Shown here: piece after piece, positions 1 to 64,000 of the stretch | Layout: each line of letters begins with the position of its first letter | How positions within the stretch are numbered: position 1 is the first letter of the stretch | Assembly (NCBI GenBank): GCA_965262145.1 | Contig: OZ253501.1 | Location: 4,260,946 to 4,324,945 of the forward strand | Reading direction: 5' to 3' | Length of the DNA stretch: 64,000 nt | Origin: Candidatus Latescibacterota bacterium | GTDB taxonomy: Bacteria; Latescibacterota; UBA2968 | Notes under the pieces: generated by a model | The model's input: only the letters and a program-made list of their open reading frames with translations | Told to the model about the DNA's origin: nothing | Database searches by the model: none | Translations under genes and position numbers: made by a program

Positions 1-2
1 TA

Positions 3-401
3 GGCGAATTTGGCAATCACCCCCTGTGGCATCCCAATGGTCGGGAAATTTTGACCAACAGCCCATTCGAAGGGTCGCAGGGCAATAAACTGGTACTGAC
101 CAATGTGGAAACAGGTGAAGAGCGTTTGGCTGCTACCTGTGTGAAAGGCGCGGGGCATCCCTCCTTTTCTCCAGACGGCAAATACATTGTGATAGATGGG
201 GTGAACCACACAACAAAAGAAGCCAAAATTTTGCTGGTAGATGTCGAAACCGATACCGTTGAAACGCTATTGGAACTCTCGGTCTTTGATCACTCCCATG
301 CCGGAACGCATCTGCACCCGGTATGGCGGCAAGATAGCTCGCAGATTCTATACGCCAGCGACGCATCCGAGATTTGCCAATTGTGTGTGATTGACGTGTA
401 A
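3..401 (+). CDS. C-terminal fragment of a PD40/TolB-like beta-propeller repeat protein; the 5' end lies outside the window
   Basis: The open frame runs from the window edge to a stop at 399-401. It contains the PD40-like repeat 'SPDGKYIVIDG' and has beta-propeller-like composition. Confidence 0.5.
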   Translation, partial: GEFGNHPLWHPNGREILTNSPFEGSQGNKLVLTNVETGEERLAATCVKGAGHPSFSPDGKYIVIDGVNHTTKEAKILLVDVETDTVETLLELSVFDHSHAGTHLHPVWRQDSSQILYASDASEICQLCVIDV

Positions 402-412
402 AGGAGAATCCC

Positions 413-1246
413 ATGCCCGTGAAATCCGTTTATATGATGACCGATTTGGAAGGCGCAGCCGGAGTAGATGACTGGGATCCGAGACACCGGGAAGATGCGA
501 CAACGGCAAAAGGCGTGTACGACCGCGCCGAGATGCAGCGATTATTGACAGGTGAAGTCAATGCCGCAGCCAAAGGATTATTTGCAGCAGGCGTAGAAAA
601 CATAATCATCAACGACGCACATGGAGCGGGGCGCACAATTTTGTCAGAAGAATTGATCTCAGGTGTGAAACTCGTACAGGGCGTCAACCGCCCCTGCTGG
701 TTGCCGGGACTATCGCCCAAATTTGACGCATTGATTCAAGTGGGCATGCATGCGATGACCGGCACGCCCAATGGATGTCTCGCACATTCGATGAGCCGCG
801 ATATGGTCTATCGCGTCAATGGTGCCGAAGTCGGCGAGATGGAAATGGCGGCTTATTTGTGTGGGCATCTGGGTATTCCCTGGGTCTTTACATCGGGCGA
901 TTTGCACGCATGTACCGAATCCGAGCGCTGGGTTAACCGCATTGTCACAGCACCAGTAAAAGAAGGTCTGGGAGAATTATGCGCTCTCCACCTGGCGCCC
1001 GTAGATGCTCGCGCCCTCATCAAGACGCGCGTTTATGAAGCCATGGAGCGCGTCGAAAATATCGAACCCCTCATTGCAGAAAGTCCTGTAGTGCTGGAGG
1101 TAACGCGCCCAGAACCCGGTCCTTCCTCAATACGAGAAGGGTGTGAGCGCGTGGATGACTTTACAGTTCGGTGTGAAGGCAAATCCTTCTGGCAGGTATT
1201 TCATCACTATGTTTATGGCAAGCCGGATTTTCCGGTTCCCGCGTAA
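413..1246 (+). CDS. D-aminopeptidase DppA-like (peptidase M55 family)
   Basis: A 277-aa ORF sits behind the RBS 'aggaga'. Its N-terminus, 'VYMMTDLEGAAGVDDWD', resembles the M55 'ISADIEGVAGV' start. The size also fits. Confidence 0.55.
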   Translation: MPVKSVYMMTDLEGAAGVDDWDPRHREDATTAKGVYDRAEMQRLLTGEVNAAAKGLFAAGVENIIINDAHGAGRTILSEELISGVKLVQGVNRPCWLPGLSPKFDALIQVGMHAMTGTPNGCLAHSMSRDMVYRVNGAEVGEMEMAAYLCGHLGIPWVFTSGDLHACTESERWVNRIVTAPVKEGLGELCALHLAPVDARALIKTRVYEAMERVENIEPLIAESPVVLEVTRPEPGPSSIREGCERVDDFTVRCEGKSFWQVFHHYVYGKPDFPVPA

Positions 1247-1270
1247 TTTCTTCGCATTATAGGAGGATGT

Positions 1271-1978
1271 ATGAAAGTCAAAATAGAGAATCAATTTCGA
1301 GCACCTTATGGTGTGCCAAACGGTTTGCAACTCACTGACGATGGTTTGTGGATTGTAGATCAGGTAACGGACCGGGTGGCGTTGATGAGTATGAAAGACG
1401 GTGATAAAGACGATTATTACGGCAATCGCCGCCTGTTGAAAGACATCCCATCGGAATCCTCAAATACCAGTGGCATGGCCGCAGGCGATGGATCCTTGTG
1501 GTTGGCCGCCAATGGACCGGGTCAGCGCTGGCGGCTGCCGCGCGAAAACGACGCCCCCCAGGGTGAAATTTTGCGCGTAGATCCCTGTAACGGAGAAACA
1601 CAGGGCCGCTGGGCACTGCCCACAGGTGGCGGCACGCACGGCGTGGAATACGATGTGATTGAACCGGGCACATTGTGGCTGACGACCTTAAAAGAACAGA
1701 CCATTACGCAGATGCGTATTGCAGATTGGTCCGCTATCCGAACATTAAAACTGCCTTTGCACCGCGCACACGGTGTGGTGCGAATGGAAGAAGATGCGAT
1801 TTGGGTGGTTCATACGGGTGATCGGGTAATTGTAAAACTGGACCTGGCGACAAATGCAGAACTCGACCGCATTGTGGTGCCCGAACCGCATCCCGAACCG
1901 CATGGGCTGTCCATCTGCGAGGGTGGATTTTTGTATTGCGATGCCACATCGGGGTGGGTCTCTAAAATTTCATGGTGA
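1271..1978 (+). CDS. Hypothetical protein, likely beta-propeller fold
   Basis: A 235-aa ORF sits behind the RBS 'aggagg'. It has repeated W/G-rich blade-like segments. I recognise no specific family. Confidence 0.4.
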   Translation: MKVKIENQFRAPYGVPNGLQLTDDGLWIVDQVTDRVALMSMKDGDKDDYYGNRRLLKDIPSESSNTSGMAAGDGSLWLAANGPGQRWRLPRENDAPQGEILRVDPCNGETQGRWALPTGGGTHGVEYDVIEPGTLWLTTLKEQTITQMRIADWSAIRTLKLPLHRAHGVVRMEEDAIWVVHTGDRVIVKLDLATNAELDRIVVPEPHPEPHGLSICEGGFLYCDATSGWVSKISW

Positions 1979-2012
1979 GATACATGTGGGACGCTTCTGT
2001 TATCTTTCAATT

Positions 2013-2040
2013 AGCCCCGGTTCTCCGGGGCTTTTCTTTC
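2013..2040 (+). terminator. Rho-independent terminator
   Basis: A GC hairpin agccccgg-ttct-ccggggct is followed by a T-rich tract 35 nt after the stop at 1978. Confidence 0.6.
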
Positions 2041-2056
2041 TGACAACTGAGGTAAT

Positions 2057-3646
2057 GTGATGAGCGATCGAGCAGTAATCGGCGTCGATGTGGGCACGGG
2101 CAGTGTGCGGGCAGGTGTATTTGACTTAGCCGGCACCATGCTGGGCACAGCATCCTCGCCCATTCTGGAATTTAATCCCAAACCCGATTTTTACGAACAA
2201 TCCTCGGAAAATATCTGGGCAGAAACCGGAAAAGTCGTTCGCCAGGCCATCGCCCAATCTGGCCTCTCGCCCGATGCAATAATCGGCATGAGTTTTGACG
2301 CAACCTGTTCTCTCGTCGTCTTAGATACTGCTGGACAGCCCCTGACCGTATCTGAAACAGGCGAAACCGAGCGCAACATCATTGTATGGCGAGATCACCG
2401 TGCAATTGATCAGACGAATCGCATCAATGCGGGTGGATATGATGTATTACAATATGTCGGCGGCACAATGTCGCCCGAGCAAGAACCGCCAAAACTATTG
2501 TGGATCAAAGAAAACCTACCTGCAACCTGGCAAAAAGCGGGCAAATTTTTTGATCTGGCAGATTTTATGGTGTACAAAGCAACGGGGACCGACCGCCGCA
2601 GTTTGTGTACCAACGTGTGCAAATGGACCTATCTGGGTCATGAATCGCGCTGGGATCGCACCTTTTTTGATGCCATTGGTCTGGGCGATTTATTTGACGG
2701 CGGGAAAGTAACAGAAGATGTCGCGCCCATGGGCGAAAACGCGGGTACCCTGAGTGCAGAGGCCGCCGACCTGATGGGATTGACAACACAAACAGCCGTG
2801 GGTGTAGGCATCATCGATGCACATGCGGGAGGCATCGGCGCTGGGGTCAGCGAACCGATTTTGGCATTGATCGGCGGCACATCATCGTGTCACATGGCCG
2901 TGTCAAAAGATGCGCGATTTATCCCCGGCGTATGGGGACCTTACTTCGGTGCGATGCTGCCGGGCTTGTGGCTCAGCGAAGGTGGGCAAAGTGCAACAGG
3001 CGCATTATTGGATCACACCATCGAGCGATTTGGCATGGTCAAAGAAGAAAATCACTACTGGCATGTGCTTACAGGGAAAGAAATCAATGCCATATACGCA
3101 GAACTCAACGCGTACATTGCCGCAAAAGGCGTACGCTCAGACTGGACAGAGCGGCTGCATATCTTGCCCGATCACCACGGCAACCGATCTCCCAAAGCCG
3201 ATCCCAACGCACGGGGAATGATGGATGGTTTGACCCTGGATATGTCGTACAATACGCTGGCGCAAATTTATCACGCAACCATCCAGGCAGTAGCTTATGG
3301 CACGCGCAATATTATCGACGAAATGGAAAAACAGGGCTACGCAATTGAACAGATCAATGCGTGTGGAGGCGGCACAAAAAACGCGCTGTGGATACGCGAA
3401 CACGCCGACGCCACGCAACGCCCCATTCATCTACCCAAAGAACCCGAAGCCGTATTACTCGGATCAGCCATCCTCGGTGCCGTCGCCGCGGGAGCTTATG
3501 TCTCAATCCAGGAAGCGATGGGCGCGATGTGTCACGCGGGTGAGGTCATCGAACCCAATCGAGACACAGCAGATTATCACGCATGGAAATACGAACAACA
3601 GTTGGCGATGTACGACCAGCATGTGAACCGACGCAACACCGACTGA
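2057..3646 (+). CDS. FGGY-family carbohydrate (pentulose/ribulo-) kinase
   Basis: The N-terminus 'AVIGVDVGTGSVRAGVFD' is an FGGY_N signature. The protein is 529 aa with the typical two-domain length. Confidence 0.8.
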   Translation: MMSDRAVIGVDVGTGSVRAGVFDLAGTMLGTASSPILEFNPKPDFYEQSSENIWAETGKVVRQAIAQSGLSPDAIIGMSFDATCSLVVLDTAGQPLTVSETGETERNIIVWRDHRAIDQTNRINAGGYDVLQYVGGTMSPEQEPPKLLWIKENLPATWQKAGKFFDLADFMVYKATGTDRRSLCTNVCKWTYLGHESRWDRTFFDAIGLGDLFDGGKVTEDVAPMGENAGTLSAEAADLMGLTTQTAVGVGIIDAHAGGIGAGVSEPILALIGGTSSCHMAVSKDARFIPGVWGPYFGAMLPGLWLSEGGQSATGALLDHTIERFGMVKEENHYWHVLTGKEINAIYAELNAYIAAKGVRSDWTERLHILPDHHGNRSPKADPNARGMMDGLTLDMSYNTLAQIYHATIQAVAYGTRNIIDEMEKQGYAIEQINACGGGTKNALWIREHADATQRPIHLPKEPEAVLLGSAILGAVAAGAYVSIQEAMGAMCHAGEVIEPNRDTADYHAWKYEQQLAMYDQHVNRRNTD

Positions 3647-3721
3647 TCAGAAATTCGGTTGTGTTTCGCGCCATATCGCATTAGCATGGAGTTGTTAATA
3701 ATCAACTGAAGGAGGCATATC

Positions 3722-4555
3722 GTGAAACTCGGATACGGCACTTATGCGATGCAAACGGAAAACATCCTCGACGCGCTCCCGCGCCTGCGCGACATGGGTT
3801 ACGAAGCCCTCGAAATCAACACGGGTGACGACTGGCATACCGCCCCGCACAAACTCGACGCCGCTGCCCGCGAAACACTCGCCAAAACCATTGAGGACCT
3901 CGGCTTTGAATCGCCCGTCACCATGGCCTTAATGCCCATCTGCACACAAGGCGATGGCCGCCCAGCCATCCTCGAAAAATTTGACGCCGCCTGTATCCTC
4001 GCCAGTGATCTCGCATTCGGCGATAGCCCCGGCATCATCGTCAGCACACTCGGCGGTCTGCACGGCGCGTGGGACGACGTCAAACACACCTATTGCGATC
4101 AGCTCGTCGAATTGGGAGACCGCGCCGCCAAACACAATGTCATCCTCGCGACCGAACCCCATGCGGGCCACCCACTCGACACCCCTCAAAAAGTCGATTG
4201 GCTCATGCGGCAAACCGATCACGACAACGTCAAAGTCAATTTCGACATGAGCCACTTTCACGTTGACGGCATCGACCTCCAGCCAAGCGTTGACCTGTGC
4301 GCTCCATACACCGTCTCCACCCACATCAAAGACGGCCACCGCGTCAACGGACAAGTGCGCTACCTCCTGCCCGGCGAAGGCGACTTCGACCTCGTCGCCT
4401 ATTTCAAAGCCGTCTCAGCCGCAGGCATCACTGTCCCAATTACCGTCGAAGTTACCGCACAAATCTGGAAACAACCCGACTACGCCCCCTGGCCCGTCGC
4501 CGAACAATGCTTCAAAGCACTCGGTAATGCGCGCACAGAAGCGGGTGTCACATAG
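3722..4555 (+). CDS. Sugar phosphate isomerase/epimerase (xylose-isomerase-like TIM barrel)
   Basis: A GTG start lies 7 nt after a strong SD 'gaaggagg'. The 277 aa have the composition and length of TIM-barrel isomerase/epimerase family proteins. Confidence 0.7.
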   Translation: MKLGYGTYAMQTENILDALPRLRDMGYEALEINTGDDWHTAPHKLDAAARETLAKTIEDLGFESPVTMALMPICTQGDGRPAILEKFDAACILASDLAFGDSPGIIVSTLGGLHGAWDDVKHTYCDQLVELGDRAAKHNVILATEPHAGHPLDTPQKVDWLMRQTDHDNVKVNFDMSHFHVDGIDLQPSVDLCAPYTVSTHIKDGHRVNGQVRYLLPGEGDFDLVAYFKAVSAAGITVPITVEVTAQIWKQPDYAPWPVAEQCFKALGNARTEAGVT

Positions 4556-4585
4556 ATACACAGAGACAAAAGATCAGAGTCTATC

Positions 4586-6028
4586 ATGCCCTACAACATC
4601 CTCCTCATCCTGACCGATCAACAGCGCTGGGACTCACTCGGTTGTTGCGGTGTAAGCGGCGTACACACGCCCAACCTCGACCGCCTTGCCAGTGAAGGCA
4701 CGCGCTATGACCAGTGCTATGTCAACAACCCGATATGCACGCCCAGTCGCGCCAGCCTCTGGACCGGCAAACACCTGCCCGGCCACGGCGTTTACCGCCT
4801 GCACGATGTTTTGCCCCAGGATGAAATCCTCTTTCCCCATCACCTGCGCGAAACCGGATACGACACCGCGCTATTTGGAAAACTCCACGTTGCCGGTCAC
4901 ATGTGGGAAATGCAATACCGCCACCGCTTCGACGGCTTCAACACCTACGAATGGGCGCCCGACCCCAATGGATATCGCGGCTGTGACACCGCGTACTTCC
5001 GCTGGCTTGCAGTACACCACCCCGACATCCGCCAGCGCTGGAAACGCGACGGCAACCGCATCGGCCATGTGCGCGCCGAGAGCCATTTCACCACCTGGGC
5101 CGCCGAACGCACCATCGACTATCTCCACCGCATGCAGGGCACGCATCAACCCTTCTTCTGTTGCATGAGCGTCTTTGATCCTCACAGTCCCTATACAAAT
5201 TATCCCAAAAAATACGCCGACTATCTCGACATCGACGCCCTGCCCGAACCCTTTGCCGTAGATGAATCCTTTGATCATCGCCCAATCGCACACTGGCGGG
5301 AGCGCAGCAGACGATCTTTTCCACCAACGGACGCCCTGCGCGAAAGCCGTATCGGCTACCACGCTGCCATCACCCTCATCGACGAACAGGTTGGGCGCGT
5401 CTTGCAAACACTCGACAATACGGACTTTGCGGACAATACCATCGTCATCTTTGCCAGCGACCACGGCGACATGCTCGGCGACCACGGCCTCACCGTCAAA
5501 GGCGCGTACATGTACGACGCCTGCACCCGAGTGCCCATGATTATCCGCGTTCCTGGCGAACCCGGCGGTCAAACCATCAACACGCCCTGCCAACTTCACG
5601 ACATTGCAGCAACCGCACTAACCGTCGCCGGATGCGAACAACCCGACCTCATGCCCAATGCCTGCGACCTCTTAAACTTCAACGCCTTGCAACAACGCGG
5701 CCATGCCGTCTGCATGCACCGCAACTCGAGCACCACCCGCGGGGGCTATCACAACCCGGAATTGCACATCACCATGTGGCGGGAAAACCGCTACAAACTC
5801 AGCATCTACCACGCACCACAACCCAGACCCGACGATTGCCCCGGCGAACTCTTTGATTTAGAAACAGACCCCGACGAAATGAACAACCTCTGGTTCGACG
5901 CCGACATACAAGACACACGCGACCAACTCATCCACAAACTCACGGCTTTTCTCGTGCAACAAGACGCCCAGGGACGCGCAAGAGGTAGCGAAGCCCTGCC
6001 GCCGGGATTTTGGAAAGATAGCTCATGA
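4586..6028 (+). CDS. Cys-type sulfatase (formylglycine-dependent arylsulfatase family)
   Basis: It has the N-terminal 'ILLILTDQQRWD' and the C-x-P-S-R motif in 'CTPSRASLWTG'. The C-terminal 'SDHGDMLGDHG' block is also present. Confidence 0.9.
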   Translation: MPYNILLILTDQQRWDSLGCCGVSGVHTPNLDRLASEGTRYDQCYVNNPICTPSRASLWTGKHLPGHGVYRLHDVLPQDEILFPHHLRETGYDTALFGKLHVAGHMWEMQYRHRFDGFNTYEWAPDPNGYRGCDTAYFRWLAVHHPDIRQRWKRDGNRIGHVRAESHFTTWAAERTIDYLHRMQGTHQPFFCCMSVFDPHSPYTNYPKKYADYLDIDALPEPFAVDESFDHRPIAHWRERSRRSFPPTDALRESRIGYHAAITLIDEQVGRVLQTLDNTDFADNTIVIFASDHGDMLGDHGLTVKGAYMYDACTRVPMIIRVPGEPGGQTINTPCQLHDIAATALTVAGCEQPDLMPNACDLLNFNALQQRGHAVCMHRNSSTTRGGYHNPELHITMWRENRYKLSIYHAPQPRPDDCPGELFDLETDPDEMNNLWFDADIQDTRDQLIHKLTAFLVQQDAQGRARGSEALPPGFWKDSS

Positions 6029-7191
6029 CAAAAACCATCATCATGCCCAAATACGGCCTGCAGCAAGACAACGGCACCGTCGTTGAATGGCGCGTCAAAG
6101 AAGGCGACCATGTCAACAAGGGCGACATCCTCCTCGACCTGGAAACAGACAAAGCCCTCTTTGAATACGAATCGCCCGAAAGCGGTTACGTCCGCAAACT
6201 CGTCGCCCAAAACGGCGATGAAGTGCCAGTGCTCTCGGTCATAGCCCTCATAACCGACGAAGCCGACGAACCCATTGAAGATCTAACACCTGTCAGCACT
6301 GCCCCACCTACAGAGGAAACGCGCCAATTATCGGACACCGCAGAGCGAAAACCCGAAGAAGCACCCACCCAGCGCCTCAAACGGTCTCCCGCTGCCCGCC
6401 ACCGCGCTCGCGAACTCAATATTGACCTCGCCACCATTGCAGGCACTGGCCCAGGTGGCCGCATCGTACTCACAGATGTCGAACGCGCGGCATCTGCGGC
6501 TCCATCCCCCGCATCGAGCGCACTGTCGCGCATGCGCCAGGCCATTGGCAAAACTATGGCCTATAGCAAAAGCACCATTCCGCACTTTTATGTCGCCACT
6601 GAAATCGACATGACCGACGCGGAAATCTGGCGCAAAAACCTCGCTGAAACCGATGCCATCAAGCTCTCGGTCACCGACCTCTTTGTCAAAGCCACCGCAG
6701 ATGCCCTCACCCAATACCCGGTACTCAACGCCAGCCTTGACGGAGATACCGCCGTTATCGTACACGACACAGTCAACATCGGCCTGGCCGTCGGCACAGA
6801 CGATGGCCTCGTCGTCCCGGTCATCCCAAATGTCGATCAGGCATTTCTGACCGACCTCGCCGACGAACGCAGCCAGCGCGTCGAAGAAGCCAGGCAAGGC
6901 AAATTGCGCGGCGATGCCAGTGCCACCTTCACCATCTCGAACCTGGGGATGTACGGCATCACATCCTTCACCGCCATTGTCAATCCCCCCGAAGCCGCCA
7001 TCTTAGCCGTCGGCGCAGCCATCGCCCGCGTTGTACCTATCGGCGATACCATGACCATCGCCGTTCGCCAAATCGCCGAAGTCACACTCTCCGCCGACCA
7101 CCGCCTCGTTGATGGCGTGGTTGCAGCTCAATTTTTACAGGCACTAAAACAAAATCTGGAAGACGTAAACAAATTGGAAAGCTGGTTGTGA
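6025..7191 (+). CDS. 2-oxoacid dehydrogenase E2 component (dihydrolipoamide acyltransferase)
   Basis: It has an N-terminal lipoyl domain with 'LETDKA' and a catalytic 'SADHRLVDG' motif. It overlaps the sulfatase stop by 4 nt. Confidence 0.9.
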   Translation: MTKTIIMPKYGLQQDNGTVVEWRVKEGDHVNKGDILLDLETDKALFEYESPESGYVRKLVAQNGDEVPVLSVIALITDEADEPIEDLTPVSTAPPTEETRQLSDTAERKPEEAPTQRLKRSPAARHRARELNIDLATIAGTGPGGRIVLTDVERAASAAPSPASSALSRMRQAIGKTMAYSKSTIPHFYVATEIDMTDAEIWRKNLAETDAIKLSVTDLFVKATADALTQYPVLNASLDGDTAVIVHDTVNIGLAVGTDDGLVVPVIPNVDQAFLTDLADERSQRVEEARQGKLRGDASATFTISNLGMYGITSFTAIVNPPEAAILAVGAAIARVVPIGDTMTIAVRQIAEVTLSADHRLVDGVVAAQFLQALKQNLEDVNKLESWL

Positions 7192-7203
7192 AAAGGAGCC
7201 TTT

Positions 7204-8166
7204 ATGTCTCTACCCTCTGAAATCCTGATCAAAATGTACCGCACCATGCTCCGCATCCGCCGTTTTGAAGAACAAATCTGGGAAGTCTATACCGGCGGCC
7301 TCATGCACGGACTGGCGCACCTCTACATCGGCGAAGAAGCCGTTGCCGTGGGCGTTTGCGCTGCGCTGCGCGACGACGACTTCATCACCAGCACCCATCG
7401 CGGGCACGGGCACTGCGTTGCCAAAGGCGGGAACCTCGAAGCCATGATGGCCGAAGTTATGGGACGCGTCACCGGGCACTGCCGCGGTAAAGGGGGGTCC
7501 ATGCACATCGCCGACATGTCCGTTGGCATCCTGGGCGCAAATGGCATTGTCGGCGGCGGATTTGGCATTGCCACAGGCGCGGCCCTCTCGGCCCAAAAAC
7601 GCGGCACCGATCAAGTTGCCGTCTGCTTCTTTGGCGACGGCGCCTCCAATCAGGGCATCTTCTTTGAAGTCATGAACTTCGCCGCAATATGGAAACTTCC
7701 GGTTATCTACGTCTGCGAAAACAACCACTACGGCGAATACACCCCCACTGGAAATGTCACCGCGGGCAAAAGCATCGCCGATCGCTCCCTTCCCTTTGGC
7801 ATTCCCAGCACCACCGTAGATGGCTGCGACGCCATTGCCGTGTACGAAGCCACTGCCAAAGCCGTCGAACGCGCCAGAAAGGGCGACGGTGCCACACTCA
7901 TCGAATGCGACACATACCGCTACCGCGGGCACCACGTTGGCGATCCGGGGGAAGACTATCGATCAAAAGAAGAAATTGAATCCTGGATGGCCAAAGATCC
8001 CATCCAGCAGCTTCGCAAAAAAATCATGGACGACAACATCGCCTCTGGAGCCGAACTCGATGCGGAAGAGCGCGAAGTCGAAAAAGAAATGGAAAATGCG
8101 CTCGAAGCCGCCAAAACCGCGCCTTATCCCGATGTTGCGGAGGTCAATCAACATGTCTATGCGTGA
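7204..8166 (+). CDS. Pyruvate/acetoin-type 2-oxoacid dehydrogenase E1 alpha subunit (TPP-dependent)
   Basis: It carries 'GDGASNQG' and the 'YRYRGH' TPP/phosphorylation-loop region typical of E1 alpha. Confidence 0.9.
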   Translation: MSLPSEILIKMYRTMLRIRRFEEQIWEVYTGGLMHGLAHLYIGEEAVAVGVCAALRDDDFITSTHRGHGHCVAKGGNLEAMMAEVMGRVTGHCRGKGGSMHIADMSVGILGANGIVGGGFGIATGAALSAQKRGTDQVAVCFFGDGASNQGIFFEVMNFAAIWKLPVIYVCENNHYGEYTPTGNVTAGKSIADRSLPFGIPSTTVDGCDAIAVYEATAKAVERARKGDGATLIECDTYRYRGHHVGDPGEDYRSKEEIESWMAKDPIQQLRKKIMDDNIASGAELDAEEREVEKEMENALEAAKTAPYPDVAEVNQHVYA

Positions 8167-9139
8167 AATGACTTATGGCGAAGCCGTCAAAGAAGCCATC
8201 GCCGAAGAAATGCGGCGCGATCCCACGGTATTCCTCATGGGCGAAGACGTCGGCAAAGCGGGCACCGTATTCAAAGTCCTCACGGGCTTGCACGACGAAT
8301 TCGGCGACGACCGCGTCATCGACACGCCCATTGCAGAAGCGGGTCTCGTCGGTCTTGGTGTTGGAGCTGCGCTTACCGGCTCGCGTCCCATTGTCGATAT
8401 CATGTTTGGCGACTTCATCACCCTGGCAATGGACCAAATCGTAAACCAGGCCGCCAAACTGCGCTATATGTCCGGCGGCCAGGCCATCGTGCCCATCACC
8501 ATCCGCTCCACAATGGGCGCGGGACGCTCCTCTGCCGCGCAGCATTCGCAGAGCTTGCACGCCTGGCTCGCGCACATCCCCGGCCTCAAAGTCGTCATTC
8601 CCTCCACACCTGCCGACGCCAAGGGCCTCTTCAAATCCGCTGTTAGAGACGACAACCCCGTCATCATTTACGAAGACAAAATGATGTACGCCCTCAAAGG
8701 CATGGTGCCCACCGAAGAAGACTACACCATACCCTTTGGACAGGCCCACATCAAACGCGAAGGCGACGATGTCACCCTCATCGCCACATCGAGCATGGTT
8801 CACGTTGCCCTCGATGCTGCCGACATCCTCGCCGAACAAGGCATCAGCGCAGAAGTCGTTGACCCGCGCACCCTCGTTCCACTCGACAGAGAAACCCTCA
8901 TCGAATCCGTGGTCAAAACCACCCGCGCTGTCATCATCGACGAAGGCTACAAAAGTTTTGGTGTTACAGGGGAAATCGCCTCCATCGTCTATAACGGTGC
9001 CTTTGACTACATCGACGCGCCCATTGTTCGCCTCGGCGCAATGGACGTACCCGTTCCGTTTAGCAAACCCCTCGAAGACGCCACAATCCCCACACCCGAA
9101 GATGTGATCAAAGCCGTACAGGACATGAAAATCAGATAG
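8153..9139 (+). CDS. 2-oxoacid dehydrogenase E1 beta subunit
   Basis: 'MSMREMTYGEAVKEAIAEEM...FLMGEDVG' is the canonical E1 beta start. The ORF track's 7820 start is an out-of-context extension. This gene overlaps the E1 alpha stop by 14 nt. Confidence 0.9.
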   Translation: MSMREMTYGEAVKEAIAEEMRRDPTVFLMGEDVGKAGTVFKVLTGLHDEFGDDRVIDTPIAEAGLVGLGVGAALTGSRPIVDIMFGDFITLAMDQIVNQAAKLRYMSGGQAIVPITIRSTMGAGRSSAAQHSQSLHAWLAHIPGLKVVIPSTPADAKGLFKSAVRDDNPVIIYEDKMMYALKGMVPTEEDYTIPFGQAHIKREGDDVTLIATSSMVHVALDAADILAEQGISAEVVDPRTLVPLDRETLIESVVKTTRAVIIDEGYKSFGVTGEIASIVYNGAFDYIDAPIVRLGAMDVPVPFSKPLEDATIPTPEDVIKAVQDMKIR

Positions 9140-9155
9140 CACTCGCAAAAAAAAT

Positions 9156-9186
9156 AAGCCCGGCGATCTGCCGGGCTTTTGTATTG
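9156..9186. terminator. Bidirectional rho-independent terminator
   Basis: The hairpin gcccggc-gatct-gccgggc carries an A-run upstream and a T-run downstream. It lies between convergent E1 beta and tRNA-Leu. Confidence 0.7.
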
Positions 9187-9199
9187 CATAAATAAAAAG

Positions 9200-9284
9200 T
9201 GCCGAAGACGGGACTCGAACCCGTACGGGCGATTAGCCCAAGGGATTTTAAGTCCCTCGTGTCTACCAGTTCCACCACTTCGGC
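9200..9284 (-). tRNA. tRNA-Leu (anticodon TAA)
   Basis: The reverse complement folds as a class II tRNA. It has a 7-bp acceptor GCCGAAG/CTTCGGC, anticodon loop CTTAAAA, a long variable arm and a TTCGAGTCC T-arm. CCA is not encoded. Confidence 0.85.
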
Positions 9285-9364
9285 ACAGCAAAAAAAATAG
9301 ATAAAGGTGTCCTACTTGTCAAACGCACAATTCTCTCTTTATCTCCAAAAATCTCATCACAGAA

Positions 9365-10270
9365 TTATCCATCCAACCGTTCGGCCAGCGCACAGGTGGC
9401 TGGCGTGCCATCTACCTCCGCAAACACTTTTCCAAATTCCTCCCGAGAAACCTGCCGCGTATTCTCTCCGCGATACTGAAATTGCAGTGCCCTGCGGCGG
9501 TGCGGACTGCGGTTGGGAGGCGTGTGATGGGGCAGCATCGCCGAAAAGATCATCGCCCCTCCCGCCTTCATTTCCAATGGAACCGCATCACTGTAATCCA
9601 ACCGACCTTCCACAATCTGACAATCAATCGTATGTACGTGTTTGAATGCCTCGCCCTTATGTCTGCCGGGCAACACATGCATGCACCCATTCTCCACCGT
9701 TGCATCGTCCAGCGTAATCCACGCCGTAGCAACCGCCTCTAAAGGCAACCAGTCAAAATAGGCATTGTCCTGATGCCAGGGCTTTTCCGATCCGATAAAC
9801 GGCGGCTTGGAAAGAGCCATCTCGTTTTTCAAAACCACCTTCTGCCCCAGAACGCGCTCCACAAATCCCTTGATACGCGGATGTTCGACCAGGGCTTGAA
9901 ACGTGGGATGCGCCTGATGATACCCGTGCAGCTTGCGAAATTTAAGCTCGGCTTCGGCATTTTCCAATGATAGAGGCTCCTCAACACCCGGCTCAAAATG
10001 GATCCCAAACGGGCCGTCCAATTCCTGCACCTGAGTCCCAGCATAGTTCCCTCTTGCCCCAGATTTTGCTTCCCAAACCCGCGCCCGTCCCCCGCGTGCC
10101 TCGTCCATCAACCACCCCGTGATCTCGCTCAAAGCTGTCAGAGCAGCCTCGACCTCTTCGGCAGTCAGTACATTTTCAAATGCGAGATACCCATTTCGGT
10201 GAAATTGCGCCACCAGGGCATCGTCCATGTCCTCTGGACAATCCGGTAAACGCGCTATCGACACAGACAT
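9365..10270 (-). CDS. Phytanoyl-CoA dioxygenase (PhyH) family Fe(II)/2OG oxygenase
   Basis: It contains the 'HQDNAYF' motif. The length (301 aa) and overall pattern are PhyH-like. Confidence 0.75.
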   Translation of the reverse strand: MSVSIARLPDCPEDMDDALVAQFHRNGYLAFENVLTAEEVEAALTALSEITGWLMDEARGGRARVWEAKSGARGNYAGTQVQELDGPFGIHFEPGVEEPLSLENAEAELKFRKLHGYHQAHPTFQALVEHPRIKGFVERVLGQKVVLKNEMALSKPPFIGSEKPWHQDNAYFDWLPLEAVATAWITLDDATVENGCMHVLPGRHKGEAFKHVHTIDCQIVEGRLDYSDAVPLEMKAGGAMIFSAMLPHHTPPNRSPHRRRALQFQYRGENTRQVSREEFGKVFAEVDGTPATCALAERLDG

Positions 10271-10403
10271 CCTACCCTCCTGTATTATATCGCAATATCA
10301 AACACCTATTTCCAAATAAATTTAAAGCATTTCAACACGGTTGACAAGTACATCGAAACAAATAACCGGTCAATCTCATCGTCGAGGTTAACCGGTTGGT
10401 TTT

Positions 10404-10477
10404 TGGAGGTGCCGGGCGGATTTGAACCGCCGATAAAGGCTTTGCAGGCCTCTGCCTTACCGCTTGGCCACGGCACC
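10404..10477 (-). tRNA. tRNA-Cys (anticodon GCA)
   Basis: The reverse complement is GGTGCCGTGGCCAAGCGGTAAGGCAGAGGCCTGCAAAGCCTT...GGTTCAAATCC...CGGCACCTCCA. It shows a cloverleaf with anticodon GCA and an encoded CCA. Confidence 0.85.
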
Positions 10478-10546
10478 CGATATGCTGTTTTGATATGCGA
10501 AGCGTTAAAATACCGTACTTTATGCCGAATGTCAAGGGGGGTATAT

Positions 10547-11206
10547 TTAACGCGCAGCCCAGTTAATGCCGCGTCGCTGGATCTCTTTTGCCTCTGGGAC
10601 ATCAAAATCTACGGCTTTGTGCCCCAAGGAAGAGTAAAACACGCGCCCCTGCCCCCACATGCGCTTCCAAACCACCGGCATAACACAGCCATTGACCCAG
10701 GGGGCCACATCGGTCTCAAACGTCGTTGTCACCAACACTTCATTACCCGGATCGGTGTGCATATAATACTGCTCGGAATGCATCGCAAAATCGCTCAGCC
10801 CCGCCACAATCGGATCGTCCGCTTTTTCCGGCACAATATTGACCTCATAATCGATCACCCCACCCGGATGCGACACCCATTGCCCGCCCGTCATCCACTG
10901 ATAGCCCGTATTATTGCGAAACGCATCGCACATCCCACCGTGCCAGCCAGCCAGCCCAACGCCGCCATTAATCGCCTTTTGAAGCCCCTGCTCCTGTTCT
11001 TTTTCTATGCTGCCCATCGTCCAGCACGGCACAACAACGCTTAGCTCCGACATATAATCCGCATCCGTATAAACATCCATGGAATCGCGAACATCCACGT
11101 CAAACCCATCCGCTTCCAGCAGCGGTGCGAAAACATCTACACATTCCTTTGGCTCATGCCCGGCCCAACCACCCCATACCATCAAAGCTTTCTTGCTCAT
11201 CTTCAT
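10547..11206 (-). CDS. ThuA-like (trehalose-utilisation, class-I glutamine-amidotransferase-like) protein
   Basis: It is 219 aa. 'GGWAGHEP...GWHGG' and the C-terminal 'RVFYSSLGH' region match the ThuA family. Confidence 0.7.
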
Positions 11207-11233
11207 CTCTCCTTTTGTGTTTTTGTAAATCTA

Positions 11234-12289
11234 TCAATCACCCAGCGCAAAGACCAGGCCTCTTTCTTCTGCTGTTTTCTTCAGGTCATTTAACGCAACG
11301 GCATTCAAGGGGATACCATGTGTGCGATACGCGTCGCGCCGCAGGGCTTCGGGTTCACCAGGAACAAATAGCCGATCCACCCCAGGTGCCCTTTTGCAAG
11401 CGTGAATCTGCTGAATCGCTTTGTCAACCCGCGCCTTGAATCGCGCCACATCTTCAAAAGCACTCACCCGAATAGCCGCCACAAAATGGCCATCTTCACC
11501 TGCATGTGGCCCCTCTTCCATATTGCCCAATTCAGTGCCATAGCTCGCGCCGGACAGCATGGAAGACAAAATCCCCATCACCATGGCCAAAGCGACGCCC
11601 TTGAATTGCCCAATCGGCATCAACAGGCCATCAATCGCCTTTACGGGATCGGTCGTCGGCACCCCGTCCGCATCCATGGCCCACCCTTCTGGCAAGGTCA
11701 GTCCTTTTTGTTCATATACGCGGAGTTTCCCATGTGCAGAGCCGGAAAATGCCGCGTCAAAAACAATGGGAAAATCTCCACCAGTGGGAATCGCCACGCT
11801 CAAAGGATTGATACCCAGAATCCGCTCGGCCCCTCCCCATGGGGCCATTGTGGGCAAAGCATTGGTCGTCACAATCCCAATCATATCGCAATCCAGCGCC
11901 ATACGCGCAAAATACCCCACCGCACCGCAGTGATTACTCCCCCGAATACCCGCGGCCGCCATGCCGATATCCCGAGCGCGTGCAATCACCTGCTGCATCG
12001 CAAACGCCGTCCCAATCTGCCCCATAGAATTGCCCCCATCCACCACGAGACACGCCCCATTATCCTTCACGACCTCGGGCTTGCCGTTTGGATCTACCCC
12101 TTCCACCGTCAACTTCCTCACGTATTCGGGCACGCGCAATACCCCGTGCGAATTCACCCCGCCGAGGTCCGCATCCACCAGCGAATCCGCCAACAGATGT
12201 GCATCTCCTGCACGCATCCCACACGTTTCAAAAATGGCCTGCACCAAATCCAACAGCGCCCCAGCAGCCACGCGCGTTTCGTTCTCCAT
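11234..12289 (-). CDS. Ldh_2 family (malate/L-lactate/ureidoglycolate dehydrogenase type 2) oxidoreductase
   Basis: It carries the 'GVNSHGVLRVPEYV' motif. I chose the start at the internal Met 'MENETRV' so the gene does not overlap the downstream PhyH gene. Confidence 0.7.
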   Translation of the reverse strand: MENETRVAAGALLDLVQAIFETCGMRAGDAHLLADSLVDADLGGVNSHGVLRVPEYVRKLTVEGVDPNGKPEVVKDNGACLVVDGGNSMGQIGTAFAMQQVIARARDIGMAAAGIRGSNHCGAVGYFARMALDCDMIGIVTTNALPTMAPWGGAERILGINPLSVAIPTGGDFPIVFDAAFSGSAHGKLRVYEQKGLTLPEGWAMDADGVPTTDPVKAIDGLLMPIGQFKGVALAMVMGILSSMLSGASYGTELGNMEEGPHAGEDGHFVAAIRVSAFEDVARFKARVDKAIQQIHACKRAPGVDRLFVPGEPEALRRDAYRTHGIPLNAVALNDLKKTAEERGLVFALGD

Positions 12290-12300
12290 TGCGCTATCCC

Positions 12301-13038
12301 TCAATGCTTGCACGCCACATGCCGATCTTCGTATATTCCCTTCACAAATTTTTCGGGATTGAGTGCTTCGGGCAAATAATGCCATGCCGTGCTATAGCGC
12401 GTGCGATTGCTGTGATTGTCATTGGAACCGTGCAGGAGATTGGCGGAAAACAGAACAACAGTACCCGCGGGAATGATCAAATCAACAGCCCGTGATTCTT
12501 CGACCTTTGTCCAACTGCCATGCCTGCCTGGGTTTCTGCGGTGCTCGACAATCTCACCCATCCGGTGACTGCCGGGCACCACCCGCAAACACCCATTCTC
12601 CACATCGGAATCTTCCAGATAAACACCGCAACTGATAATGCGATCCGTATCGGTCCCAAAATAATAATTGTCCTGATGCCAGCCCGTTGATGTGCCGCCA
12701 TTGGGCAACTTCGGAAAAAACTTGGTACCAAACAAATCGATATTTTCACCAATCAATGCCGCCACGCGGTCTAAAATCACCGGCTCGCGCGCCAGTTCCA
12801 ACACGCGGGCATCGACCACGCAAACGCCCTGAATTTTGTGCAACAAACCCGCCCGAGGTTCACCGCGCTCGTCTAACTCAAGCGTCCAGTGCGGCACCTC
12901 CTCGGTCAGTTCGCGACCCTCTGCAACCAGTTCATCAAACACCTGCTTGTAATAGGCCAATCGCTCGCCCTGGATCAGACTCTCAAAAACGAGATAGCCA
13001 TCTTCTCGAAACTGCTGCACCTGTTCCTCGGTCAACAT
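12301..13038 (-). CDS. Phytanoyl-CoA dioxygenase (PhyH) family protein, second copy
   Basis: It has 'WHQDNYYF' and a conserved C-terminal His. It is a paralog of 9365-10270. Confidence 0.75.
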   Translation of the reverse strand: MLTEEQVQQFREDGYLVFESLIQGERLAYYKQVFDELVAEGRELTEEVPHWTLELDERGEPRAGLLHKIQGVCVVDARVLELAREPVILDRVAALIGENIDLFGTKFFPKLPNGGTSTGWHQDNYYFGTDTDRIISCGVYLEDSDVENGCLRVVPGSHRMGEIVEHRRNPGRHGSWTKVEESRAVDLIIPAGTVVLFSANLLHGSNDNHSNRTRYSTAWHYLPEALNPEKFVKGIYEDRHVACKH

Positions 13039-13053
13039 AAAATCCTTCCTTTC

Positions 13054-14037
13054 TCATTTTTCACCGCGAATTTTCCGATTCAACCGCGCGGCCTTCACCA
13101 ACTCGCGCTCCAACAATTGATAATAGACCGCCGAATCCATCGTCGCTTTCTTTTTTACCAGAGCCTGCACCTCGTCAATAGCCTTGCCATAAGCAGCAAC
13201 AAGCGCGGGTTCCGTACCTTTGGGAACGCGAAAATTGAGTAAAAAACAACGGTCTGCCAACATCCCATCGCCCTCGGCAATATCGGACAGACGCGTACCC
13301 AAACCATCGCCGTTATCGTCCAAAATCGCGTTCTCTGTCGCAATCAGGCCCTCACTCAAAAACCACGCATCTGTCAGTGAAGATGCCTGTGTGCAAATCT
13401 CCAAAATCGAAATGCGATCATCGCGATTTTGATCGGCACTGCCATCCTCCAATGCCTGCACAAAAAACCGCATAAATTGCGTGGCATTGAGCTGATCCGT
13501 ACTGCGCGTACTCGCGCATATAATACGCCCATCTCGACTCAGAGCATTGACAAAAGGCGCGCTCATCGACGCACTATTAACAACGACTATCCGCCGCGCA
13601 GATATCGATTTCAAAAAGCCGTCCAAGCCTTCAATTGTCAAATCCGCACCGGGGATATTCAGCTTGCCAACCTGGCGCCGATAGCTCCCGTGTCCAATTA
13701 AAAAAATGAACACATCATCACTCGGCGTTACCCGCTCTGACAAACGGCGAAATGCATTGCGTATGCCTTCTATTGACGCCGCGCCATCGGCATTCTCACC
13801 CGTCTCATTTACCAATTGTACATTTGCTACGGGATGATCGCATCGCTCAATCAGCACCCGGCGCAGGCGCTTCCCCCACCCGTCAAACTGCTCGGCATAC
13901 ACATCCTCGCCACCACTACCACTAATAATCACATCGAAAATCGCAGCATCCACCCGCGCCAACATCAACACCCAAATGGGGAACACCCATAACGCGCTTT
14001 TTTTCACGGCTCTCCCCGCTTCCGTCTCAAATACCAT
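13054..14037 (-). CDS. Hypothetical secreted protein at the distal end of the MoxR/Bat-type operon
   Basis: It is 327 aa with an N-terminal hydrophobic segment. It has a weak legumain/caspase-like 'IGHGS...VVVNSASMS' arrangement, but no catalytic Cys. Confidence 0.5.
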   Translation of the reverse strand: MVFETEAGRAVKKSALWVFPIWVLMLARVDAAIFDVIISGSGGEDVYAEQFDGWGKRLRRVLIERCDHPVANVQLVNETGENADGAASIEGIRNAFRRLSERVTPSDDVFIFLIGHGSYRRQVGKLNIPGADLTIEGLDGFLKSISARRIVVVNSASMSAPFVNALSRDGRIICASTRSTDQLNATQFMRFFVQALEDGSADQNRDDRISILEICTQASSLTDAWFLSEGLIATENAILDDNGDGLGTRLSDIAEGDGMLADRCFLLNFRVPKGTEPALVAAYGKAIDEVQALVKKKATMDSAVYYQLLERELVKAARLNRKIRGEK

Positions 14038-16358
14038 TCAAGACAGAGCAACAACACAAGTAGAATATAAAAAGGTGGAAAATGCCACAACGGAAAACGA
14101 TCCAACCGCGCATGGGCCTGGTCGGTATATGGAATCTGCTCGGCCAATTGGTCCAGCGCATCCAACTCGATAAATTTGCCCCCTGTGTGTGCAGACAAGC
14201 GCCTTAAAAAATCGGGATTATAACGCGCAGACAAAAACTCGAGATGATCTGGACGCGCCAGCACAGCCCCTTCCAACTGCCCAACATCCGCGCCATCGGC
14301 ACGTGCAATAAGTCTTACGCGGTGCAATCCCGCTTCTGTAGCTTCAAAGGTCGCAGAATACGCACCCACCTCGGCAATGGATTCAGAAACTGGCAACCTA
14401 ATCGTCCCGCCATTCGGTATCTCGACCTGCACATCAACGGACAGCCCCTCACGGGGTTCAAACAGGGAATCGCGCACCACAAACTTCAATTCGCGCATGT
14501 CCCCCACCACAACATCCTCGCCGCTATCGATCATCGTCACAGGCTCGGGTACCCGCATCGCCAACAAACGCGCCAACTGCCGCCAAAAGCGTTCGTGGGC
14601 TGCATCGTCAACATTTTGCATCATCTGCCACTGCCATGTCTCGCCCGTACCCAGTGCCGCACTCAAACCCTCTCCATATCGCTGCCAGGCAAACAGCGGT
14701 TGCCCATCCACAGCTTCAGACTCAGTATCCACCGTCGCCATCACCGTTGCACCAGCGCGCACAGACACAAATGCATTGACCCCGTAAAGCGCGGATAAAT
14801 TTGCCCACTGCTCGGCATTGACTTCGGCATCTTCGCTTAAAGACCAGACCCCCGACAACAAGCCTTCAATCGTCGGCCTCGCGCGAAAAGCCACATCGTC
14901 GTAATCGCCAGCAGGCCCCAACACAACGGGCAACATCGGTTCAATTGTCGAATGTGCCCACCCACCTTCTGAGTATGCACGCGGACCGCCTAACATCAAA
15001 AAACTGCCCCCACGTTTGGACACAAATTCCCGCGTTAAATTGAGTTGGGCAAGAGAAAAGAAATCGCGCTCAATATCCCCCCAGATCACCAGGTGATAGC
15101 GAAAAAGCTCTGAAACATCTGAGGGATACCCACTCGCCAACTCCGATTTTGACACGCCAATCCGAATAAAAACCGCTTCATCATAACGCGGCGCATTCAG
15201 CGCCTGATCGTCAAAACCCTCAAAAAGGGGATTCGCCATCGTCGCATCGCGCCCCCGAAATACAAACTTGCGCTCGGCACCAGAAATGCGAACCAGACTC
15301 GACAGAGCCAGTTGCGGTGCCCCATCTAAAGCGCGCCGCAAAAACTTGCCCTCCCAATTGGGCCGCCCGCTAAAATACAAAATGCGAAAAATTCGCTCGC
15401 GATTATTCACCAGAATATCCCGAGCATTATTCTCAGCAATGCGGTCTTTTGTCGCAACGCCCGTAGTATCTGCCAAACGCACACGCACGCGGTGCGCCAG
15501 CCAGCCATCTTCTTGTGGATCAAAATGGAGCCGAACGTAATTCTCTTCTTGCGGCCCTACAATAGAAAGCGGTGACGACGCCACCACCCGCTTGCCATCC
15601 AATACATCGACCATCACCTCTTCACCACCCAACCCCTCGGCCACTACCCGCGCTTTAACCGCTACCTCGTCGGAGCGCACGCGCGACACAGACACATCGG
15701 CCAATGCGAGATCGCGCCATAGATCATCGCGTCCTATCCCCACCGTAAAAACGGGCACATCGCGGGGCAAATCCGTCAAAGGCGCGGGCGCGGCACTTTG
15801 CTGCACCCCATCGCTAAACACCACCACCGCCGACACCGCAGCCCCCGACATTTGCTTGAGCACCCCGCGCACTGCGCCGACAATATCTGATCGCCTCTGA
15901 TCAAACGCGAGGCCTTCAACCTCATTTACGCGCGCTGTTGTGCTGCCAAACCGAAACCGCGCCACCTGGTGGGACTGCGTCAACACGCGCTCAAAATCCG
16001 ACGCCTGATACGCCTGCACAAATCGTTCTGCTCGCGTCTGTCCACCATTTTCGGACACCGTCATACTGCGGGAATCATCGAACAAAACAGGCACAAAATG
16101 CGTGCCAGGCTCCAACTTCCGCGCCACCAGCGCAGGCCCCAATAACAAAAACAGCACCAACGTTAATGCCAGCGCGCGCAACCCAATCAACACCTTTGAA
16201 AGTGCGGGTCGTCGCCTGTGCCAGAACCCCACACCCGCACAAAAAACAACGCCGAGCAAGACCAGCGCCACAGGCCATGCGACATCCAGTGCAAACCGCA
16301 CATCGCGATACGCAACGGCGCGATCCCCGGCCAATAAGTGTAATAACCAGTCAGTCAT
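14004..16358 (-). CDS. Large membrane-anchored protein of a Bat/MoxR-type locus (vWA-like then GATase1-like architecture)
   Basis: It is 784 aa with two N-terminal TM helices. The family is typical of planctomycete-like Bat operons. It ends with a TM helix and a basic tail. Confidence 0.65.
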   Translation of the reverse strand: MTDWLLHLLAGDRAVAYRDVRFALDVAWPVALVLLGVVFCAGVGFWHRRRPALSKVLIGLRALALTLVLFLLLGPALVARKLEPGTHFVPVLFDDSRSMTVSENGGQTRAERFVQAYQASDFERVLTQSHQVARFRFGSTTARVNEVEGLAFDQRRSDIVGAVRGVLKQMSGAAVSAVVVFSDGVQQSAAPAPLTDLPRDVPVFTVGIGRDDLWRDLALADVSVSRVRSDEVAVKARVVAEGLGGEEVMVDVLDGKRVVASSPLSIVGPQEENYVRLHFDPQEDGWLAHRVRVRLADTTGVATKDRIAENNARDILVNNRERIFRILYFSGRPNWEGKFLRRALDGAPQLALSSLVRISGAERKFVFRGRDATMANPLFEGFDDQALNAPRYDEAVFIRIGVSKSELASGYPSDVSELFRYHLVIWGDIERDFFSLAQLNLTREFVSKRGGSFLMLGGPRAYSEGGWAHSTIEPMLPVVLGPAGDYDDVAFRARPTIEGLLSGVWSLSEDAEVNAEQWANLSALYGVNAFVSVRAGATVMATVDTESEAVDGQPLFAWQRYGEGLSAALGTGETWQWQMMQNVDDAAHERFWRQLARLLAMRVPEPVTMIDSGEDVVVGDMRELKFVVRDSLFEPREGLSVDVQVEIPNGGTIRLPVSESIAEVGAYSATFEATEAGLHRVRLIARADGADVGQLEGAVLARPDHLEFLSARYNPDFLRRLSAHTGGKFIELDALDQLAEQIPYTDQAHARLDRFPLWHFPPFYILLVLLLCLEWYLRRKRGEP

Positions 16359-16402
16359 AGAATGCGAGTAAACAGAGTTTTTGGACGACTTGGTTGGTAG
16401 TG

Positions 16403-17053
16403 TTAGCCATGGGGATATACCTTTCCGGGATCAAGCGATTGACCGAGAAACCGCAAGGCTCTTTCCAAGGTACCGAAGCACGGCACATCGGCGTCTCGCA
16501 AGCGGTCAAAGTCGAGCATCTGCGTCATCGGAAGTTGGTCGAGCGTTGGTTTGTAGCTTCTATTCGAGGGGTAGTGGTTAGACAGCCACTCTTTGACGCC
16601 CCTTCTCGCTTCCCACGATGTTCCCTCCCATGAAGTTCCCTCTTTCAGACCGGGACGATCTCGTCCTGCCTGATCTTTGACCGGTTTGCCTGCTATGAGA
16701 TCAAGGCACGGCAGGAAAAGCACTTCATATTCGGGGTGCAGCAAGACGACTGAGGACGGAAAGGGGAGGTTGAGTTGTCGCAGCCAGTTCGCCATCTCTG
16801 GTCCTCGTTCTTTCGGACAGTCATCGTCTTCGTCGCGGAGTATAAGGAGCGCGCGGACATTTACCCGTGTACGAATGTACTCTGCTCCTTTTCGCAGGCC
16901 CTCTTCCGAGTGTAGATTTTTCCAGCGAATAGGATTTGACCAGGGAAAATAGATGTCGAGATCAGCGGAAAGTCGCGTGAGAAGATTTCCTACTGCTTGG
17001 ACCTCGCCGTGTCCTTCCACCAAGGCGTAAGCTGTTCCCCCCGGGTTTATCAC
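16403..17053 (-). CDS. DUF4276-family protein, TOPRIM-like putative nuclease partner of the upstream ATPase
   Basis: It is 216 aa. An N-terminal 'LVEGHGE' Glu and a 'LILRDEDDDC' acidic DxD block resemble TOPRIM. Its start overlaps the ATPase stop (ATGA). Confidence 0.55.
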   Translation of the reverse strand: MINPGGTAYALVEGHGEVQAVGNLLTRLSADLDIYFPWSNPIRWKNLHSEEGLRKGAEYIRTRVNVRALLILRDEDDDCPKERGPEMANWLRQLNLPFPSSVVLLHPEYEVLFLPCLDLIAGKPVKDQAGRDRPGLKEGTSWEGTSWEARRGVKEWLSNHYPSNRSYKPTLDQLPMTQMLDFDRLRDADVPCFGTLERALRFLGQSLDPGKVYPHG

Positions 17054-18204
17054 TTGGCGGTCTCCTGTTCCTCTTGCCGCAGTCCCTCCATTGTCATCAG
17101 TTCACCCAACCTTAAAAGACGATCAGAGACCGCTTTGCGTTGGTATTGGGCCATAGGGTGGATGCTCGTCGCGCCATTTGTGCGTTCCACAACTTGGACT
17201 TCGTGTGGTTTTACCAAGTCCAAAAGTTCGGGGCTGTGGGTTGTGATGATTACTTGGCTTTGCTTGCTCGCCTGTCGCAGGTAGTCCATCAGAAGGGGTA
17301 ATGCGCCGGGGTGAACGGTCAGTTCAGGTTCTTCAATGCCAATAATTGGCAACGGTGGTTCTTGGAGCAGGGCTGTCAAGATTCCCGCGACGCGGAGTGT
17401 GCCATCGGATTCTTGATACATATTGAACCACTTATCCTCCTTTTTCGACCCGTGCCTGAATTGGGCCACGCGGTTACTTGGATCTCCGGTCACTCTGACA
17501 TCCCTAATATCCCCAGTGAGCCGGTTGAGTCCAGCTACGAGATCAGATTTCATTGAAGATTCCTGACTTTCCAAGACCGAGACCCAGTTGTCGCCATGTC
17601 TGTTCATTTGTTCGGAAAAGACGTGATTCTGGATCAACAGCATTTGGTTGGGATAAATTGAGTAAATCACCAAACGCGAGAGCAGGTCAAAAAGGGAGGT
17701 GAACCTTTTGTCGCCAGCGACCATTGGAAGCGCGAGGCTGATGGGGTTTATTTGTGGCACAAGTCCCGGCGGTCCGGCCCATGGACTACCCATTCCATCA
17801 TGATGATCAAGCGTGAAACTCACTTCTTCTCGGTCTATAGAAAGACGGGCCTCTTCCAATTTGACTCCGAACGCTTGTCTTTGATACGAAGCGATTTCGA
17901 ATGCGTAGGAGCCTGGGCCTGATTCCAGTTTAACGTCGAGCTTAATGGAAATGTTATGTGAATCGCTTGAACCCCGATGCCTGATCGCGTCAAAGCCTCC
18001 CCGAACGCTAAGTGCGTGTGAGAGGCCCATGTGCATGGCATCGCGGACGAAGGTAAGCACATCAACAACGTTGCTCTTGCCCGAACCGTTGGGGCCAACG
18101 AGGACGGTCAAGGGTCCCAAAGGAATGTGCTGCTCCCGTCCTATACTTTTGTAGTTCGAGACAGTGATTCCCGTGATTTTCGTACGCTGTTTGTTCATGT
18201 TCAA
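17050..18204 (-). CDS. AAA_21/ABC-type ATPase (OLD/AriA/PtuA-like)
   Basis: It has a Walker A 'GPNGSGKSN', a Q-loop and signature-like 'QESDGTLRVAGIL', and a Walker B/D-loop 'IGIEEPELTVHP'. The length is 384 aa. Confidence 0.85.
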   Translation of the reverse strand: MNMNKQRTKITGITVSNYKSIGREQHIPLGPLTVLVGPNGSGKSNVVDVLTFVRDAMHMGLSHALSVRGGFDAIRHRGSSDSHNISIKLDVKLESGPGSYAFEIASYQRQAFGVKLEEARLSIDREEVSFTLDHHDGMGSPWAGPPGLVPQINPISLALPMVAGDKRFTSLFDLLSRLVIYSIYPNQMLLIQNHVFSEQMNRHGDNWVSVLESQESSMKSDLVAGLNRLTGDIRDVRVTGDPSNRVAQFRHGSKKEDKWFNMYQESDGTLRVAGILTALLQEPPLPIIGIEEPELTVHPGALPLLMDYLRQASKQSQVIITTHSPELLDLVKPHEVQVVERTNGATSIHPMAQYQRKAVSDRLLRLGELMTMEGLRQEEQETAK

Positions 18205-18289
18205 CTCTCTTTCAGCAAAGCATTTAGAGTCTCTAACATTTTCCGAAAACGATCAAGAGTCGATTCGTCTAACTCTTTCTCAAGTGAAC

Positions 18290-18439
18290 TTATCTGATCG
18301 CTGAAGTAGCGAGCCGGGCGGTAATGTTTGATTCAATCCGCAACTTCTGCTCGATCCGCGCGATGACATCGGGCGGAAGCGGCCGGAGGTCGTCGAGCTC
18401 TCTCTTGAGGCGATCAACGGTTTCGATGATGTTGGGCAT
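18290..18439 (-). pseudogene. Truncated Fic-family N-terminal fragment (49 codons)
   Basis: 'MPNIIETVDRLKRELDDLRPLPPDVIARIEQKLRIESNIT' resembles the Fic N-terminal 'LRPLPPE..L..W.RIE.TY.SNAIEGNTL' motif. The frame then terminates with no catalytic domain. Confidence 0.3.
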
Positions 18440-18440
18440 A

Positions 18441-21400
18441 TCACTTCTCACGTTCCGTCAATGCCTTAAAATACTCGGCAACGCGGGTGCGGTATTGCTC
18501 GGGAATTTCATCCGCCTTGCCAGCGGAAAGGCCATAATCGCTTTTTTGCTCTCGAATCAGCTCCGACAATTCTTCGGCAGACAGCGTCAAAGGCTTGATC
18601 GCGCGATCAAAAATCAAATCGTATTGCGGCACCGCCCCCTCGCGATAATAATCGCGCCCAATACCCGCCAGATATTCGCGGATACCCATCAAACGCTGTC
18701 GCAGATCCAAATCGGCTGGCAAAAGCGACTCGGCCTCGCGCAACCGATCCATCCAATCGCGAAAACCGCTTTCTGCAAAGCGGCGCAACGCATCGGGGCT
18801 TTGCGGTCCCCATCCAAAACGCCCATCGCGACCATCCGATTCTCCACCCATCACATTCTCCAGACGCTCCTGCGCCCGCTCCAATGCCTCCAGATCGTCG
18901 CGCACCAGAAATTGCGCGACACCATCGAGTTTTTCAGCCGCCAGATCCAATTTATCCGCCACAGCGCGCTCGTGTTTTTCCGATCCCTGCCACGCCCCCA
19001 ATCTCACCAATCGCTCGCCCGCTTGCATATCTTCAAAAATACCCTCTCGGCTCGTCTCGCGCAGCCAGTCATTGAGCTTTTGCGCCATCAAACCCTGGCT
19101 TTCAGCGGCCTTTTCTGCCAACGCACTCGCCTCCTCCATCATATCGCGGAACTCATCGGCTGTGCGTTGCTTGCCCTCGAGCATCTCTCTCGACCCACGC
19201 TCCGAATCAGACAGCGTTCCGCGTCGCTCCTGCTGATCCTGTGCCTGCGCGACTAAACCGCGCTGTTGGGCACGCAAACTATCCATCTTTTCTTGCAACA
19301 TTTTCACGCGCTCAGCAGCCGCCCCACGCGATAAATTACCCAATTGCTCCCGCACATCGCGCAATGCGTCCAAAGCGCGATTGCCCGCAGCCCGCGCCCG
19401 TTGCAACTGATCGTTCTCCAGATTTTGCGCGCTGCGGCTCATTTGCCGCCGCGCACCTTCCAATTGCTCCCGCGCCCGCCTCGCCTGTTGCGGGTCCATA
19501 TCCCCAGACGCAATCTCGCCATTAACCGCATCGAGCGCGTCCATCGTCTGACGCTGCGCCTCGCGCAACTGCTCCAAGCGTCGTTTGGCTTCTTCGCGCG
19601 CTTCGCTCTCCAATTTTTCCGCTTCTGAAATCAACTGCGCCACATCTTCGTTAATCGCCGCCTGCCGCTTTGTCAATTCCTCAATTTTGTTTTTCGCCTC
19701 TGCCGTCTCGGCCAGTTGCTGTTGCAATGTAGATGCCTCTTCTCGAAAATCTCGCCGCTGCGCCAACTCCAGGCCATCCAACTCGCGTTGTTGTCCACCG
19801 CGCGCACCACCTCCGCGCTGTCGCCTACCTTGCACGACCTCAGATTCTCTCGGTTTCCTCTGCAAAAGGTATCGATAAGCGCGCTGTGCATGCCCCAAAG
19901 CCCTTGCCAATGCCGCATCGGGATCGTCAAAAGACGCCTCGCTCAGTGCCCCTATAACACCCGCAAACTCGGCTTCCAAATCCGCGGCACTATTCCTCAC
20001 AGAACCCTGAACATTTTCCTGTGCCTCAATAATGGCGCGCTTTTGCCCATCGTATTCTCCTCGATCCATCCCCGACGCGCCTTTACGCAAATTCCAGATC
20101 GCAATAATCACCTGTTTCTGCCCCTCCGCACCACCCTCCTGCCCCCTGCCCTGTCCCTGCTGACCGCCCTCGTTACTCACAGCCTGGCGATAGAGCCGTT
20201 CAAAAGGCCGAATCTCCAAAAAGTAGGGATCGCCCAGATTCTCCACCTCAGACCGTCCGGGCTTGCCATCTTCTGCCCAAACCGTCCAGGTGATAAAATC
20301 GCCCGCCGCGAGACCCAGATCTTCTAACGCCATCGGATACTCGCCCTCTGCACTTTCTATCCGCGTTGCCTCCGTCTTAAGAGAAATTCGCACGGGATCG
20401 CGCCCTGCCACCTCGTATTGCAAACCGTAATCCGTGAGTCTGTAATCGTCTTTAATGGAAAACCCAAAAGCCACTTCCTCAATTGCCGTGGCCTCGTCAT
20501 CCCCTCGTGGAAAACGCACCTGGATGCGCGGCGGCTGATCGACTTTGGCCGTAATTTTATACGCGCGCGCATACTCATTTTCCTCGCCATCGGCATCCCG
20601 CAACCCCACCTCGTACGAGCTATTCTCTGTAATCGACAGTATGCCTTCCCACACAGCATCATCTGAATTTTTCAACGCCATTTCTTCCCCACCATCCAAT
20701 ACCAGAGCTGCCTTCTCCAACACTTTATTCACTGTCACCGACACCACCACCTCCGTGCCTTCAGGAGCCGTAATATCGCCCCCATAAGGCACTTCGCGGT
20801 CTTCCATCTCCAAATAGTCGGGATAGCGATACAAAAGCCCAATCGACACAACTTCGGGCGGTGTCCACACCGAAAGTGTATAGACATCGGAACGATAAGC
20901 CCCAACCTGCACCTGGTATTCTGTATCGGCATACAAACCGCGCAATTGGTGGGCAAACACATCGCCAATCTCTCCAGGCTCTAAAGGCGCGGTTTGCCAG
21001 TCGCCCCCCGATATCCGCCACTGGATCGCTTTGCTCGCCCCTGTGAGATCTGTCGTCACCCACACCATCTGATGCGCCCCGCGCCGCACCCGCGCATCAC
21101 CCGGTTCAACAGTATAGGGCAATGGCAAAGTCGGTACAAAAAACAACCGTCCCGCAATATCGCCCAGATCAACCTGCCACAGTGCCACAATCAACACAAC
21201 AGCTCCCAATCCCCAAATCCCAACAACAGCACGGCGCACACGCTTCAAAACGCGCAAATCAATCACAGGAGGAGCCTGTATCGCCGACAATTCGCGCACC
21301 TGCTGAAACACTTGCTCGGTCATCCACTCGGAAACCGGCGTCGCCCCATGCAGCGACACACTGCTCACAATCAGATCCTCAAGCTCGGGATGATGTGCAT

Positions 21401-21674
21401 CGAGAAACAGCGCGATCTGTTCCCGTGTCACCACCGTCCGCTGCGGAACGTACAACCATTTATACCCCGCGCCAACGACCAAAATAAGAAATATTAGCAC
21501 CGGCGCAATCACAGGCACGCGATCGACAAAAGCCACCGTAGCGCACAATCCAATCAGCAAACTCAAAAACACAGTGCCAAATATTAACCGACCTTGCAAA
21601 CGTCGCCGCCGTTCAAACTGCGCGGCTACTTCGCGGATCGCGTGTTCCAATTTAAGCGGTAGCAATGGTATCAT
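18441..21674 (-). CDS. Large membrane protein (N-terminal TM helices, long Q/R/E-rich coiled coil, DUF4175-like) of the MoxR/BatA operon
   Basis: It is 1077 aa. It has N-terminal hydrophobic helices and a central ~350-aa heptad-rich coiled-coil region. It overlaps the BatA stop by 4 nt. Confidence 0.7.
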   Translation of the reverse strand: MIPLLPLKLEHAIREVAAQFERRRRLQGRLIFGTVFLSLLIGLCATVAFVDRVPVIAPVLIFLILVVGAGYKWLYVPQRTVVTREQIALFLDAHHPELEDLIVSSVSLHGATPVSEWMTEQVFQQVRELSAIQAPPVIDLRVLKRVRRAVVGIWGLGAVVLIVALWQVDLGDIAGRLFFVPTLPLPYTVEPGDARVRRGAHQMVWVTTDLTGASKAIQWRISGGDWQTAPLEPGEIGDVFAHQLRGLYADTEYQVQVGAYRSDVYTLSVWTPPEVVSIGLLYRYPDYLEMEDREVPYGGDITAPEGTEVVVSVTVNKVLEKAALVLDGGEEMALKNSDDAVWEGILSITENSSYEVGLRDADGEENEYARAYKITAKVDQPPRIQVRFPRGDDEATAIEEVAFGFSIKDDYRLTDYGLQYEVAGRDPVRISLKTEATRIESAEGEYPMALEDLGLAAGDFITWTVWAEDGKPGRSEVENLGDPYFLEIRPFERLYRQAVSNEGGQQGQGRGQEGGAEGQKQVIIAIWNLRKGASGMDRGEYDGQKRAIIEAQENVQGSVRNSAADLEAEFAGVIGALSEASFDDPDAALARALGHAQRAYRYLLQRKPRESEVVQGRRQRGGGARGGQQRELDGLELAQRRDFREEASTLQQQLAETAEAKNKIEELTKRQAAINEDVAQLISEAEKLESEAREEAKRRLEQLREAQRQTMDALDAVNGEIASGDMDPQQARRAREQLEGARRQMSRSAQNLENDQLQRARAAGNRALDALRDVREQLGNLSRGAAAERVKMLQEKMDSLRAQQRGLVAQAQDQQERRGTLSDSERGSREMLEGKQRTADEFRDMMEEASALAEKAAESQGLMAQKLNDWLRETSREGIFEDMQAGERLVRLGAWQGSEKHERAVADKLDLAAEKLDGVAQFLVRDDLEALERAQERLENVMGGESDGRDGRFGWGPQSPDALRRFAESGFRDWMDRLREAESLLPADLDLRQRLMGIREYLAGIGRDYYREGAVPQYDLIFDRAIKPLTLSAEELSELIREQKSDYGLSAGKADEIPEQYRTRVAEYFKALTEREK

Positions 21675-23587
21675 GCCCGTAATCCCCGCGCACTCAAATA
21701 AGCGGCGTAAAAATGTTCGATCAACAGCAAGGCGAGCAAAAATCCAAGTATCCAGCGACCGTATTCATACACAATCGAAAGATCTGCCGATTGTTCGCCA
21801 TCTTTTTGAAATAATACGGGCGCATCGCACAGCCGAATCTCAAATTCCGCCGGCGTTATCCGCGCCAGATCGCTCTCTCGATCTAAGACATTGACCGATG
21901 CGATTTCCGTCCCCCACTGATATACGCCGGGCACCTGGAATACACGCGCATCACCGACTGCAGAATCCGATCCCTCTGGTCCCATAACCCGTTTCACCTC
22001 ATCAGGAGCGCTTATGGCATCGCCTACCAGATAATCTGTCTCGATCTCCCGATCACCCGATAAATAGCGCAACGTCTCGTGCAACAAAGGCACAAACCGC
22101 GGCGTTCGCGCCAGATTTGACCGATCAAACCCCATCCCACCGGTCCAGACCACAATGCGACCTTCTCCCAGCTTACCCTCGACAATAGCGGGCATCAAAT
22201 TGTCGTATTTTGCCAGCACCACGGCTGAACTATCTGCTGTCAAAATGTGATAATTCTCATAGCGCACGGATGAAAAATCGTTAAACCGCGCCCCCCTGAA
22301 AGGACGAAAAATGGGGTGCTCCAAATCGACCCATGCCAGCGCGGCATACCCCGCATCCTCCACTCCAGAAATCCGGATATTCGCACGCGCGAGCAAAGCA
22401 TTCACAGACTGAACAGCGGCATCCGTGCGAAGCGGCAAAAACAGCGCACCGCCTTCTTCAACATAATCTGCAAACTCGCTTACAGAAGTCACATCTTCGG
22501 CAATCACCGCCGAACCCATAAGTTCTCCAGACCAGGTCAATCGCCAGTCCGCACCCTCGGGCACAGCAGCCTTAAGCATAAACCGCGTGTCCTCCGAGGC
22601 GTTCAACACCGCGATAGGATGTTGCGGTTTGGCAATCGACGCAAAAAAACGGCGGTCATCTCGCCTCAATCCATCGCCCCCGGCAAGCGCGACATATCCG
22701 TTTATCCCATCCTCCAAAGACACGGAGAAAGCCACCTGTGTGGCATTGCCCTGCAACACCGTCACATCGCGCGTTTCTACCACTTCTCCATCGACCACTA
22801 TTTGCACAGCAAACGCGCCTTGCCCAGACCAATTTCTCACGCGAGCGCGAACCCGCAATACATCGTCCTTTACAGCCCGAACAGCGAGCGCGTCAACCGA
22901 TGCATTGGACACAGAGTTTGCCCCCACATCCACAGCATTGAGTTTGATCGCGCCCGGCAAACGCCATCCCATATCGGACAGCGGCATGCCACTCGCCTGA
23001 AAATCGCTGATCACATGAACCACGCGCTGCACCTGCGCGGTATCGGCCGCAAAAACATGCTCAACCGCCTGAAGTGCCGAAGCATAATCGGTATGTGCCC
23101 ACGTCACATCGACATCGTCAATCGCGTGTCGCACATCTGCCATATCGCCAAGTGGCACATCGACCACAGGCTGTTGTGCAAATCGCACGAATCCAACTCG
23201 ATCCCCCGGCCCCAAAGTCTCCAGCACAGATTTCGCCCCTGTTTTCGCGCGCTCCCACACCCCGTCATATCCCATGCTCAGCGAAACATCCATCGCAATC
23301 ACATGATCTGTTCTCCCCGAAGACGCGGCCTCAGCATTCAACATCATATCGCGAAAAGGGCGCGCAAACGCAAGTGCCAGAGCAATCAACGCGGCCATTC
23401 GCAACAACATCAATACAATATGTTGAACGCGCCTGCGCTCAATCACTTCGCGCTTGACATCGGGCACAAACATCAAACTGCTAAACCGCACGGTCTCGCG
23501 CTCGGGGCGGCGAATGCGATGCACAAAATAGGGAATGCCAATCAGCGCAACACCCAGTGCAAATAGCGGAGCCAGCAACCCCATCAC
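21671..23587 (-). CDS. BatA-like protein (aerotolerance-regulator N-terminal double-TM domain plus vWA domain)
   Basis: The N-terminus 'LLAPLFALGVALIGIPYFVHRIRRPERETVRFSSLMFV' is a BatA_N signature. It has vWA 'DVSLSM' and ends with a TM helix. Confidence 0.75.
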   Translation of the reverse strand: MMGLLAPLFALGVALIGIPYFVHRIRRPERETVRFSSLMFVPDVKREVIERRRVQHIVLMLLRMAALIALALAFARPFRDMMLNAEAASSGRTDHVIAMDVSLSMGYDGVWERAKTGAKSVLETLGPGDRVGFVRFAQQPVVDVPLGDMADVRHAIDDVDVTWAHTDYASALQAVEHVFAADTAQVQRVVHVISDFQASGMPLSDMGWRLPGAIKLNAVDVGANSVSNASVDALAVRAVKDDVLRVRARVRNWSGQGAFAVQIVVDGEVVETRDVTVLQGNATQVAFSVSLEDGINGYVALAGGDGLRRDDRRFFASIAKPQHPIAVLNASEDTRFMLKAAVPEGADWRLTWSGELMGSAVIAEDVTSVSEFADYVEEGGALFLPLRTDAAVQSVNALLARANIRISGVEDAGYAALAWVDLEHPIFRPFRGARFNDFSSVRYENYHILTADSSAVVLAKYDNLMPAIVEGKLGEGRIVVWTGGMGFDRSNLARTPRFVPLLHETLRYLSGDREIETDYLVGDAISAPDEVKRVMGPEGSDSAVGDARVFQVPGVYQWGTEIASVNVLDRESDLARITPAEFEIRLCDAPVLFQKDGEQSADLSIVYEYGRWILGFLLALLLIEHFYAAYLSARGLRA

Positions 23588-24534
23588 GCACCTCCTTGCG
23601 ACCGCCTGCTCGGCGCGATCAACCCATCGTTGCGCCGATGTAAAAACCGGTGCAATGCCATATCCAATGGTTCAGAACACACAAACTCTTCAATATCGAT
23701 TTCCGCTGATAAACACGCTTCTCTTATCGCGTCAAAATGTCGCCTGCGATTTTCCAAATAGGCTTCTCGCACCTCCTCTGGCACGGCAAATTGCTCGCGG
23801 CTATCTTCGGCATCCACCAGCGTCACCGACCGATCAAAAGGAAACGTCTGCTCAGCCGGATCACTCACTTGCAGCACCAGCACATCGTGACGCTGCGCCC
23901 GCAGAGAACGCAAATGCACAATCATCTCATCTGCCGGATGCAACAAATCGCCAATCAACACCACCATGCCCCGCGAAGGCAACACATCGCCCATCACGCG
24001 CAACGTCCCCGCTGTATCTGTCTCTTCACCCGCGGGACTCAAATTGTCGATCTCCACCAAAATGCGATGGCGTTGCCCTTCTCGACGATGTGCTGGCACA
24101 TGCGTAATCAGTTCCCGATGATAAGCGGCAAAGCCTACGGCATCTCCCTGACTTGCAGCCAGCATCACCAGACACGCCGCCAGCATCTGTGCATACCGAA
24201 ACTTGCTCACCGGCCCCGAACCATAGTCCATAGACGCGCTGCAATCCAACAAAACAGTACACCGCAAATTGCGCTCATCCTGAAACTGCTTCACGTGCAG
24301 CCGATCACTTCGGCCGTATAGCCGCCAATCGACAAAGCGCAAATCATCGCCCTGCGCGTAAGGGCGATACTGGGCAAACTCGACCGACGCCCCGTGGTGA
24401 ATACTGCGATGCGATCCACCTTGCAACCCAGAAATAACCGTACGCGCCAAAAGTTCCAAATCCGCAATACGCGCCAGTTCGCCCGGATCGAGATATGTGT
24501 AAATAGAATTTTGCATGTTAGCGGTTAGCCCCAT
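23584..24534 (-). CDS. DUF58-family protein (MoxR partner)
   Basis: It carries the 'EFAQYRPYAQGDDLRFVDWRLYGRSDRLHVKQF' DUF58 hallmark. Confidence 0.8.
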   Translation of the reverse strand: MGLTANMQNSIYTYLDPGELARIADLELLARTVISGLQGGSHRSIHHGASVEFAQYRPYAQGDDLRFVDWRLYGRSDRLHVKQFQDERNLRCTVLLDCSASMDYGSGPVSKFRYAQMLAACLVMLAASQGDAVGFAAYHRELITHVPAHRREGQRHRILVEIDNLSPAGEETDTAGTLRVMGDVLPSRGMVVLIGDLLHPADEMIVHLRSLRAQRHDVLVLQVSDPAEQTFPFDRSVTLVDAEDSREQFAVPEEVREAYLENRRRHFDAIREACLSAEIDIEEFVCSEPLDMALHRFLHRRNDGLIAPSRRSQGGA

Positions 24535-24539
24535 TCACC

Positions 24540-25562
24540 CTACACCAGATCCGCCTCTGGCGGTTGAATGGTCTCCAGCAGTCGGTTGATAACATCCTCG
24601 GCATTGACGCGGTCGGCTTCGGCTCTAAAATTGGTCAAAATGCGGTGGCGCAACACATTGGGCGCAACCGCTTGAATATCGCCAAAAGAAACGTGGTATC
24701 GCCCCTTGAGCAGCGCCCGCGCCTTTGCCCCCAGCAACAACCCCTGCGCGCCCCTCGTACCCGCGCCCCAACTCACCCATGAAGTCACAAAATCCGGCGC
24801 CGTATCGCCTGGGCGGCTCGCCTGCACCAGTTGCACCGCATAACGCGCCACAGGCTCGGCCACGGGTACCAATCTCACCAGCCTGGCAAAATCGAGCATA
24901 TCTTCACCCGTAAAAACCGGCTCGACCTCTTCAGCCGCTATTGCCGTTGTGCGCGTAGCCACATCCAGCTCTTCATCTTCTGTCAAATAATCGATCCAAA
25001 TATTCATCATAAAGCGGTCCAACTGCGCCTCGGGCAAAGGATACGTACCCTCCAGCTCAATGGGATTCTGCGTTGCCAAAACGTAAAACGGTTGCTCCAG
25101 CTCGTGCAAATTGCCCCCTATTGTCACCTGCTTCTCCTCCATCGCCTCCAGCAATGCAGCCTGCGTCTTGGGCGGCGTGCGGTTAATCTCATCGGCCAGC
25201 AAAATATGCGTAAAAATAGGCCCCGGAATAAACCGCAACTCGCGGTGTCCGCCCACGCGATCCTCGTCGATAATCTCTGTACCCGTTATATCCGAAGGCA
25301 TCAGATCCGGCGTAAACTGAACGCGCTTAAAATCCAAATCCAAAATTTTCGCAATCGTACGCACCAGCAGCGTCTTCGCCAAACCCGGCGCCCCCGTCAA
25401 CAAACAATGACCGCCGCTAAACAACACAATCAACAGCGACTCAATAACCTCATCCTGCCCGACGATCACCTTGCGAATCTGCTCCATCATACGCGCTCTA
25501 CCCTCGCGCAACTTGCCTACCGCCTCGGCTTCAAATGGCGTTTCTCGTTCTTGAATTTCCAA
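24540..25562 (-). CDS. MoxR-family AAA+ ATPase
   Basis: It has a Walker A 'GAPGLAKT' and 'LLADEINR'. It is 340 aa with typical MoxR architecture. Confidence 0.9.
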   Translation of the reverse strand: MEIQERETPFEAEAVGKLREGRARMMEQIRKVIVGQDEVIESLLIVLFSGGHCLLTGAPGLAKTLLVRTIAKILDLDFKRVQFTPDLMPSDITGTEIIDEDRVGGHRELRFIPGPIFTHILLADEINRTPPKTQAALLEAMEEKQVTIGGNLHELEQPFYVLATQNPIELEGTYPLPEAQLDRFMMNIWIDYLTEDEELDVATRTTAIAAEEVEPVFTGEDMLDFARLVRLVPVAEPVARYAVQLVQASRPGDTAPDFVTSWVSWGAGTRGAQGLLLGAKARALLKGRYHVSFGDIQAVAPNVLRHRILTNFRAEADRVNAEDVINRLLETIQPPEADLV

Positions 25563-25637
25563 AAAGTACCTCAGTGTTTAGTAAATTAGTATTTAAGGTG
25601 ATCCTTTCACCTCTTAAGTCTCACCTCTTACCGCTCC

Positions 25638-26492
25638 TCAATGCGTCATCGCATACACCACGATATTAATACCCATCGGATACGCCTTGGGCGCGGAAAA
25701 ATTGCGGAAATACTCGTAATTCTCGCCCTCGCGCTCCCAGCCATCACCCAAATCCGTATTGTGCATCACCACGACCATCAACCGCCCATCCCGATCGAAA
25801 ATGCCCTTGCAGTGCGCCTCAGACCCGTATTCGGCATAGCGCCCGGCCCAACCCTCATACGTCAAACCAGTCGTTTGCCAGTCCCAAAAACTACCCAGAC
25901 CCGGCACTTGAGGCACCTCCTTAATATCAAACACAATGTGAAACAACTCGTGATCCAGCGGAATATCCACCAGGGGAAATTCATCGGGCGGCAACACTTG
26001 AGAAATCTCGTACTCCCAATTTCGCCACGCCTCATCCCCCCAGAAATCATCCACGAGCAAAAAACCACCGCGCAACAAATAATCGCGCAACCCCTCCTGC
26101 TCAGACACACTCAGAGCCATCCGCCCCACTTCGAGCATATAAACAAAAGGGTACTTAAACACCTCGGGATCATCGAGACGCACAACCACATGTTTAAACC
26201 GCCCATCCTCTGTCCGATTCACATTGAGCGTTGTAATTTGAGACAACCGCAAAGAAAAATTCTCATCCGACTCAGGATAATCCACCGACCAACTGCCCCG
26301 CCGCCGCCGATACCCCCAATCATCATCGCCCGTATAATTCGAATACTCGATGCGACAAAACGTAAACGTATTGCCCGGAAAAATATCGCGTGCCATCCGC
26401 TCGACAGGGCCTCGACGTCTGCGCCCAAACTGTGCATCGACATCCCATTCGGGCATCAACAGCACCAACAAACACGCCAGCAAAATCCGCAT
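25638..26492 (-). CDS. DUF4159-like secreted protein
   Basis: It has the signal peptide 'MRILLACLLVLLM'. I chose that start, which overlaps the stop of the upstream TPR gene by 1 nt. The body is W/Y/D-rich, as in DUF4159. Confidence 0.5.
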   Translation of the reverse strand: MRILLACLLVLLMPEWDVDAQFGRRRRGPVERMARDIFPGNTFTFCRIEYSNYTGDDDWGYRRRRGSWSVDYPESDENFSLRLSQITTLNVNRTEDGRFKHVVVRLDDPEVFKYPFVYMLEVGRMALSVSEQEGLRDYLLRGGFLLVDDFWGDEAWRNWEYEISQVLPPDEFPLVDIPLDHELFHIVFDIKEVPQVPGLGSFWDWQTTGLTYEGWAGRYAEYGSEAHCKGIFDRDGRLMVVVMHNTDLGDGWEREGENYEYFRNFSAPKAYPMGINIVVYAMTH

Positions 26493-28924
26493 CACTGCAC
26501 CTCCACCAATTGCAACAACAACTGTTGCGCGTCCCAAAAATGCGGCATTGTTTCCAACAGCGCGAGCACCTCGGCTTTTGCGGCTTTGACCTCGCCCTTT
26601 TTTGCCAGAACCTCCGCCAGATTGAGCCTATGCGCGGCGCGCCCCGGTACATCGAGATAAATCAGCCGCCGCCAATCGGCAATCGCCGCATCCCAGTTCG
26701 CCAGCATCTCGTGTACCTCTGCTCTTTGGCGCAGTATCTCAACCTGAAAAGGACGCACCGCCAATGCCCGATTCAGCACCGCACGCGCAGCCGCCCAATC
26801 TTTATCCTCCACATAGAACTCGCTCAACACCAGACAGGCTTCATGCGCTGTCGCATCCCATTCAACGAGCTTTTTTAAGGCTTTGCGGTGCCACCCGGGA
26901 TCCTCCCGCGCCATACCGGCATCCACCCAGAGCCGCAAGGGCGCATCTTTCGCTATATAGTCTGGATACAAAGCGTGCGCTTTCAGGAAAAATCGCTCTG
27001 CCTCCACCCAGTTCTTTGCCTCAACCGCCTCTTTCCCGGCATCTAACGCCTCGCGGAACTCCGAGTTTTTGGACAACGCCTTGAGGGGCGCGCATCGATT
27101 GCCCATATATTCCATAAACCGCTCATCCATAAGACGCGCAGAAACACCGCTCGCCGATATCAAAGCCTCAACAGCCGCCATGCCATCGCCAATGCGGTCG
27201 AGTGCCGTCACCAGAGCATCAAGGCCGTAATGATTCACATAAAAAGCCACAAACTCACCCGATACAAAATACCCATACATCAGATGCATCGGCGTTTCTG
27301 GATCAGCAAAAAACCGCCTGAGATCGCCTACAGCGGGAAACCCCTCGCCATCCACAATCTGCTTAAAATTCGGACTCAGACGCTGCCCCCACGACACATC
27401 CTTTTGCGTCTCTTCATAGACCGAAATCCCCTCCGACAACCAGCGCGGCATGCGATTGCTGGTCTTTTGCAGCGTAATCACATGTACAAACTCGTGCCAC
27501 AACACCTGTTGCCAGTTCATCGTACCGGGGGGCCGCGCCTGTGGGGAATCCATCGTGACCAACCGCCCAAAACAAATACCCAAATGCCCCGCATTGCCCG
27601 GCAGCCCAACTGACCGCACCATAAACACATCGTGATCGTCAAACACCTGCACCACCACGGGCGTGTGTAACTCAATATTGTATTTTCTCTGATAGTACAA
27701 TGCCGCTTCATTGAGCAACTTCAATAACCCATCGGACATCACCTCGGCTTCTCGCCCTGGCAATTGCAACTTGAAAATACCGCGCGATATCGTCTCAAAA
27801 CCATCAATCGCATCGGCAGCCTCGAGCAAATTATACGCCCGTACACTATATGGATCGGCAGCAAAAACCTGCTCCAACTCGCTCCGCGCCTCGGTATCTT
27901 TGCCCAGGCGCAACAAATCATACGCCAACAGCAAACGCGCCTCGACATCCTCCCCATCAATTTCCAACGCACGCCCTTGAAAAACACGCCCTTCTTCAAA
28001 CCGGTATTGCCGAGACGCAATGCGCCCGGGAATGCGAAAAGCCCCTGAAAAATACCCATTAAAAGCCAATGCCCGTTCCTGCATTTTTTTCTTCGCCTCT
28101 GGATCATCCAACAAAAAAAATGCCGCCGCCTTTAACCCCAGCGCTTTCAGGTGATTTGGATTAACAGATAGGATAGAATCCAGCACCGCAAGCGCGGCAT
28201 GTGCCTCATTGCGATCCAGCAATTGCTCGGCTTGCAACCGCTGGACTTCTAAATGATTCGGGTTGAGCGCGAGAAGTTGCGCCATCACTTCCAAAATCCG
28301 ATCATCGCCCGCGTGATAATAACACCACATCAACCCCGCCAAAGCCTCCTGATTTTCGGGATCCAACGCGAGCGCAGCGCCGTATTTTTCTGCCGCCACA
28401 TCAAAAGCGCGTTTATCCAGAGATAGCTTGCCCGCCGCAATAAATACAGGCACGCTATTGGGAAATGCCTGGGCCATCAAATTGTAAAAACGCAACAGCG
28501 ATTTTGGATCTTCGCCCTTTAACTCGCGCAGCCGCGCAGCCGCGAGAAAATCATCGATATCAGGGCGATATTCCGACAACAAGCGCACCTGATGCTCGGC
28601 CTTTATCAATGTCATGCCATAATCGCCCATCCGGCCGCGCATGCGATACAACTCGGCCAGGCGCACAGTCACATCGGGCGAACTTGCCGAAAGTCCTTCC
28701 AATTGCGCAATCGCCTCATCAACGCGACCTGTCAACACCAGCAATTCGGCATAATCCCTTCGCGTTGACCGCGGGTGATAAGACACGCGCTCGAGCACTT
28801 TCACCGCCTCGGCATAATCGCCCCGCGCCCACAGCGTGCGATAATCCGTCTCCTGCCCCCACGCGCTTTCCACAACAAGGCCAAGGAAGAATGCACAGAT
28901 TAAAGATGTGATTTGAGAACGCAT
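26492..28924 (-). CDS. Secreted TPR-repeat protein with an embedded gluzincin-like (HEXXH...E) metallopeptidase module
   Basis: It has a signal peptide and many TPR-like helical repeats. The motif is 'WHEFVHV', with 'LSEGISVYEE' 17 residues later. Confidence 0.65.
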   Translation of the reverse strand: MRSQITSLICAFFLGLVVESAWGQETDYRTLWARGDYAEAVKVLERVSYHPRSTRRDYAELLVLTGRVDEAIAQLEGLSASSPDVTVRLAELYRMRGRMGDYGMTLIKAEHQVRLLSEYRPDIDDFLAAARLRELKGEDPKSLLRFYNLMAQAFPNSVPVFIAAGKLSLDKRAFDVAAEKYGAALALDPENQEALAGLMWCYYHAGDDRILEVMAQLLALNPNHLEVQRLQAEQLLDRNEAHAALAVLDSILSVNPNHLKALGLKAAAFFLLDDPEAKKKMQERALAFNGYFSGAFRIPGRIASRQYRFEEGRVFQGRALEIDGEDVEARLLLAYDLLRLGKDTEARSELEQVFAADPYSVRAYNLLEAADAIDGFETISRGIFKLQLPGREAEVMSDGLLKLLNEAALYYQRKYNIELHTPVVVQVFDDHDVFMVRSVGLPGNAGHLGICFGRLVTMDSPQARPPGTMNWQQVLWHEFVHVITLQKTSNRMPRWLSEGISVYEETQKDVSWGQRLSPNFKQIVDGEGFPAVGDLRRFFADPETPMHLMYGYFVSGEFVAFYVNHYGLDALVTALDRIGDGMAAVEALISASGVSARLMDERFMEYMGNRCAPLKALSKNSEFREALDAGKEAVEAKNWVEAERFFLKAHALYPDYIAKDAPLRLWVDAGMAREDPGWHRKALKKLVEWDATAHEACLVLSEFYVEDKDWAAARAVLNRALAVRPFQVEILRQRAEVHEMLANWDAAIADWRRLIYLDVPGRAAHRLNLAEVLAKKGEVKAAKAEVLALLETMPHFWDAQQLLLQLVEVQ

Positions 28925-29004
28925 AAGAACGCTACACTTTGCATTTTAAGATTCGCATATCAATTTCGACCTCAATATCATCAGGTTTGTTCCCGTATCC
29001 CCCC

Positions 29005-29976
29005 TCACCTATTATACTGAAAATGTCCCCCGCGCACTTCGCGCCACACCGCATCGCAAGCTTTTAAGACATCCTCATCCAACCGCCCATCCGCGGCTTG
29101 AATATTGTGCGTCAGATATTCCAGCTTGCTCGCGCCCAAAATCATCGAATCGACAATCGACTGAGACATCAACCATTGCAAAGACAACTCAATCATCGTC
29201 TTACCCGCAGTATGTGCAATCTGCTTCAACACATCAAGCGCGTCAAAATTGCGGTCATGCCAGAACCTGCCGTAATAATCCCGATTCAAATCGAACCGCG
29301 TACCCGTTACGGGTGCGGCATCTCGCGTGTGTTTGCCCGTCAGCATGCCGGCAGCGAGCGGATTATATACGGCCATTCCTATATTCATTTCACGGCTAAA
29401 CGCAACGCACTCCTCATCGATACTCCGCGTAATCAAATTATAGGGCACCTGCAACACCACAGGCGGTGCCCAATTATTTACATCGCATTTCCAAAGCGCT
29501 TTCATCACCTGCCATGAAGCGAAATTCGACATCCCCACATAGACTATCTTTCCCTGTTGTACCAATGTGTCAAACGCCGCCATCGTCTCTTCAAGAGGCG
29601 TATTCCAATCGGGCTTGTGCAAATATAGAATATCCAGGCAATCGGTCTGCAACCGCTTCAAACACGCTTCCACACCCCGAATCACATGCCAGCGGTGCAA
29701 TCCCTGATCCTTAATCTCGTCCTGCCCAACAAAATTGGCTATCTTACTCGCCAAAATCACCCGATCGCGTTTGCCCTTTAGAGCCTTGCCCACAATTTCT
29801 TCGGACACGCCATTCACATACGTATCTGCCGTATCGATAAAATTCACACCTGCATCCAAAGCCGTATCCACCATGCGAATAGACGTGACCTCATCGGTCT
29901 GATCTCCAAATGTCATCGCTCCTAAACATATACGCGACACGCGAATACCCGTCCCTCTCAAAACGCGATACTCCAT
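29005..29976 (-). CDS. Aldo/keto reductase
   Basis: 'MEYRVLGTGIRVSRICLGAMTFG' and 'DTADTY' are AKR signatures. I took the start at the internal Met. Confidence 0.85.
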   Translation of the reverse strand: MEYRVLRGTGIRVSRICLGAMTFGDQTDEVTSIRMVDTALDAGVNFIDTADTYVNGVSEEIVGKALKGKRDRVILASKIANFVGQDEIKDQGLHRWHVIRGVEACLKRLQTDCLDILYLHKPDWNTPLEETMAAFDTLVQQGKIVYVGMSNFASWQVMKALWKCDVNNWAPPVVLQVPYNLITRSIDEECVAFSREMNIGMAVYNPLAAGMLTGKHTRDAAPVTGTRFDLNRDYYGRFWHDRNFDALDVLKQIAHTAGKTMIELSLQWLMSQSIVDSMILGASKLEYLTHNIQAADGRLDEDVLKACDAVWREVRGGHFQYNR

Positions 29977-30081
29977 CTTTCCTCCTTGAATTATGCACAA
30001 CACAATAGTTGCTTGTGCAATCTTTTTTCGTATCTTTACCACCATCGCTATAACATAACACCGTCTCGTGACTTTGCAATC

Positions 30082-30255
30082 ATGATCTGGCTCTTTATTT
30101 TTATATTTACCGCGTTTTGGGTCTATATGGGTATTGAACTCTACCTGTATTTTCGCAAACCCAAAAATCCCGCTAATTGGGACGACATGTCCGAATGGGC
30201 GTGGCGGCGCACCGTCCGCAAAGCCATTGACGAGATGCTAAAGGAGAAGCGGTAG
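30082..30255 (+). CDS. Small membrane protein (57 aa), hypothetical
   Basis: It has a single TM helix 'MIWLFIFIFTAFWVYMGIELYLYF' and a basic C-terminus. It lies just upstream of ctaA. Confidence 0.35.
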   Translation: MIWLFIFIFTAFWVYMGIELYLYFRKPKNPANWDDMSEWAWRRTVRKAIDEMLKEKR

Positions 30256-30269
30256 TCAGTAGATATTTT

Positions 30270-31211
30270 ATGAACGCATTTCAAAAAACCGCCATCACCA
30301 CCCTTGTTGCGATCCTCTTGCTTATCGGCGTTGGTAGTCTCGTGCGCGTTTCAGGCGCGGGCCTGGGATGTCCCGACTGGCCCCGGTGCTGGGGCTGCTG
30401 GTTCCCGCCCTCGAGTATTGACGACATTGACCGGGCCTATCTCGCCGAACGCGGGCTAAACATCGAAGACTTCAACGCGGTCAAAATGTGGATCGAATAC
30501 ATCAACCGCCTCATCGGCATAATCATCGGCCTCCTGGTCATCGCCACCTTTTTGCGCGCCATCCCGTATCGAAAAACACACCCCGCCATCTTCTACGGAT
30601 CGCTAATTGCCGTCTGCCTCGTCGGCTTTGAAGGCTGGCTCGGTGGACAAGTCGTCAAATCGGGCCTCAAACCCGGCATGATCACCCTGCACATGGCAGG
30701 TGCAATGATCCTCTTATGCCTGTTGCTCTACGTCACATTTCGCGCCGTTGACATTCGCATTCCCGCCACATTGCCCACCCCCAAATTACTCGCCCGCCTC
30801 TCGGCCTTGCTCTTTATCATCGTATGTCTTCAGATGCTACTCGGTACACAGGTACGCGAAGCTATTGATCCCTACATCAAAAACAGCGCGGGCGTCTCTC
30901 GCGGCGCGTGGATCGCCAATATTGGCCTTATGGATCACATCCATCGCTCCTTCACCTGGGTGGTCATTGTCGTTGCCGCTTATCTCGTCTATATCATACG
31001 CAAAAATGTAATAGGTGGCTTGCTCAAAGTGAGCAGCCACCTCGCATTTGCACTCATTCTGTGCCAGGCAGCCACTGGTATTGCTCTTGCTTATGGCGGG
31101 TTACCCCGCGTTTTTCAATTACTCCATCTCGTGATCGCTGCCATGCTAATCTGCGCGGTCTATACGCTTTGGCTCTCATTGAGAGCCACCAACACAAGGA
31201 GGTCTCCATGA
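30270..31211 (+). CDS. ctaA: Heme A synthase (COX15/CtaA)
   Basis: It has the 'GAGLGCPDWPRCWGC' motif, multiple TM helices and conserved His in TM segments. Confidence 0.85.
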   Translation: MNAFQKTAITTLVAILLLIGVGSLVRVSGAGLGCPDWPRCWGCWFPPSSIDDIDRAYLAERGLNIEDFNAVKMWIEYINRLIGIIIGLLVIATFLRAIPYRKTHPAIFYGSLIAVCLVGFEGWLGGQVVKSGLKPGMITLHMAGAMILLCLLLYVTFRAVDIRIPATLPTPKLLARLSALLFIIVCLQMLLGTQVREAIDPYIKNSAGVSRGAWIANIGLMDHIHRSFTWVVIVVAAYLVYIIRKNVIGGLLKVSSHLAFALILCQAATGIALAYGGLPRVFQLLHLVIAAMLICAVYTLWLSLRATNTRRSP

Positions 31212-32167
31212 AAATATCCGTCTGGCACCGCGAACTCTCCGATTCTTATCTGCGATTTGTCACCCAACTCGGCGCTGACTGCCTCGATTTTGGGACCGAT
31301 ACGGACTTTCCCGGCGTTGCAGAACAGGGGTATCCCGACCTGGATGAACTCTTGAAAATGAAGAAAAAAATCCAGTCCTGGGGCCTTTCGATCAACCGCA
31401 TCAGCCTGCCTAACATCACAGAAAAATTTATGACCGATCAACCCGGCGGGGAAAAAGAACTCGAAAATACCTGTCAGGCACTGCGCGTATTTGCCGAAGC
31501 AGGCGTACCCATTGCCCGACAGCGCTTCTGGGGCGACACCTTTAACGAACTCATGTTTCGCTACCAATCTGAACACCGCGGCGGATACCTCTCGCGCGGC
31601 GAAAGTCAGGCATTGACCAATCCCGTGCCCAAAACACCCGATTACGAAGCCCTGCAAGACTGGTGGAAACACTTTTGCACCGTCTATGAGCACCTCGTGC
31701 CCATTGCCGAAGAAACCGGGATTAAGATCGCCATTCACCCCTCCGACAGCCCCAACCCGGACACCCCATTTGGCGGCCTGGGATTTCACCGCGTCATCGA
31801 CGCCTTCCCCAGCGCACAAGTGGGCTACCTCTACTGCTGTGGCACCCGCGCCGAAGCGGGTGGTTCACCGCTTGTCCTCGACGAAATTAACAACTACGGC
31901 CGCAAAGGTCGCATCTTTATGGTACACTTCCGCAATGTGCGCGGCTCATTCGCCACAGCACGCGGCTTTGAAGAAACCCTACTCGACGACGGCGACATGA
32001 ACATGTTTAAGCTCTTGCTGGAACTCAACCGCGTGGGCTTTGATGGCTGTCTAAATCCCGACCACATTCCCGGGATCGAAGGCGACAATGCACCCATCAC
32101 TGGCGGTCTTGCCTACTCCGTGGGCTACATCAAAGCACTATTCGCCGCCCTCGCTGCCCTGCCATAA
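31208..32167 (+). CDS. Mannonate-dehydratase-like (UxuA family) TIM-barrel enzyme
   Basis: It starts at 'MKISVWHRELSDS' with an ATGA overlap onto ctaA. 'KIAIHPSDSP', 'MVHFRNV' and 'NPDHIP' align with UxuA blocks. Confidence 0.55.
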   Translation: MKISVWHRELSDSYLRFVTQLGADCLDFGTDTDFPGVAEQGYPDLDELLKMKKKIQSWGLSINRISLPNITEKFMTDQPGGEKELENTCQALRVFAEAGVPIARQRFWGDTFNELMFRYQSEHRGGYLSRGESQALTNPVPKTPDYEALQDWWKHFCTVYEHLVPIAEETGIKIAIHPSDSPNPDTPFGGLGFHRVIDAFPSAQVGYLYCCGTRAEAGGSPLVLDEINNYGRKGRIFMVHFRNVRGSFATARGFEETLLDDGDMNMFKLLLELNRVGFDGCLNPDHIPGIEGDNAPITGGLAYSVGYIKALFAALAALP

Positions 32168-32250
32168 TGCTGGGGCTCGTTGCGCGGCGCGCTCACCACC
32201 TTGACAACCTATAAGCGATTTGATATATTTGCCTTCGCACTGGATCAGGT

Positions 32251-32337
32251 GCCGAAGTGATGGAATTGGTAGACGTGCGGCGTTCAGGGCGCCGTGGGCT
32301 TAGGCCCGTGTGGGTTCGAATCCCACCTTCGGCACCA
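32251..32337 (+). tRNA. tRNA-Leu (anticodon CAG), CCA encoded
   Basis: The sequence is GCCGAAGTGATGGAATTGGTAGACG...TTCAGGG...long variable arm...GGTTCGAATCCCACCTTCGGCACCA. Confidence 0.9.
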
Positions 32338-32429
32338 TAAATAAGAAGATAATTTTCTCACAGAGAGACAAAAAGGATTATGCTGAACGGGCATAATCCT
32401 TTTACTTTTGACGTTAACGGAGCGCGCGG

Positions 32430-33317
32430 GTGATCAATTACGGCGAAGGTGTTGCACTCGGGGCGTCACTGGTTTGGGCATCTACCAGCCTCGTCTTAAG
32501 AACCCTATCCCAGCACCAGTCACCGGCACTCATCACGGCCATTCGCTGCGGGATATCCGGGCCTTTTTTTTGGATGTTATTGCCTTTTGGTCCTCCCCTA
32601 TCCACACTGGCTGACGTACCGATGCACGAATGGGGACTTTTAATCGGCTCCGTTTTCATCGGCATTGTCATTGGCGATCAACTCTTTTTACACGCCATGA
32701 AAGAAATTGGCGTGTCGCGCACAATGGCTCTGGTAGGCACGCTTCCAATTACCACGTTGATCTGGGAGCAATTGTTGCTCGATGTACCCATCACCCGCAC
32801 CTTTATTTTTGGATGTGTATTGGCTGCATCTGGCGTTATCTTACTCTCTCAACGACCGCGCCAAAAACGCCAGGATACGCAAGAACAACCCATTCGCCTC
32901 AAACGCGGGATAATCTTTGCGCTTATCACAGCCCTGCTCTGGGGATTGAGCACCACCATGCTCAAACCTGCGATGGCACATCTCACCAGTATTCAGGCCA
33001 ACAGCGTGCGAATGCCGCTCGTAGCCCTGGCATTATTTGGTATTTGGCGACTCAATCAGGGACGCGGCAACCTGCGCGATATCGGATGGCGCACATTTGC
33101 GCTTATTGCCGTGACCGGACTTGTAGGCATGGGCCTCGGGTCTTTCTTCTACGTCGAAGCCGTTCTGTTCATCGGACCGGCCAAAACAGCAACTCTGACA
33201 TCTGCAACCCCCGTCCTCTCACTTATTCTGGCCGTGATCTTTCTCAAAGAACAAATCACGCTCCGCATTCTCACAGGAGTTGCGCTCTGCGTGGCTGGCG
33301 TTCTGCTCGTGCTTTGA
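32430..33317 (+). CDS. DMT-superfamily (EamA-like) transporter
   Basis: It has ten predicted TM helices and two EamA-like halves. Confidence 0.75.
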   Translation: MINYGEGVALGASLVWASTSLVLRTLSQHQSPALITAIRCGISGPFFWMLLPFGPPLSTLADVPMHEWGLLIGSVFIGIVIGDQLFLHAMKEIGVSRTMALVGTLPITTLIWEQLLLDVPITRTFIFGCVLAASGVILLSQRPRQKRQDTQEQPIRLKRGIIFALITALLWGLSTTMLKPAMAHLTSIQANSVRMPLVALALFGIWRLNQGRGNLRDIGWRTFALIAVTGLVGMGLGSFFYVEAVLFIGPAKTATLTSATPVLSLILAVIFLKEQITLRILTGVALCVAGVLLVL

Positions 33318-33416
33318 TCCTTCCTCTTAGGAGATTGCACAGTTGACAAAATCTAAGTGAGAATTACATTATGGGGCCGGAAACCCAGTAAACAACAGCT
33401 AACCACAGGAGCAACC

Positions 33417-34088
33417 ATGGACGGCATTCACGACATGGGCGGAATGCACGGATTTGGTCCCATTGTCCGCGAAGAAAACGAACCTTTATTTCACCACTCC
33501 TGGGAGAGCCGGGTACTCGCCATATCCGTAGCCACGCCTGTACCGATCCCCGGAGGCTCCCGCAACAATATCGAAAACATGGACCCCGCGCACTACCTCT
33601 CGTCCAGCTATTACGAAAAATGGCTGTACTCCCGTATCAAAGGACTGATTGACGCTGGCGTCCTAACCCCGGAAGAGATGGAAACGCGGATGGCACTATT
33701 CAAGAACACCCCCAATGCCAAAACCCCGGAACATCCCGATCCCGATGCCGTCAGAGCGGAACTCGTGCGATCTCGCCCTGCCAATCCACCCCAACAGAAA
33801 ATGGATATCCAGCCGCAATTTTCCAATGGCGACCACGTAAAAGCACGCAATATCCATCCCGAAGGCCACACCCGGCTCCCCCGATACATACGGGGCAAAT
33901 ACGGCACAATCACCAATTACTACGGCATCTACAATCTCCAGGACGCCGAACTGCCCAAAGGGTGTGCAAATCGCCAGCAACCCTTATACGCCGTGCGCTT
34001 TGAAGCCTCGGAACTATGGGGTAACGCCGCCGAAACAAAAAGTGCCGTCTATCTGGACATGTGGGAAAGCTATCTGGAATCGGCTTAA
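33417..34088 (+). CDS. Nitrile hydratase beta subunit
   Basis: 'MDGIHDMGGMHGFGPI' and the C-terminal 'RYIRGKYGTITNYYGIY...LYAVRFEASELWG' match canonical NHase beta. An RBS 'aggag' lies 7 nt upstream. Confidence 0.85.
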   Translation: MDGIHDMGGMHGFGPIVREENEPLFHHSWESRVLAISVATPVPIPGGSRNNIENMDPAHYLSSSYYEKWLYSRIKGLIDAGVLTPEEMETRMALFKNTPNAKTPEHPDPDAVRAELVRSRPANPPQQKMDIQPQFSNGDHVKARNIHPEGHTRLPRYIRGKYGTITNYYGIYNLQDAELPKGCANRQQPLYAVRFEASELWGNAAETKSAVYLDMWESYLESA

Positions 34089-34248
34089 CCATCCCCAATC
34101 GGAAAAAGGAAGTAATTATTTAGGTTTTTGTGGTCGCGTAGGAGGGAAATCCTTTTCCCGACCTTGATCGCGGCAGGGATGCCGCTCCTACAGCATCCTT
34201 TCCCTCATCTTTCAGATGACCTAACCTAATAAAAAAGGGATACCTCTC

Positions 34249-34842
34249 ATGAACACAGTTGCCCAAACCGACACTGCCCTGCGCACCAGAGCGCTCGAAT
34301 CACTCCTGATCGAAAAGGGTTTGCTTACAACAGAGATTATAGACGAAATCGTAGAAAAATATGAAAAAGACGTAGGCCCACTCAACGGTGCCAAAGTGGT
34401 TGCCCGCGCCTGGACTGACCCGGACTATAAGCGACGGCTAATAGAAGATGGCAGAGCGGCTATTGCCGAACTGGGTTTTGACAGCGCGCACGGTGCCAAA
34501 ATCGTCGTACTTGAAAACACATCAAGCGTCCACTATGTCGTCGTCTGCACCCTTTGCTCCTGTTATCCCTGGTCCGTACTCGGCTTGCCCCCGAACTGGT
34601 ATAAATCCTATGCGTACCGCTCTCGAGTCGTGCGGGAGCCAAGAGCCGTCTTGCGAGAATTTGATCTCGATCTATCCGACTCCGTAGAAATCCGCGTCTG
34701 GGACAGCAACTCGGACCTCCGCTACATGGTCCTGCCCGAACGTCCTCCCGGCACAAAAGACTACACCGAAGAACAGCTTGTCCCACTTGTCACGCGCGAC
34801 TCGATGATCGGCGTGGCCATGATCGAATCTCCTTCAAAGTGA
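34249..34842 (+). CDS. Nitrile hydratase alpha subunit, cobalt-type
   Basis: It has the metal-binding '[11 protein letters not shown]' motif, where Thr indicates the Co type. It is 197 aa. Confidence 0.9.
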
Positions 34843-34849
34843 GGATAGG

Positions 34850-35191
34850 ATGGCGCAAAAAACCGACGGACAAATCGCCACCATGGAAGCAACAATCGCC
34901 CTACCCAGAGAAAATGGAGAACTCGTTTTTCAAGCCCCCTGGGAAGCGCGCGCATTCGGCCTTGCCGTTGCACTCAACGAAAAAGACCTCTACGAATGGC
35001 GGGAATTTAGCGCAGAACTCGCTACGAATATCGCGGCAGCAGAACAAAACAACGACCCATCGAGCTACTATGCCCGATGGGTCGCTTCTCTCGAAGAATT
35101 GGTCATTGATAGAGGCTTGATCAGCCGAGAACAACTGGACACCAAAACAGCGGAATACGCCTCTGGCATTCACGACCATCACGACCACTAA
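34850..35191 (+). CDS. Nitrile hydratase accessory (activator/metallochaperone) protein, beta-homologous
   Basis: 'ELVFQAPWEARAFGLAVAL' resembles the beta N-terminus. It is 113 aa. The C-terminal tail is His-rich, 'GIHDHHDH'. Confidence 0.7.
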   Translation: MAQKTDGQIATMEATIALPRENGELVFQAPWEARAFGLAVALNEKDLYEWREFSAELATNIAAAEQNNDPSSYYARWVASLEELVIDRGLISREQLDTKTAEYASGIHDHHDH

Positions 35192-35246
35192 AATTTACAT
35201 CCCGCAAACCAGAAAGGGTTACGCCATCTCGACGTAACCCTTTATA
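35163..35246. repeat. Left copy of an imperfect direct repeat (NHase accessory 3' end plus terminator) flanking the TA module
   Basis: It pairs with 36135-36243. The shared sequence is ggcattcacgac...cacgaccatca.cacga.cactaaaa...aaagggttacg...gacgtaaccctttt. Confidence 0.7.
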
Positions 35247-35248
35247 TA
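35216..35248 (+). terminator. Rho-independent terminator of the NHase operon
   Basis: The hairpin is gggttacg...cgtaaccc followed by tttatataatttt. Confidence 0.65.
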
Positions 35249-35366
35249 ATTTTAGCTGCCTGATATGACATTTTTTAGAATTACAAATGGGGACCTGAAT
35301 TGACTATCCATAGCGATTGTGGTATGTTTTTATTTATGGTACACACTACTAACAAAGGAATAAAAT

Positions 35367-35660
35367 ATGGCCCAAATGATACAGTTGCAGAACAGTGATG
35401 AAGCGTTACGCCGGATGGTCGAAACGTGCCGGAACCAAAATGAAGAATGCGTAATTGAGGATAATCAGAATCGTCCTGTAGCGGTTATGATGCCCATTGA
35501 ACGCTATGAATCCTATCAAGCTTATCTGAAGCAGAAGGAGAAAAATTTTGCGATTCTTGATACAGTAGCTGAAGATTTAAAAAATTATGAACCAGATTTT
35601 ATAGAGAGTCAGATCGAAAAAGCAGTACAAGAAGTGAAAGCTGAGGCTAAAAAACAATAA
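35367..35660 (+). CDS. Type II antitoxin, Phd/YefM-like
   Basis: It is 97 aa with 'RPVAVMMPIERYESYQ'. It lies 15 nt upstream of a PIN toxin gene in an AT-rich context. Confidence 0.5.
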   Translation: MAQMIQLQNSDEALRRMVETCRNQNEECVIEDNQNRPVAVMMPIERYESYQAYLKQKEKNFAILDTVAEDLKNYEPDFIESQIEKAVQEVKAEAKKQ

Positions 35661-35675
35661 TTGGTAAACTAATTT

Positions 35676-36128
35676 ATGCCCCGTGTTGTACTTGATGTAA
35701 ATGTTTTAGTGAGCAGTTTGATTAATCCCCGAGGTTCTACAGGTCAAATACAGGTCGCGTGGCGGCGAGATGAAATTAGTGTGATTACTTCAAAGGCTAT
35801 TATAACCAAAACTGAGGAAGTTTTACGTCGTCCTCATATTTTTGCGTTGTTTCCTATAGCTCGGGCAGAGGCGCGTATTCAGGGACTGCTCGCATTACTT
35901 CAAAACCAGACAATTCTAACTCCTCACTCCCTCAACCTGATGGTCATAGAAGATGATCCCGAGGATGATACCATTATCATAGCAGCAGTTGAAGGCAACG
36001 CGGATTGTATTGTTTCTGGTGATCGTCATCTTAGGAATTTGAAATCATATCGGGGTATTCCAATTCTATCACCTGCTGAATTTTTGGCACAGTATAAGAT
36101 CGAAAGCCCAAACATCCACGATAGCTAA
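35676..36128 (+). CDS. PIN-domain toxin (TIGR00305-type putative TA toxin)
   Basis: 'MPRVVLDVNVLVSSLINPRG' is the typical family start. It has conserved acidic residues (D7, E, D near 'SGDRHL'). Confidence 0.7.
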   Translation: MPRVVLDVNVLVSSLINPRGSTGQIQVAWRRDEISVITSKAIITKTEEVLRRPHIFALFPIARAEARIQGLLALLQNQTILTPHSLNLMVIEDDPEDDTIIIAAVEGNADCIVSGDRHLRNLKSYRGIPILSPAEFLAQYKIESPNIHDS

Positions 36129-36134
36129 ACACAA

Positions 36135-36243
36135 GAGCAACCATGGACGGCATTCACGACGGTCACGACCATCATCACGATCACTAAAAATCTACAACAA
36201 CAAAATAAAAAGGGTTACGTCGTGGTGACGTAACCCTTTTTTT
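36135..36243. repeat. Right copy of the direct repeat, with a chimeric 14-codon mini-ORF (36143-36187, MDGIHDGHDHHHDH) and a second terminator hairpin
   Basis: It starts with 26 nt identical to the nthB start region (33409-33434). It then continues with a diverged copy of the accessory-gene end. The hairpin gggttacgtc/gacgtaaccc is followed by a T-run. Confidence 0.7.
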
Positions 36244-36291
36244 GTTAGCCATCTGTTTTTAAACGCTGATTTCTGAACACTAAAATTTTTG

Positions 36292-37455
36292 TCAGTTGAT
36301 CATTCCGGCCTGAAATTGCTCGAATAAAATTTCTTCTAATCGACATTTTAAAGTTCTGGGTTTGAGAAATAGCTGTTTTTCTTCTTCGGGCGTACAGATA
36401 CCCAGAGGGACTGCATGTGCAAGCCGCGTGAATTTGTACTGCACGCCATCAAGTTGAAATTTGTAATTCTCAAGCTGGGCGTATAATGTGGGCAACTCAG
36501 GCCACTCGCGATAATTTTCTCCGTGTAGGTCAACGAAGAAGGGGTATTTGATATCCCGTTCCAGCTTCAAATGCCAATTGAATCCCCACGCGGGATTTTG
36601 AAGTAATACGCTCCATATAGCTTCCTGTTCAGAATACGAAAAGTACGTGTTCGTGTACCATATAAAGCCGAGCCAGCACATGCCACCACCCCGGGCATTG
36701 ATATCCACCCCTCCAGCCATCACCTTCCATTCTGGTCTGTGCGCTGCATTTTGGAGAAATAATTCAGATGCAAACGCATGGGTACGCGGAAACCAGCAAA
36801 ATCCCGAGAAGTCTGCATCTGTCCCAATAAATCCACCCTTATACGAATCTGAGAGCCAGCGAACGTGCTTACCTGTCTTAAGCCGTGTAAAGTTGATCCC
36901 TGTGTGAATAAAATTTCTAAAATTTGATTCTGTAAGATACGCATCTGTCCAGTTGGACATACTGCCATCGGCGCGAAAGAACGTGCAACCTTCAACGGTT
37001 GTCCTGGAAAAGTCTGCCCCCAGCATTTGGGCATGATCAAAGGTACAATCCAAAAATTTGGCTTCCCGAAAAATCGCTCTGGTGAGATTGGCCCTGCTAA
37101 AATTACAACGAGTGAAAACCGATTGTGAGTGATCTGAAAAGGATAGACTGAGGCCGGAATAATCCTGGTCCGTGTGCTCACAATTTTTCCCCTTTCTCGA
37201 TACCTCGGCGGAAAAACCATTCGCATTCAAAAGGTAATCTATCGATATCTTGCCCTTTGTTTCTTCTTTGATAAATTCGACCAACTTCGACGCTGTGCAG
37301 TGTTGAAGTTTAACATTTCCTTCCTTTGCACGATGCACTGTTGAACGCGGGACACCTGAACAACTTGTGACATACTCTAACGTAAGCCAATCATTCTGCT
37401 CGAATAGCCAACACAGTTCACGCGATATTCTCTGACTTAAACTTTCTTTCTGCAC
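36292..37455 (-). CDS. Pentapeptide-repeat protein with N-terminal HTH-like segment
   Basis: The tandem A(N/D)LXX pentapeptides are 'ANLTRAIFREAKFLDCTFDHAQMLGADFSRTTVEGCTFFR'. It is 387 aa. Confidence 0.65.
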   Translation of the reverse strand: MQKESLSQRISRELCWLFEQNDWLTLEYVTSCSGVPRSTVHRAKEGNVKLQHCTASKLVEFIKEETKGKISIDYLLNANGFSAEVSRKGKNCEHTDQDYSGLSLSFSDHSQSVFTRCNFSRANLTRAIFREAKFLDCTFDHAQMLGADFSRTTVEGCTFFRADGSMSNWTDAYLTESNFRNFIHTGINFTRLKTGKHVRWLSDSYKGGFIGTDADFSGFCWFPRTHAFASELFLQNAAHRPEWKVMAGGVDINARGGGMCWLGFIWYTNTYFSYSEQEAIWSVLLQNPAWGFNWHLKLERDIKYPFFVDLHGENYREWPELPTLYAQLENYKFQLDGVQYKFTRLAHAVPLGICTPEEEKQLFLKPRTLKCRLEEILFEQFQAGMIN

Positions 37456-37778
37456 TTATTTGCCCTCCTCAAAATGGAACAAAATGGAACAACAGTAACT
37501 TGCTTATTCGCTGGTTAAAATTACATTGCGAATTGTAGCTAAGCGATACTCGAGTACAGCATGGCAAAAAATCATTCACACACGATGTGGTTTACGTTGT
37601 GCATTTGGCTCAAGGAGACTGTCTGGCAGAACCTGTACCAATTCAGCTATTATTTTAAATTCTATATCGGCTCACGCATACGGTTGCATCAACTTACAAA
37701 AAAATCTCTTCTTACAAAACCAATTTTTGCACGACTGCGTAACATCGGTTATTTCAACTAAAAATAGGATTTGACCAT

Positions 37779-38987
37779 ATGGGCAGACTAAAAAGCCAGT
37801 TTCTATTTTATAGTCAACACAGTATTGGCGTCGGACATTATATGAGAATACGCCAAATATTAAAGGCGTTGGCAGGTGAAACAGTTCATTTTATTAATGG
37901 TGGCGCTGAGGTGGAGGCACTTGAGGATATTGCAGATGTAACGGTTACTCATTTACCTACGGTAAGATTTGATCCGCAAACAGGTGCTCTCAATGCCGAT
38001 GAAGATGAATTGAAAGTGCTGCTGAAGAAACGTGCTGAATTGGTAAGACAGACGTTTGAGCAGGTTCAGCCCAGTGTTATGGTTATTGAATTTTTTCCCT
38101 TTGGGCGCTGGAATTTAAGGTCTGAATTGCTTCCGATTTTAGAGACGACCAAATTATCAATACCTCGTAGGACACGGTTGGTTTGTTCGCTTCGGGATGT
38201 GCCTCAAGAGTCTTTTAAAGAAAGTTATGAAATGCGGTGCTGTGCCGTTTTAAATACATACTTTGATCATCTCCTCATACACTCTGATCCTGAATTTTTT
38301 CATCTGAAGGACAGTTTTCCATCTTGGAAAAAAATAAAAATCAGTACGCATTACACGGGATATGTTTCTATGAAGTATAAGAGTGGGGTATCAGACGAGG
38401 TGGATTGTGCAATAAGACCAGAAGATAAAATCATCCTCGTCACAGCAGGCAGTGGGGCTGATGCTTATGGCACATTTGATTATTTGAAGGCTTGCATACA
38501 AGCAAAGGTACTTCTTGGTCAGCATATAAAAGTAAAGATGTTGATTTATACCGGTTGTTTTTTTAGTGACGATAGATATGCCAAACTCAAAGCATTCTGT
38601 CAAGATCAAGATATTATCCTTAAAAGATTTACCTCTCAGATTTTATACTGGATGAAACGAGCGGAACTTTCTATCAGTCGAGGTGGCTATAATACATGCA
38701 TGAACATTCTTGAAACTGGGGTGCGTTCTGTGACTGTCCCTGTAGGATTGTCCAATGATCAGAATAATCGGGCAAAAAAAATGGCTGCTCTCAATCTGAC
38801 ACACAAACTCGATGAGGCAGATTTGACGCCTGAAAATCTCTGTAATACGATGCTTCAGGCATTAAAATCCCCCCCCGCAAAACATCAAATACGTCTCGAT
38901 GGTGCGTACCACACAGCCGAACTTTTAAAGAATCTGAAGCTTTATAGTAACCAAAATGCACACTGCCAAATGAAAGCCACAGCATGA
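37779..38987 (+). CDS. Glycosyltransferase, COG4671/GT28-C-like
   Basis: 'FYSQHSIGVGHYMRIRQILKAL' matches the predicted-glycosyltransferase family start. It is 402 aa. Confidence 0.6.
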   Translation: MGRLKSQFLFYSQHSIGVGHYMRIRQILKALAGETVHFINGGAEVEALEDIADVTVTHLPTVRFDPQTGALNADEDELKVLLKKRAELVRQTFEQVQPSVMVIEFFPFGRWNLRSELLPILETTKLSIPRRTRLVCSLRDVPQESFKESYEMRCCAVLNTYFDHLLIHSDPEFFHLKDSFPSWKKIKISTHYTGYVSMKYKSGVSDEVDCAIRPEDKIILVTAGSGADAYGTFDYLKACIQAKVLLGQHIKVKMLIYTGCFFSDDRYAKLKAFCQDQDIILKRFTSQILYWMKRAELSISRGGYNTCMNILETGVRSVTVPVGLSNDQNNRAKKMAALNLTHKLDEADLTPENLCNTMLQALKSPPAKHQIRLDGAYHTAELLKNLKLYSNQNAHCQMKATA

Positions 38988-40207
38988 ACGTGTGTCTCAT
39001 TACATTTCAATATCCACCCATGATTCGCGGTGGTGTGGGAAGTGCGACCCATAGAATTGCAAAAAATCTGGCAACCGTTGGAGTTTCTGTTCATGTAATT
39101 GCTCCCGGTCCTCATTCTTTGGGAACAATAATAGAACCAAATTTTGAATCGGGTTGTGTCGTACACAGGACATATCCCGCGCTGGGATCTTATAGCACTA
39201 ACAACCCAGATCAGTTAAAGGCCGTAGGAGATTATATTGCAAGCCTCCATGAGGAAATAGAATTCGATTTGTTTCACGGGATGTTCCTGATTCCTTCAGG
39301 TCTTGTCGCTACTATCGTCGCACGAGAGGTTGGGAGACCACTCATCATAAGTATTCGCGGTAATGATGTGGAAGTTTTGCGGTATAGTTTGATACATGGC
39401 GGCTCTGTAAAGTGGGTTTTAGAGTCCGCTGATCTTGTGACTTCGGTTACTCCCGATTTGTTAGACAAGGCAAAGAGTATTGCATCTATTTCTCAGGGCC
39501 AACCCATCGTCAATGCTTTTGATACGTCTCTGTTTCCAGAGGGGAGATTAACCGATTTAGCAAAAGAATTGCCCTGGAAATTGAGCTTGTTTGCCAAACG
39601 TTTTCTAAAGGCAAAGTCTCGGGGCAGTCCAGTGATCGGGACAACGGGCTTGATGCGCTACAAAAAAGGATTTCATCTGCTGCTTCAGGCATTTCGTGAA
39701 TTTTTGGATCAGCATCCCAAGGCTTTATTATTGCTGGTAGGTGACTTTTTAGGGGTAAGTCAGAGAAAGCAAATGTTGAAAATGATTAAATCTTTGGGTA
39801 TCAAACGCCAGGTGTTTATTACTGGACCAGCACCGCATTCTCATGTGCCCATGTGGATGCGCGAGATAGATATCTTTGCATTTCCATCTCTTTATGAAGG
39901 TTCGCCAAATGCGTTGATTGAGGCAATGGGCCTTGGTCTGCCAATTGTCGCTTCGGATATCTGTGGCGTGAACGATGTAATATCCGACGGTATAAATGGT
40001 TTGCTCGTTGAACCCAATTCGGTTGATGCACTGTTAAATAAACTGCTGTTTTTGAGTGAAGATAAGGCACTACAGACACAGTTAAGTGAATCTGCTAAGA
40101 AGACAATCGAAACCCAATTTTCTCCAATTGATGAAGTGGAAACCTGGCTGGATATGTACCTCTCGGTTTGTAGAACACGTTTTTCAAACACGCAAACCAC
40201 TGAATAA
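38984..40207 (+). CDS. Glycosyltransferase family 4 (GT4, group 1)
   Basis: 'ITFQYPPMIRGGVGSATHRIAKNLATVGVSVHVIAP' is a GT4 N-terminal domain. The C-terminus has the 'EGSPNALIEAMGLGLPIVASD' E-x7-E region. It overlaps the preceding GT gene by 4 nt. Confidence 0.85.
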   Translation: MNVCLITFQYPPMIRGGVGSATHRIAKNLATVGVSVHVIAPGPHSLGTIIEPNFESGCVVHRTYPALGSYSTNNPDQLKAVGDYIASLHEEIEFDLFHGMFLIPSGLVATIVAREVGRPLIISIRGNDVEVLRYSLIHGGSVKWVLESADLVTSVTPDLLDKAKSIASISQGQPIVNAFDTSLFPEGRLTDLAKELPWKLSLFAKRFLKAKSRGSPVIGTTGLMRYKKGFHLLLQAFREFLDQHPKALLLLVGDFLGVSQRKQMLKMIKSLGIKRQVFITGPAPHSHVPMWMREIDIFAFPSLYEGSPNALIEAMGLGLPIVASDICGVNDVISDGINGLLVEPNSVDALLNKLLFLSEDKALQTQLSESAKKTIETQFSPIDEVETWLDMYLSVCRTRFSNTQTTE

Positions 40208-40244
40208 AAATGTCGGTTGTGAATCTTTTGGTGTTGAACTGGAA

Positions 40245-40344
40245 TGAGGGAATTCTTCAGAAGGGGCGGTTCCATTATCTATGCATAGCATCAAAAAGAA
40301 GAACACCCTTTTCCGGTTTTATTTTTTTGAAAGGAGGTGATATT
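40245..40344 (+). promoter_or_regulatory. Conserved 5' leader/promoter region of the small Cys-rich protein gene (copy A)
   Basis: About 95% identical to 50143-50238. It contains the perfect palindrome CTATGCATAG and the SD GAAAGGAGGTGATATT ahead of the ATG. Confidence 0.6.
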
Positions 40345-40698
40345 ATGACTAAAAGACGGAAAATTCTGACGTTTTGTGCCGCTCAGGTTTCAATGATTGC
40401 TCTCGCTCTTGGATTTGGCGGCAATCAGCAAGCCCAGGGTCCTTATGCCAAACTGTTTAATCAGGCTTTTGGTGTGAAGAATGCAGAGGCTTTTTACCAT
40501 TATGAAGCTTGTGGAGAAGTGTGTGTCTGGGAGGACCCGAATCATTCGTTCTGTTCTGATGCCCTAGCCGTATCAAGCGACTGGTGTGGAATAGAATTCG
40601 GACCTGCCGGACCTGAGTGTAGTGATGGTTACAGTGAAGACTGTGACCCAGCCCTCAATGAAACGCCTGGAGGAGAAGAAGAAGATGACGAGTCTTAA
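40345..40698 (+). CDS. Small secreted 6-Cys acidic protein, paralog A (117 aa)
   Basis: It starts at MTKRRKIL behind a strong SD. It has a signal-peptide-like N-terminus, six Cys in the mature part and an acidic tail EEEDDES. The N-terminal 48 aa are about 90% identical to paralog B. Confidence 0.6.
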   Translation: MTKRRKILTFCAAQVSMIALALGFGGNQQAQGPYAKLFNQAFGVKNAEAFYHYEACGEVCVWEDPNHSFCSDALAVSSDWCGIEFGPAGPECSDGYSEDCDPALNETPGGEEEDDES

Positions 40699-40822
40699 GA
40701 TATCGTCTTCAAAGCGTTTTTAACTCGCCCCTTGATATTATACCGTCTAATGGGGTGAAAAAACTCTCCACTCCATTAGCTAACTCTGCCTATCAGAATC
40801 GTATCATCCAAAGGAATGCACT

Positions 40823-43177
40823 ATGAAAAAGCAATTCATAATTCGCATGGGATTGATTATGCTGACGTGCTTCTTTGGTACTAGTGTGTCCAAAGGTGAA
40901 ACAACAACAGATGCACTGTTTCAGGCCGCCGTGGAACAAGTTGGAAAGGTGACGAGTGAGGAAAGCATCAAAGCGTTTGAGGAGATCATTTCTCAAGACA
41001 GAGATTACGCACCTACGTACAACGAATTAGCGAAATTGCATCTGCTGGATTACAGCGTGAATGGCAGGCAACGTGCCGCACAGATGATTCACAAAGCGAT
41101 TGTGATTGATCCTGACAACCCTGAATATCAACTGACGCGAGGAAAAATCTGGTGGGCACAGGGCTTTCGCTTTCGGGCGTTAACCCAATACGAAAACGTG
41201 AACGAAAAACATTCGGACAATACGGAAGCCCTCAATAGTGCGGGTATGTATTGGGTATATGATTTCCTGGCACAAACTGATAGAAGAAGTCAACATCATT
41301 CAAAAGATTTCAAGCTATTTGCCCAGGAAGCCAAACGAGAAGCAGAACAAACTCTGCGAAAAAGCATTCAGTTGGATGCGACCAATCAGAAACCTTATTA
41401 TTTGCTGGGCATACTCTACTTTGAAGATGAGGATTGGAGCACCTTTCAAGCCTTGATGCAAGACCTCCACGCACAATATCCAGATGACAAAAATGCATTG
41501 TTATTTTCTGGCCTTGCTCACTATCAGCTTGGTGAATACAATAAATCGCATGAATACTATCAACGCGCTTATGACTTGATGAGTCTTGAAGAACGCGAGT
41601 TGCTCGAATCTATTGATCTGCTTATGCCAGAAAAAGATCATGCATCCCGCGATACAACGCAGACAATTGATGAATTATTAGAACGCGAGATGTTTTGGAA
41701 GAGCCAGGATCCGCTCTATTTATCTGATTTCAATGAAAGGAAAATGGAACACTTTGGCCGCATGGCATACTCGAATTTGCGGTTCAGGCGATTTTCTGAT
41801 AATGTCGAGGGTTGGCAGACAGATATGGGAAAGACCTATATCAAATTCGGAAGATATAGACGTAGAATGTTAATGTACAAATTCGCAGAAGGAATGACAG
41901 AGTTCTGGTATTACGAAAAATTCCAGTTCAAATTTTGTGGCAGTGGTGCTGATCGTTGGGGTTTTTGTGGTGGTTCATGGTATGGTATTACTCAGCGCCG
42001 GTCAGGGGTAAGTGCCTTCGAAGAATACCGAGAAGGGATTGATTTTGCGATGAGACGAACCAATTTTGCCCTTCTGCTAAGTACACTTAAAGAAGCCTCG
42101 CATCATATATTTAAAAAAACAGCACAGCGGTTTGTAGATCCGTATTTGAAACGAAAATACACCCTTCCCTATCAAATCGCGGCCTTTGAAGAACAAGACA
42201 GCGTGCGGATTGAACTCAGTTATATGATTCCAAAAGACCGATTAGAAGCCAATCCCGAAACTGATGAAGTGAGCTTTTGGGATGGTGTGTTCTTATTCGA
42301 TGAGCACTGGAATGATGTGTATAACTATCGCAAATCTGTGAGCTTCGCACTACCACCTCCCATGCCAGCCGAAAACGCAGCCGCGCAGCATCGTAACGAT
42401 CACCTGCTGGTCTCGCGCATGTTGTCTGTGCCGCAAGGCAACTATCATTTTTCGGTGGAATTACTGGATCAGACATCCGGCGCAATTGGTATCGTCCGCA
42501 ATGAGGAGCAGTACGTATATGATGATGAGAGCTTTCACCTGAGTGATCTTTTGGTTGGAAGCAATATTCAAGCGCGGAATGCGTTGCCAGAAGGCCGCAA
42601 CGACCTGATCATCACCCCCAATCCTGTCCGTACATTTTCACAGTCTGAACCGGTCTTTATCTATCTGGAACTGTATGATCTCCAACGCGACGATTTTGGC
42701 AGCACGAAGTATGAGATCTCCTACACCATTGGCAAGCCAGAGGTAGGTACGCTTTCACCCACATTATTTGCGTCTCAAAATGTGATTGAAATGATGGGCA
42801 AAACAGAGATTGATCTACGTAGTGGCATAGCAGATCACATAGCCGCCGAGGGCTTGCCGGGCGGGCGGTCACAGGATAGTGATGAGATCAGCATATTTGC
42901 CGACAGCGATATATGGGGCGAGACGAAGGTTTATACCAGTGGCGGGCAGGTCCAGCACATCGCTGCTGAGGGCTTGAAAATCAAGCGATCAAAAGATGGT
43001 GATTTGACGCGAACCGTGACAGCCAATTACGAAGGTAATCGAGAAGATGATTTCACGTATTTGCAGATCGATGTGAACCAGGTGCCTGAAGGGATTTATC
43101 AATTGACGATATTGGCGAGGGACAAGCGGACTGAGCAGACGGATAGGAAATACGTTTATTTTCGCATTATTAATTAA
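40823..43177 (+). CDS. TPR plus GWxTD-domain protein, paralog A (784 aa)
   Basis: It has a signal peptide and N-terminal TPR-like repeats. The motif 'VEGWQTDMGKTYIKFGRY' matches GWxTD. It is about 75-80% identical to 50755-53169. Confidence 0.75.
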   Translation: MKKQFIIRMGLIMLTCFFGTSVSKGETTTDALFQAAVEQVGKVTSEESIKAFEEIISQDRDYAPTYNELAKLHLLDYSVNGRQRAAQMIHKAIVIDPDNPEYQLTRGKIWWAQGFRFRALTQYENVNEKHSDNTEALNSAGMYWVYDFLAQTDRRSQHHSKDFKLFAQEAKREAEQTLRKSIQLDATNQKPYYLLGILYFEDEDWSTFQALMQDLHAQYPDDKNALLFSGLAHYQLGEYNKSHEYYQRAYDLMSLEERELLESIDLLMPEKDHASRDTTQTIDELLEREMFWKSQDPLYLSDFNERKMEHFGRMAYSNLRFRRFSDNVEGWQTDMGKTYIKFGRYRRRMLMYKFAEGMTEFWYYEKFQFKFCGSGADRWGFCGGSWYGITQRRSGVSAFEEYREGIDFAMRRTNFALLLSTLKEASHHIFKKTAQRFVDPYLKRKYTLPYQIAAFEEQDSVRIELSYMIPKDRLEANPETDEVSFWDGVFLFDEHWNDVYNYRKSVSFALPPPMPAENAAAQHRNDHLLVSRMLSVPQGNYHFSVELLDQTSGAIGIVRNEEQYVYDDESFHLSDLLVGSNIQARNALPEGRNDLIITPNPVRTFSQSEPVFIYLELYDLQRDDFGSTKYEISYTIGKPEVGTLSPTLFASQNVIEMMGKTEIDLRSGIADHIAAEGLPGGRSQDSDEISIFADSDIWGETKVYTSGGQVQHIAAEGLKIKRSKDGDLTRTVTANYEGNREDDFTYLQIDVNQVPEGIYQLTILARDKRTEQTDRKYVYFRIIN

Positions 43178-44569
43178 CAATACTTCGGACAGTTTTTATG
43201 ATCTAAAGGATTGACAAAAAAGTGCCGTTCACTCAGATTAGATGTCAAAGATATTCCAAATCACTGACAACCCAAACGAGTGAGACGGCACAATGGCAAT
43301 CGCAGAAAAGATACTCAATCGGCTCAACATTTCCAAGCCCCAAAAAAAGTTTCTCATGACCCTATTTACTACCATACTGATTGCACGGGGTAAAATCAAT
43401 TTTCGCAACCTGTCACGGTATTCTCACCTTTGCGAACGCACATACACCCGTCAGTTTGACAAGCCCTTTCGATTTATGGATTTCAACCGTGCCATCATCA
43501 ATGAAAGCAGAGACCAAGACCAAGCACATGGGCGTATTCTGGTCTTAGATGCCTCCTTTGTGCCCAAGTCAGGCAAAAAGACCTATGGCCTAGATCACTT
43601 TTGGAATGGCTGCCAGTCACGTCGAGAAAAAGGCTTAGAAATCTTGGGGGTTGCGCTTGTGGATGTGGATAAAAACACAGGCTTTACCCTATCGGTTTGT
43701 CAAACCGTACCCAAAACGGACACCGCGAAGGGGAAAAAAACCACTGCCACAAAGACGAATAAGAACGCCCAAACAGAGGATGAAACCCGAATAGACCAGT
43801 ATTTAGCGCACCTGCGAGAGGTCCACCCTTGCCTCGAAGCCGATGAAACATATCTCGCGGTGGATGGCTATTTTAGCAAGAAGAAATTCATTGATGGCGT
43901 CGCCAACCTCAAGCTACACCAAATCGGCAAACTGCGATGCGATGCCAACATGCGCTATCTTTACACAGGCCCCAAGCGTGAGAAAGGCAGTGGCAACCAA
44001 AAGACGTACGATGGAAAAGTCGACTGGCAAGACTTATCGCGCTTCACCTATCATCACACACAAGATGGGATCGCGCTTTACAGCTTGGTGCTGAATCATC
44101 AATGCTTCAAGCGCAATGTTAAAGTCGTCGTCCTGGTCAATGAGAAGATCAAAGAGACGAAAAAGAAAAATTATGCCCTCTTGTTTTCTACCGATAAGAA
44201 CTTGGATGCAAAAACAATCGTCACGTATTACAAAGCGCGATTCCAGATTGAATTTATTTTTCGAGATGCCAAACAGTTTACAGGCTTGTCTGACGCTCAG
44301 ACAAGAGATAAGAAACGCCTTGATTTCCATTTCAATGCATCTCTTTCAACCCTCAATTTAGCCAAAGTAGAGCACATAAAAGCCGATTGCGATACCCTGC
44401 CAAACCCTTTTTCTATGGCAAGCATTAAAGCCTGTTATTTCAACACATTTTTCCTCGAAAAGATTTTTTCAATGTTTGATCTCGACCTTAATTGCATAAA
44501 AAAATCGTCTCAATATCAATATCTACTCAATTATGGCAATATCGCCGCTTAAAACTGTCCGAACCATTG
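43178..44569 (+). mobile_element. IS4-family insertion sequence (~1.39 kb) with 19-bp terminal IRs CAAT(AC/GG)TTCGGACAGTTTT
   Basis: IRs lie at 43178-43196 and 44551-44569. It is flanked by AATTAA on both sides. It is inserted exactly at the stop codon of the GWxTD gene. Confidence 0.75.
43293..44552 (+). CDS. IS4-family DDE transposase
   Basis: The Y(2)R(3)E(6)K signature appears in 'YYKARFQIEFIFRDAK'. It is 419 aa. Confidence 0.85.
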   Translation: MAIAEKILNRLNISKPQKKFLMTLFTTILIARGKINFRNLSRYSHLCERTYTRQFDKPFRFMDFNRAIINESRDQDQAHGRILVLDASFVPKSGKKTYGLDHFWNGCQSRREKGLEILGVALVDVDKNTGFTLSVCQTVPKTDTAKGKKTTATKTNKNAQTEDETRIDQYLAHLREVHPCLEADETYLAVDGYFSKKKFIDGVANLKLHQIGKLRCDANMRYLYTGPKREKGSGNQKTYDGKVDWQDLSRFTYHHTQDGIALYSLVLNHQCFKRNVKVVVLVNEKIKETKKKNYALLFSTDKNLDAKTIVTYYKARFQIEFIFRDAKQFTGLSDAQTRDKKRLDFHFNASLSTLNLAKVEHIKADCDTLPNPFSMASIKACYFNTFFLEKIFSMFDLDLNCIKKSSQYQYLLNYGNIAA

Positions 44570-44658
44570 AATTAAGCGCCCATTCCTCAGTCAATGGACC
44601 GATCAAAGGTCACATATCTAAAGCTATGCTGTCTGTCATAAAAAGGTAGAGACTGAAC

Positions 44659-45561
44659 ATGGATAATAGGCAAGTTGTTTTTGTAATGGGAGCCGGTCAT
44701 TGCGGCTCAACGTTACTCGATTTGATATTGGGAAGTCATTCTGAATGTTTCTCTTTGGGCGAATTATTCGCACTTCCACGGTTTTTCGATCCTAAGAGTG
44801 ATAATTATAAGCATATATGTAGTGTATGTGATTCTGATTGTCAAATCTGGCATGATCAGTTCTCAATCAAAGGATTCGAGCACCATTTTTATAGACCAAA
44901 ATCAGGGCGGGGCTATCCAAATGCTAATTTTTTTGTTCATAATTTTTATGATTACCTGTCCGACTATACTGGCCGATCTGTTCTCATTGATTCTAGCAAA
45001 AATCCAAATTGGATACGGCACCAATGGAGATTGATACATCTCTCCTCTAAAATAAAACCGCGTGTGATTTATTTGTGGCGAGATGGTCGCGCTATTGTAA
45101 ACTCGTTTCTAAAAAAATATCCAGAGCGTGGGATGGCGAGGGTATCCAGACATTGGAAAAAGCGAACTCATACCATGAATGAACTTTTTGAGCGTCTCCC
45201 CTATCGTGCCAAAATGATGGTGCGGTATGAAAAATTAGCAGAATCGCCCGAGAAGACAATACGTAAAATTTGTGATTTTTTGCAATTAGATTTTGAGCCT
45301 GAGATACTACGCTACTGGCAGTTTGATCACCACCCCATAGCAGGTAATCTGGGTACGCGATCGCTTATTTTTAGATTCCAAAACAAATTTGATCAGGTTT
45401 TTGCAGATCATCGAAAAAAAATCAATAAAAGCAAGGCGTATTGGGATTATTATCGGCAAATTGGATTAGCCATTCAACCTGATTATCGCTGGAAGGAAGA
45501 ATTGACAGAGGCGCAACTTGCTGAATTCGATGCGATAGCTGGTGAAGAAAATAGAAATTAA
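44659..45561 (+). CDS. Sulfotransferase family protein (Stf0-like)
   Basis: It has an N-terminal P-loop-like PAPS-binding 'VVFVMGAGHCGSTLL' and a C-terminal 'RYEKLAESPEKTIRKICDFLQLDF' sulfotransferase block. Confidence 0.65.
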   Translation: MDNRQVVFVMGAGHCGSTLLDLILGSHSECFSLGELFALPRFFDPKSDNYKHICSVCDSDCQIWHDQFSIKGFEHHFYRPKSGRGYPNANFFVHNFYDYLSDYTGRSVLIDSSKNPNWIRHQWRLIHLSSKIKPRVIYLWRDGRAIVNSFLKKYPERGMARVSRHWKKRTHTMNELFERLPYRAKMMVRYEKLAESPEKTIRKICDFLQLDFEPEILRYWQFDHHPIAGNLGTRSLIFRFQNKFDQVFADHRKKINKSKAYWDYYRQIGLAIQPDYRWKEELTEAQLAEFDAIAGEENRN

Positions 45562-45591
45562 TCGACTGTCTTCACATGTGAGTAGATACAC

Positions 45592-47277
45592 ATGAACATC
45601 TTGTCAAACATAGAGTTTTTTAAAAGAAATTACGTTGCGGTAGAAATATTGAGTGTGCTCTTTGCCTTTTCCTTTGGACTATCTTACGGATTTGGCGACC
45701 AGGCGATTTATTTGCTACCCGGCATGCAGTTATACGATCCCACTTTTTTGGCGCGCGATTGGTATGTGTCCGAGGTTGTGCATTATCATGTCGTGTTTAA
45801 GTATCTCGTTTATCTGTTGATGTACCTGGGCGCGTTAGAGTGGTCAAGCTCGATTTTGAATCTGGGATTGATGGTTTGGGTAGGTTTCAGCATTTATCGC
45901 TTGCTTAGTGGGCTTTATCAACAAACACTGGTACCGTTTTTATTAACACTTGCTCTCCTGCATCTGATGGTTAATACCGATATTCTCACACATCGTTTTT
46001 TACCTAACTGGCTGATTCCTAATGGTATCGCGACAGTTTGCTTTTTGGGAGCACTTGCTGAGCTGGTTGATTTGGATAGACGACGAGAATTGCACCTGTT
46101 CTTAAGTGGCCTGTTTTTTGGCCTGAGTGTCGTAATTCACAGTGCGTTTCTGTTTTTTTTAGTGCCATTTTTTGTGGGAATTTCAATCTGTTTACGCCGA
46201 AGCTTTAATCGCAATGATGTTTTTATTTTTTTATTGCCTTTTTGTTTGCTGGCTTTGCTGAGTATGAAAATACATGCTCAGTTTATATTTTCCACAGTAG
46301 GCGAGATAGATCGTTTAGATGAGATAGCGCGATTACGTATTCCGCATCATTACTTACCCCAGAATTGGGGTCAGGAAATTGTGTTGCCTTTTTTTCTCCA
46401 TTTGGCTTTGGGGATATGCGGACTACTGCTGCATTGGCCCAAGGGACGCCAAGCTGTTCTTATCTTGTATTCAGCAGCTTTGATACTGATCGGTTTGATA
46501 TTTGTCTGTCTGACTACAGTTCTGATTTTTATTCCACAAATTGCTTTGCTTCAAGGTTATCGGTTCAGCGGGTTACTGTCCTTTTTGTGTTTTTTATTTT
46601 TTTCTGGCGGCATGGGACAAGTTTTGATTGATAGATGTTTTGATTCACGGCGTTTGATTCTTTTATGTATCAGTGTTGGATTGGTTTATCTATTGGATTT
46701 CTATTTTGCTATTGGACTCCTGTTATTTTTGAATGTATGCTTTATTCTCGACTTGATGAGCAGTTCTCAGGTGTATGAAAGGGTCTATAAGAGATTCGTT
46801 CTTGTGACATCGGTATGTTTTTTAGCTGTCTGTTTAAAAGGCAATTTCCCAATTTCTCGAGTCGAGCTTCTGCATCAAGATCAAAAGGCGCCTTTATATG
46901 AATGGGTTCGTACACATACAGACAAAGATGCACTATTTGTCGTGCCTGTAGATAGAGTGACACAATTCCGCCTGTTTGCACAACGGGCGATTTTGATCGA
47001 TTGGAAAGGATGTCCATATTTCCCGAGCGAATACGATGTCTGGCTTAAACGCCTGCAAGATGTTACCGCATCAACTGAACTCAGTGCCCGAAGGATGCGT
47101 GACCAGGGCTATCGAAAAATGGATGCTGCGCGTGCTAAATTCTTGTCAGATACATACAATGTCCAATATATCGTGATGTCGCTTGGAAAATCAAATAATA
47201 AGCTCTCTCTTCGGCCTTTTGATCTGGTCTATGCCAAAGATGGATATGCAGTTTATCGTCTGCAGAGTAAACTTTGA
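45592..47277 (+). CDS. Polytopic membrane protein with C-terminal soluble domain, possible GT-C-fold glycosyltransferase
   Basis: It has at least 12 predicted TM helices. An Asp-containing first loop 'FGDQAIY' follows TM1. The C-terminal ~170-aa hydrophilic domain follows the last TM. Confidence 0.5.
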   Translation: MNILSNIEFFKRNYVAVEILSVLFAFSFGLSYGFGDQAIYLLPGMQLYDPTFLARDWYVSEVVHYHVVFKYLVYLLMYLGALEWSSSILNLGLMVWVGFSIYRLLSGLYQQTLVPFLLTLALLHLMVNTDILTHRFLPNWLIPNGIATVCFLGALAELVDLDRRRELHLFLSGLFFGLSVVIHSAFLFFLVPFFVGISICLRRSFNRNDVFIFLLPFCLLALLSMKIHAQFIFSTVGEIDRLDEIARLRIPHHYLPQNWGQEIVLPFFLHLALGICGLLLHWPKGRQAVLILYSAALILIGLIFVCLTTVLIFIPQIALLQGYRFSGLLSFLCFLFFSGGMGQVLIDRCFDSRRLILLCISVGLVYLLDFYFAIGLLLFLNVCFILDLMSSSQVYERVYKRFVLVTSVCFLAVCLKGNFPISRVELLHQDQKAPLYEWVRTHTDKDALFVVPVDRVTQFRLFAQRAILIDWKGCPYFPSEYDVWLKRLQDVTASTELSARRMRDQGYRKMDAARAKFLSDTYNVQYIVMSLGKSNNKLSLRPFDLVYAKDGYAVYRLQSKL

Positions 47278-47332
47278 TATGGCTGTCCTTTATTTTTCTC
47301 TCCTATTAATGCTTTGTCGTCAGGATTGAGAT

Positions 47333-50122
47333 ATGAGAACACTAATCGGGATAATATGTCTATTTTTTATTGGGTGTAGATATTTTAATCCATCTATAGA
47401 TGTGGATTATACGGTCAAAGTGATTGATCCTGAAAATCAAATTTTTGAGATTGAAATGGCGATTCAAAACACGCCTACAGGCGATGTTATTTTGCAACAA
47501 CACGCTTATGCAGAATTTGTACCGATAAAAAAAATGGATGCTCTCCATGCCGATGGATCTCAAGTTGAGATTATTTCCCACAAAAGGAGAAAGAGTGGCA
47601 ATGGACCCCGCCTGACAGAAGTGCAGTATATTCTCAAGAATCCAAAGCAAGGCTCTGTTTTGTTGAGGTATCATATCCAAGTTGGAAAAGAAATATATGC
47701 CGAGCATGGGAGACAATCTTTTCATACCTATGGTTATATGAATGATCAATTTGCACTCATTTCGAGCCGCAATTTATTCCTACTGCCAGAGTTAAATATA
47801 AATCAAATAAGAGCAAAATTTGAGCTGCCTTCAGGATGGGTACTAGGCGAACAATGGATAAAAAAAGAAGGGTGGTTAGTCCCTTCAGCAGAATCCAAGT
47901 ATCTAAAAGAGGAATTTATTAATGCCAATTTTGTGATGGGGTTGCTCGACCATAAAAGCAGAAAAATTGGTGATACTGAGATCAGCGTTTTTGTCTTGCA
48001 AGAATGGAACCAGAATCGAAAAGAAAAATTATATGAAACAGCTTTTACTCTATACAAAGAAGCCGCCTCTATATTTAATGCAGAAGGTGGGGGGAAGTAC
48101 ATCTTTGGTTTTGTGCCCGAAACGAACGAAGGACTTGAGATTTTCACAACTGAAAATTCTTTTTCCCAGGGTTTAGCAATGAGTCCGCCAACTCCAGAAC
48201 GTTGGTTGTTATGTGCAGAGAGTCTTTTAAATCGCTGGTTGATTTATCCTACATTTCGCATGGAATACGAAGATAGAGATGATTTTTGGTTGCTTGATGG
48301 TATTCCGGCTTATTATGCGATCCGAGTATGCGATAAAATTGGGGTTTTGGATGGCGACGCATATTTAAGGGCAGAAAAAGACAAATTTGTCACGGGTATG
48401 GTGCAACGAAGCTTCAGGCGTCTTATCCACGCTTTAGCCAATGATTCAAGTGCCGTGACAGTTTATCATCCTTTGACTGATGTGCGTCATTTGCAGACTA
48501 AAGGGACGTATGCAGAGCATCGCAAACGGGTTGCGCCATATCTCGTTGCATTTATGGACGAGGAATTGAAACGGCAATCAAATAGCAAATACGATTTTAC
48601 TCACATTCTTCAGTATGAGTATGCAAAACGTAGAAATTTGAACTTGCAGGCAGACTTAACGCATGTGGTTGGTAAAGAAATTTCTAATTTAGTAATGAAT
48701 TATTTGCACAACGGAAAAAAAATCGTGCGAAGAATTAATGCCGTTGCAGACAGGCCGCCTTCTTTTCCTCAAAATAAACCGACAGGTATCACGCAGAGCC
48801 AAGGCGATACGCTTCAAATACTACTGACTTCTCATACACGCGGATTTCTGGAGCATTGTGGCTGCAAAGTCAATCAAAGTGGCGGTGTTGCTCGACGGGC
48901 AAAATATATCAAAGAATTACGGCATCAAAATCCAGACCTTTTGCTGATTGATGCAGGAAACTTTTTTTCCTGGGATAAACAGACTTTTCGCATCACGGAG
49001 TTTACAAATAGAGAATTAGATTTGTATTTATCTACAATGGATATGATGGATTACGATCTGGCTACGATATCCTATGCAGAGCTTTTCTATGGCGACAAAC
49101 TTTTGAAAGCAAAAGCCGAGAATATAAAATTTCCATTTGTCTGTGCAAACATAACCCAGGACGGTGTTCCAATTGCGAAGCCTTATGTTGTCTTGACGAG
49201 TGGTACATACAAGGTCGGGTTTTTGGGTCTTTTTCAACCCCCGATCCAACGCGGCGATAAACAGTTTCAAATTTACCAAAAACAGATCCAGAATTTAACG
49301 ATTTTAGATCCTATCGAGACCGCGCAACAATACCTACCTGATTTGAGCAAAAAATGTGACGTTGTTTTTATTGTTGGAAACCTGGACCCTATCCTAATTC
49401 GAGAGCAATTAATTAATATTCAAGGAATTGATGCTGTTATTTCTATTACCAGCAGTCAAGCTTTTGTCTATAAAAAAGATGAACAGTTCGTACACATTAA
49501 GCAAGATGAGTCTGGATTCCGTAATCGTATGCTTGTTATATATCCTTATCTTGAACTCTATGGCATCGAAGACTTGAAGATTGCTATCGATAAAAATAAT
49601 CAAATCATCGGCGGTAGGAGAACACCTGTTTTTTTAAGAGAAGAAATCGGAGAAGATTTTGAAGTCAAAAAAGAGATAGATGCTTTTTATACGAAAAATT
49701 TTGCTGAAGAATCAAAGATTGATCCTATAACGGAATGGAATCAGTATTTTGAACAAATAGATTTTGTCGGAAGTGCAACCTGCCAAACATGTCACCCTCA
49801 ACAATTTGCCCAATGGAAAACGACAAAACACGCGTTTGCGATGAATACATTGCTCGACAAAAAAAGACAATACCAGCCTAAATGTGTTATTTGTCATGTA
49901 ACCGGTGCAGGGTACGAAACAGGCTATAAAATGGGAGACCTACAGCATCCATTGATCAATGTTCAATGTGAGGCTTGCCATGGCCCGGGGAAACGTCACA
50001 GTCAAAATCCAACACAGCACCGTCTTATAAAAACGATACCTGAGCAACTTTGTACAACTTGCCACGACTCAGAGCACTCCGACTTTGATTTTGCCACTTA
50101 TTACCCTAAGGTTAAGCATTAG
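47333..50122 (+). CDS. Lipoprotein with metallophosphoesterase (5'-nucleotidase-like) domain fused to a C-terminal tetraheme cytochrome c
   Basis: It has the lipobox-like 'LFFIGC'. The central 'LLTSHTRGFLEHCGC...LLIDAGNFF' is calcineurin-like. Four CxxCH motifs are present (CQTCH, CVICH, CEACH, CTTCH). It is 929 aa. Confidence 0.7.
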   Translation: MRTLIGIICLFFIGCRYFNPSIDVDYTVKVIDPENQIFEIEMAIQNTPTGDVILQQHAYAEFVPIKKMDALHADGSQVEIISHKRRKSGNGPRLTEVQYILKNPKQGSVLLRYHIQVGKEIYAEHGRQSFHTYGYMNDQFALISSRNLFLLPELNINQIRAKFELPSGWVLGEQWIKKEGWLVPSAESKYLKEEFINANFVMGLLDHKSRKIGDTEISVFVLQEWNQNRKEKLYETAFTLYKEAASIFNAEGGGKYIFGFVPETNEGLEIFTTENSFSQGLAMSPPTPERWLLCAESLLNRWLIYPTFRMEYEDRDDFWLLDGIPAYYAIRVCDKIGVLDGDAYLRAEKDKFVTGMVQRSFRRLIHALANDSSAVTVYHPLTDVRHLQTKGTYAEHRKRVAPYLVAFMDEELKRQSNSKYDFTHILQYEYAKRRNLNLQADLTHVVGKEISNLVMNYLHNGKKIVRRINAVADRPPSFPQNKPTGITQSQGDTLQILLTSHTRGFLEHCGCKVNQSGGVARRAKYIKELRHQNPDLLLIDAGNFFSWDKQTFRITEFTNRELDLYLSTMDMMDYDLATISYAELFYGDKLLKAKAENIKFPFVCANITQDGVPIAKPYVVLTSGTYKVGFLGLFQPPIQRGDKQFQIYQKQIQNLTILDPIETAQQYLPDLSKKCDVVFIVGNLDPILIREQLINIQGIDAVISITSSQAFVYKKDEQFVHIKQDESGFRNRMLVIYPYLELYGIEDLKIAIDKNNQIIGGRRTPVFLREEIGEDFEVKKEIDAFYTKNFAEESKIDPITEWNQYFEQIDFVGSATCQTCHPQQFAQWKTTKHAFAMNTLLDKKRQYQPKCVICHVTGAGYETGYKMGDLQHPLINVQCEACHGPGKRHSQNPTQHRLIKTIPEQLCTTCHDSEHSDFDFATYYPKVKH

Positions 50123-50142
50123 AGAAATTCGAACTGAAATAA

Positions 50143-50238
50143 GCGGGTTCTTCAGAAGGGACGGTTCCATTATCTATGCATAGCATGAATATAGAAGAAC
50201 ACCCTTTTCCACTTTATTTTTTTGAAAGGAGGTGATAT
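50143..50238 (+). promoter_or_regulatory. Conserved 5' leader/promoter region (copy B) with CTATGCATAG palindrome
   Basis: About 95% identical to 40245-40344. It includes the SD GAAAGGAGGTGATATT. Confidence 0.6.
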
Positions 50239-50629
50239 TATGACCAAAAGACGGAAAATCCTGACATTTTGTGCTACTCAGGTTTCAATGATTGCCCTCG
50301 CTCTTGGTTTTGGCGGCAATCAACAAGCCCAAGGCCCTTATGCCAAACTGTTTAATAATGCTTTTGGTGTGAAGGATGCAGAAGCACAAGTGGCTTGGGA
50401 TGAAATACAGTGTGGGGTATGCATGGAGGAGGAATGGGTATATACGAACGAGAAGGGGGAAGAATTGAATGGGTATGCTTCTTGGTGTTCTGATGCCCAA
50501 GCGGAACCAGGTGACTGGTGTGAGTATGATGTAGTTACAGGGCATTGTACTGGTGGTGGCGGAGAAGAAGCATGCGGTTATGATGAGTACGGCGATGGTG
50601 GTGAGCATGATGATGACGACGAGTCGTAA
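50239..50629 (+). CDS. Small secreted 6-Cys acidic protein, paralog B (129 aa)
   Basis: It starts at MTKRRKIL behind the same SD. It has a conserved signal/leader, a divergent core with six Cys, and an acidic tail 'EHDDDDES'. Confidence 0.6.
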
Positions 50630-50754
50630 AGTGAACATCTCACAACTTTTTTAGCTGCTCCTTGATGTTATGCTATCTAATGGGAGGGGAAAAATTTTCC
50701 CTCCCATTAGCTCACTTCCGCCTGTCAGTGTCGTATAAGCAAAAGGAATGCGCT

Positions 50755-53169
50755 ATGAAGAAGCGATTCGTCATTCATATCGTACTGATTACGTTGACCA
50801 GTCTCTTTGGTTCTAGTTCGTCTAGAGGCGAAACAACAATAGACTCGCTATTTCAGGTGGCAGAGCAGAAAGTTGGACAGGTGGGTCGGAAGGAAAGCAT
50901 TGCGGCATTTCAGGCTATTCTATCACGCGACGACGAGTATGCCCCTGCATATAACGCATTGGCCAAACTGTATTTACAAGCCAATACCGTGAATGACCGC
51001 CAGCGTGCTGCTCAGATGATTCTCAAAGCAATTATGATTGACCCAAATGACGCTGAATATCGCCTGATGCGCGGGAAAATCTGGTGGGCACAGGGCTTTC
51101 GATTTCGGGCATTGAGCCAATACGAGAATGTGCTCAAGAAAGATTCGAATAATACGGACGCCCTGTATGGTACGGGTATATTTTGGCTGTATGATTTTTT
51201 AGCACTGAAAGATGAACCCCGAAATTTTAGGAAATATGCTCAAGAAGCCAAACAAGAAGCGGAGCAGGCTCTGCGAACAAGCATCCAATTGGATGCGACA
51301 AATCAGATGCCGTATTATTTGTTGGGTATGTTTTATTTTGAAGATGAGGATTGGAGGGCTTTTCAAACATTGGTGCAAGACCTACACGCGCATTATCCAA
51401 ATGACAAGAATGCGCTGTTGTTCTGCGGGCTTGCCGCCTATCATCTTGGCGAGTTCAATGAATCGCATGACTATTATCAACGCGCCCTTGACTTGATGAG
51501 TGTTGAAGAACGAGAGTTGCTCGAATCTACCGACCTGCTTGTGCCACAAGAAGATCATGCATCCCGCGATACGACGCAGATGATTGATGCGCTATTGGCG
51601 AAGGAGATGTTCTGGAAACGCCAGGATCCGCTCTATTTATCTGATTTCAATGAAAGAAAAATGGAACACTTTGGCCGCATGGCTTATGCTAATCTGAGGT
51701 TCAAGCGATTTTCGGATGATGTCGAAGGGTGGCAGACAGACATGGGGAAGACCTATATCAAATTCGGAAGATATAGACATAGAAGATCCAGTTATCTTGG
51801 ACGGGGCGAGACCTGGTTTTATGAAACATTCAAGGTAGCATTTTGCGGCAACGGGGGTGACCGTTGGCGTTTTTGCGGTGGTTATGAAGGAGGCGGTGTC
51901 AGTTTCTACTCATCTACGAGTAGCGCGGAAAGCGGTGGAATTTTCAACTCAAATACGGAAGCTTTTCTTTCTAAGCTCTTCGGTAGTCGAGATGGTCCAA
52001 GGGATGAATATACGGATGCAGGCGAAGTGAGGCGTCATTTTCGACGAAGACGTTTGAGTTTTAGAACACCACTGGCCCTCGAAGAACCCTCACATCATAC
52101 CTTCAAAAAAATGGCCCAACGCTTTGTCGATCCGTATTTGAAACGAAAATACACCCTCCCCTATCAAATCGCGGCCTTTGAAGAACGAGATAGCGTACGC
52201 GTGGAACTTAGTTATATGATTCCGAAAGACCGCTTAGAATCAAAACCCGAGACTGGCGAAGTGGGTTTTTGGGATGGAGTATTCTTATTTGATGAGCAGT
52301 GGAATGACGTGTATAACTATCGCAAATCTGTGAGCTTCGCACTACCGCCTCCCCTACCAGCCGAAAACGCCGCCGCGAGGCATCGCAACGATCACCTGTT
52401 GGTCTCGCGTATGTTATCCGTCCCTCAAGGCAACTATCATCTTTCCGTGGAATTGTTGGATCAAACATCCGGTGCGATAGGCATTGCCCGCGATGAAGAG
52501 CAGTATGTCTATGACGTTGAGAGCTTTCACCTGAGTGATCTACTGGTCGGAAGTAATATCCAAACGCGACACTCTTTCCCCCAAGGTCGTGATGACCTGA
52601 TCATCACCCCTAATCCTGTCCGAACGTTTTCACAGTCTGAATCAGTTTTTATCTATTTGGAATTGTACGATCTCAAACGCGATGATTTTGGCAACACAGC
52701 TTATGAGATTTCCTACACCATCGGCAAGCCAGAGGTAGATACGCTATCGCCCACATTATTCACATCTCAAAATGTGATTGATACAATGGGCAAAACAGAA
52801 ATCGATCTGCACAGTGGACAAGCAGATCACATAGCCGCCGAGGGCTTGCCGGGCGGGCGGTCACAGGATAGTGATAAGATCAGCATATTTGCCGATAGTG
52901 ATATATGGGGCGAGACAAAGGTTTATACAAGTGGAGGGCAGGTCCATCACATCGCCGCTGAGGGCTTAAAGATCAAGAGATCAAAAGATGGCGATTTGAC
53001 CCGCACAGTAACAGCCGATTACGAAGGTAATCGAGAAGATGATTTCACGTATTTGCAGATCGATGTGAATCAGGTGCCTGAAGGGATTTATCAATTGACG
53101 GTATTGGCGAGGGACAAGCGGACTGAACAGACGGATAGGAAATACGTTTATTTTCGCATTATTAATTAA
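50755..53169 (+). CDS. TPR plus GWxTD-domain protein, paralog B (804 aa)
   Basis: It starts at MKKRFVIH, with the same upstream 'aaaggaatgc.ctatga' context as copy A. The motif is 'VEGWQTDMGKTYIKFGRY'. Confidence 0.75.
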   Translation: MKKRFVIHIVLITLTSLFGSSSSRGETTIDSLFQVAEQKVGQVGRKESIAAFQAILSRDDEYAPAYNALAKLYLQANTVNDRQRAAQMILKAIMIDPNDAEYRLMRGKIWWAQGFRFRALSQYENVLKKDSNNTDALYGTGIFWLYDFLALKDEPRNFRKYAQEAKQEAEQALRTSIQLDATNQMPYYLLGMFYFEDEDWRAFQTLVQDLHAHYPNDKNALLFCGLAAYHLGEFNESHDYYQRALDLMSVEERELLESTDLLVPQEDHASRDTTQMIDALLAKEMFWKRQDPLYLSDFNERKMEHFGRMAYANLRFKRFSDDVEGWQTDMGKTYIKFGRYRHRRSSYLGRGETWFYETFKVAFCGNGGDRWRFCGGYEGGGVSFYSSTSSAESGGIFNSNTEAFLSKLFGSRDGPRDEYTDAGEVRRHFRRRRLSFRTPLALEEPSHHTFKKMAQRFVDPYLKRKYTLPYQIAAFEERDSVRVELSYMIPKDRLESKPETGEVGFWDGVFLFDEQWNDVYNYRKSVSFALPPPLPAENAAARHRNDHLLVSRMLSVPQGNYHLSVELLDQTSGAIGIARDEEQYVYDVESFHLSDLLVGSNIQTRHSFPQGRDDLIITPNPVRTFSQSESVFIYLELYDLKRDDFGNTAYEISYTIGKPEVDTLSPTLFTSQNVIDTMGKTEIDLHSGQADHIAAEGLPGGRSQDSDKISIFADSDIWGETKVYTSGGQVHHIAAEGLKIKRSKDGDLTRTVTADYEGNREDDFTYLQIDVNQVPEGIYQLTVLARDKRTEQTDRKYVYFRIIN

Positions 53170-53322
53170 ACGATCAGTCCTCAGCCGATGGACCGGTCAA
53201 AGGTCACACAGCCTAAAGCTACGCTGTCTGTTATAAAACGGTCAGCATTCAGACGTACAGAGCAGCAACCGCTGATCCGGTTCAAATACTCCGACACAAA
53301 TGAACTCTGTGGTTGCTTTTCC

Positions 53323-54009
53323 TCAACGCTCTCGCCCTGACACAAACAAATCGTAAGAATTTGACTGCCAGCCGCCATCATTTACAATTCCATCATTTGT
53401 ATCTCTCAGCCATTTAACCATACGATCCTTCATGCGCCTGAGCACATGTTTGTATCCCAACTTCGGAGCCAAATTGTGCAATTCCCCTGGATCGCTCTCC
53501 AGATCGTAAAGTTCATCCTCGCTACACGGATTGTAGATATACTTCCACTTTCTGGTCTGCACCATCCGAATCGTACACAGCGCAGGCTCGTACCCGTGAT
53601 GCTCTGCAAAAATATCCTCACGCCAGTCCGGCGGCGTCTCCCCGTGCAGTAAAGGCAACAGAGAACACCCATCGACCTTATTGGGAATATCCACACCCGC
53701 CATATCGAGAAACGTCGGCATAATATCGACCAAACTCACAAAATCATCGCACACACGATTGGGTTCAACAACACCCGGCCAACGGATCGCCAATGGAACC
53801 TGGTGCGTCTCGTTGTACATATTCATCATCTTATTAAACAAATGGTGACTCCCCAACATATCGCCGTGATCCGAACTGTAGATAATCACCGTATTATCCA
53901 ACTGACCGGCTCGTTCCAAAGCATATAGAACGCGCTTCACCTGATCATCAATAAACGTGCAGTACCCCCAATAGGTCGCGATCACCTTCTGCCAATCGGG
54001 CCATGTCAA
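53323..54009 (-). pseudogene. Sulfatase gene fragment, C-terminal part, separated from its N-terminus by an IS5 insertion
   Basis: 'SSDHGDMLGSHH' and the C-terminal sulfatase blocks are present. It continues the reading frame of fragments at 54916-55418 across the IS. Confidence 0.75.
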
Positions 54010-54025
54010 ATGACTGGCATTCCAC

Positions 54026-54960
54026 CTGAGAAGCTGTTTTAAAACCCCTCGCTTAAGCGAGTCTGTTGATTAAGAGGTAAATCATAACGATGTAAATAAA
54101 GGCTTCACTACTGTCGGTCAAGTCTTCATAATCCTTTGATAGTCGGCGAAAATTAAATAACCAAGCAAAGGTGCGCTCGACGACCCACCGGCGTTTGACG
54201 AGTTGAAAGCCTTTGCCTTTTGGGGTGACAACCTCAAGATCAATCTTATGCGTCTGCTTCTTAGCAGCGACCCATTTCTTGAGGTCTTCACCTCGATAGC
54301 CGCCATCAACCCATAGCTTGCGTAAGCGTGTCTCTCCCGTGTCAAAATACTGATTGAGCACCTGCTTTAAGCCATCACGGTCTTGGAGATCAGCAGGCGA
54401 GACATAGGTGCTGATGACGAGTCCGAGGGTATCAACGAGAAGATGGCGTTTGCGTCCATTGACCTTTTTGCCAGCATCATAACCTTTTGATTTTCCTTGT
54501 GTTGCTGTCTTGACACTTTGGCTGTCAATGCAGCCTGCTGATGCGGTAGGCTTACGTCCCTGCCGTTTTCTTTCTCGCCGCGTGAGTGCCTGTTGCACCT
54601 GCTCAAAGATGCCTTGCTCGCGCCATTTATTGAAATAGCCATACACGGTCTGCCAGCAGCCGAAGGTATGGGGTAGCATGCGCCATTGGCTGCCGGTCTT
54701 CGTCAGATACAGGATGCCATTGAACACTTGGCGCAAATTGGCAGGAGGGCGTCCGGGACCTCCTTTTCGCCATTTGCGTTTGGGCAGCAAGGGGATCAGC
54801 AGTTGCCATTGCGCTTGGGTGACATTTGTCGGATATTCTCTTTGCGTATTCATCTTTGTCCTTTCGTTTCAGGGTGATTTGCATAACCTGAATTTGGACA
54901 GATGAATACGCTTTTTCAACCCTTTTCTTCACTCACAATAGTTTTAAAACAGCTTCTGAG
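54026..54960 (-). mobile_element. IS5-family insertion sequence (~0.93 kb) with ~20-bp terminal IRs CT(G/C)AGAAGCTGTTTTAAAAC
   Basis: The IRs contain the self-complementary GTTTTAAAAC. A possible 3-bp TSD is TGA. The element sits inside a sulfatase ORF. Confidence 0.75.
54053..54853 (-). CDS. IS5-family DDE transposase
   Basis: It has an N-terminal DUF4096-like 'LTKTGSQWRMLP' and a C-terminal 'VVERTFAWLFNFRRLSKDYE'. Confidence 0.85.
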   Translation of the reverse strand: MNTQREYPTNVTQAQWQLLIPLLPKRKWRKGGPGRPPANLRQVFNGILYLTKTGSQWRMLPHTFGCWQTVYGYFNKWREQGIFEQVQQALTRRERKRQGRKPTASAGCIDSQSVKTATQGKSKGYDAGKKVNGRKRHLLVDTLGLVISTYVSPADLQDRDGLKQVLNQYFDTGETRLRKLWVDGGYRGEDLKKWVAAKKQTHKIDLEVVTPKGKGFQLVKRRWVVERTFAWLFNFRRLSKDYEDLTDSSEAFIYIVMIYLLINRLA

Positions 54961-55418
54961 CATCTCCTTTTGCTGAATACTGGGCTTATCGACAAACTGC
55001 TCGTCGAAATTGATCCAGCGTTCCACAGTCTCGGGATCGTACATCTCATCGTAAAGCTCGGGCACACAATAGGGAAAATGCGGTCCAAAAAAACTGCTAC
55101 AAATCATAAAGGGTTTATCGCCCTCACAAAATCCTTCAATCAGATCAATCGTCCTATCGGCAGTCCAGTGCTCCTGCATATACTCGGCAGGCAACTGCGA
55201 CCGACCGCAAAAAGGCGCGTCACCCCCCCATTCCACGCGCTGAACTTCCTGTGCATACCCCCAATCAAAACCCGCATCGCGCACACTCTGGTTCCAATCA
55301 CGCGCCGTATGCCATTAAATCCCAGGGCATCGTAGCGCTGCATATCGGTAAGCAAAAAAAGGATATTGGGTCTATCGCGTTCCGTGTTCATCGCATAAAC
55401 CTCCTGATCATTTGTCAA
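54916..55418 (-). pseudogene. Sulfatase gene fragment, N-terminal and middle parts, frameshifted and lacking the C-x-P-x-R segment
   Basis: 'RPNILFLLTDMQRYDALG' sits in one frame. The middle part 'FGPHFPY...' is in another frame. No CxPxR motif lies between them. Confidence 0.7.
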
Positions 55419-56656
55419 TCTTTATCTCTCCGAAAACAAATCCAAAACAGAAACGCCCCTATCCCCGTGAGCACTGCCCCGGTGAGAAAAAGACTTGAAT
55501 ATCCCGCAACCGGAATCATATACCCACCGCCCAAAGCCATTGCCGAATAGCCCATCCCCGACATCATAGCAGTCGCACCCGACATAGCCGTACGCCAGCG
55601 CACGGGCACCAATTCCTGATGAAAAATAGCAAAAGCCGAGCGTCGAAGCGAAGCCATCGCCATAATCCCCACCAGGCAAAGACCCGCAACAATCCAGTGT
55701 GAAACCAGTGACATAAAAAAAAGAAAAAGGGCCGTAATAATCGTTACCAAAACCACCGTACGGCGAATGCCAAAACGCGCAGAGAAAAACGGAAGAGCCA
55801 GCGCAGCCGGAACAGCGAGCAACTGTCCCGCAGCGAGTTGCACACTGATAAGAGAAAGGCTGATATTGAGTCCCTTATCCATATAAACATTAAAAAATGT
55901 TCGCGCAGCCGCTTCGCCTGCAACGTGAAGAACGGAAATCAGTGAGGTGATAACAATAGCGGCCAGTGGAAGCGCAGGCGCGTTGGACACACCACTATTG
56001 TCCCCCGCTTCCCGCTTGCGTCCAACCTGAACATCCTGCGTGGCAAGCAGCGCGAAAATCGCCGGAATCAGACAGAGCACCCCAATAAACAACGTATAGC
56101 GATAAACAACGGGCTCCGCGAGTGAAACATTGAGCACATCTGCCAAATAATCCGGAACAATGCCCCCCAACATACTCCCGACAAAACCCGAAAATGGCAT
56201 CAGCGCGGCCTGCATGGCAAAAACCGGAGCGCGCTCAACCGAACTCGTAATACCCATCAAATAAGGCGTGCCATTCACAATAAACAGCGCAATGCCCATC
56301 ACGCCGAACGAATAAGTTATCAAAATAAAATATTCGCGTGTGCCGGTAGAAATTAACTCCGCCTGTGAAAGCAATCCAAAACCCGCCACAGCCATACAAA
56401 TCCCAACAACCATCGTAAACCGACTGCCCCAGCGCCCACCCAGCATCCCACTGGGCAAACTAAACAAGGCAAAACAAAGTGCCCCCGTCGCATTGGCCAA
56501 CCCCACAAATTGGGTATTATACCCCAGGCGCAACAAATAGAGATTGTACAAAAGGGGATAAATACCACCAAAAAGGACAAAACCAAACAGCGCATTAGCC
56601 ATTAAATAGAGGCGTACATCGCGGGAAAAATGCACATTTGAAAAAAGGATAGGCAT
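55415..56656 (-). CDS. MFS transporter
   Basis: It is 413 aa with about 12 TM helices in two six-helix halves. Confidence 0.75.
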   Translation of the reverse strand: MPILFSNVHFSRDVRLYLMANALFGFVLFGGIYPLLYNLYLLRLGYNTQFVGLANATGALCFALFSLPSGMLGGRWGSRFTMVVGICMAVAGFGLLSQAELISTGTREYFILITYSFGVMGIALFIVNGTPYLMGITSSVERAPVFAMQAALMPFSGFVGSMLGGIVPDYLADVLNVSLAEPVVYRYTLFIGVLCLIPAIFALLATQDVQVGRKREAGDNSGVSNAPALPLAAIVITSLISVLHVAGEAAARTFFNVYMDKGLNISLSLISVQLAAGQLLAVPAALALPFFSARFGIRRTVVLVTIITALFLFFMSLVSHWIVAGLCLVGIMAMASLRRSAFAIFHQELVPVRWRTAMSGATAMMSGMGYSAMALGGGYMIPVAGYSSLFLTGAVLTGIGAFLFWICFRRDKD

Positions 56657-56662
56657 CTGCGA

Positions 56663-57928
56663 TCACCTGTTTCTGCCCAAACCGAGCTTTTGCCATGCCG
56701 CGGGTAGATTGCCTTGCAAGAGTTCGCTTTTCATGCGGATATGTGCGGTATCCCGGTCCGCTGTGTGTACAGCCCAAAAAGTGCTATCTCGCTTAGTTGC
56801 CTCTGGCAGAATCACAATTTCCGGCGCCTCAAAAATGGCGGGGGGCAAATCCGTATTGAGATCATAGCGATAGCAACGCGTTGTTGCTTGCGCAGTATAA
56901 TCGCGTGTCTTAATTGTGAAAACTTGACGCGCGGGCAACCAGTACTCATTGAGATATCGCGTATTTTGCTGATAAACCTGCCAGTGATCTATGCCGCGCA
57001 ATTGCAAGAGCGCGGAAAAATTAAGACGCAGGTCATAGCCCACAAGCGAAAAGTCATCGCGGGCGATCCACAAATCGCCAAGCAGGCCCGGCTCGTTCCC
57101 GTGCCGCGGCGAAACACCAATGCGCGAAACGTGAAGATCGCCCACCTGCACCGTGGAAATGCGTTCATAGTGGTAGTGTTCAAGCGCGTCGGGCGATAGG
57201 GGATGCGGCGCGATTTCAAAGGATTTATCCCCCACAGTGCCCCGCGCAGGGGTTTGCGTGAGACCTGGGGAAACACTCAACCGCCACTTACCCCAATTGC
57301 GTATGCCCGTAATATGCTGCGTGAGGCTGTCGGGGGATTGATAATAGCCTTGAACCGTGTATTCAATACCCGCAACAACCTCTTCCGTTTTGCGATTGAT
57401 CACCTTCTGATTACTGTACGCATTAAATGCGTAAGTGTGCATATTCGCGTGATATGTGTGGAGATATTCGAATCGGGTGCTCGCGATCAAGCGGCGGATC
57501 AGATCGGTCGCAGAGAGATCCTGCACTGGGATTTCCTCGCGCAGGAGTATAGGGGCGGGTAAAAGTGAAAGATGCAGGGTGGTGATCAGGCCGCGCGAAA
57601 GCACGAGCGTTGTATCTGCTGAGTTATAACCATAGTGCCGCGCCTGAACGTGTACGGTCCCCGGCGCAAGTCCCTCTATCTCAATACGCCCGTGTAGATC
57701 GGTAATGTGAACGCGGGGCAATTCGCCCCGTCGGCGGAGAACAACGGTGACATAAGGCAGGCTTGCATCAGTATCGGCATCGCGGCACTGCGCGTGAAGA
57801 ACAGATGTTGAGTCTGTCTGGGCAAGTGAGATTGAAGGCCAGAGGAGAGCGAAAAAAAAAAGGGCAAAAAGCGGATCATTGTTTTTTGCCGCGCGCGAGA
57901 ATATCCCACACGACTTCGACGCGATCAT
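56663..57928 (-). CDS. Secreted hypothetical protein with carboxypeptidase-regulatory-like N-terminal beta-sandwich (DUF5686-like)
   Basis: It has a signal peptide. 'VTVVLRRRGELPRVHITDLHGRIEIEGLAPGTVHVQARHYGY' is CarboxypepD_reg-like. Confidence 0.45.
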   Translation of the reverse strand: MIASKSCGIFSRAAKNNDPLFALFFFALLWPSISLAQTDSTSVLHAQCRDADTDASLPYVTVVLRRRGELPRVHITDLHGRIEIEGLAPGTVHVQARHYGYNSADTTLVLSRGLITTLHLSLLPAPILLREEIPVQDLSATDLIRRLIASTRFEYLHTYHANMHTYAFNAYSNQKVINRKTEEVVAGIEYTVQGYYQSPDSLTQHITGIRNWGKWRLSVSPGLTQTPARGTVGDKSFEIAPHPLSPDALEHYHYERISTVQVGDLHVSRIGVSPRHGNEPGLLGDLWIARDDFSLVGYDLRLNFSALLQLRGIDHWQVYQQNTRYLNEYWLPARQVFTIKTRDYTAQATTRCYRYDLNTDLPPAIFEAPEIVILPEATKRDSTFWAVHTADRDTAHIRMKSELLQGNLPAAWQKLGLGRNR

Positions 57929-58967
57929 TCCGCGTACCGTAGATTTGATCGTGCAAAAATACGGTCATGTCGGAATAACCGGAAATAAATTGAATTTTAT
58001 CGCCAATCTTCAGATCGCTATTCGTCAGACGAAGTAAGGCGTGTTCTGCCGACAGGCCGGTTACGACAACATCTGTTCGGTCTTTGATCTCGGGCAATGA
58101 AGGATGACTGCTCGTTGTCTTACGCCCTGCATCGGCGACTGCGCGGTCGGGAGCCGCGCGACTGATAACCGTGGTAAGCACCGAAAGCGCGTGTTCCAAA
58201 CCGCGGACATGGAGTCCATCGCGATAATAAGTATCCATAAAAATGCCCCCGCCGGCCTGTATCTCAGTAATACCGGAAAAATCGGGGGTAAACGCGAGCG
58301 TACCCGTGCCACCCGCACTGACAATACCGACGCACAACCCCGCATCCTCGATTAAATTGCGCGTCTTTGACAACTCTCCCACCGCCTTTCTACATGCTAC
58401 TTCTTTGGCGGAATCATCCAGAGCCATCGCGTGACCCTCATAGCCCATAATCCCCGCAAAAATCACACCGGGCGCCGCGTGTGCCTGCTGGACCAACGCG
58501 AGGGTTGGGGCACCCGGCGGCACGCCACAGCGTTTCATGCCAACATCTACCTCGATAAGCACGCGCACATCAACGCCTACTTCTGTGGCCGCATCGCTTA
58601 TCGCGCGGATGTGAACGGGATCGTCAACCGCCACCATAACATCTGCGCGACGGCACAGATTGACCAGACGCGCAATTTTTTGTTGTCCAACAACTTGATT
58701 GGCGATAAGTATGTCCGAAATACCGGCATCGGCCAGCACTTCGGCTTCACCGAGTTTGGCACAAGTAATGCCAATCGCACCTGCGCGCAATTGTTTGTGG
58801 GCAATAGCAGGGGTTTTATGGCCCTTGGCATGGGGCCGCCAGTGCAACCCGCTGTCTCGACATCGCGCCGCCATCTTCTGGATATTATTTTCCATCTTAT
58901 CCAGATCGACGAGCAGCGCGGGTGTGTCGAGCATCTGTATGGATTGACCAATAGGAGAATAGGGCAT
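57876..58967 (-). CDS. PLP-dependent alanine-racemase-domain enzyme (D-serine deaminase / D-threonine aldolase-like, DSD1 family)
   Basis: 'PALLVDLDKMENNIQKMAARCRDSGLHWRPHAKGHKTPAIAHKQL' matches the family N-terminus, with the PLP Lys in HAKGHK. I chose the start at 'MPYSPIG'. Confidence 0.7.
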   Translation of the reverse strand: MPYSPIGQSIQMLDTPALLVDLDKMENNIQKMAARCRDSGLHWRPHAKGHKTPAIAHKQLRAGAIGITCAKLGEAEVLADAGISDILIANQVVGQQKIARLVNLCRRADVMVAVDDPVHIRAISDAATEVGVDVRVLIEVDVGMKRCGVPPGAPTLALVQQAHAAPGVIFAGIMGYEGHAMALDDSAKEVACRKAVGELSKTRNLIEDAGLCVGIVSAGGTGTLAFTPDFSGITEIQAGGGIFMDTYYRDGLHVRGLEHALSVLTTVISRAAPDRAVADAGRKTTSSHPSLPEIKDRTDVVVTGLSAEHALLRLTNSDLKIGDKIQFISGYSDMTVFLHDQIYGTRNDRVEVVWDILARGKKQ

Positions 58968-58993
58968 TATAAACCTTTCAACTTTCTCACCTC

Positions 58994-60004
58994 TCACCCG
59001 AGATGAACATTGCTATCGTGCCAGTCAGCAAGCGGAGGCAAAATGCCGTCATCAATAGTCTGGTCTCGCAGCGCGGTCAGATGGGTATAGGATTCGCGTA
59101 GGGCATTGATATCGTCTTCGGTACCTTCGGGCATGGCCCAACTCACGCCCGACGCAGACAGAGTCGCAGGCATAGCCATCATGATATTGTCAAATCCCTC
59201 GGCATTGAGATATGCACCGCAGGGCCAGTCATAGGATTCGCCCAAAACGCCGCGCAGCATAAAAACACTTTGTTGTGCCGGCGATTGAAACGAAGAACGC
59301 CCGCGCAGATCGATAATGCGGGCACCGCCCCCGCGTACATGTTCTTGAACGCCTGCCCATTCATCGGCACTCATACCAACGCCATTGACGGTTTGTCCAT
59401 TGAGAATATCGGTGAGGGGCGTACCACCAATCTGAATACCGCCGATAAACACGGCCATCTGTTCGCCATGCCCCCCATACGTACGGCAACCGGTGACTTT
59501 GCTTTGCAAAATATCGAAGTGTTGCGCCAATCGGGTTTGCAAGCGCGTGCTGTCGAGCGCTGCGAGGGTAGTCACACGACCGGGTTCGAGGCCCGAATGT
59601 ACCAGCGTGGTCAGCCCCGTGATATCGGCGGGATTAAAAATAATGACGACAAACTTGCAGTTTGGACAATACTGTTTGATATCGAGGCCGAGTTGTTTGG
59701 CAATTTCTGCATTGTCGCGCCGCAAGTCTTCGCGGGTCATGCCCTCTTTGCGTGGCGCGCCCCCCGAGCTGATAACATAAGATGCGCCTTCAAGTGCTTC
59801 GGCAACATCGGTTGTCCACGTCACATCGGCATTGGGGAAACCGCAGTGATAGACCTCCTCGGCAGCGCCTTCAAGCCCCGGCGCAAAAGGATCGTACATA
59901 GCCACGCGAGACGCCGTGCCCGAAGACAGAAGCGTTTGTGCAAGGTTGGAACCAATGGCGCCTGCTGCGCCCATTACGGCAACTTTTTCATCTGTCAAAT
60001 ACAT
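58994..60004 (-). CDS. LDH/MDH-family NAD-dependent dehydrogenase (malate dehydrogenase-like)
   Basis: It has the Rossmann 'KVAVMGAAGAIGSNLA'. I chose the start at 'MYLTDEK'. Confidence 0.7.
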   Translation of the reverse strand: MYLTDEKVAVMGAAGAIGSNLAQTLLSSGTASRVAMYDPFAPGLEGAAEEVYHCGFPNADVTWTTDVAEALEGASYVISSGGAPRKEGMTREDLRRDNAEIAKQLGLDIKQYCPNCKFVVIIFNPADITGLTTLVHSGLEPGRVTTLAALDSTRLQTRLAQHFDILQSKVTGCRTYGGHGEQMAVFIGGIQIGGTPLTDILNGQTVNGVGMSADEWAGVQEHVRGGGARIIDLRGRSSFQSPAQQSVFMLRGVLGESYDWPCGAYLNAEGFDNIMMAMPATLSASGVSWAMPEGTEDDINALRESYTHLTALRDQTIDDGILPPLADWHDSNVHLG

Positions 60005-60113
60005 CGATACTCCTCTTTCATGTGATAGAAAACCCCGCACTTTTGTACGGGGTTTCCGGGTTTGAATTGTCTTTTAATTACCCACTGTGGTGAGCCGAGA
60101 TGCGATGGATCAT

Positions 60114-61301
60114 TTACTCTGGCTTCTGACTCTGAAGGGCTTCGTACATCTGAAATGCTTCATTTGCTTTTTTTACACACTCCGCCGCAACATCACCTTC
60201 CGCAGTTTCGGACTTGCGCGCATAAACGCGAGACAAGGCAGCCCATGCTCTGGCATTGTCGGCTTGCAGTTCGGTGACTTTGGTGAAGGCTTCAATTGCT
60301 TTGTCAAAAGCATCTAATTTGTCTGCCAGCAGACCAAGCTGGTACCACGAATCGACATCGGTTGGATTTGCTTCAACGCTTTTTCCAAACAGGTCAAGTG
60401 CTTTATCGCCTTTGTCGAGTTGCTTATAGGCAATTGCGAGGTTGAACAGCGCGTCCATATTATCGGGTTGTATCTCAACCACTTTTTCGAGAATCTCGGC
60501 AGACTTTTCAAAATTCTCGGCCTGCAAATAAATAGTTGCGGCAATATTCAAAATTTTTGGATCGTCACCTGCGATAGCCAGTGCTTTTTCCGCTGATTCC
60601 GCCGCGCCTTCTTTGTCGCCCAGTCGATATTGGGCAATCGCCATATGCTGCAAAATATTGATTTCTTCGGGATCAATTGCGTGGCCTTTTTTAAACATAT
60701 CAAGTGCTTCTTCAACCCGTTCGACATTCATAAGCGCGCCGCCCAGATTAAAAAAGGACTCGGCTTTTTTGGGATTGAGTTCAACTGCTTTCTGGTACAT
60801 CTCGATGCCTTCTTCGGAATTGCCCGTATTGAGATGCGTAATAGCCAATCCCTCATAAGCGTCGGCTTCATTGGGGTTAACCGTAATGGCGAGATCGAAT
60901 TGCTCCATTGCAAAGTCAAACCTTTGGGCATTCATCCCCTTGACGGCCATATTGTAATACCGCGTCCAGAGTTCTTTGCGATCTGTATCGACTTTCTTTT
61001 TCCACTTTTTGTTTGTTGCCAGATCATAGTGCTCATTCATCTCTTCAAAAAGCTCTTTCTGGCTGTAAAGCCAGCCCAAATAATACTGGACTTCGGAATC
61101 GCCGGGGTTTCCTTCCGCCGCGATCATATACTGCTCCAGTGCCTTATCGTATTGGCGTTGGTTGATATACAATTTGCCCGAGCGTTTGGCTACAGAAGCC
61201 TGCCCTTTGGTCACTTTTGCCTCAGCGACCTGTACGAACAGTGAAGTCGCAGCAAAGGCCAGTGTAAGGGCAACAATAAGTCCGCGCTTACAAAATGTCA
61301 T
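60114..61301 (-). CDS. TPR-repeat protein with signal peptide
   Basis: It has an N-terminal signal sequence and consecutive 34-aa TPR units of the 'AxxxYxxALxxxP' type. Confidence 0.7.
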   Translation of the reverse strand: MTFCKRGLIVALTLAFAATSLFVQVAEAKVTKGQASVAKRSGKLYINQRQYDKALEQYMIAAEGNPGDSEVQYYLGWLYSQKELFEEMNEHYDLATNKKWKKKVDTDRKELWTRYYNMAVKGMNAQRFDFAMEQFDLAITVNPNEADAYEGLAITHLNTGNSEEGIEMYQKAVELNPKKAESFFNLGGALMNVERVEEALDMFKKGHAIDPEEINILQHMAIAQYRLGDKEGAAESAEKALAIAGDDPKILNIAATIYLQAENFEKSAEILEKVVEIQPDNMDALFNLAIAYKQLDKGDKALDLFGKSVEANPTDVDSWYQLGLLADKLDAFDKAIEAFTKVTELQADNARAWAALSRVYARKSETAEGDVAAECVKKANEAFQMYEALQSQKPE

Positions 61302-61427
61302 GGGAATCTTCCTTTCTCAACGCAACCGACGCGTTCCGGCAGCAGGTTAAATGACAATGCACACCGCCAATATATGCAGTGTGCAAAATCCTGTCAAGTC
61401 TCTGTGAACCTCACGCCGCTATTGCCT

Positions 61428-61613
61428 TTATTGTTCCGAAAGAAGGGTGCCACCTCTCGCCCAGTGATCGCGGGGAATATCTTCGATAACGACCATCGTG
61501 CCATCGGCTTTGGCATTGCAAATATTGACCATCGCATCGGTAATGGCTCTGGCGAGTTCGCGTTTTTGCTCGTGCGTGCGGCCTTCGAGCATTTTGACAT
61601 TGATGAAAGGCAT
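61428..61613 (-). CDS. 4-oxalocrotonate tautomerase family protein
   Basis: It is 61 aa and begins 'MPFINVKMLEGRT.EQK', with the catalytic Pro1. Confidence 0.7.
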   Translation of the reverse strand: MPFINVKMLEGRTHEQKRELARAITDAMVNICNAKADGTMVVIEDIPRDHWARGGTLLSEQ

Positions 61614-61625
61614 GGATATCTCCTT

Positions 61626-62951
61626 TTAAAAGATAACGAGTTCTGGACTTTGCAACCTGGGTATTGCGGGTTTGGATGCGCCAAAGGAAAAAGCAATCGG
61701 CAAACTAAATCCGCGGATGGTACCCAGGGTTCTATTATTTTCAAGATCGACAATAAAGACCTGCACATTACCATCAAAAGCATCGAGTCTTTCGATCCCG
61801 ACGACATACACGGTTTTACCGTCGGGAGTGAGGCCGATACTGGCCACACTTTCACCGACAAAAATTTCGGCTGTTTGCTCCCATGTTTGTGTATCGATGA
61901 CCGCAATACCTCCCCAGCGCGCGGACACTGAATTGCCCGACGCATCAAACCCCAAAAAGCGGCGATTGAGAGATGCGACAAGGCGCGTGCCATCGGCGGA
62001 AAGCGCGATATCTTGAATTTCAATACCCAGATCATTGACCTGACCGAGCGTGAGGCTATCCGCAATCGCTTTGGTACTGGTATTGACTTTGAGCACGCGG
62101 TCCGCATAGGGGGTATTGAGATAAAGGGTTTGTCCGTCGGGCGAGATAGCCAATCGACTGATGGTTTGGCCCACAGAGATGCTGTCAATCAGGGCTGGAA
62201 TACCCGTATCAATAACAGACACAGCATTGGTCTCAAAGCCATGCCCAACGTAGAGGCGCGTGCCATCGGGTGAAATGGCAATGCCACTGGGCGTGGGCGG
62301 GACATCAATGATGTCCAGAGACTGGCCTGCAAGTACATCGAAGACCTCGACTGCCGCACCGGATTCTTCGGTGACATAAGCAAACTGGTGATTGGGAGAA
62401 AGCACAACGCGAAACCCGCCCCGACTCGCGAATGGTGTGCCGGGTGCGGCTGGGGTTTCGAGTGAGAGTTGAAATTCGGGGGTGCCATCTTCGGCAAATG
62501 CGTGGAAGGTATCGGTCGCTGCCACATAAAGCCGCTTGTTGATATTGGAAAACGCGATACCCCGTGGAAAAGAGACGGAAAGCACTCGGTTGGGATCGAG
62601 CAAATTGGTCGAGGTATCGATAACCTGGATACTGCTGCCAATAAAATCACTGATATAGAGCAAACGGTATTCGGATTCTGCAGGTGGGGTGGGCGTGCTC
62701 GAAGACCCACCAAAAGCACTGACAAAAAGGAGAAAGTCTGGAAAGTCGATTGTGCCATTGCCGTCGAGGTCGAGCTTTGCGTTGAAATCAGCCTGACCGG
62801 CAGACTTGCCAAAACCCTGAGCAAACGTCAGAAAGTCGGTAAAATCGACAGTGCCATTGCCATCAAAATCAGCCGACTTTGTCTCCTGGGCATTGAGCAA
62901 TGGGACTGCCAAAAACAGTGTGAGGGATAACACAATCGCGGTATATTTCAT
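61626..62951 (-). CDS. Secreted protein with N-terminal dockerin-like Ca-binding repeats and YVTN-type beta-propeller repeats
   Basis: It has a signal peptide and two 'D.DGNGT.DF.DF' dockerin-like repeats. It also has repeated 'ISPDG..LYV' blades. Confidence 0.65.
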   Translation of the reverse strand: MKYTAIVLSLTLFLAVPLLNAQETKSADFDGNGTVDFTDFLTFAQGFGKSAGQADFNAKLDLDGNGTIDFPDFLLFVSAFGGSSSTPTPPAESEYRLLYISDFIGSSIQVIDTSTNLLDPNRVLSVSFPRGIAFSNINKRLYVAATDTFHAFAEDGTPEFQLSLETPAAPGTPFASRGGFRVVLSPNHQFAYVTEESGAAVEVFDVLAGQSLDIIDVPPTPSGIAISPDGTRLYVGHGFETNAVSVIDTGIPALIDSISVGQTISRLAISPDGQTLYLNTPYADRVLKVNTSTKAIADSLTLGQVNDLGIEIQDIALSADGTRLVASLNRRFLGFDASGNSVSARWGGIAVIDTQTWEQTAEIFVGESVASIGLTPDGKTVYVVGIERLDAFDGNVQVFIVDLENNRTLGTIRGFSLPIAFSFGASKPAIPRLQSPELVIF

Positions 62952-63079
62952 GATATTTCCTTTTTGTAAGAATACTTATGATACCATTGACCGTTCAGGC
63001 TGTCAACCTGATTTGATTACATTTTGGGACGCTTTCCATTTGCTTATGGTTCCAAGTTCCAAGTAAAATAGGAGATATT

Positions 63080-63865
63080 GTGTTACCTGATTACCCGACG
63101 GTTTTCTGGTTTTTGGCTGCCATTTCTGTAATTTTTGTCGGTATAGCCAAAGCCGGGTTTGGCGGAGGCGTCGGCATTTTGGCGACGCCTCTCATGGCAC
63201 TTGTCATTCCCGTAGCAGATTCAGCGGCGATTTTGTTACCGCTCTTAATTGTTTGCGACGTATTTGCCGTTGCACACTACCGCAAGAATTTTCATCGGCG
63301 TAGCGTAAAACTGCTCTTACCAGGTGCAGCAATTGGGATCGGCATAGGAGCATTGTTCTTTGGATATTTCAGCGCGAATGAGCGCGTGTTGCAACTCGGC
63401 TTGGGAATTTTGAGTTTGTTCTTTGTAATATTCCAGGCTTTGCGTGCGGTGATTACGGGCGCACTTACAAAACGGCATCCACACAGCGCAGAAGGCGTTT
63501 TTATGGGCGCAGTAGCGGGCTTTACATCGACCATCGCACACGCTGGCGGTCCCCCCACAACCATCTATTTGCTTCCCCAACAATTGCCCCGCAACCTCTT
63601 TGTGGGAACGACTGTGATTCTTTTTGCAGCGATCAATCAGATGAAATTGATTCCCTATTTGGGTTTGGATATTTTGCGAGCAGAACATCTCATCGCAATT
63701 GCAATCCTGGCCCCCTTGAGTTATGTGGGCGTGCGACTGGGTATTTTTTTCAACAAGCGTTTTACGGACCGCTGGTTTAATCTAATCGTCTATTCAATTC
63801 TATTTGTCGCAGGCGTACAGTTGATTCTGGGCAAAAACCTGATTCAGTTGTTAGGGATTGTGTAA
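63080..63865 (+). CDS. TauE/SafE-family sulfite/anion exporter
   Basis: It is 261 aa with 7-8 TM helices. The two halves carry the 'G.GGG' motifs typical of TauE/SafE. Confidence 0.8.
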   Translation: MLPDYPTVFWFLAAISVIFVGIAKAGFGGGVGILATPLMALVIPVADSAAILLPLLIVCDVFAVAHYRKNFHRRSVKLLLPGAAIGIGIGALFFGYFSANERVLQLGLGILSLFFVIFQALRAVITGALTKRHPHSAEGVFMGAVAGFTSTIAHAGGPPTTIYLLPQQLPRNLFVGTTVILFAAINQMKLIPYLGLDILRAEHLIAIAILAPLSYVGVRLGIFFNKRFTDRWFNLIVYSILFVAGVQLILGKNLIQLLGIV

Positions 63866-64000
63866 ACTGTAAAATTGCCCTATTTTTTACAAAGAAGGGT
63901 CTGGGGACAAGGGCTGGGGCTGGTATGGCTTTCTCACCTCTGGAGGTTGCTATGGTATCGCGCATCTGCATTATACTGACCTGTCTCATCACCTGTGCCG

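Follow-up and report, generated by a model that had tools for sequence, protein, structure and literature searches.

Two kinds of described systems resemble the locus presented here. In agr, agrD and agrC belong to specificity groups that co-diversify, whereas many RiPP precursor genes encode a conserved N-terminal segment and a variable Cys-rich C-terminal segment, and are followed by a hairpin. A sequence-only reading of the window (the whole analysed stretch of 64,000 nucleotides) had likened a duplicated cassette to RiPP precursors and equally to diversifying secreted ligands or effectors with cognate partners. Our comparisons do not support the first likeness and bear out the second only by half. 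They point tentatively to an acidic protein that would be exported, carry disulfide bonds, evolve under balancing selection, and be linked to a glycan/sulfation operon. Neither Pfam nor NCBIfam matches the small protein, and among 15 billion proteins 22 sequences of its family were found, which form five clusters at 90% identity and all come from Latescibacterota-type metagenomes. The host is an uncultured Latescibacterota bacterium, which probably lives as a sponge symbiont.

Organization of the duplicated cassette

Two units of about 3 kb (40,236-43,177 and 50,131-53,169) lie on the forward strand at a start-to-start spacing of 9895-9992 nt, in line with the two copies about 10 kb apart described before. 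Each consists of a conserved upstream region, a gene for 117 or 129 amino acids, a conserved hairpin, and a gene for a TPR-GWxTD protein of 784 or 804 residues, which had been rounded to 800 (Table 1). The GWxTD assignment was borne out by TIGR04514 (53 bits vs a cutoff of 28), with a score under Pfam's own cutoff. Between the copies, identity is 44% over the 100 nt preceding the unit, 80.7% over the upstream 109 nt (conserved, although not near-identical as had been stated), 89.8% over leader codons 1-49 (46/49 identical amino acids, matching the earlier estimate of about 90%), 53.6% over the aligned positions of the core with 66 gap columns, 72% in the intergenic region between the two genes, 80.7% in the GWxTD gene, and 78% over the roughly 90 nt downstream. 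The switch from leader to core is as abrupt as had been claimed: a 30-nt identity plot falls exactly at 40,484-40,491, and the leader and core differ in identity with a Fisher p of 1.3e-13.

Table 1. Features of the two cassettes and the surrounding operon (window positions)
Feature	Position	Strand	Basis and remarks
Glyco_tran_28_C-type glycosyltransferase	37779-38987	+	Pfam; operon head
GT4 glycosyltransferase	38984-40207	+	Pfam; operon head
Conserved non-coding upstream region, cassette 1	40236..40344	+	80.7% identical to 50131-50239; conserved in orthologous loci L007, L009, L010
Small gene 1, codons 1-49 (leader)	40345..40491	+	89.8% nt identity to copy 2
Small gene 1 core, type A, 68 residues	40492..40698	+	six Cys; D+E = 19; K+R = 0; ends EEEDDES, then stop codon
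Stem-loop, cassette 1	40747..40779	+	-14.6 kcal/mol, z = -4.9; without U-tract
TPR-GWxTD protein 1, 784 aa	40823..43177	+	profile matches; secondary structure from AlphaFold model, pLDDT 45
IS701/IS4-like insertion sequence	43178..44569	+	transposase 43293-44552; 19-bp imperfect inverted repeats
Original 3' intergenic tail of the unit, copy 1	44570..44658	+	78% identical to 53170-53258; displaced by IS
Sulfotransferase (Sulfotransfer_3)	44659-45561	+	Pfam
Polytopic membrane protein, C-terminal DUF6798	45592-47277	+	Pfam
929-aa protein, metallophosphoesterase/5'-nucleotidase-like region and cytochrome c554 multihaem domain	47333-50122	+	profile searches
Conserved upstream region, cassette 2	50131..50239	+	comparison with copy 1 and aligned loci
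Small gene 2, 129 aa	50240..50629	+	copy 1 leader (differs at 3/49 residues); type B core of 80 residues, six Cys, D+E = 24, K+R = 1, end HDDDDES
Stem-loop, cassette 2	50677..50710	+	-24.3 kcal/mol, z = -5.7
TPR-GWxTD protein 2, 804 aa	50755..53169	+	length counted from ATG aligned with copy 1 start

The upstream region of cassette 1, presumed to comprise a promoter and 5' UTR, carries the RBS AGGAGG (40,332-40,337), which is unchanged in all five aligned loci; the region matched neither the sigma-70 consensus nor any Rfam family. Hairpins equivalent to that of cassette 1 were detected in W2, L007, L009, and L010 (-24 to -28 kcal/mol, z = -4.3 to -6.6), so that the structure is seen in five loci, with compensatory changes at 3 of 15 pairs. 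The insertion sequence lies outside the cassette, at the target TTAATTAA directly after the first GWxTD stop codon, and separates cassette 1 from the downstream operon genes. It is missing from the otherwise syntenic loci L001, L002, and L024, and in L002 the equivalent of the displaced tail directly adjoins the GWxTD stop codon.

A signal-like leader and an acidic six-cysteine core

The small ORF is a genuine gene under constraint, being conserved in at least nine loci, with an RBS that is invariant in the five aligned and with constrained dN/dS values. Small gene 1 (40,345-40,698, with the true ATG at 40,345) encodes a basic n-region (MTKRRK), hydrophobic residues 7-26, a polar NQQAQG stretch, and the invariant 17-residue segment PYAKLFN.AFGVK.AEA. 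Its hydropathy profile, a basic n-region followed by some 18-20 hydrophobic residues, looks like that of a Sec signal or signal anchor, and signal-peptide-like N-termini are found on both proteins of the cassette. A twin-arginine signal is unlikely because R4 is replaced by T in many family members. The best signal-peptidase site (AxG) is AQG↓P, where the Pro at +1 makes cleavage uncertain, and the N-terminus could alternatively be an uncleaved anchor. Leader dN/dS is about 0.1-0.4 for most pairs (the highest value, 0.88 for L009 vs L010, was obtained at low dS), and leader dS between genomes (0.10-0.55) overlaps the background of 0.08-0.40.

Across the family the small proteins measure 109-129 residues, and all members have six core Cys and a C-terminus ending in D-E-S; the core counts 14-24 acidic vs 0-2 basic residues, and in both copies of the window the acidic tail ends in DDES, as previously noted. 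The six-Cys pattern likewise stood, except that its C-x2-C motif is confined to type B (copy 2) and the first pair is spaced C-x3-C in the other types (CGEVC in copy 1). The AlphaFold model of the small protein (pLDDT 40) is not usable.

When 20 full-length sequences were compared, the cores fell into five discrete types (A, A', B, C, and D). Within a type, identity is 95.7% for the core and 90% for the leader, whereas between types it is 40% and 87.7%, respectively; between-type dS is unreliable because the cores hardly align. Core dN/dS within types is 0-0.16, with type A against L021 at about 0.12-0.16 depending on the core span taken (0.026/0.226; 0.034/0.212). The diversifying core of the sequence-only reading is thus strongly polymorphic, but as five internally conserved types and not as continuous hypervariation.

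Furthermore, the types appear to move between lineages. The type D cores of L009, L022, and L023 differ by a dS of only 0.03-0.09, while dS is 0.19-0.32 for their own leaders and 0.20-0.25 for the GT4 and sulfotransferase genes that flank them. The near-identical block shared by L022 and L009 starts at the leader/core junction (nt +143). The low core dS against 0.2-0.3 in the flanks indicates cassette exchange at this junction. One identical 49-aa leader was found with type A and with type D, and the orthologs of small gene 2 are at least 99% identical in L001-L006.

In the explanation that we tentatively prefer, each cassette is a self-contained set of an upstream region with a strong RBS, the small gene, a stable hairpin, and the TPR-GWxTD gene. 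The small protein would be a Sec-exported pre-protein, with a signal peptide or anchor at residues 1 to about 26-32, followed by the invariant 17-residue segment and a strongly acidic domain of 60-80 residues, whose six invariant Cys probably form three disulfides and whose invariant acidic tail ends in DES. The core would represent a discrete-type polymorphism and not fast evolution, each type being conserved by purifying selection and carried between lineages by homologous recombination as cassettes of about 200-300 nt, for which the conserved leader would supply one recombination arm and the likewise conserved 3' end with the intergenic region the other. Type A would occupy the ancestral position, and type B would lie in a second copy of the whole unit that is older or laterally acquired.

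The surrounding operon

The glycosyltransferase pair (37,779-40,207) heads an operon whose remainder, from the sulfotransferase through the 929-aa gene, spans 44,659-50,122. On every contig that reaches far enough, the pair precedes the small gene (L001, L002, L007, L008, L010, and L022), its genes are fragmented in L023-L026, and operon synteny is kept in every locus long enough to reveal neighbours. In L007, a radical-SAM gene lies 8 kb upstream with unrelated genes in between; this gene is missing from the window. Between genomes, the flanking operon genes show a dS of 0.08-0.40 and a dN of at most 0.06. In the sister strain L024, frameshifts, IS disruption, or deletions have jointly affected both small genes, GT4, the DUF6798 gene, and the 929-aa gene, while both GWxTD genes are still intact; small gene 1 is frameshifted there by the loss of 2 nt from the (GT)4 run of its core (40,519-40,526 in the window). 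L023 is a second decaying operon, in which the GT4 call is truncated and the tail of the small gene is frameshifted, and the evidence for co-decay thus comes from two lineages.

It is plausible that, as had been proposed from the neighbourhood, the glycosyltransferase, sulfotransferase, and putative GT-C genes modify the small proteins. If so, the small protein could be the acceptor of the operon enzymes and hence a glycosylated and/or sulfated, proteoglycan-like or glycoprotein surface component, a view that fits its constant position among the GT28-type, GT4, sulfotransferase, and DUF6798 genes, the Sulfotransfer_3 membership of the sulfotransferase, and the joint loss or breakage in L024 and partly in L023. 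We nevertheless consider it rather unlikely. No acceptor motif is common to all types, since some lack Tyr in an acidic context and some lack Ser-Gly. Moreover, a cytoplasmic location would be expected for the GT4, GT28-type, and sulfotransferase proteins on the assumption that they lack signal peptides, whereas the small protein looks Sec-exported, so that direct modification would need a lipid-linked route via the DUF6798 protein. That protein is only a putative GT-C, as Pfam matches its C-terminal DUF alone and no PDB relative was found. A lipid- or polysaccharide-linked product of the operon is equally possible. In the preferred explanation, the small protein would work with the operon, serving it as a carrier or substrate or else forming part of the same envelope or matrix product.

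The TPR-GWxTD proteins

TPR-GWxTD protein 1 comprises TPR repeats (about residues 45-260), the GWxTD domain (about 264-365), a conserved Cys pair (C372 and C382), and a hypervariable loop (about 381-420); its C-terminal half is predicted to be beta-rich, for which only the secondary structure of the low-confidence model was used. The two copies share 77% amino acid identity (dS 0.80, dN 0.13), and codons 541-660 of copy 2 are almost identical to the gene of L009 (pS 0.02-0.10). GWxTD proteins form a multicopy mosaic family, in which most paralogs occur without a small gene and most members are preceded by BlaI and BlaR1-like thioredoxin genes, the BlaR1-like proteins carrying a CGPC thioredoxin site.

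A cognate ligand-receptor or effector-immunity pair, with each core recognised by the variable parts of its own GWxTD protein and both co-diversifying as in agrD/agrC, would explain why the two genes lie side by side, were duplicated jointly, and are probably cotranscribed. Both also show greater divergence between genomes than their operon neighbours (dS 0.54-0.83 for GWxTD vs 0.08-0.40), the GWxTD protein has a hypervariable loop and a variable first TPR block of its own, and the type A' loci L010 and L020 are 90-100% identical over GWxTD residues 1-430. However, no tracking of core type by the GWxTD variable parts was found. Three GWxTD proteins verified after type D cores differ by 77-89% over TPR block 1 and by 52-88% over the loop, and one of these partners is nearer the type C partner (87%) than another type D partner. 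An array copy without a small gene shares 86% overall identity with W1, and the loops of L010 and the array copy P0011 agree at 94%. Together with the usual BlaI/BlaR1-like neighbours, the recombination of the core cassette without GWxTD, and the intact GWxTD genes of L024, these comparisons make such pairing improbable. In the preferred explanation, the TPR-GWxTD protein would be a generic handler or anchor and not a type-specific receptor; it would touch what does not vary in the small protein, either the 17-residue segment or the acidic tail. The hairpin would allow more of the small protein than of the large one to be made.

Remaining explanations and significance

A segmental duplication with rapid drift of a poorly constrained, low-complexity acidic tail is disfavoured and has little probability: the D/E/G-rich core, its very low-confidence structure prediction, the tiny lineage-restricted family, and the decay in some strains would suit it, but neither the six Cys positions nor the terminal DES vary, the core is constrained within types and more conserved than the leader, and the types form no continuum and recur almost unchanged in diverged backgrounds. 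Slightly less probable still is a periplasmic metal-binding or redox protein, whose Cys and acidic residues would bind a metal or cofactor and whose partner would be the multihaem cytochrome/nucleotidase-like protein. The invariant Cys framework with its CxxC or CxxxC motif, the c554-type protein encoded in the operon, and the CGPC site of the BlaR1-like proteins upstream of paralogous GWxTD genes are in its favour; the spacing of the first Cys pair varies, however, no ferredoxin, HiPIP, metallothionein, or copper-protein family matched even at E <= 10, the non-conserved twin-arginine makes Tat export of a folded cofactor protein unlikely, and a discrete surface polymorphism is unusual in electron carriers. 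A RiPP precursor, in which the leader would guide maturases on the hypervariable core before cleavage and export, is very improbable despite the similar gene layout and nearby glycosyltransferases and sulfotransferase that can serve as tailoring enzymes, as the basic and hydrophobic N-terminus is unlike a RiPP leader, the protein measures 109-129 residues, and a core more conserved than the leader within types fits a folded domain. Moreover, a Pfam scan of the ORFs between 1 and 50 kb of the window revealed no maturase or exporter, whether radical-SAM, YcaO, LanB/C/M, cyclodehydratase, RRE, C39-peptidase ABC, or other, and the precomputed Pfam annotation for the syntenic right flank of L001 and L002 likewise lists no RiPP maturase or exporter.

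With five types among about 20 sequences of a narrow clade, balancing selection is inferred from the pattern and not from a population sample. The exported domain would act at an interface where a differing type gives an advantage, which would imply that phage, host recognition, or neighbouring cells impose balancing or frequency-dependent selection on it. The existence of five sharply distinct versions, and their exchange among strains, suggest that the small protein may be a surface or secreted recognition molecule and not the precursor of a peptide antibiotic.

Two Cassettes With a Conserved Leader and Divergent Cores

The ORF list and the repeat finder delimit two plus-strand units in the window that lie ~9.9 kb apart, each composed of an upstream region, a small gene, a hairpin, and a large gene encoding a TPR-GWxTD protein. 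Copy 1 and copy 2 were compared by global alignment in 30-nt steps and by segment counts. Their identity is 44% before the duplicated unit, 80.7% in the 109-nt upstream region, 89.8% in the leader (codons 1-49 of the small gene), 53.6% over the aligned positions of the core (the remaining, six-Cys acidic part, where gaps are numerous), 72% in the intergenic region, 80.7% in the large gene, and 78% over ~90 nt past the stop codon. The contrast between leader and core (Fisher p = 1.3e-13) bears out the abrupt leader/core discontinuity described in the sequence-only reading. The duplicated cassettes are likewise as described there except for small details: the upstream region is conserved, at 81%, rather than near-identical, and the first Cys pair, given as C-x2-C for both copies, is CxxxC in copy 1. 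A longer ORF starting at 40210 was rejected as the copy 1 small gene, as it finds no support in copy 2, and no silent additional core copies were found within the window. Among the related loci from other genomes and metagenomes, the second cassette is present only in the closest relatives of the window (L001-L006); L007 and L009 carry a single cassette.

Window positions of the cassette genes, insertion elements, and neighboring features
Feature	Position	Strand	Remarks
AAA_21 gene with DUF4276	16403-18204		Toxin-antitoxin-like
Nitrile hydratase beta and alpha genes	33357-34842		Genuine
43-nt direct repeat, one copy	33392-33434		In first 80 nt of nitrile hydratase beta ORF
PIN-domain gene	35676-36128		Toxin-antitoxin-like
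43-nt direct repeat, other copy	36118-36160		Overlaps end of PIN-domain gene and runs just past it
Copy 1 small gene	40345-40698	+	ATG at 40345 preceded by AGGAGG
Copy 1 large gene (GWxTD1)	40823-43177	+	784 aa
GWxTD1 loop	41963-42082		Indel-rich; equivalent in copy 2
IS701/IS4-like element	43178-44569		At TTAATTAA, right after GWxTD1 stop codon; transposase 43293-44552; 19-bp imperfect inverted repeats
929-aa protein gene	47333-50122		Last gene of operon
Copy 2 small gene	50240-50629	+
Copy 2 large gene (GWxTD2)	50755-53169	+	804 aa
Sulfatase gene, split by IS	53323-55284	-	Fragments 53323-54009 and 54916-55284; DDE_Tnp_1/DUF4096 transposase 54053-54853

An Acidic Six-Cys Protein With a Sec-Like N-Terminus

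All members of the small-protein family begin with MTK[RT]RK, followed by hydrophobic residues at positions 7-26, the motif NQQAQG, and the invariant segment PYAKLFN.AFGVK.AEA. In all members, the core is 60-80 residues long, contains six Cys and no more, carries 14-24 acidic but only 0-2 basic residues, and ends in ...DES. The n- and h-regions are clear (MTKRRK and a hydrophobic stretch of ~18-20 residues, followed by a polar c-region), and the N-terminus is accordingly read as a predicted Sec-type signal or signal anchor. Where signal peptidase would cut is uncertain, since AQG, the best site in the c-region, is followed by Pro; GFG↓G is an alternative. Position 4 is Arg in some members and Thr in many others (KRRK vs KTRK). 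As the twin arginine is therefore not conserved, Tat export is unlikely and a Tat-exported cofactor protein was rejected.

Neither the whole small proteins nor the isolated cores had a match in Pfam, NCBIfam, or PADLOC, even at E <= 10. A wider search for family members, proposed in the sequence-only reading, recovered 22 sequences in five 90%-identity clusters among 15 billion proteins, all of them from ENA or Logan metagenomes; two leader DNA patterns gave zero matches in JGI metagenome contigs. When 1.84 billion representatives were searched with a filter-free profile HMM, the only matches were the family itself and two repeat proteins; the latter were judged spurious since they match the invariant 17-residue segment through summed repeats. 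In P0127, a 2101-aa repeat protein of the representative library, the repeat unit is GTYSKHFTNAVGCDSTATL, which bears a loose resemblance to GPYAKLFNNAFGVKDAEA, the invariant segment of the small protein (summed E-value of 2e-4 over 7 repeats); the match is probably due to chance. An AlphaFold2 model of the small protein, built from a 6-sequence alignment, reached a pLDDT of 40 and was too poor for a fold search.

Core Types as Exchanged Alleles

The evolutionary sample consists of ~20 full-length sequences from one narrow clade, in which the 20 full-length small proteins fall into five discrete core types (A, A', B, C, and D). Within types, identity averages 90% in the leader (minimum 76%) and 95.7% in the core (minimum 91%), compared with 87.7% and 40%, respectively, between types. 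The flanking operon genes differ between genomes by a dS of 0.08-0.40 and a dN <= 0.06, a background with which the range of leader dS (0.10-0.55) overlaps. Comparisons between different cores give a dN of ~0.5 and a saturated dS. The comparison of dN/dS in leader and core, another check proposed beforehand, gave 0-0.16 for cores of the same type (~0.12-0.16, depending on the core span, for the type A core in the backgrounds of window copy 1 and locus L021), and continuous positive selection on the core was rejected on these values. The core is thus neither intrinsically fast-evolving nor unconstrained.

In three backgrounds, the type D core shows a dS of 0.03-0.09 and a dN of 0-0.007, while the leaders adjoining it differ by a dS of 0.19-0.32 and the flanking genes by 0.20-0.25. 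The very same 49-residue leader precedes a type A core in one case and a type D core in another, and the near-identical block common to loci L022 and L009 extends from nt +143, at the leader/core junction, through the hairpin region. The conservation within types, together with the low dS of the type D core relative to leaders and flanks, points to the core being a set of old, internally conserved alleles that have been moved between lineages by recombination. The breakpoint of this recombination is the same leader/core junction that had been flagged in the two copies. The window genome carries a type A and a type B core. No leader diverges more than that of type B, which stands at a dS of 0.38-0.55 from the others; the second unit is thus either old or of origin in a lineage farther away.

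A Glycan and Sulfation Operon

Wherever contigs are long enough, the small gene is surrounded by the same operon, which consists, in order, of a Glyco_tran_28_C-type glycosyltransferase (GT), a GT4, the small gene, the TPR-GWxTD gene, a sulfotransferase, a DUF6798 membrane protein, and a 929-aa nucleotidase-like/cytochrome c554 protein. In each of the five loci examined, the small gene is separated from the large one by a stable hairpin that has no U-tract, with z-scores of -4.3 to -6.6 and compensatory changes. An Rfam search of window positions 37-54 kb (E <= 1) and scans of 40100-40900 for sigma-70 promoters and intrinsic terminators returned nothing. In the 561-aa DUF6798 protein, which had been taken for a GT-C enzyme, only the C-terminal DUF6798 matches; the protein has neither an NCBIfam match nor a PDB sequence relative, and no papers on DUF6798 were found. 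The 929-aa protein combines a weak Peptidase_M61_N-like N-terminus with a metallophosphoesterase/5'-nucleotidase-like middle and a C-terminal cytochrome c554-type multihaem part; against NF041198, the "UshA-like (seleno)protein" model, it reaches 222 bits, under the cutoff of 275.

A conserved leader in front of a hypervariable Cys core had also suggested a RiPP precursor. This reading fails on leader type, on size, and on the lack, in the regions scanned, of a maturase or exporter. The N-terminus is Sec-like (MTKRRK and a hydrophobic stretch) rather than a RiPP leader, and the small protein has no double-glycine-type leader context. No genes for a maturase, leader peptidase, or exporter were found in Pfam and NCBIfam scans of the large ORFs at 1-50 kb of the window or in the precomputed Pfam annotation of the syntenic right flank (L001/L002). 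A glycocin-type or sulfated RaxX-type RiPP was rejected as well: the operon does contain a Sulfotransfer_3 enzyme, but its GTs are of the GT4 and Glyco_tran_28_C types instead of the SunS-like GT2 type, the scans turned up no C39-ABC exporter, and the core types have no conserved acceptor motif in common. The nitrile hydratase genes of the window are genuine enzyme subunits and were rejected as NHLP-type RiPP precursors.

The TPR-GWxTD Family and the Question of a Cognate Partner

The large proteins share with other GWxTD domain proteins (TIGR04514/PF20094) both this domain and N-terminal TPR repeats. GWxTD1 and GWxTD2 score 53.1 and 53.7 bits against TIGR04514 (cutoff 28) and thus belong to the family, while against Pfam PF20094 they reach 19-21 bits, below the cutoff of 26.9. 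TPR_11, TPR_19, and TPR_17 match above their cutoffs, which places both among the TPR proteins. The GWxTD profile finds solved TPR proteins with E-values down to 2e-14; this PDB sequence search returned TPR matches only and no solved structure beyond the TPR part. AlphaFold2 gave a pLDDT of 45 (122 sequences, all >= 69% identical), too poor for a fold search. The family is uncharacterized, and no paper mentioning it was found.

In genome collections, the relatives of the large proteins are encoded on MAG chromosomes of Candidatus Latescibacterota. The family is multicopy, with >266 matches, the best 120 of which are all >= 69% identical, and with several copies per chromosome (at least four in one case). 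It is also mosaic, with segments common to operon copies and array copies. A hypervariable loop (residues 381-420) follows a conserved Cys pair; in GWxTD1 and its copy 2 equivalent, the loop is preceded by a conserved FCG...W.FCGG motif. Loop variants are common to paralogs across genomes and contexts, the loop of locus L010 being 94% identical to that of the array copy P0011. Most copies lack a small upstream gene and follow BlaI and BlaR1-like genes, often in tandem arrays. In the arrays of L017, L018, L019, and L013, the order is BlaI (Penicillinase_R), a 1330-1460-aa BlaR1-like gene, and GWxTD. The BlaR1-like protein consists of Peptidase_M56, CarboxypepD_reg, and a thioredoxin with CGPC; nothing relevant on BlaR1-thioredoxin M56 proteins was found in the literature, and the three-gene module is undescribed in Latescibacterota.

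The sequence-only reading had raised the possibility that the downstream protein is a cognate partner of the small protein. The three GWxTD genes verified after type D cores are only 77-89% identical in TPR block 1 and 52-88% in the loop, and one type D partner is closer to a type C partner than to another type D partner. Since the GWxTD variants differ after the same type D core, no co-variation as expected of a cognate receptor was found, and this part of the proposal is not supported. No small secreted partner gene was found upstream of other GWxTD paralogs. Binding of acidic tails by the TPR as a general family feature was rejected, as the BlaR1-like neighbors in the arrays have no acidic C-terminal tail. 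A polymorphic toxin/immunity system was also dismissed, because no toxin domain matches the core and the downstream gene encodes an 800-aa exported TPR protein of a multicopy family instead of a small immunity protein.

Operon Decay in Sister Strains and Local Insertions

L024, a sister strain represented by a 5.68-Mb contig, is 97-99.6% identical to the window in DNA, and its operon (equivalent to window positions 39605-50635) is decaying. The type A small gene has lost 2 nt from a (GT)4 run (window 40519-40526) and is thereby frameshifted, a form that occurs on 13 contigs. The GT4 gene is interrupted by an IS. An IS-associated deletion has taken away the DUF6798 gene, the 929-aa gene, and all of the type B small gene together with the region upstream of it, and an IS3-type element now stands in their place. 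What remains intact are the two GWxTD genes, the sulfotransferase, and the GT28-type gene. L023 (an ERZ27298220 contig) holds a second, independently degraded operon, in which the GT4 is called as a 118-aa fragment only, the C-terminal tail of the type D small gene is frameshifted (P0138), and an opposite-strand transposase ORF overlaps the 3' end of the GWxTD gene. In these two lineages, the pattern of decay thus suggests that the small proteins are functionally tied more to the glyco-operon than to GWxTD.

In the window, the IS701/IS4-like element parts cassette 1 from the sulfotransferase gene; it is absent from L001, L002, and L024. The split sulfatase gene has no IS at the corresponding site in L001, yet it is called there as two overlapping ORFs. 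In L020 (positions 6588-9001 of a 2x-coverage long-read contig), ~1.8 kb of extra sequence between the GT4 and GWxTD genes contains a degenerate leader-like piece, the partial 3' end of a second type A' core, and a leader-truncated A' gene, an arrangement that could be a tandem rearrangement or a read error. The two copies of the 43-nt direct repeat are 91% identical and contain ATGGACGGCATTCACGAC, which would encode MDGIHD; the second copy may be what is left of a gene start that was duplicated.

Comparison With Known Systems

Conotoxin superfamilies and the mussel MgCRP-I family (PMC4558851) combine a highly conserved signal and pro region with a divergent mature domain that has six invariant Cys. 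The small protein shares this plan of a conserved N-terminal part and a divergent six-Cys part but has no sequence homology to these animal peptides. The animal families are eukaryotic, have many paralogs per genome, and yield mature peptides that are usually short and often basic, whereas the Latescibacterota system has one or two loci, a very acidic domain of 60-80 residues, and five types exchanged by recombination.

A discrete-type polymorphism confined to a short segment of a conserved operon, with types common to different lineages, is known from the Staphylococcus agrBDC groups and the Streptococcus comC pherotypes, where it implies recombination and balancing selection. The likeness to the present system ends there: the operon lacks a histidine kinase as well as a protein dedicated to processing or export, the variable protein next to the core does not co-vary with its type, and the product would be a folded protein of ~9 kDa instead of a short peptide. 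The pilA allele groups of Pseudomonas aeruginosa, with their group-specific accessory genes tfpO and tfpW-Z, are similar in that a conserved N-terminal segment of ~50 residues precedes a divergent C-terminal domain with disulfides (predicted for the small protein) that falls into a few discrete groups, with an accessory gene directly downstream and a link to glycosylation. However, the class III prepilin signal (G↓F/M-T-L-I-E) is absent from all 20 small-protein sequences, no pilus assembly genes were seen, and the downstream gene does not track the group. The E. coli heat-stable enterotoxin STa, a Sec-dependent pre-pro toxin, resembles the predicted plan of the small protein: its Sec signal and conserved pro segment are followed by a mature part with six Cys, which is oxidized in the periplasm. 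Its mature peptide is a hormone mimic of 18-19 residues, is not homologous to the small protein, and has neither an acidic tail nor a discrete-type polymorphism of this kind.

Interpretation and Outlook

The diversifying secreted protein of the sequence-only reading survives as a discrete-type polymorphism, with purifying selection within types and exchange of cassettes between lineages; the cognate partner is not supported. We infer the export, folding, modification, and binding of the small protein alike. In a joint reading that we put forward tentatively, at somewhat less than an even chance, it would be an exported, disulfide-bonded acidic protein whose type-specific surface is under balancing selection and which acts together with the glycan and sulfation operon around it. 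In the same reading, the invariant parts of the small protein would be handled generically by the TPR-GWxTD protein, with the hairpin setting the stoichiometry of small protein to GWxTD.

A bolder proposal, which we consider improbable, is a bacterial counterpart of the conserved pre-pro and variable six-Cys design of animals. Here, a small acidic, disulfide-knotted exported protein, possibly glycosylated or sulfated by its own operon, would be recognized type-specifically by host, phage, or neighbors, and the 200-300-nt core would be a mobile allelic cassette that frequency-dependent selection maintains in a few types and that can be stacked in one genome, as types A and B may be here. The symbiont is probably sponge-associated, as judged from sample names and MAG titles only. 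If the joint reading holds, an uncultured symbiont phylum would have a compact polymorphic recognition locus that is defined by its sequence and offers five distinct alleles, clear arms for recombination, sister strains that are natural knock-outs, and a connection to a glycan/sulfation operon. Sponge metagenomes could then be typed and the types tested against host species, host individual, and phage load. It would also give a first biological context to the uncharacterized GWxTD family, DUF6798, and the BlaR1-thioredoxin arrays. More generally, a two-copy signal of "conserved leader, hypervariable core" can reflect discrete allelic types and not a RiPP or an arms race, an explanation that is relevant wherever such patterns serve genome mining.
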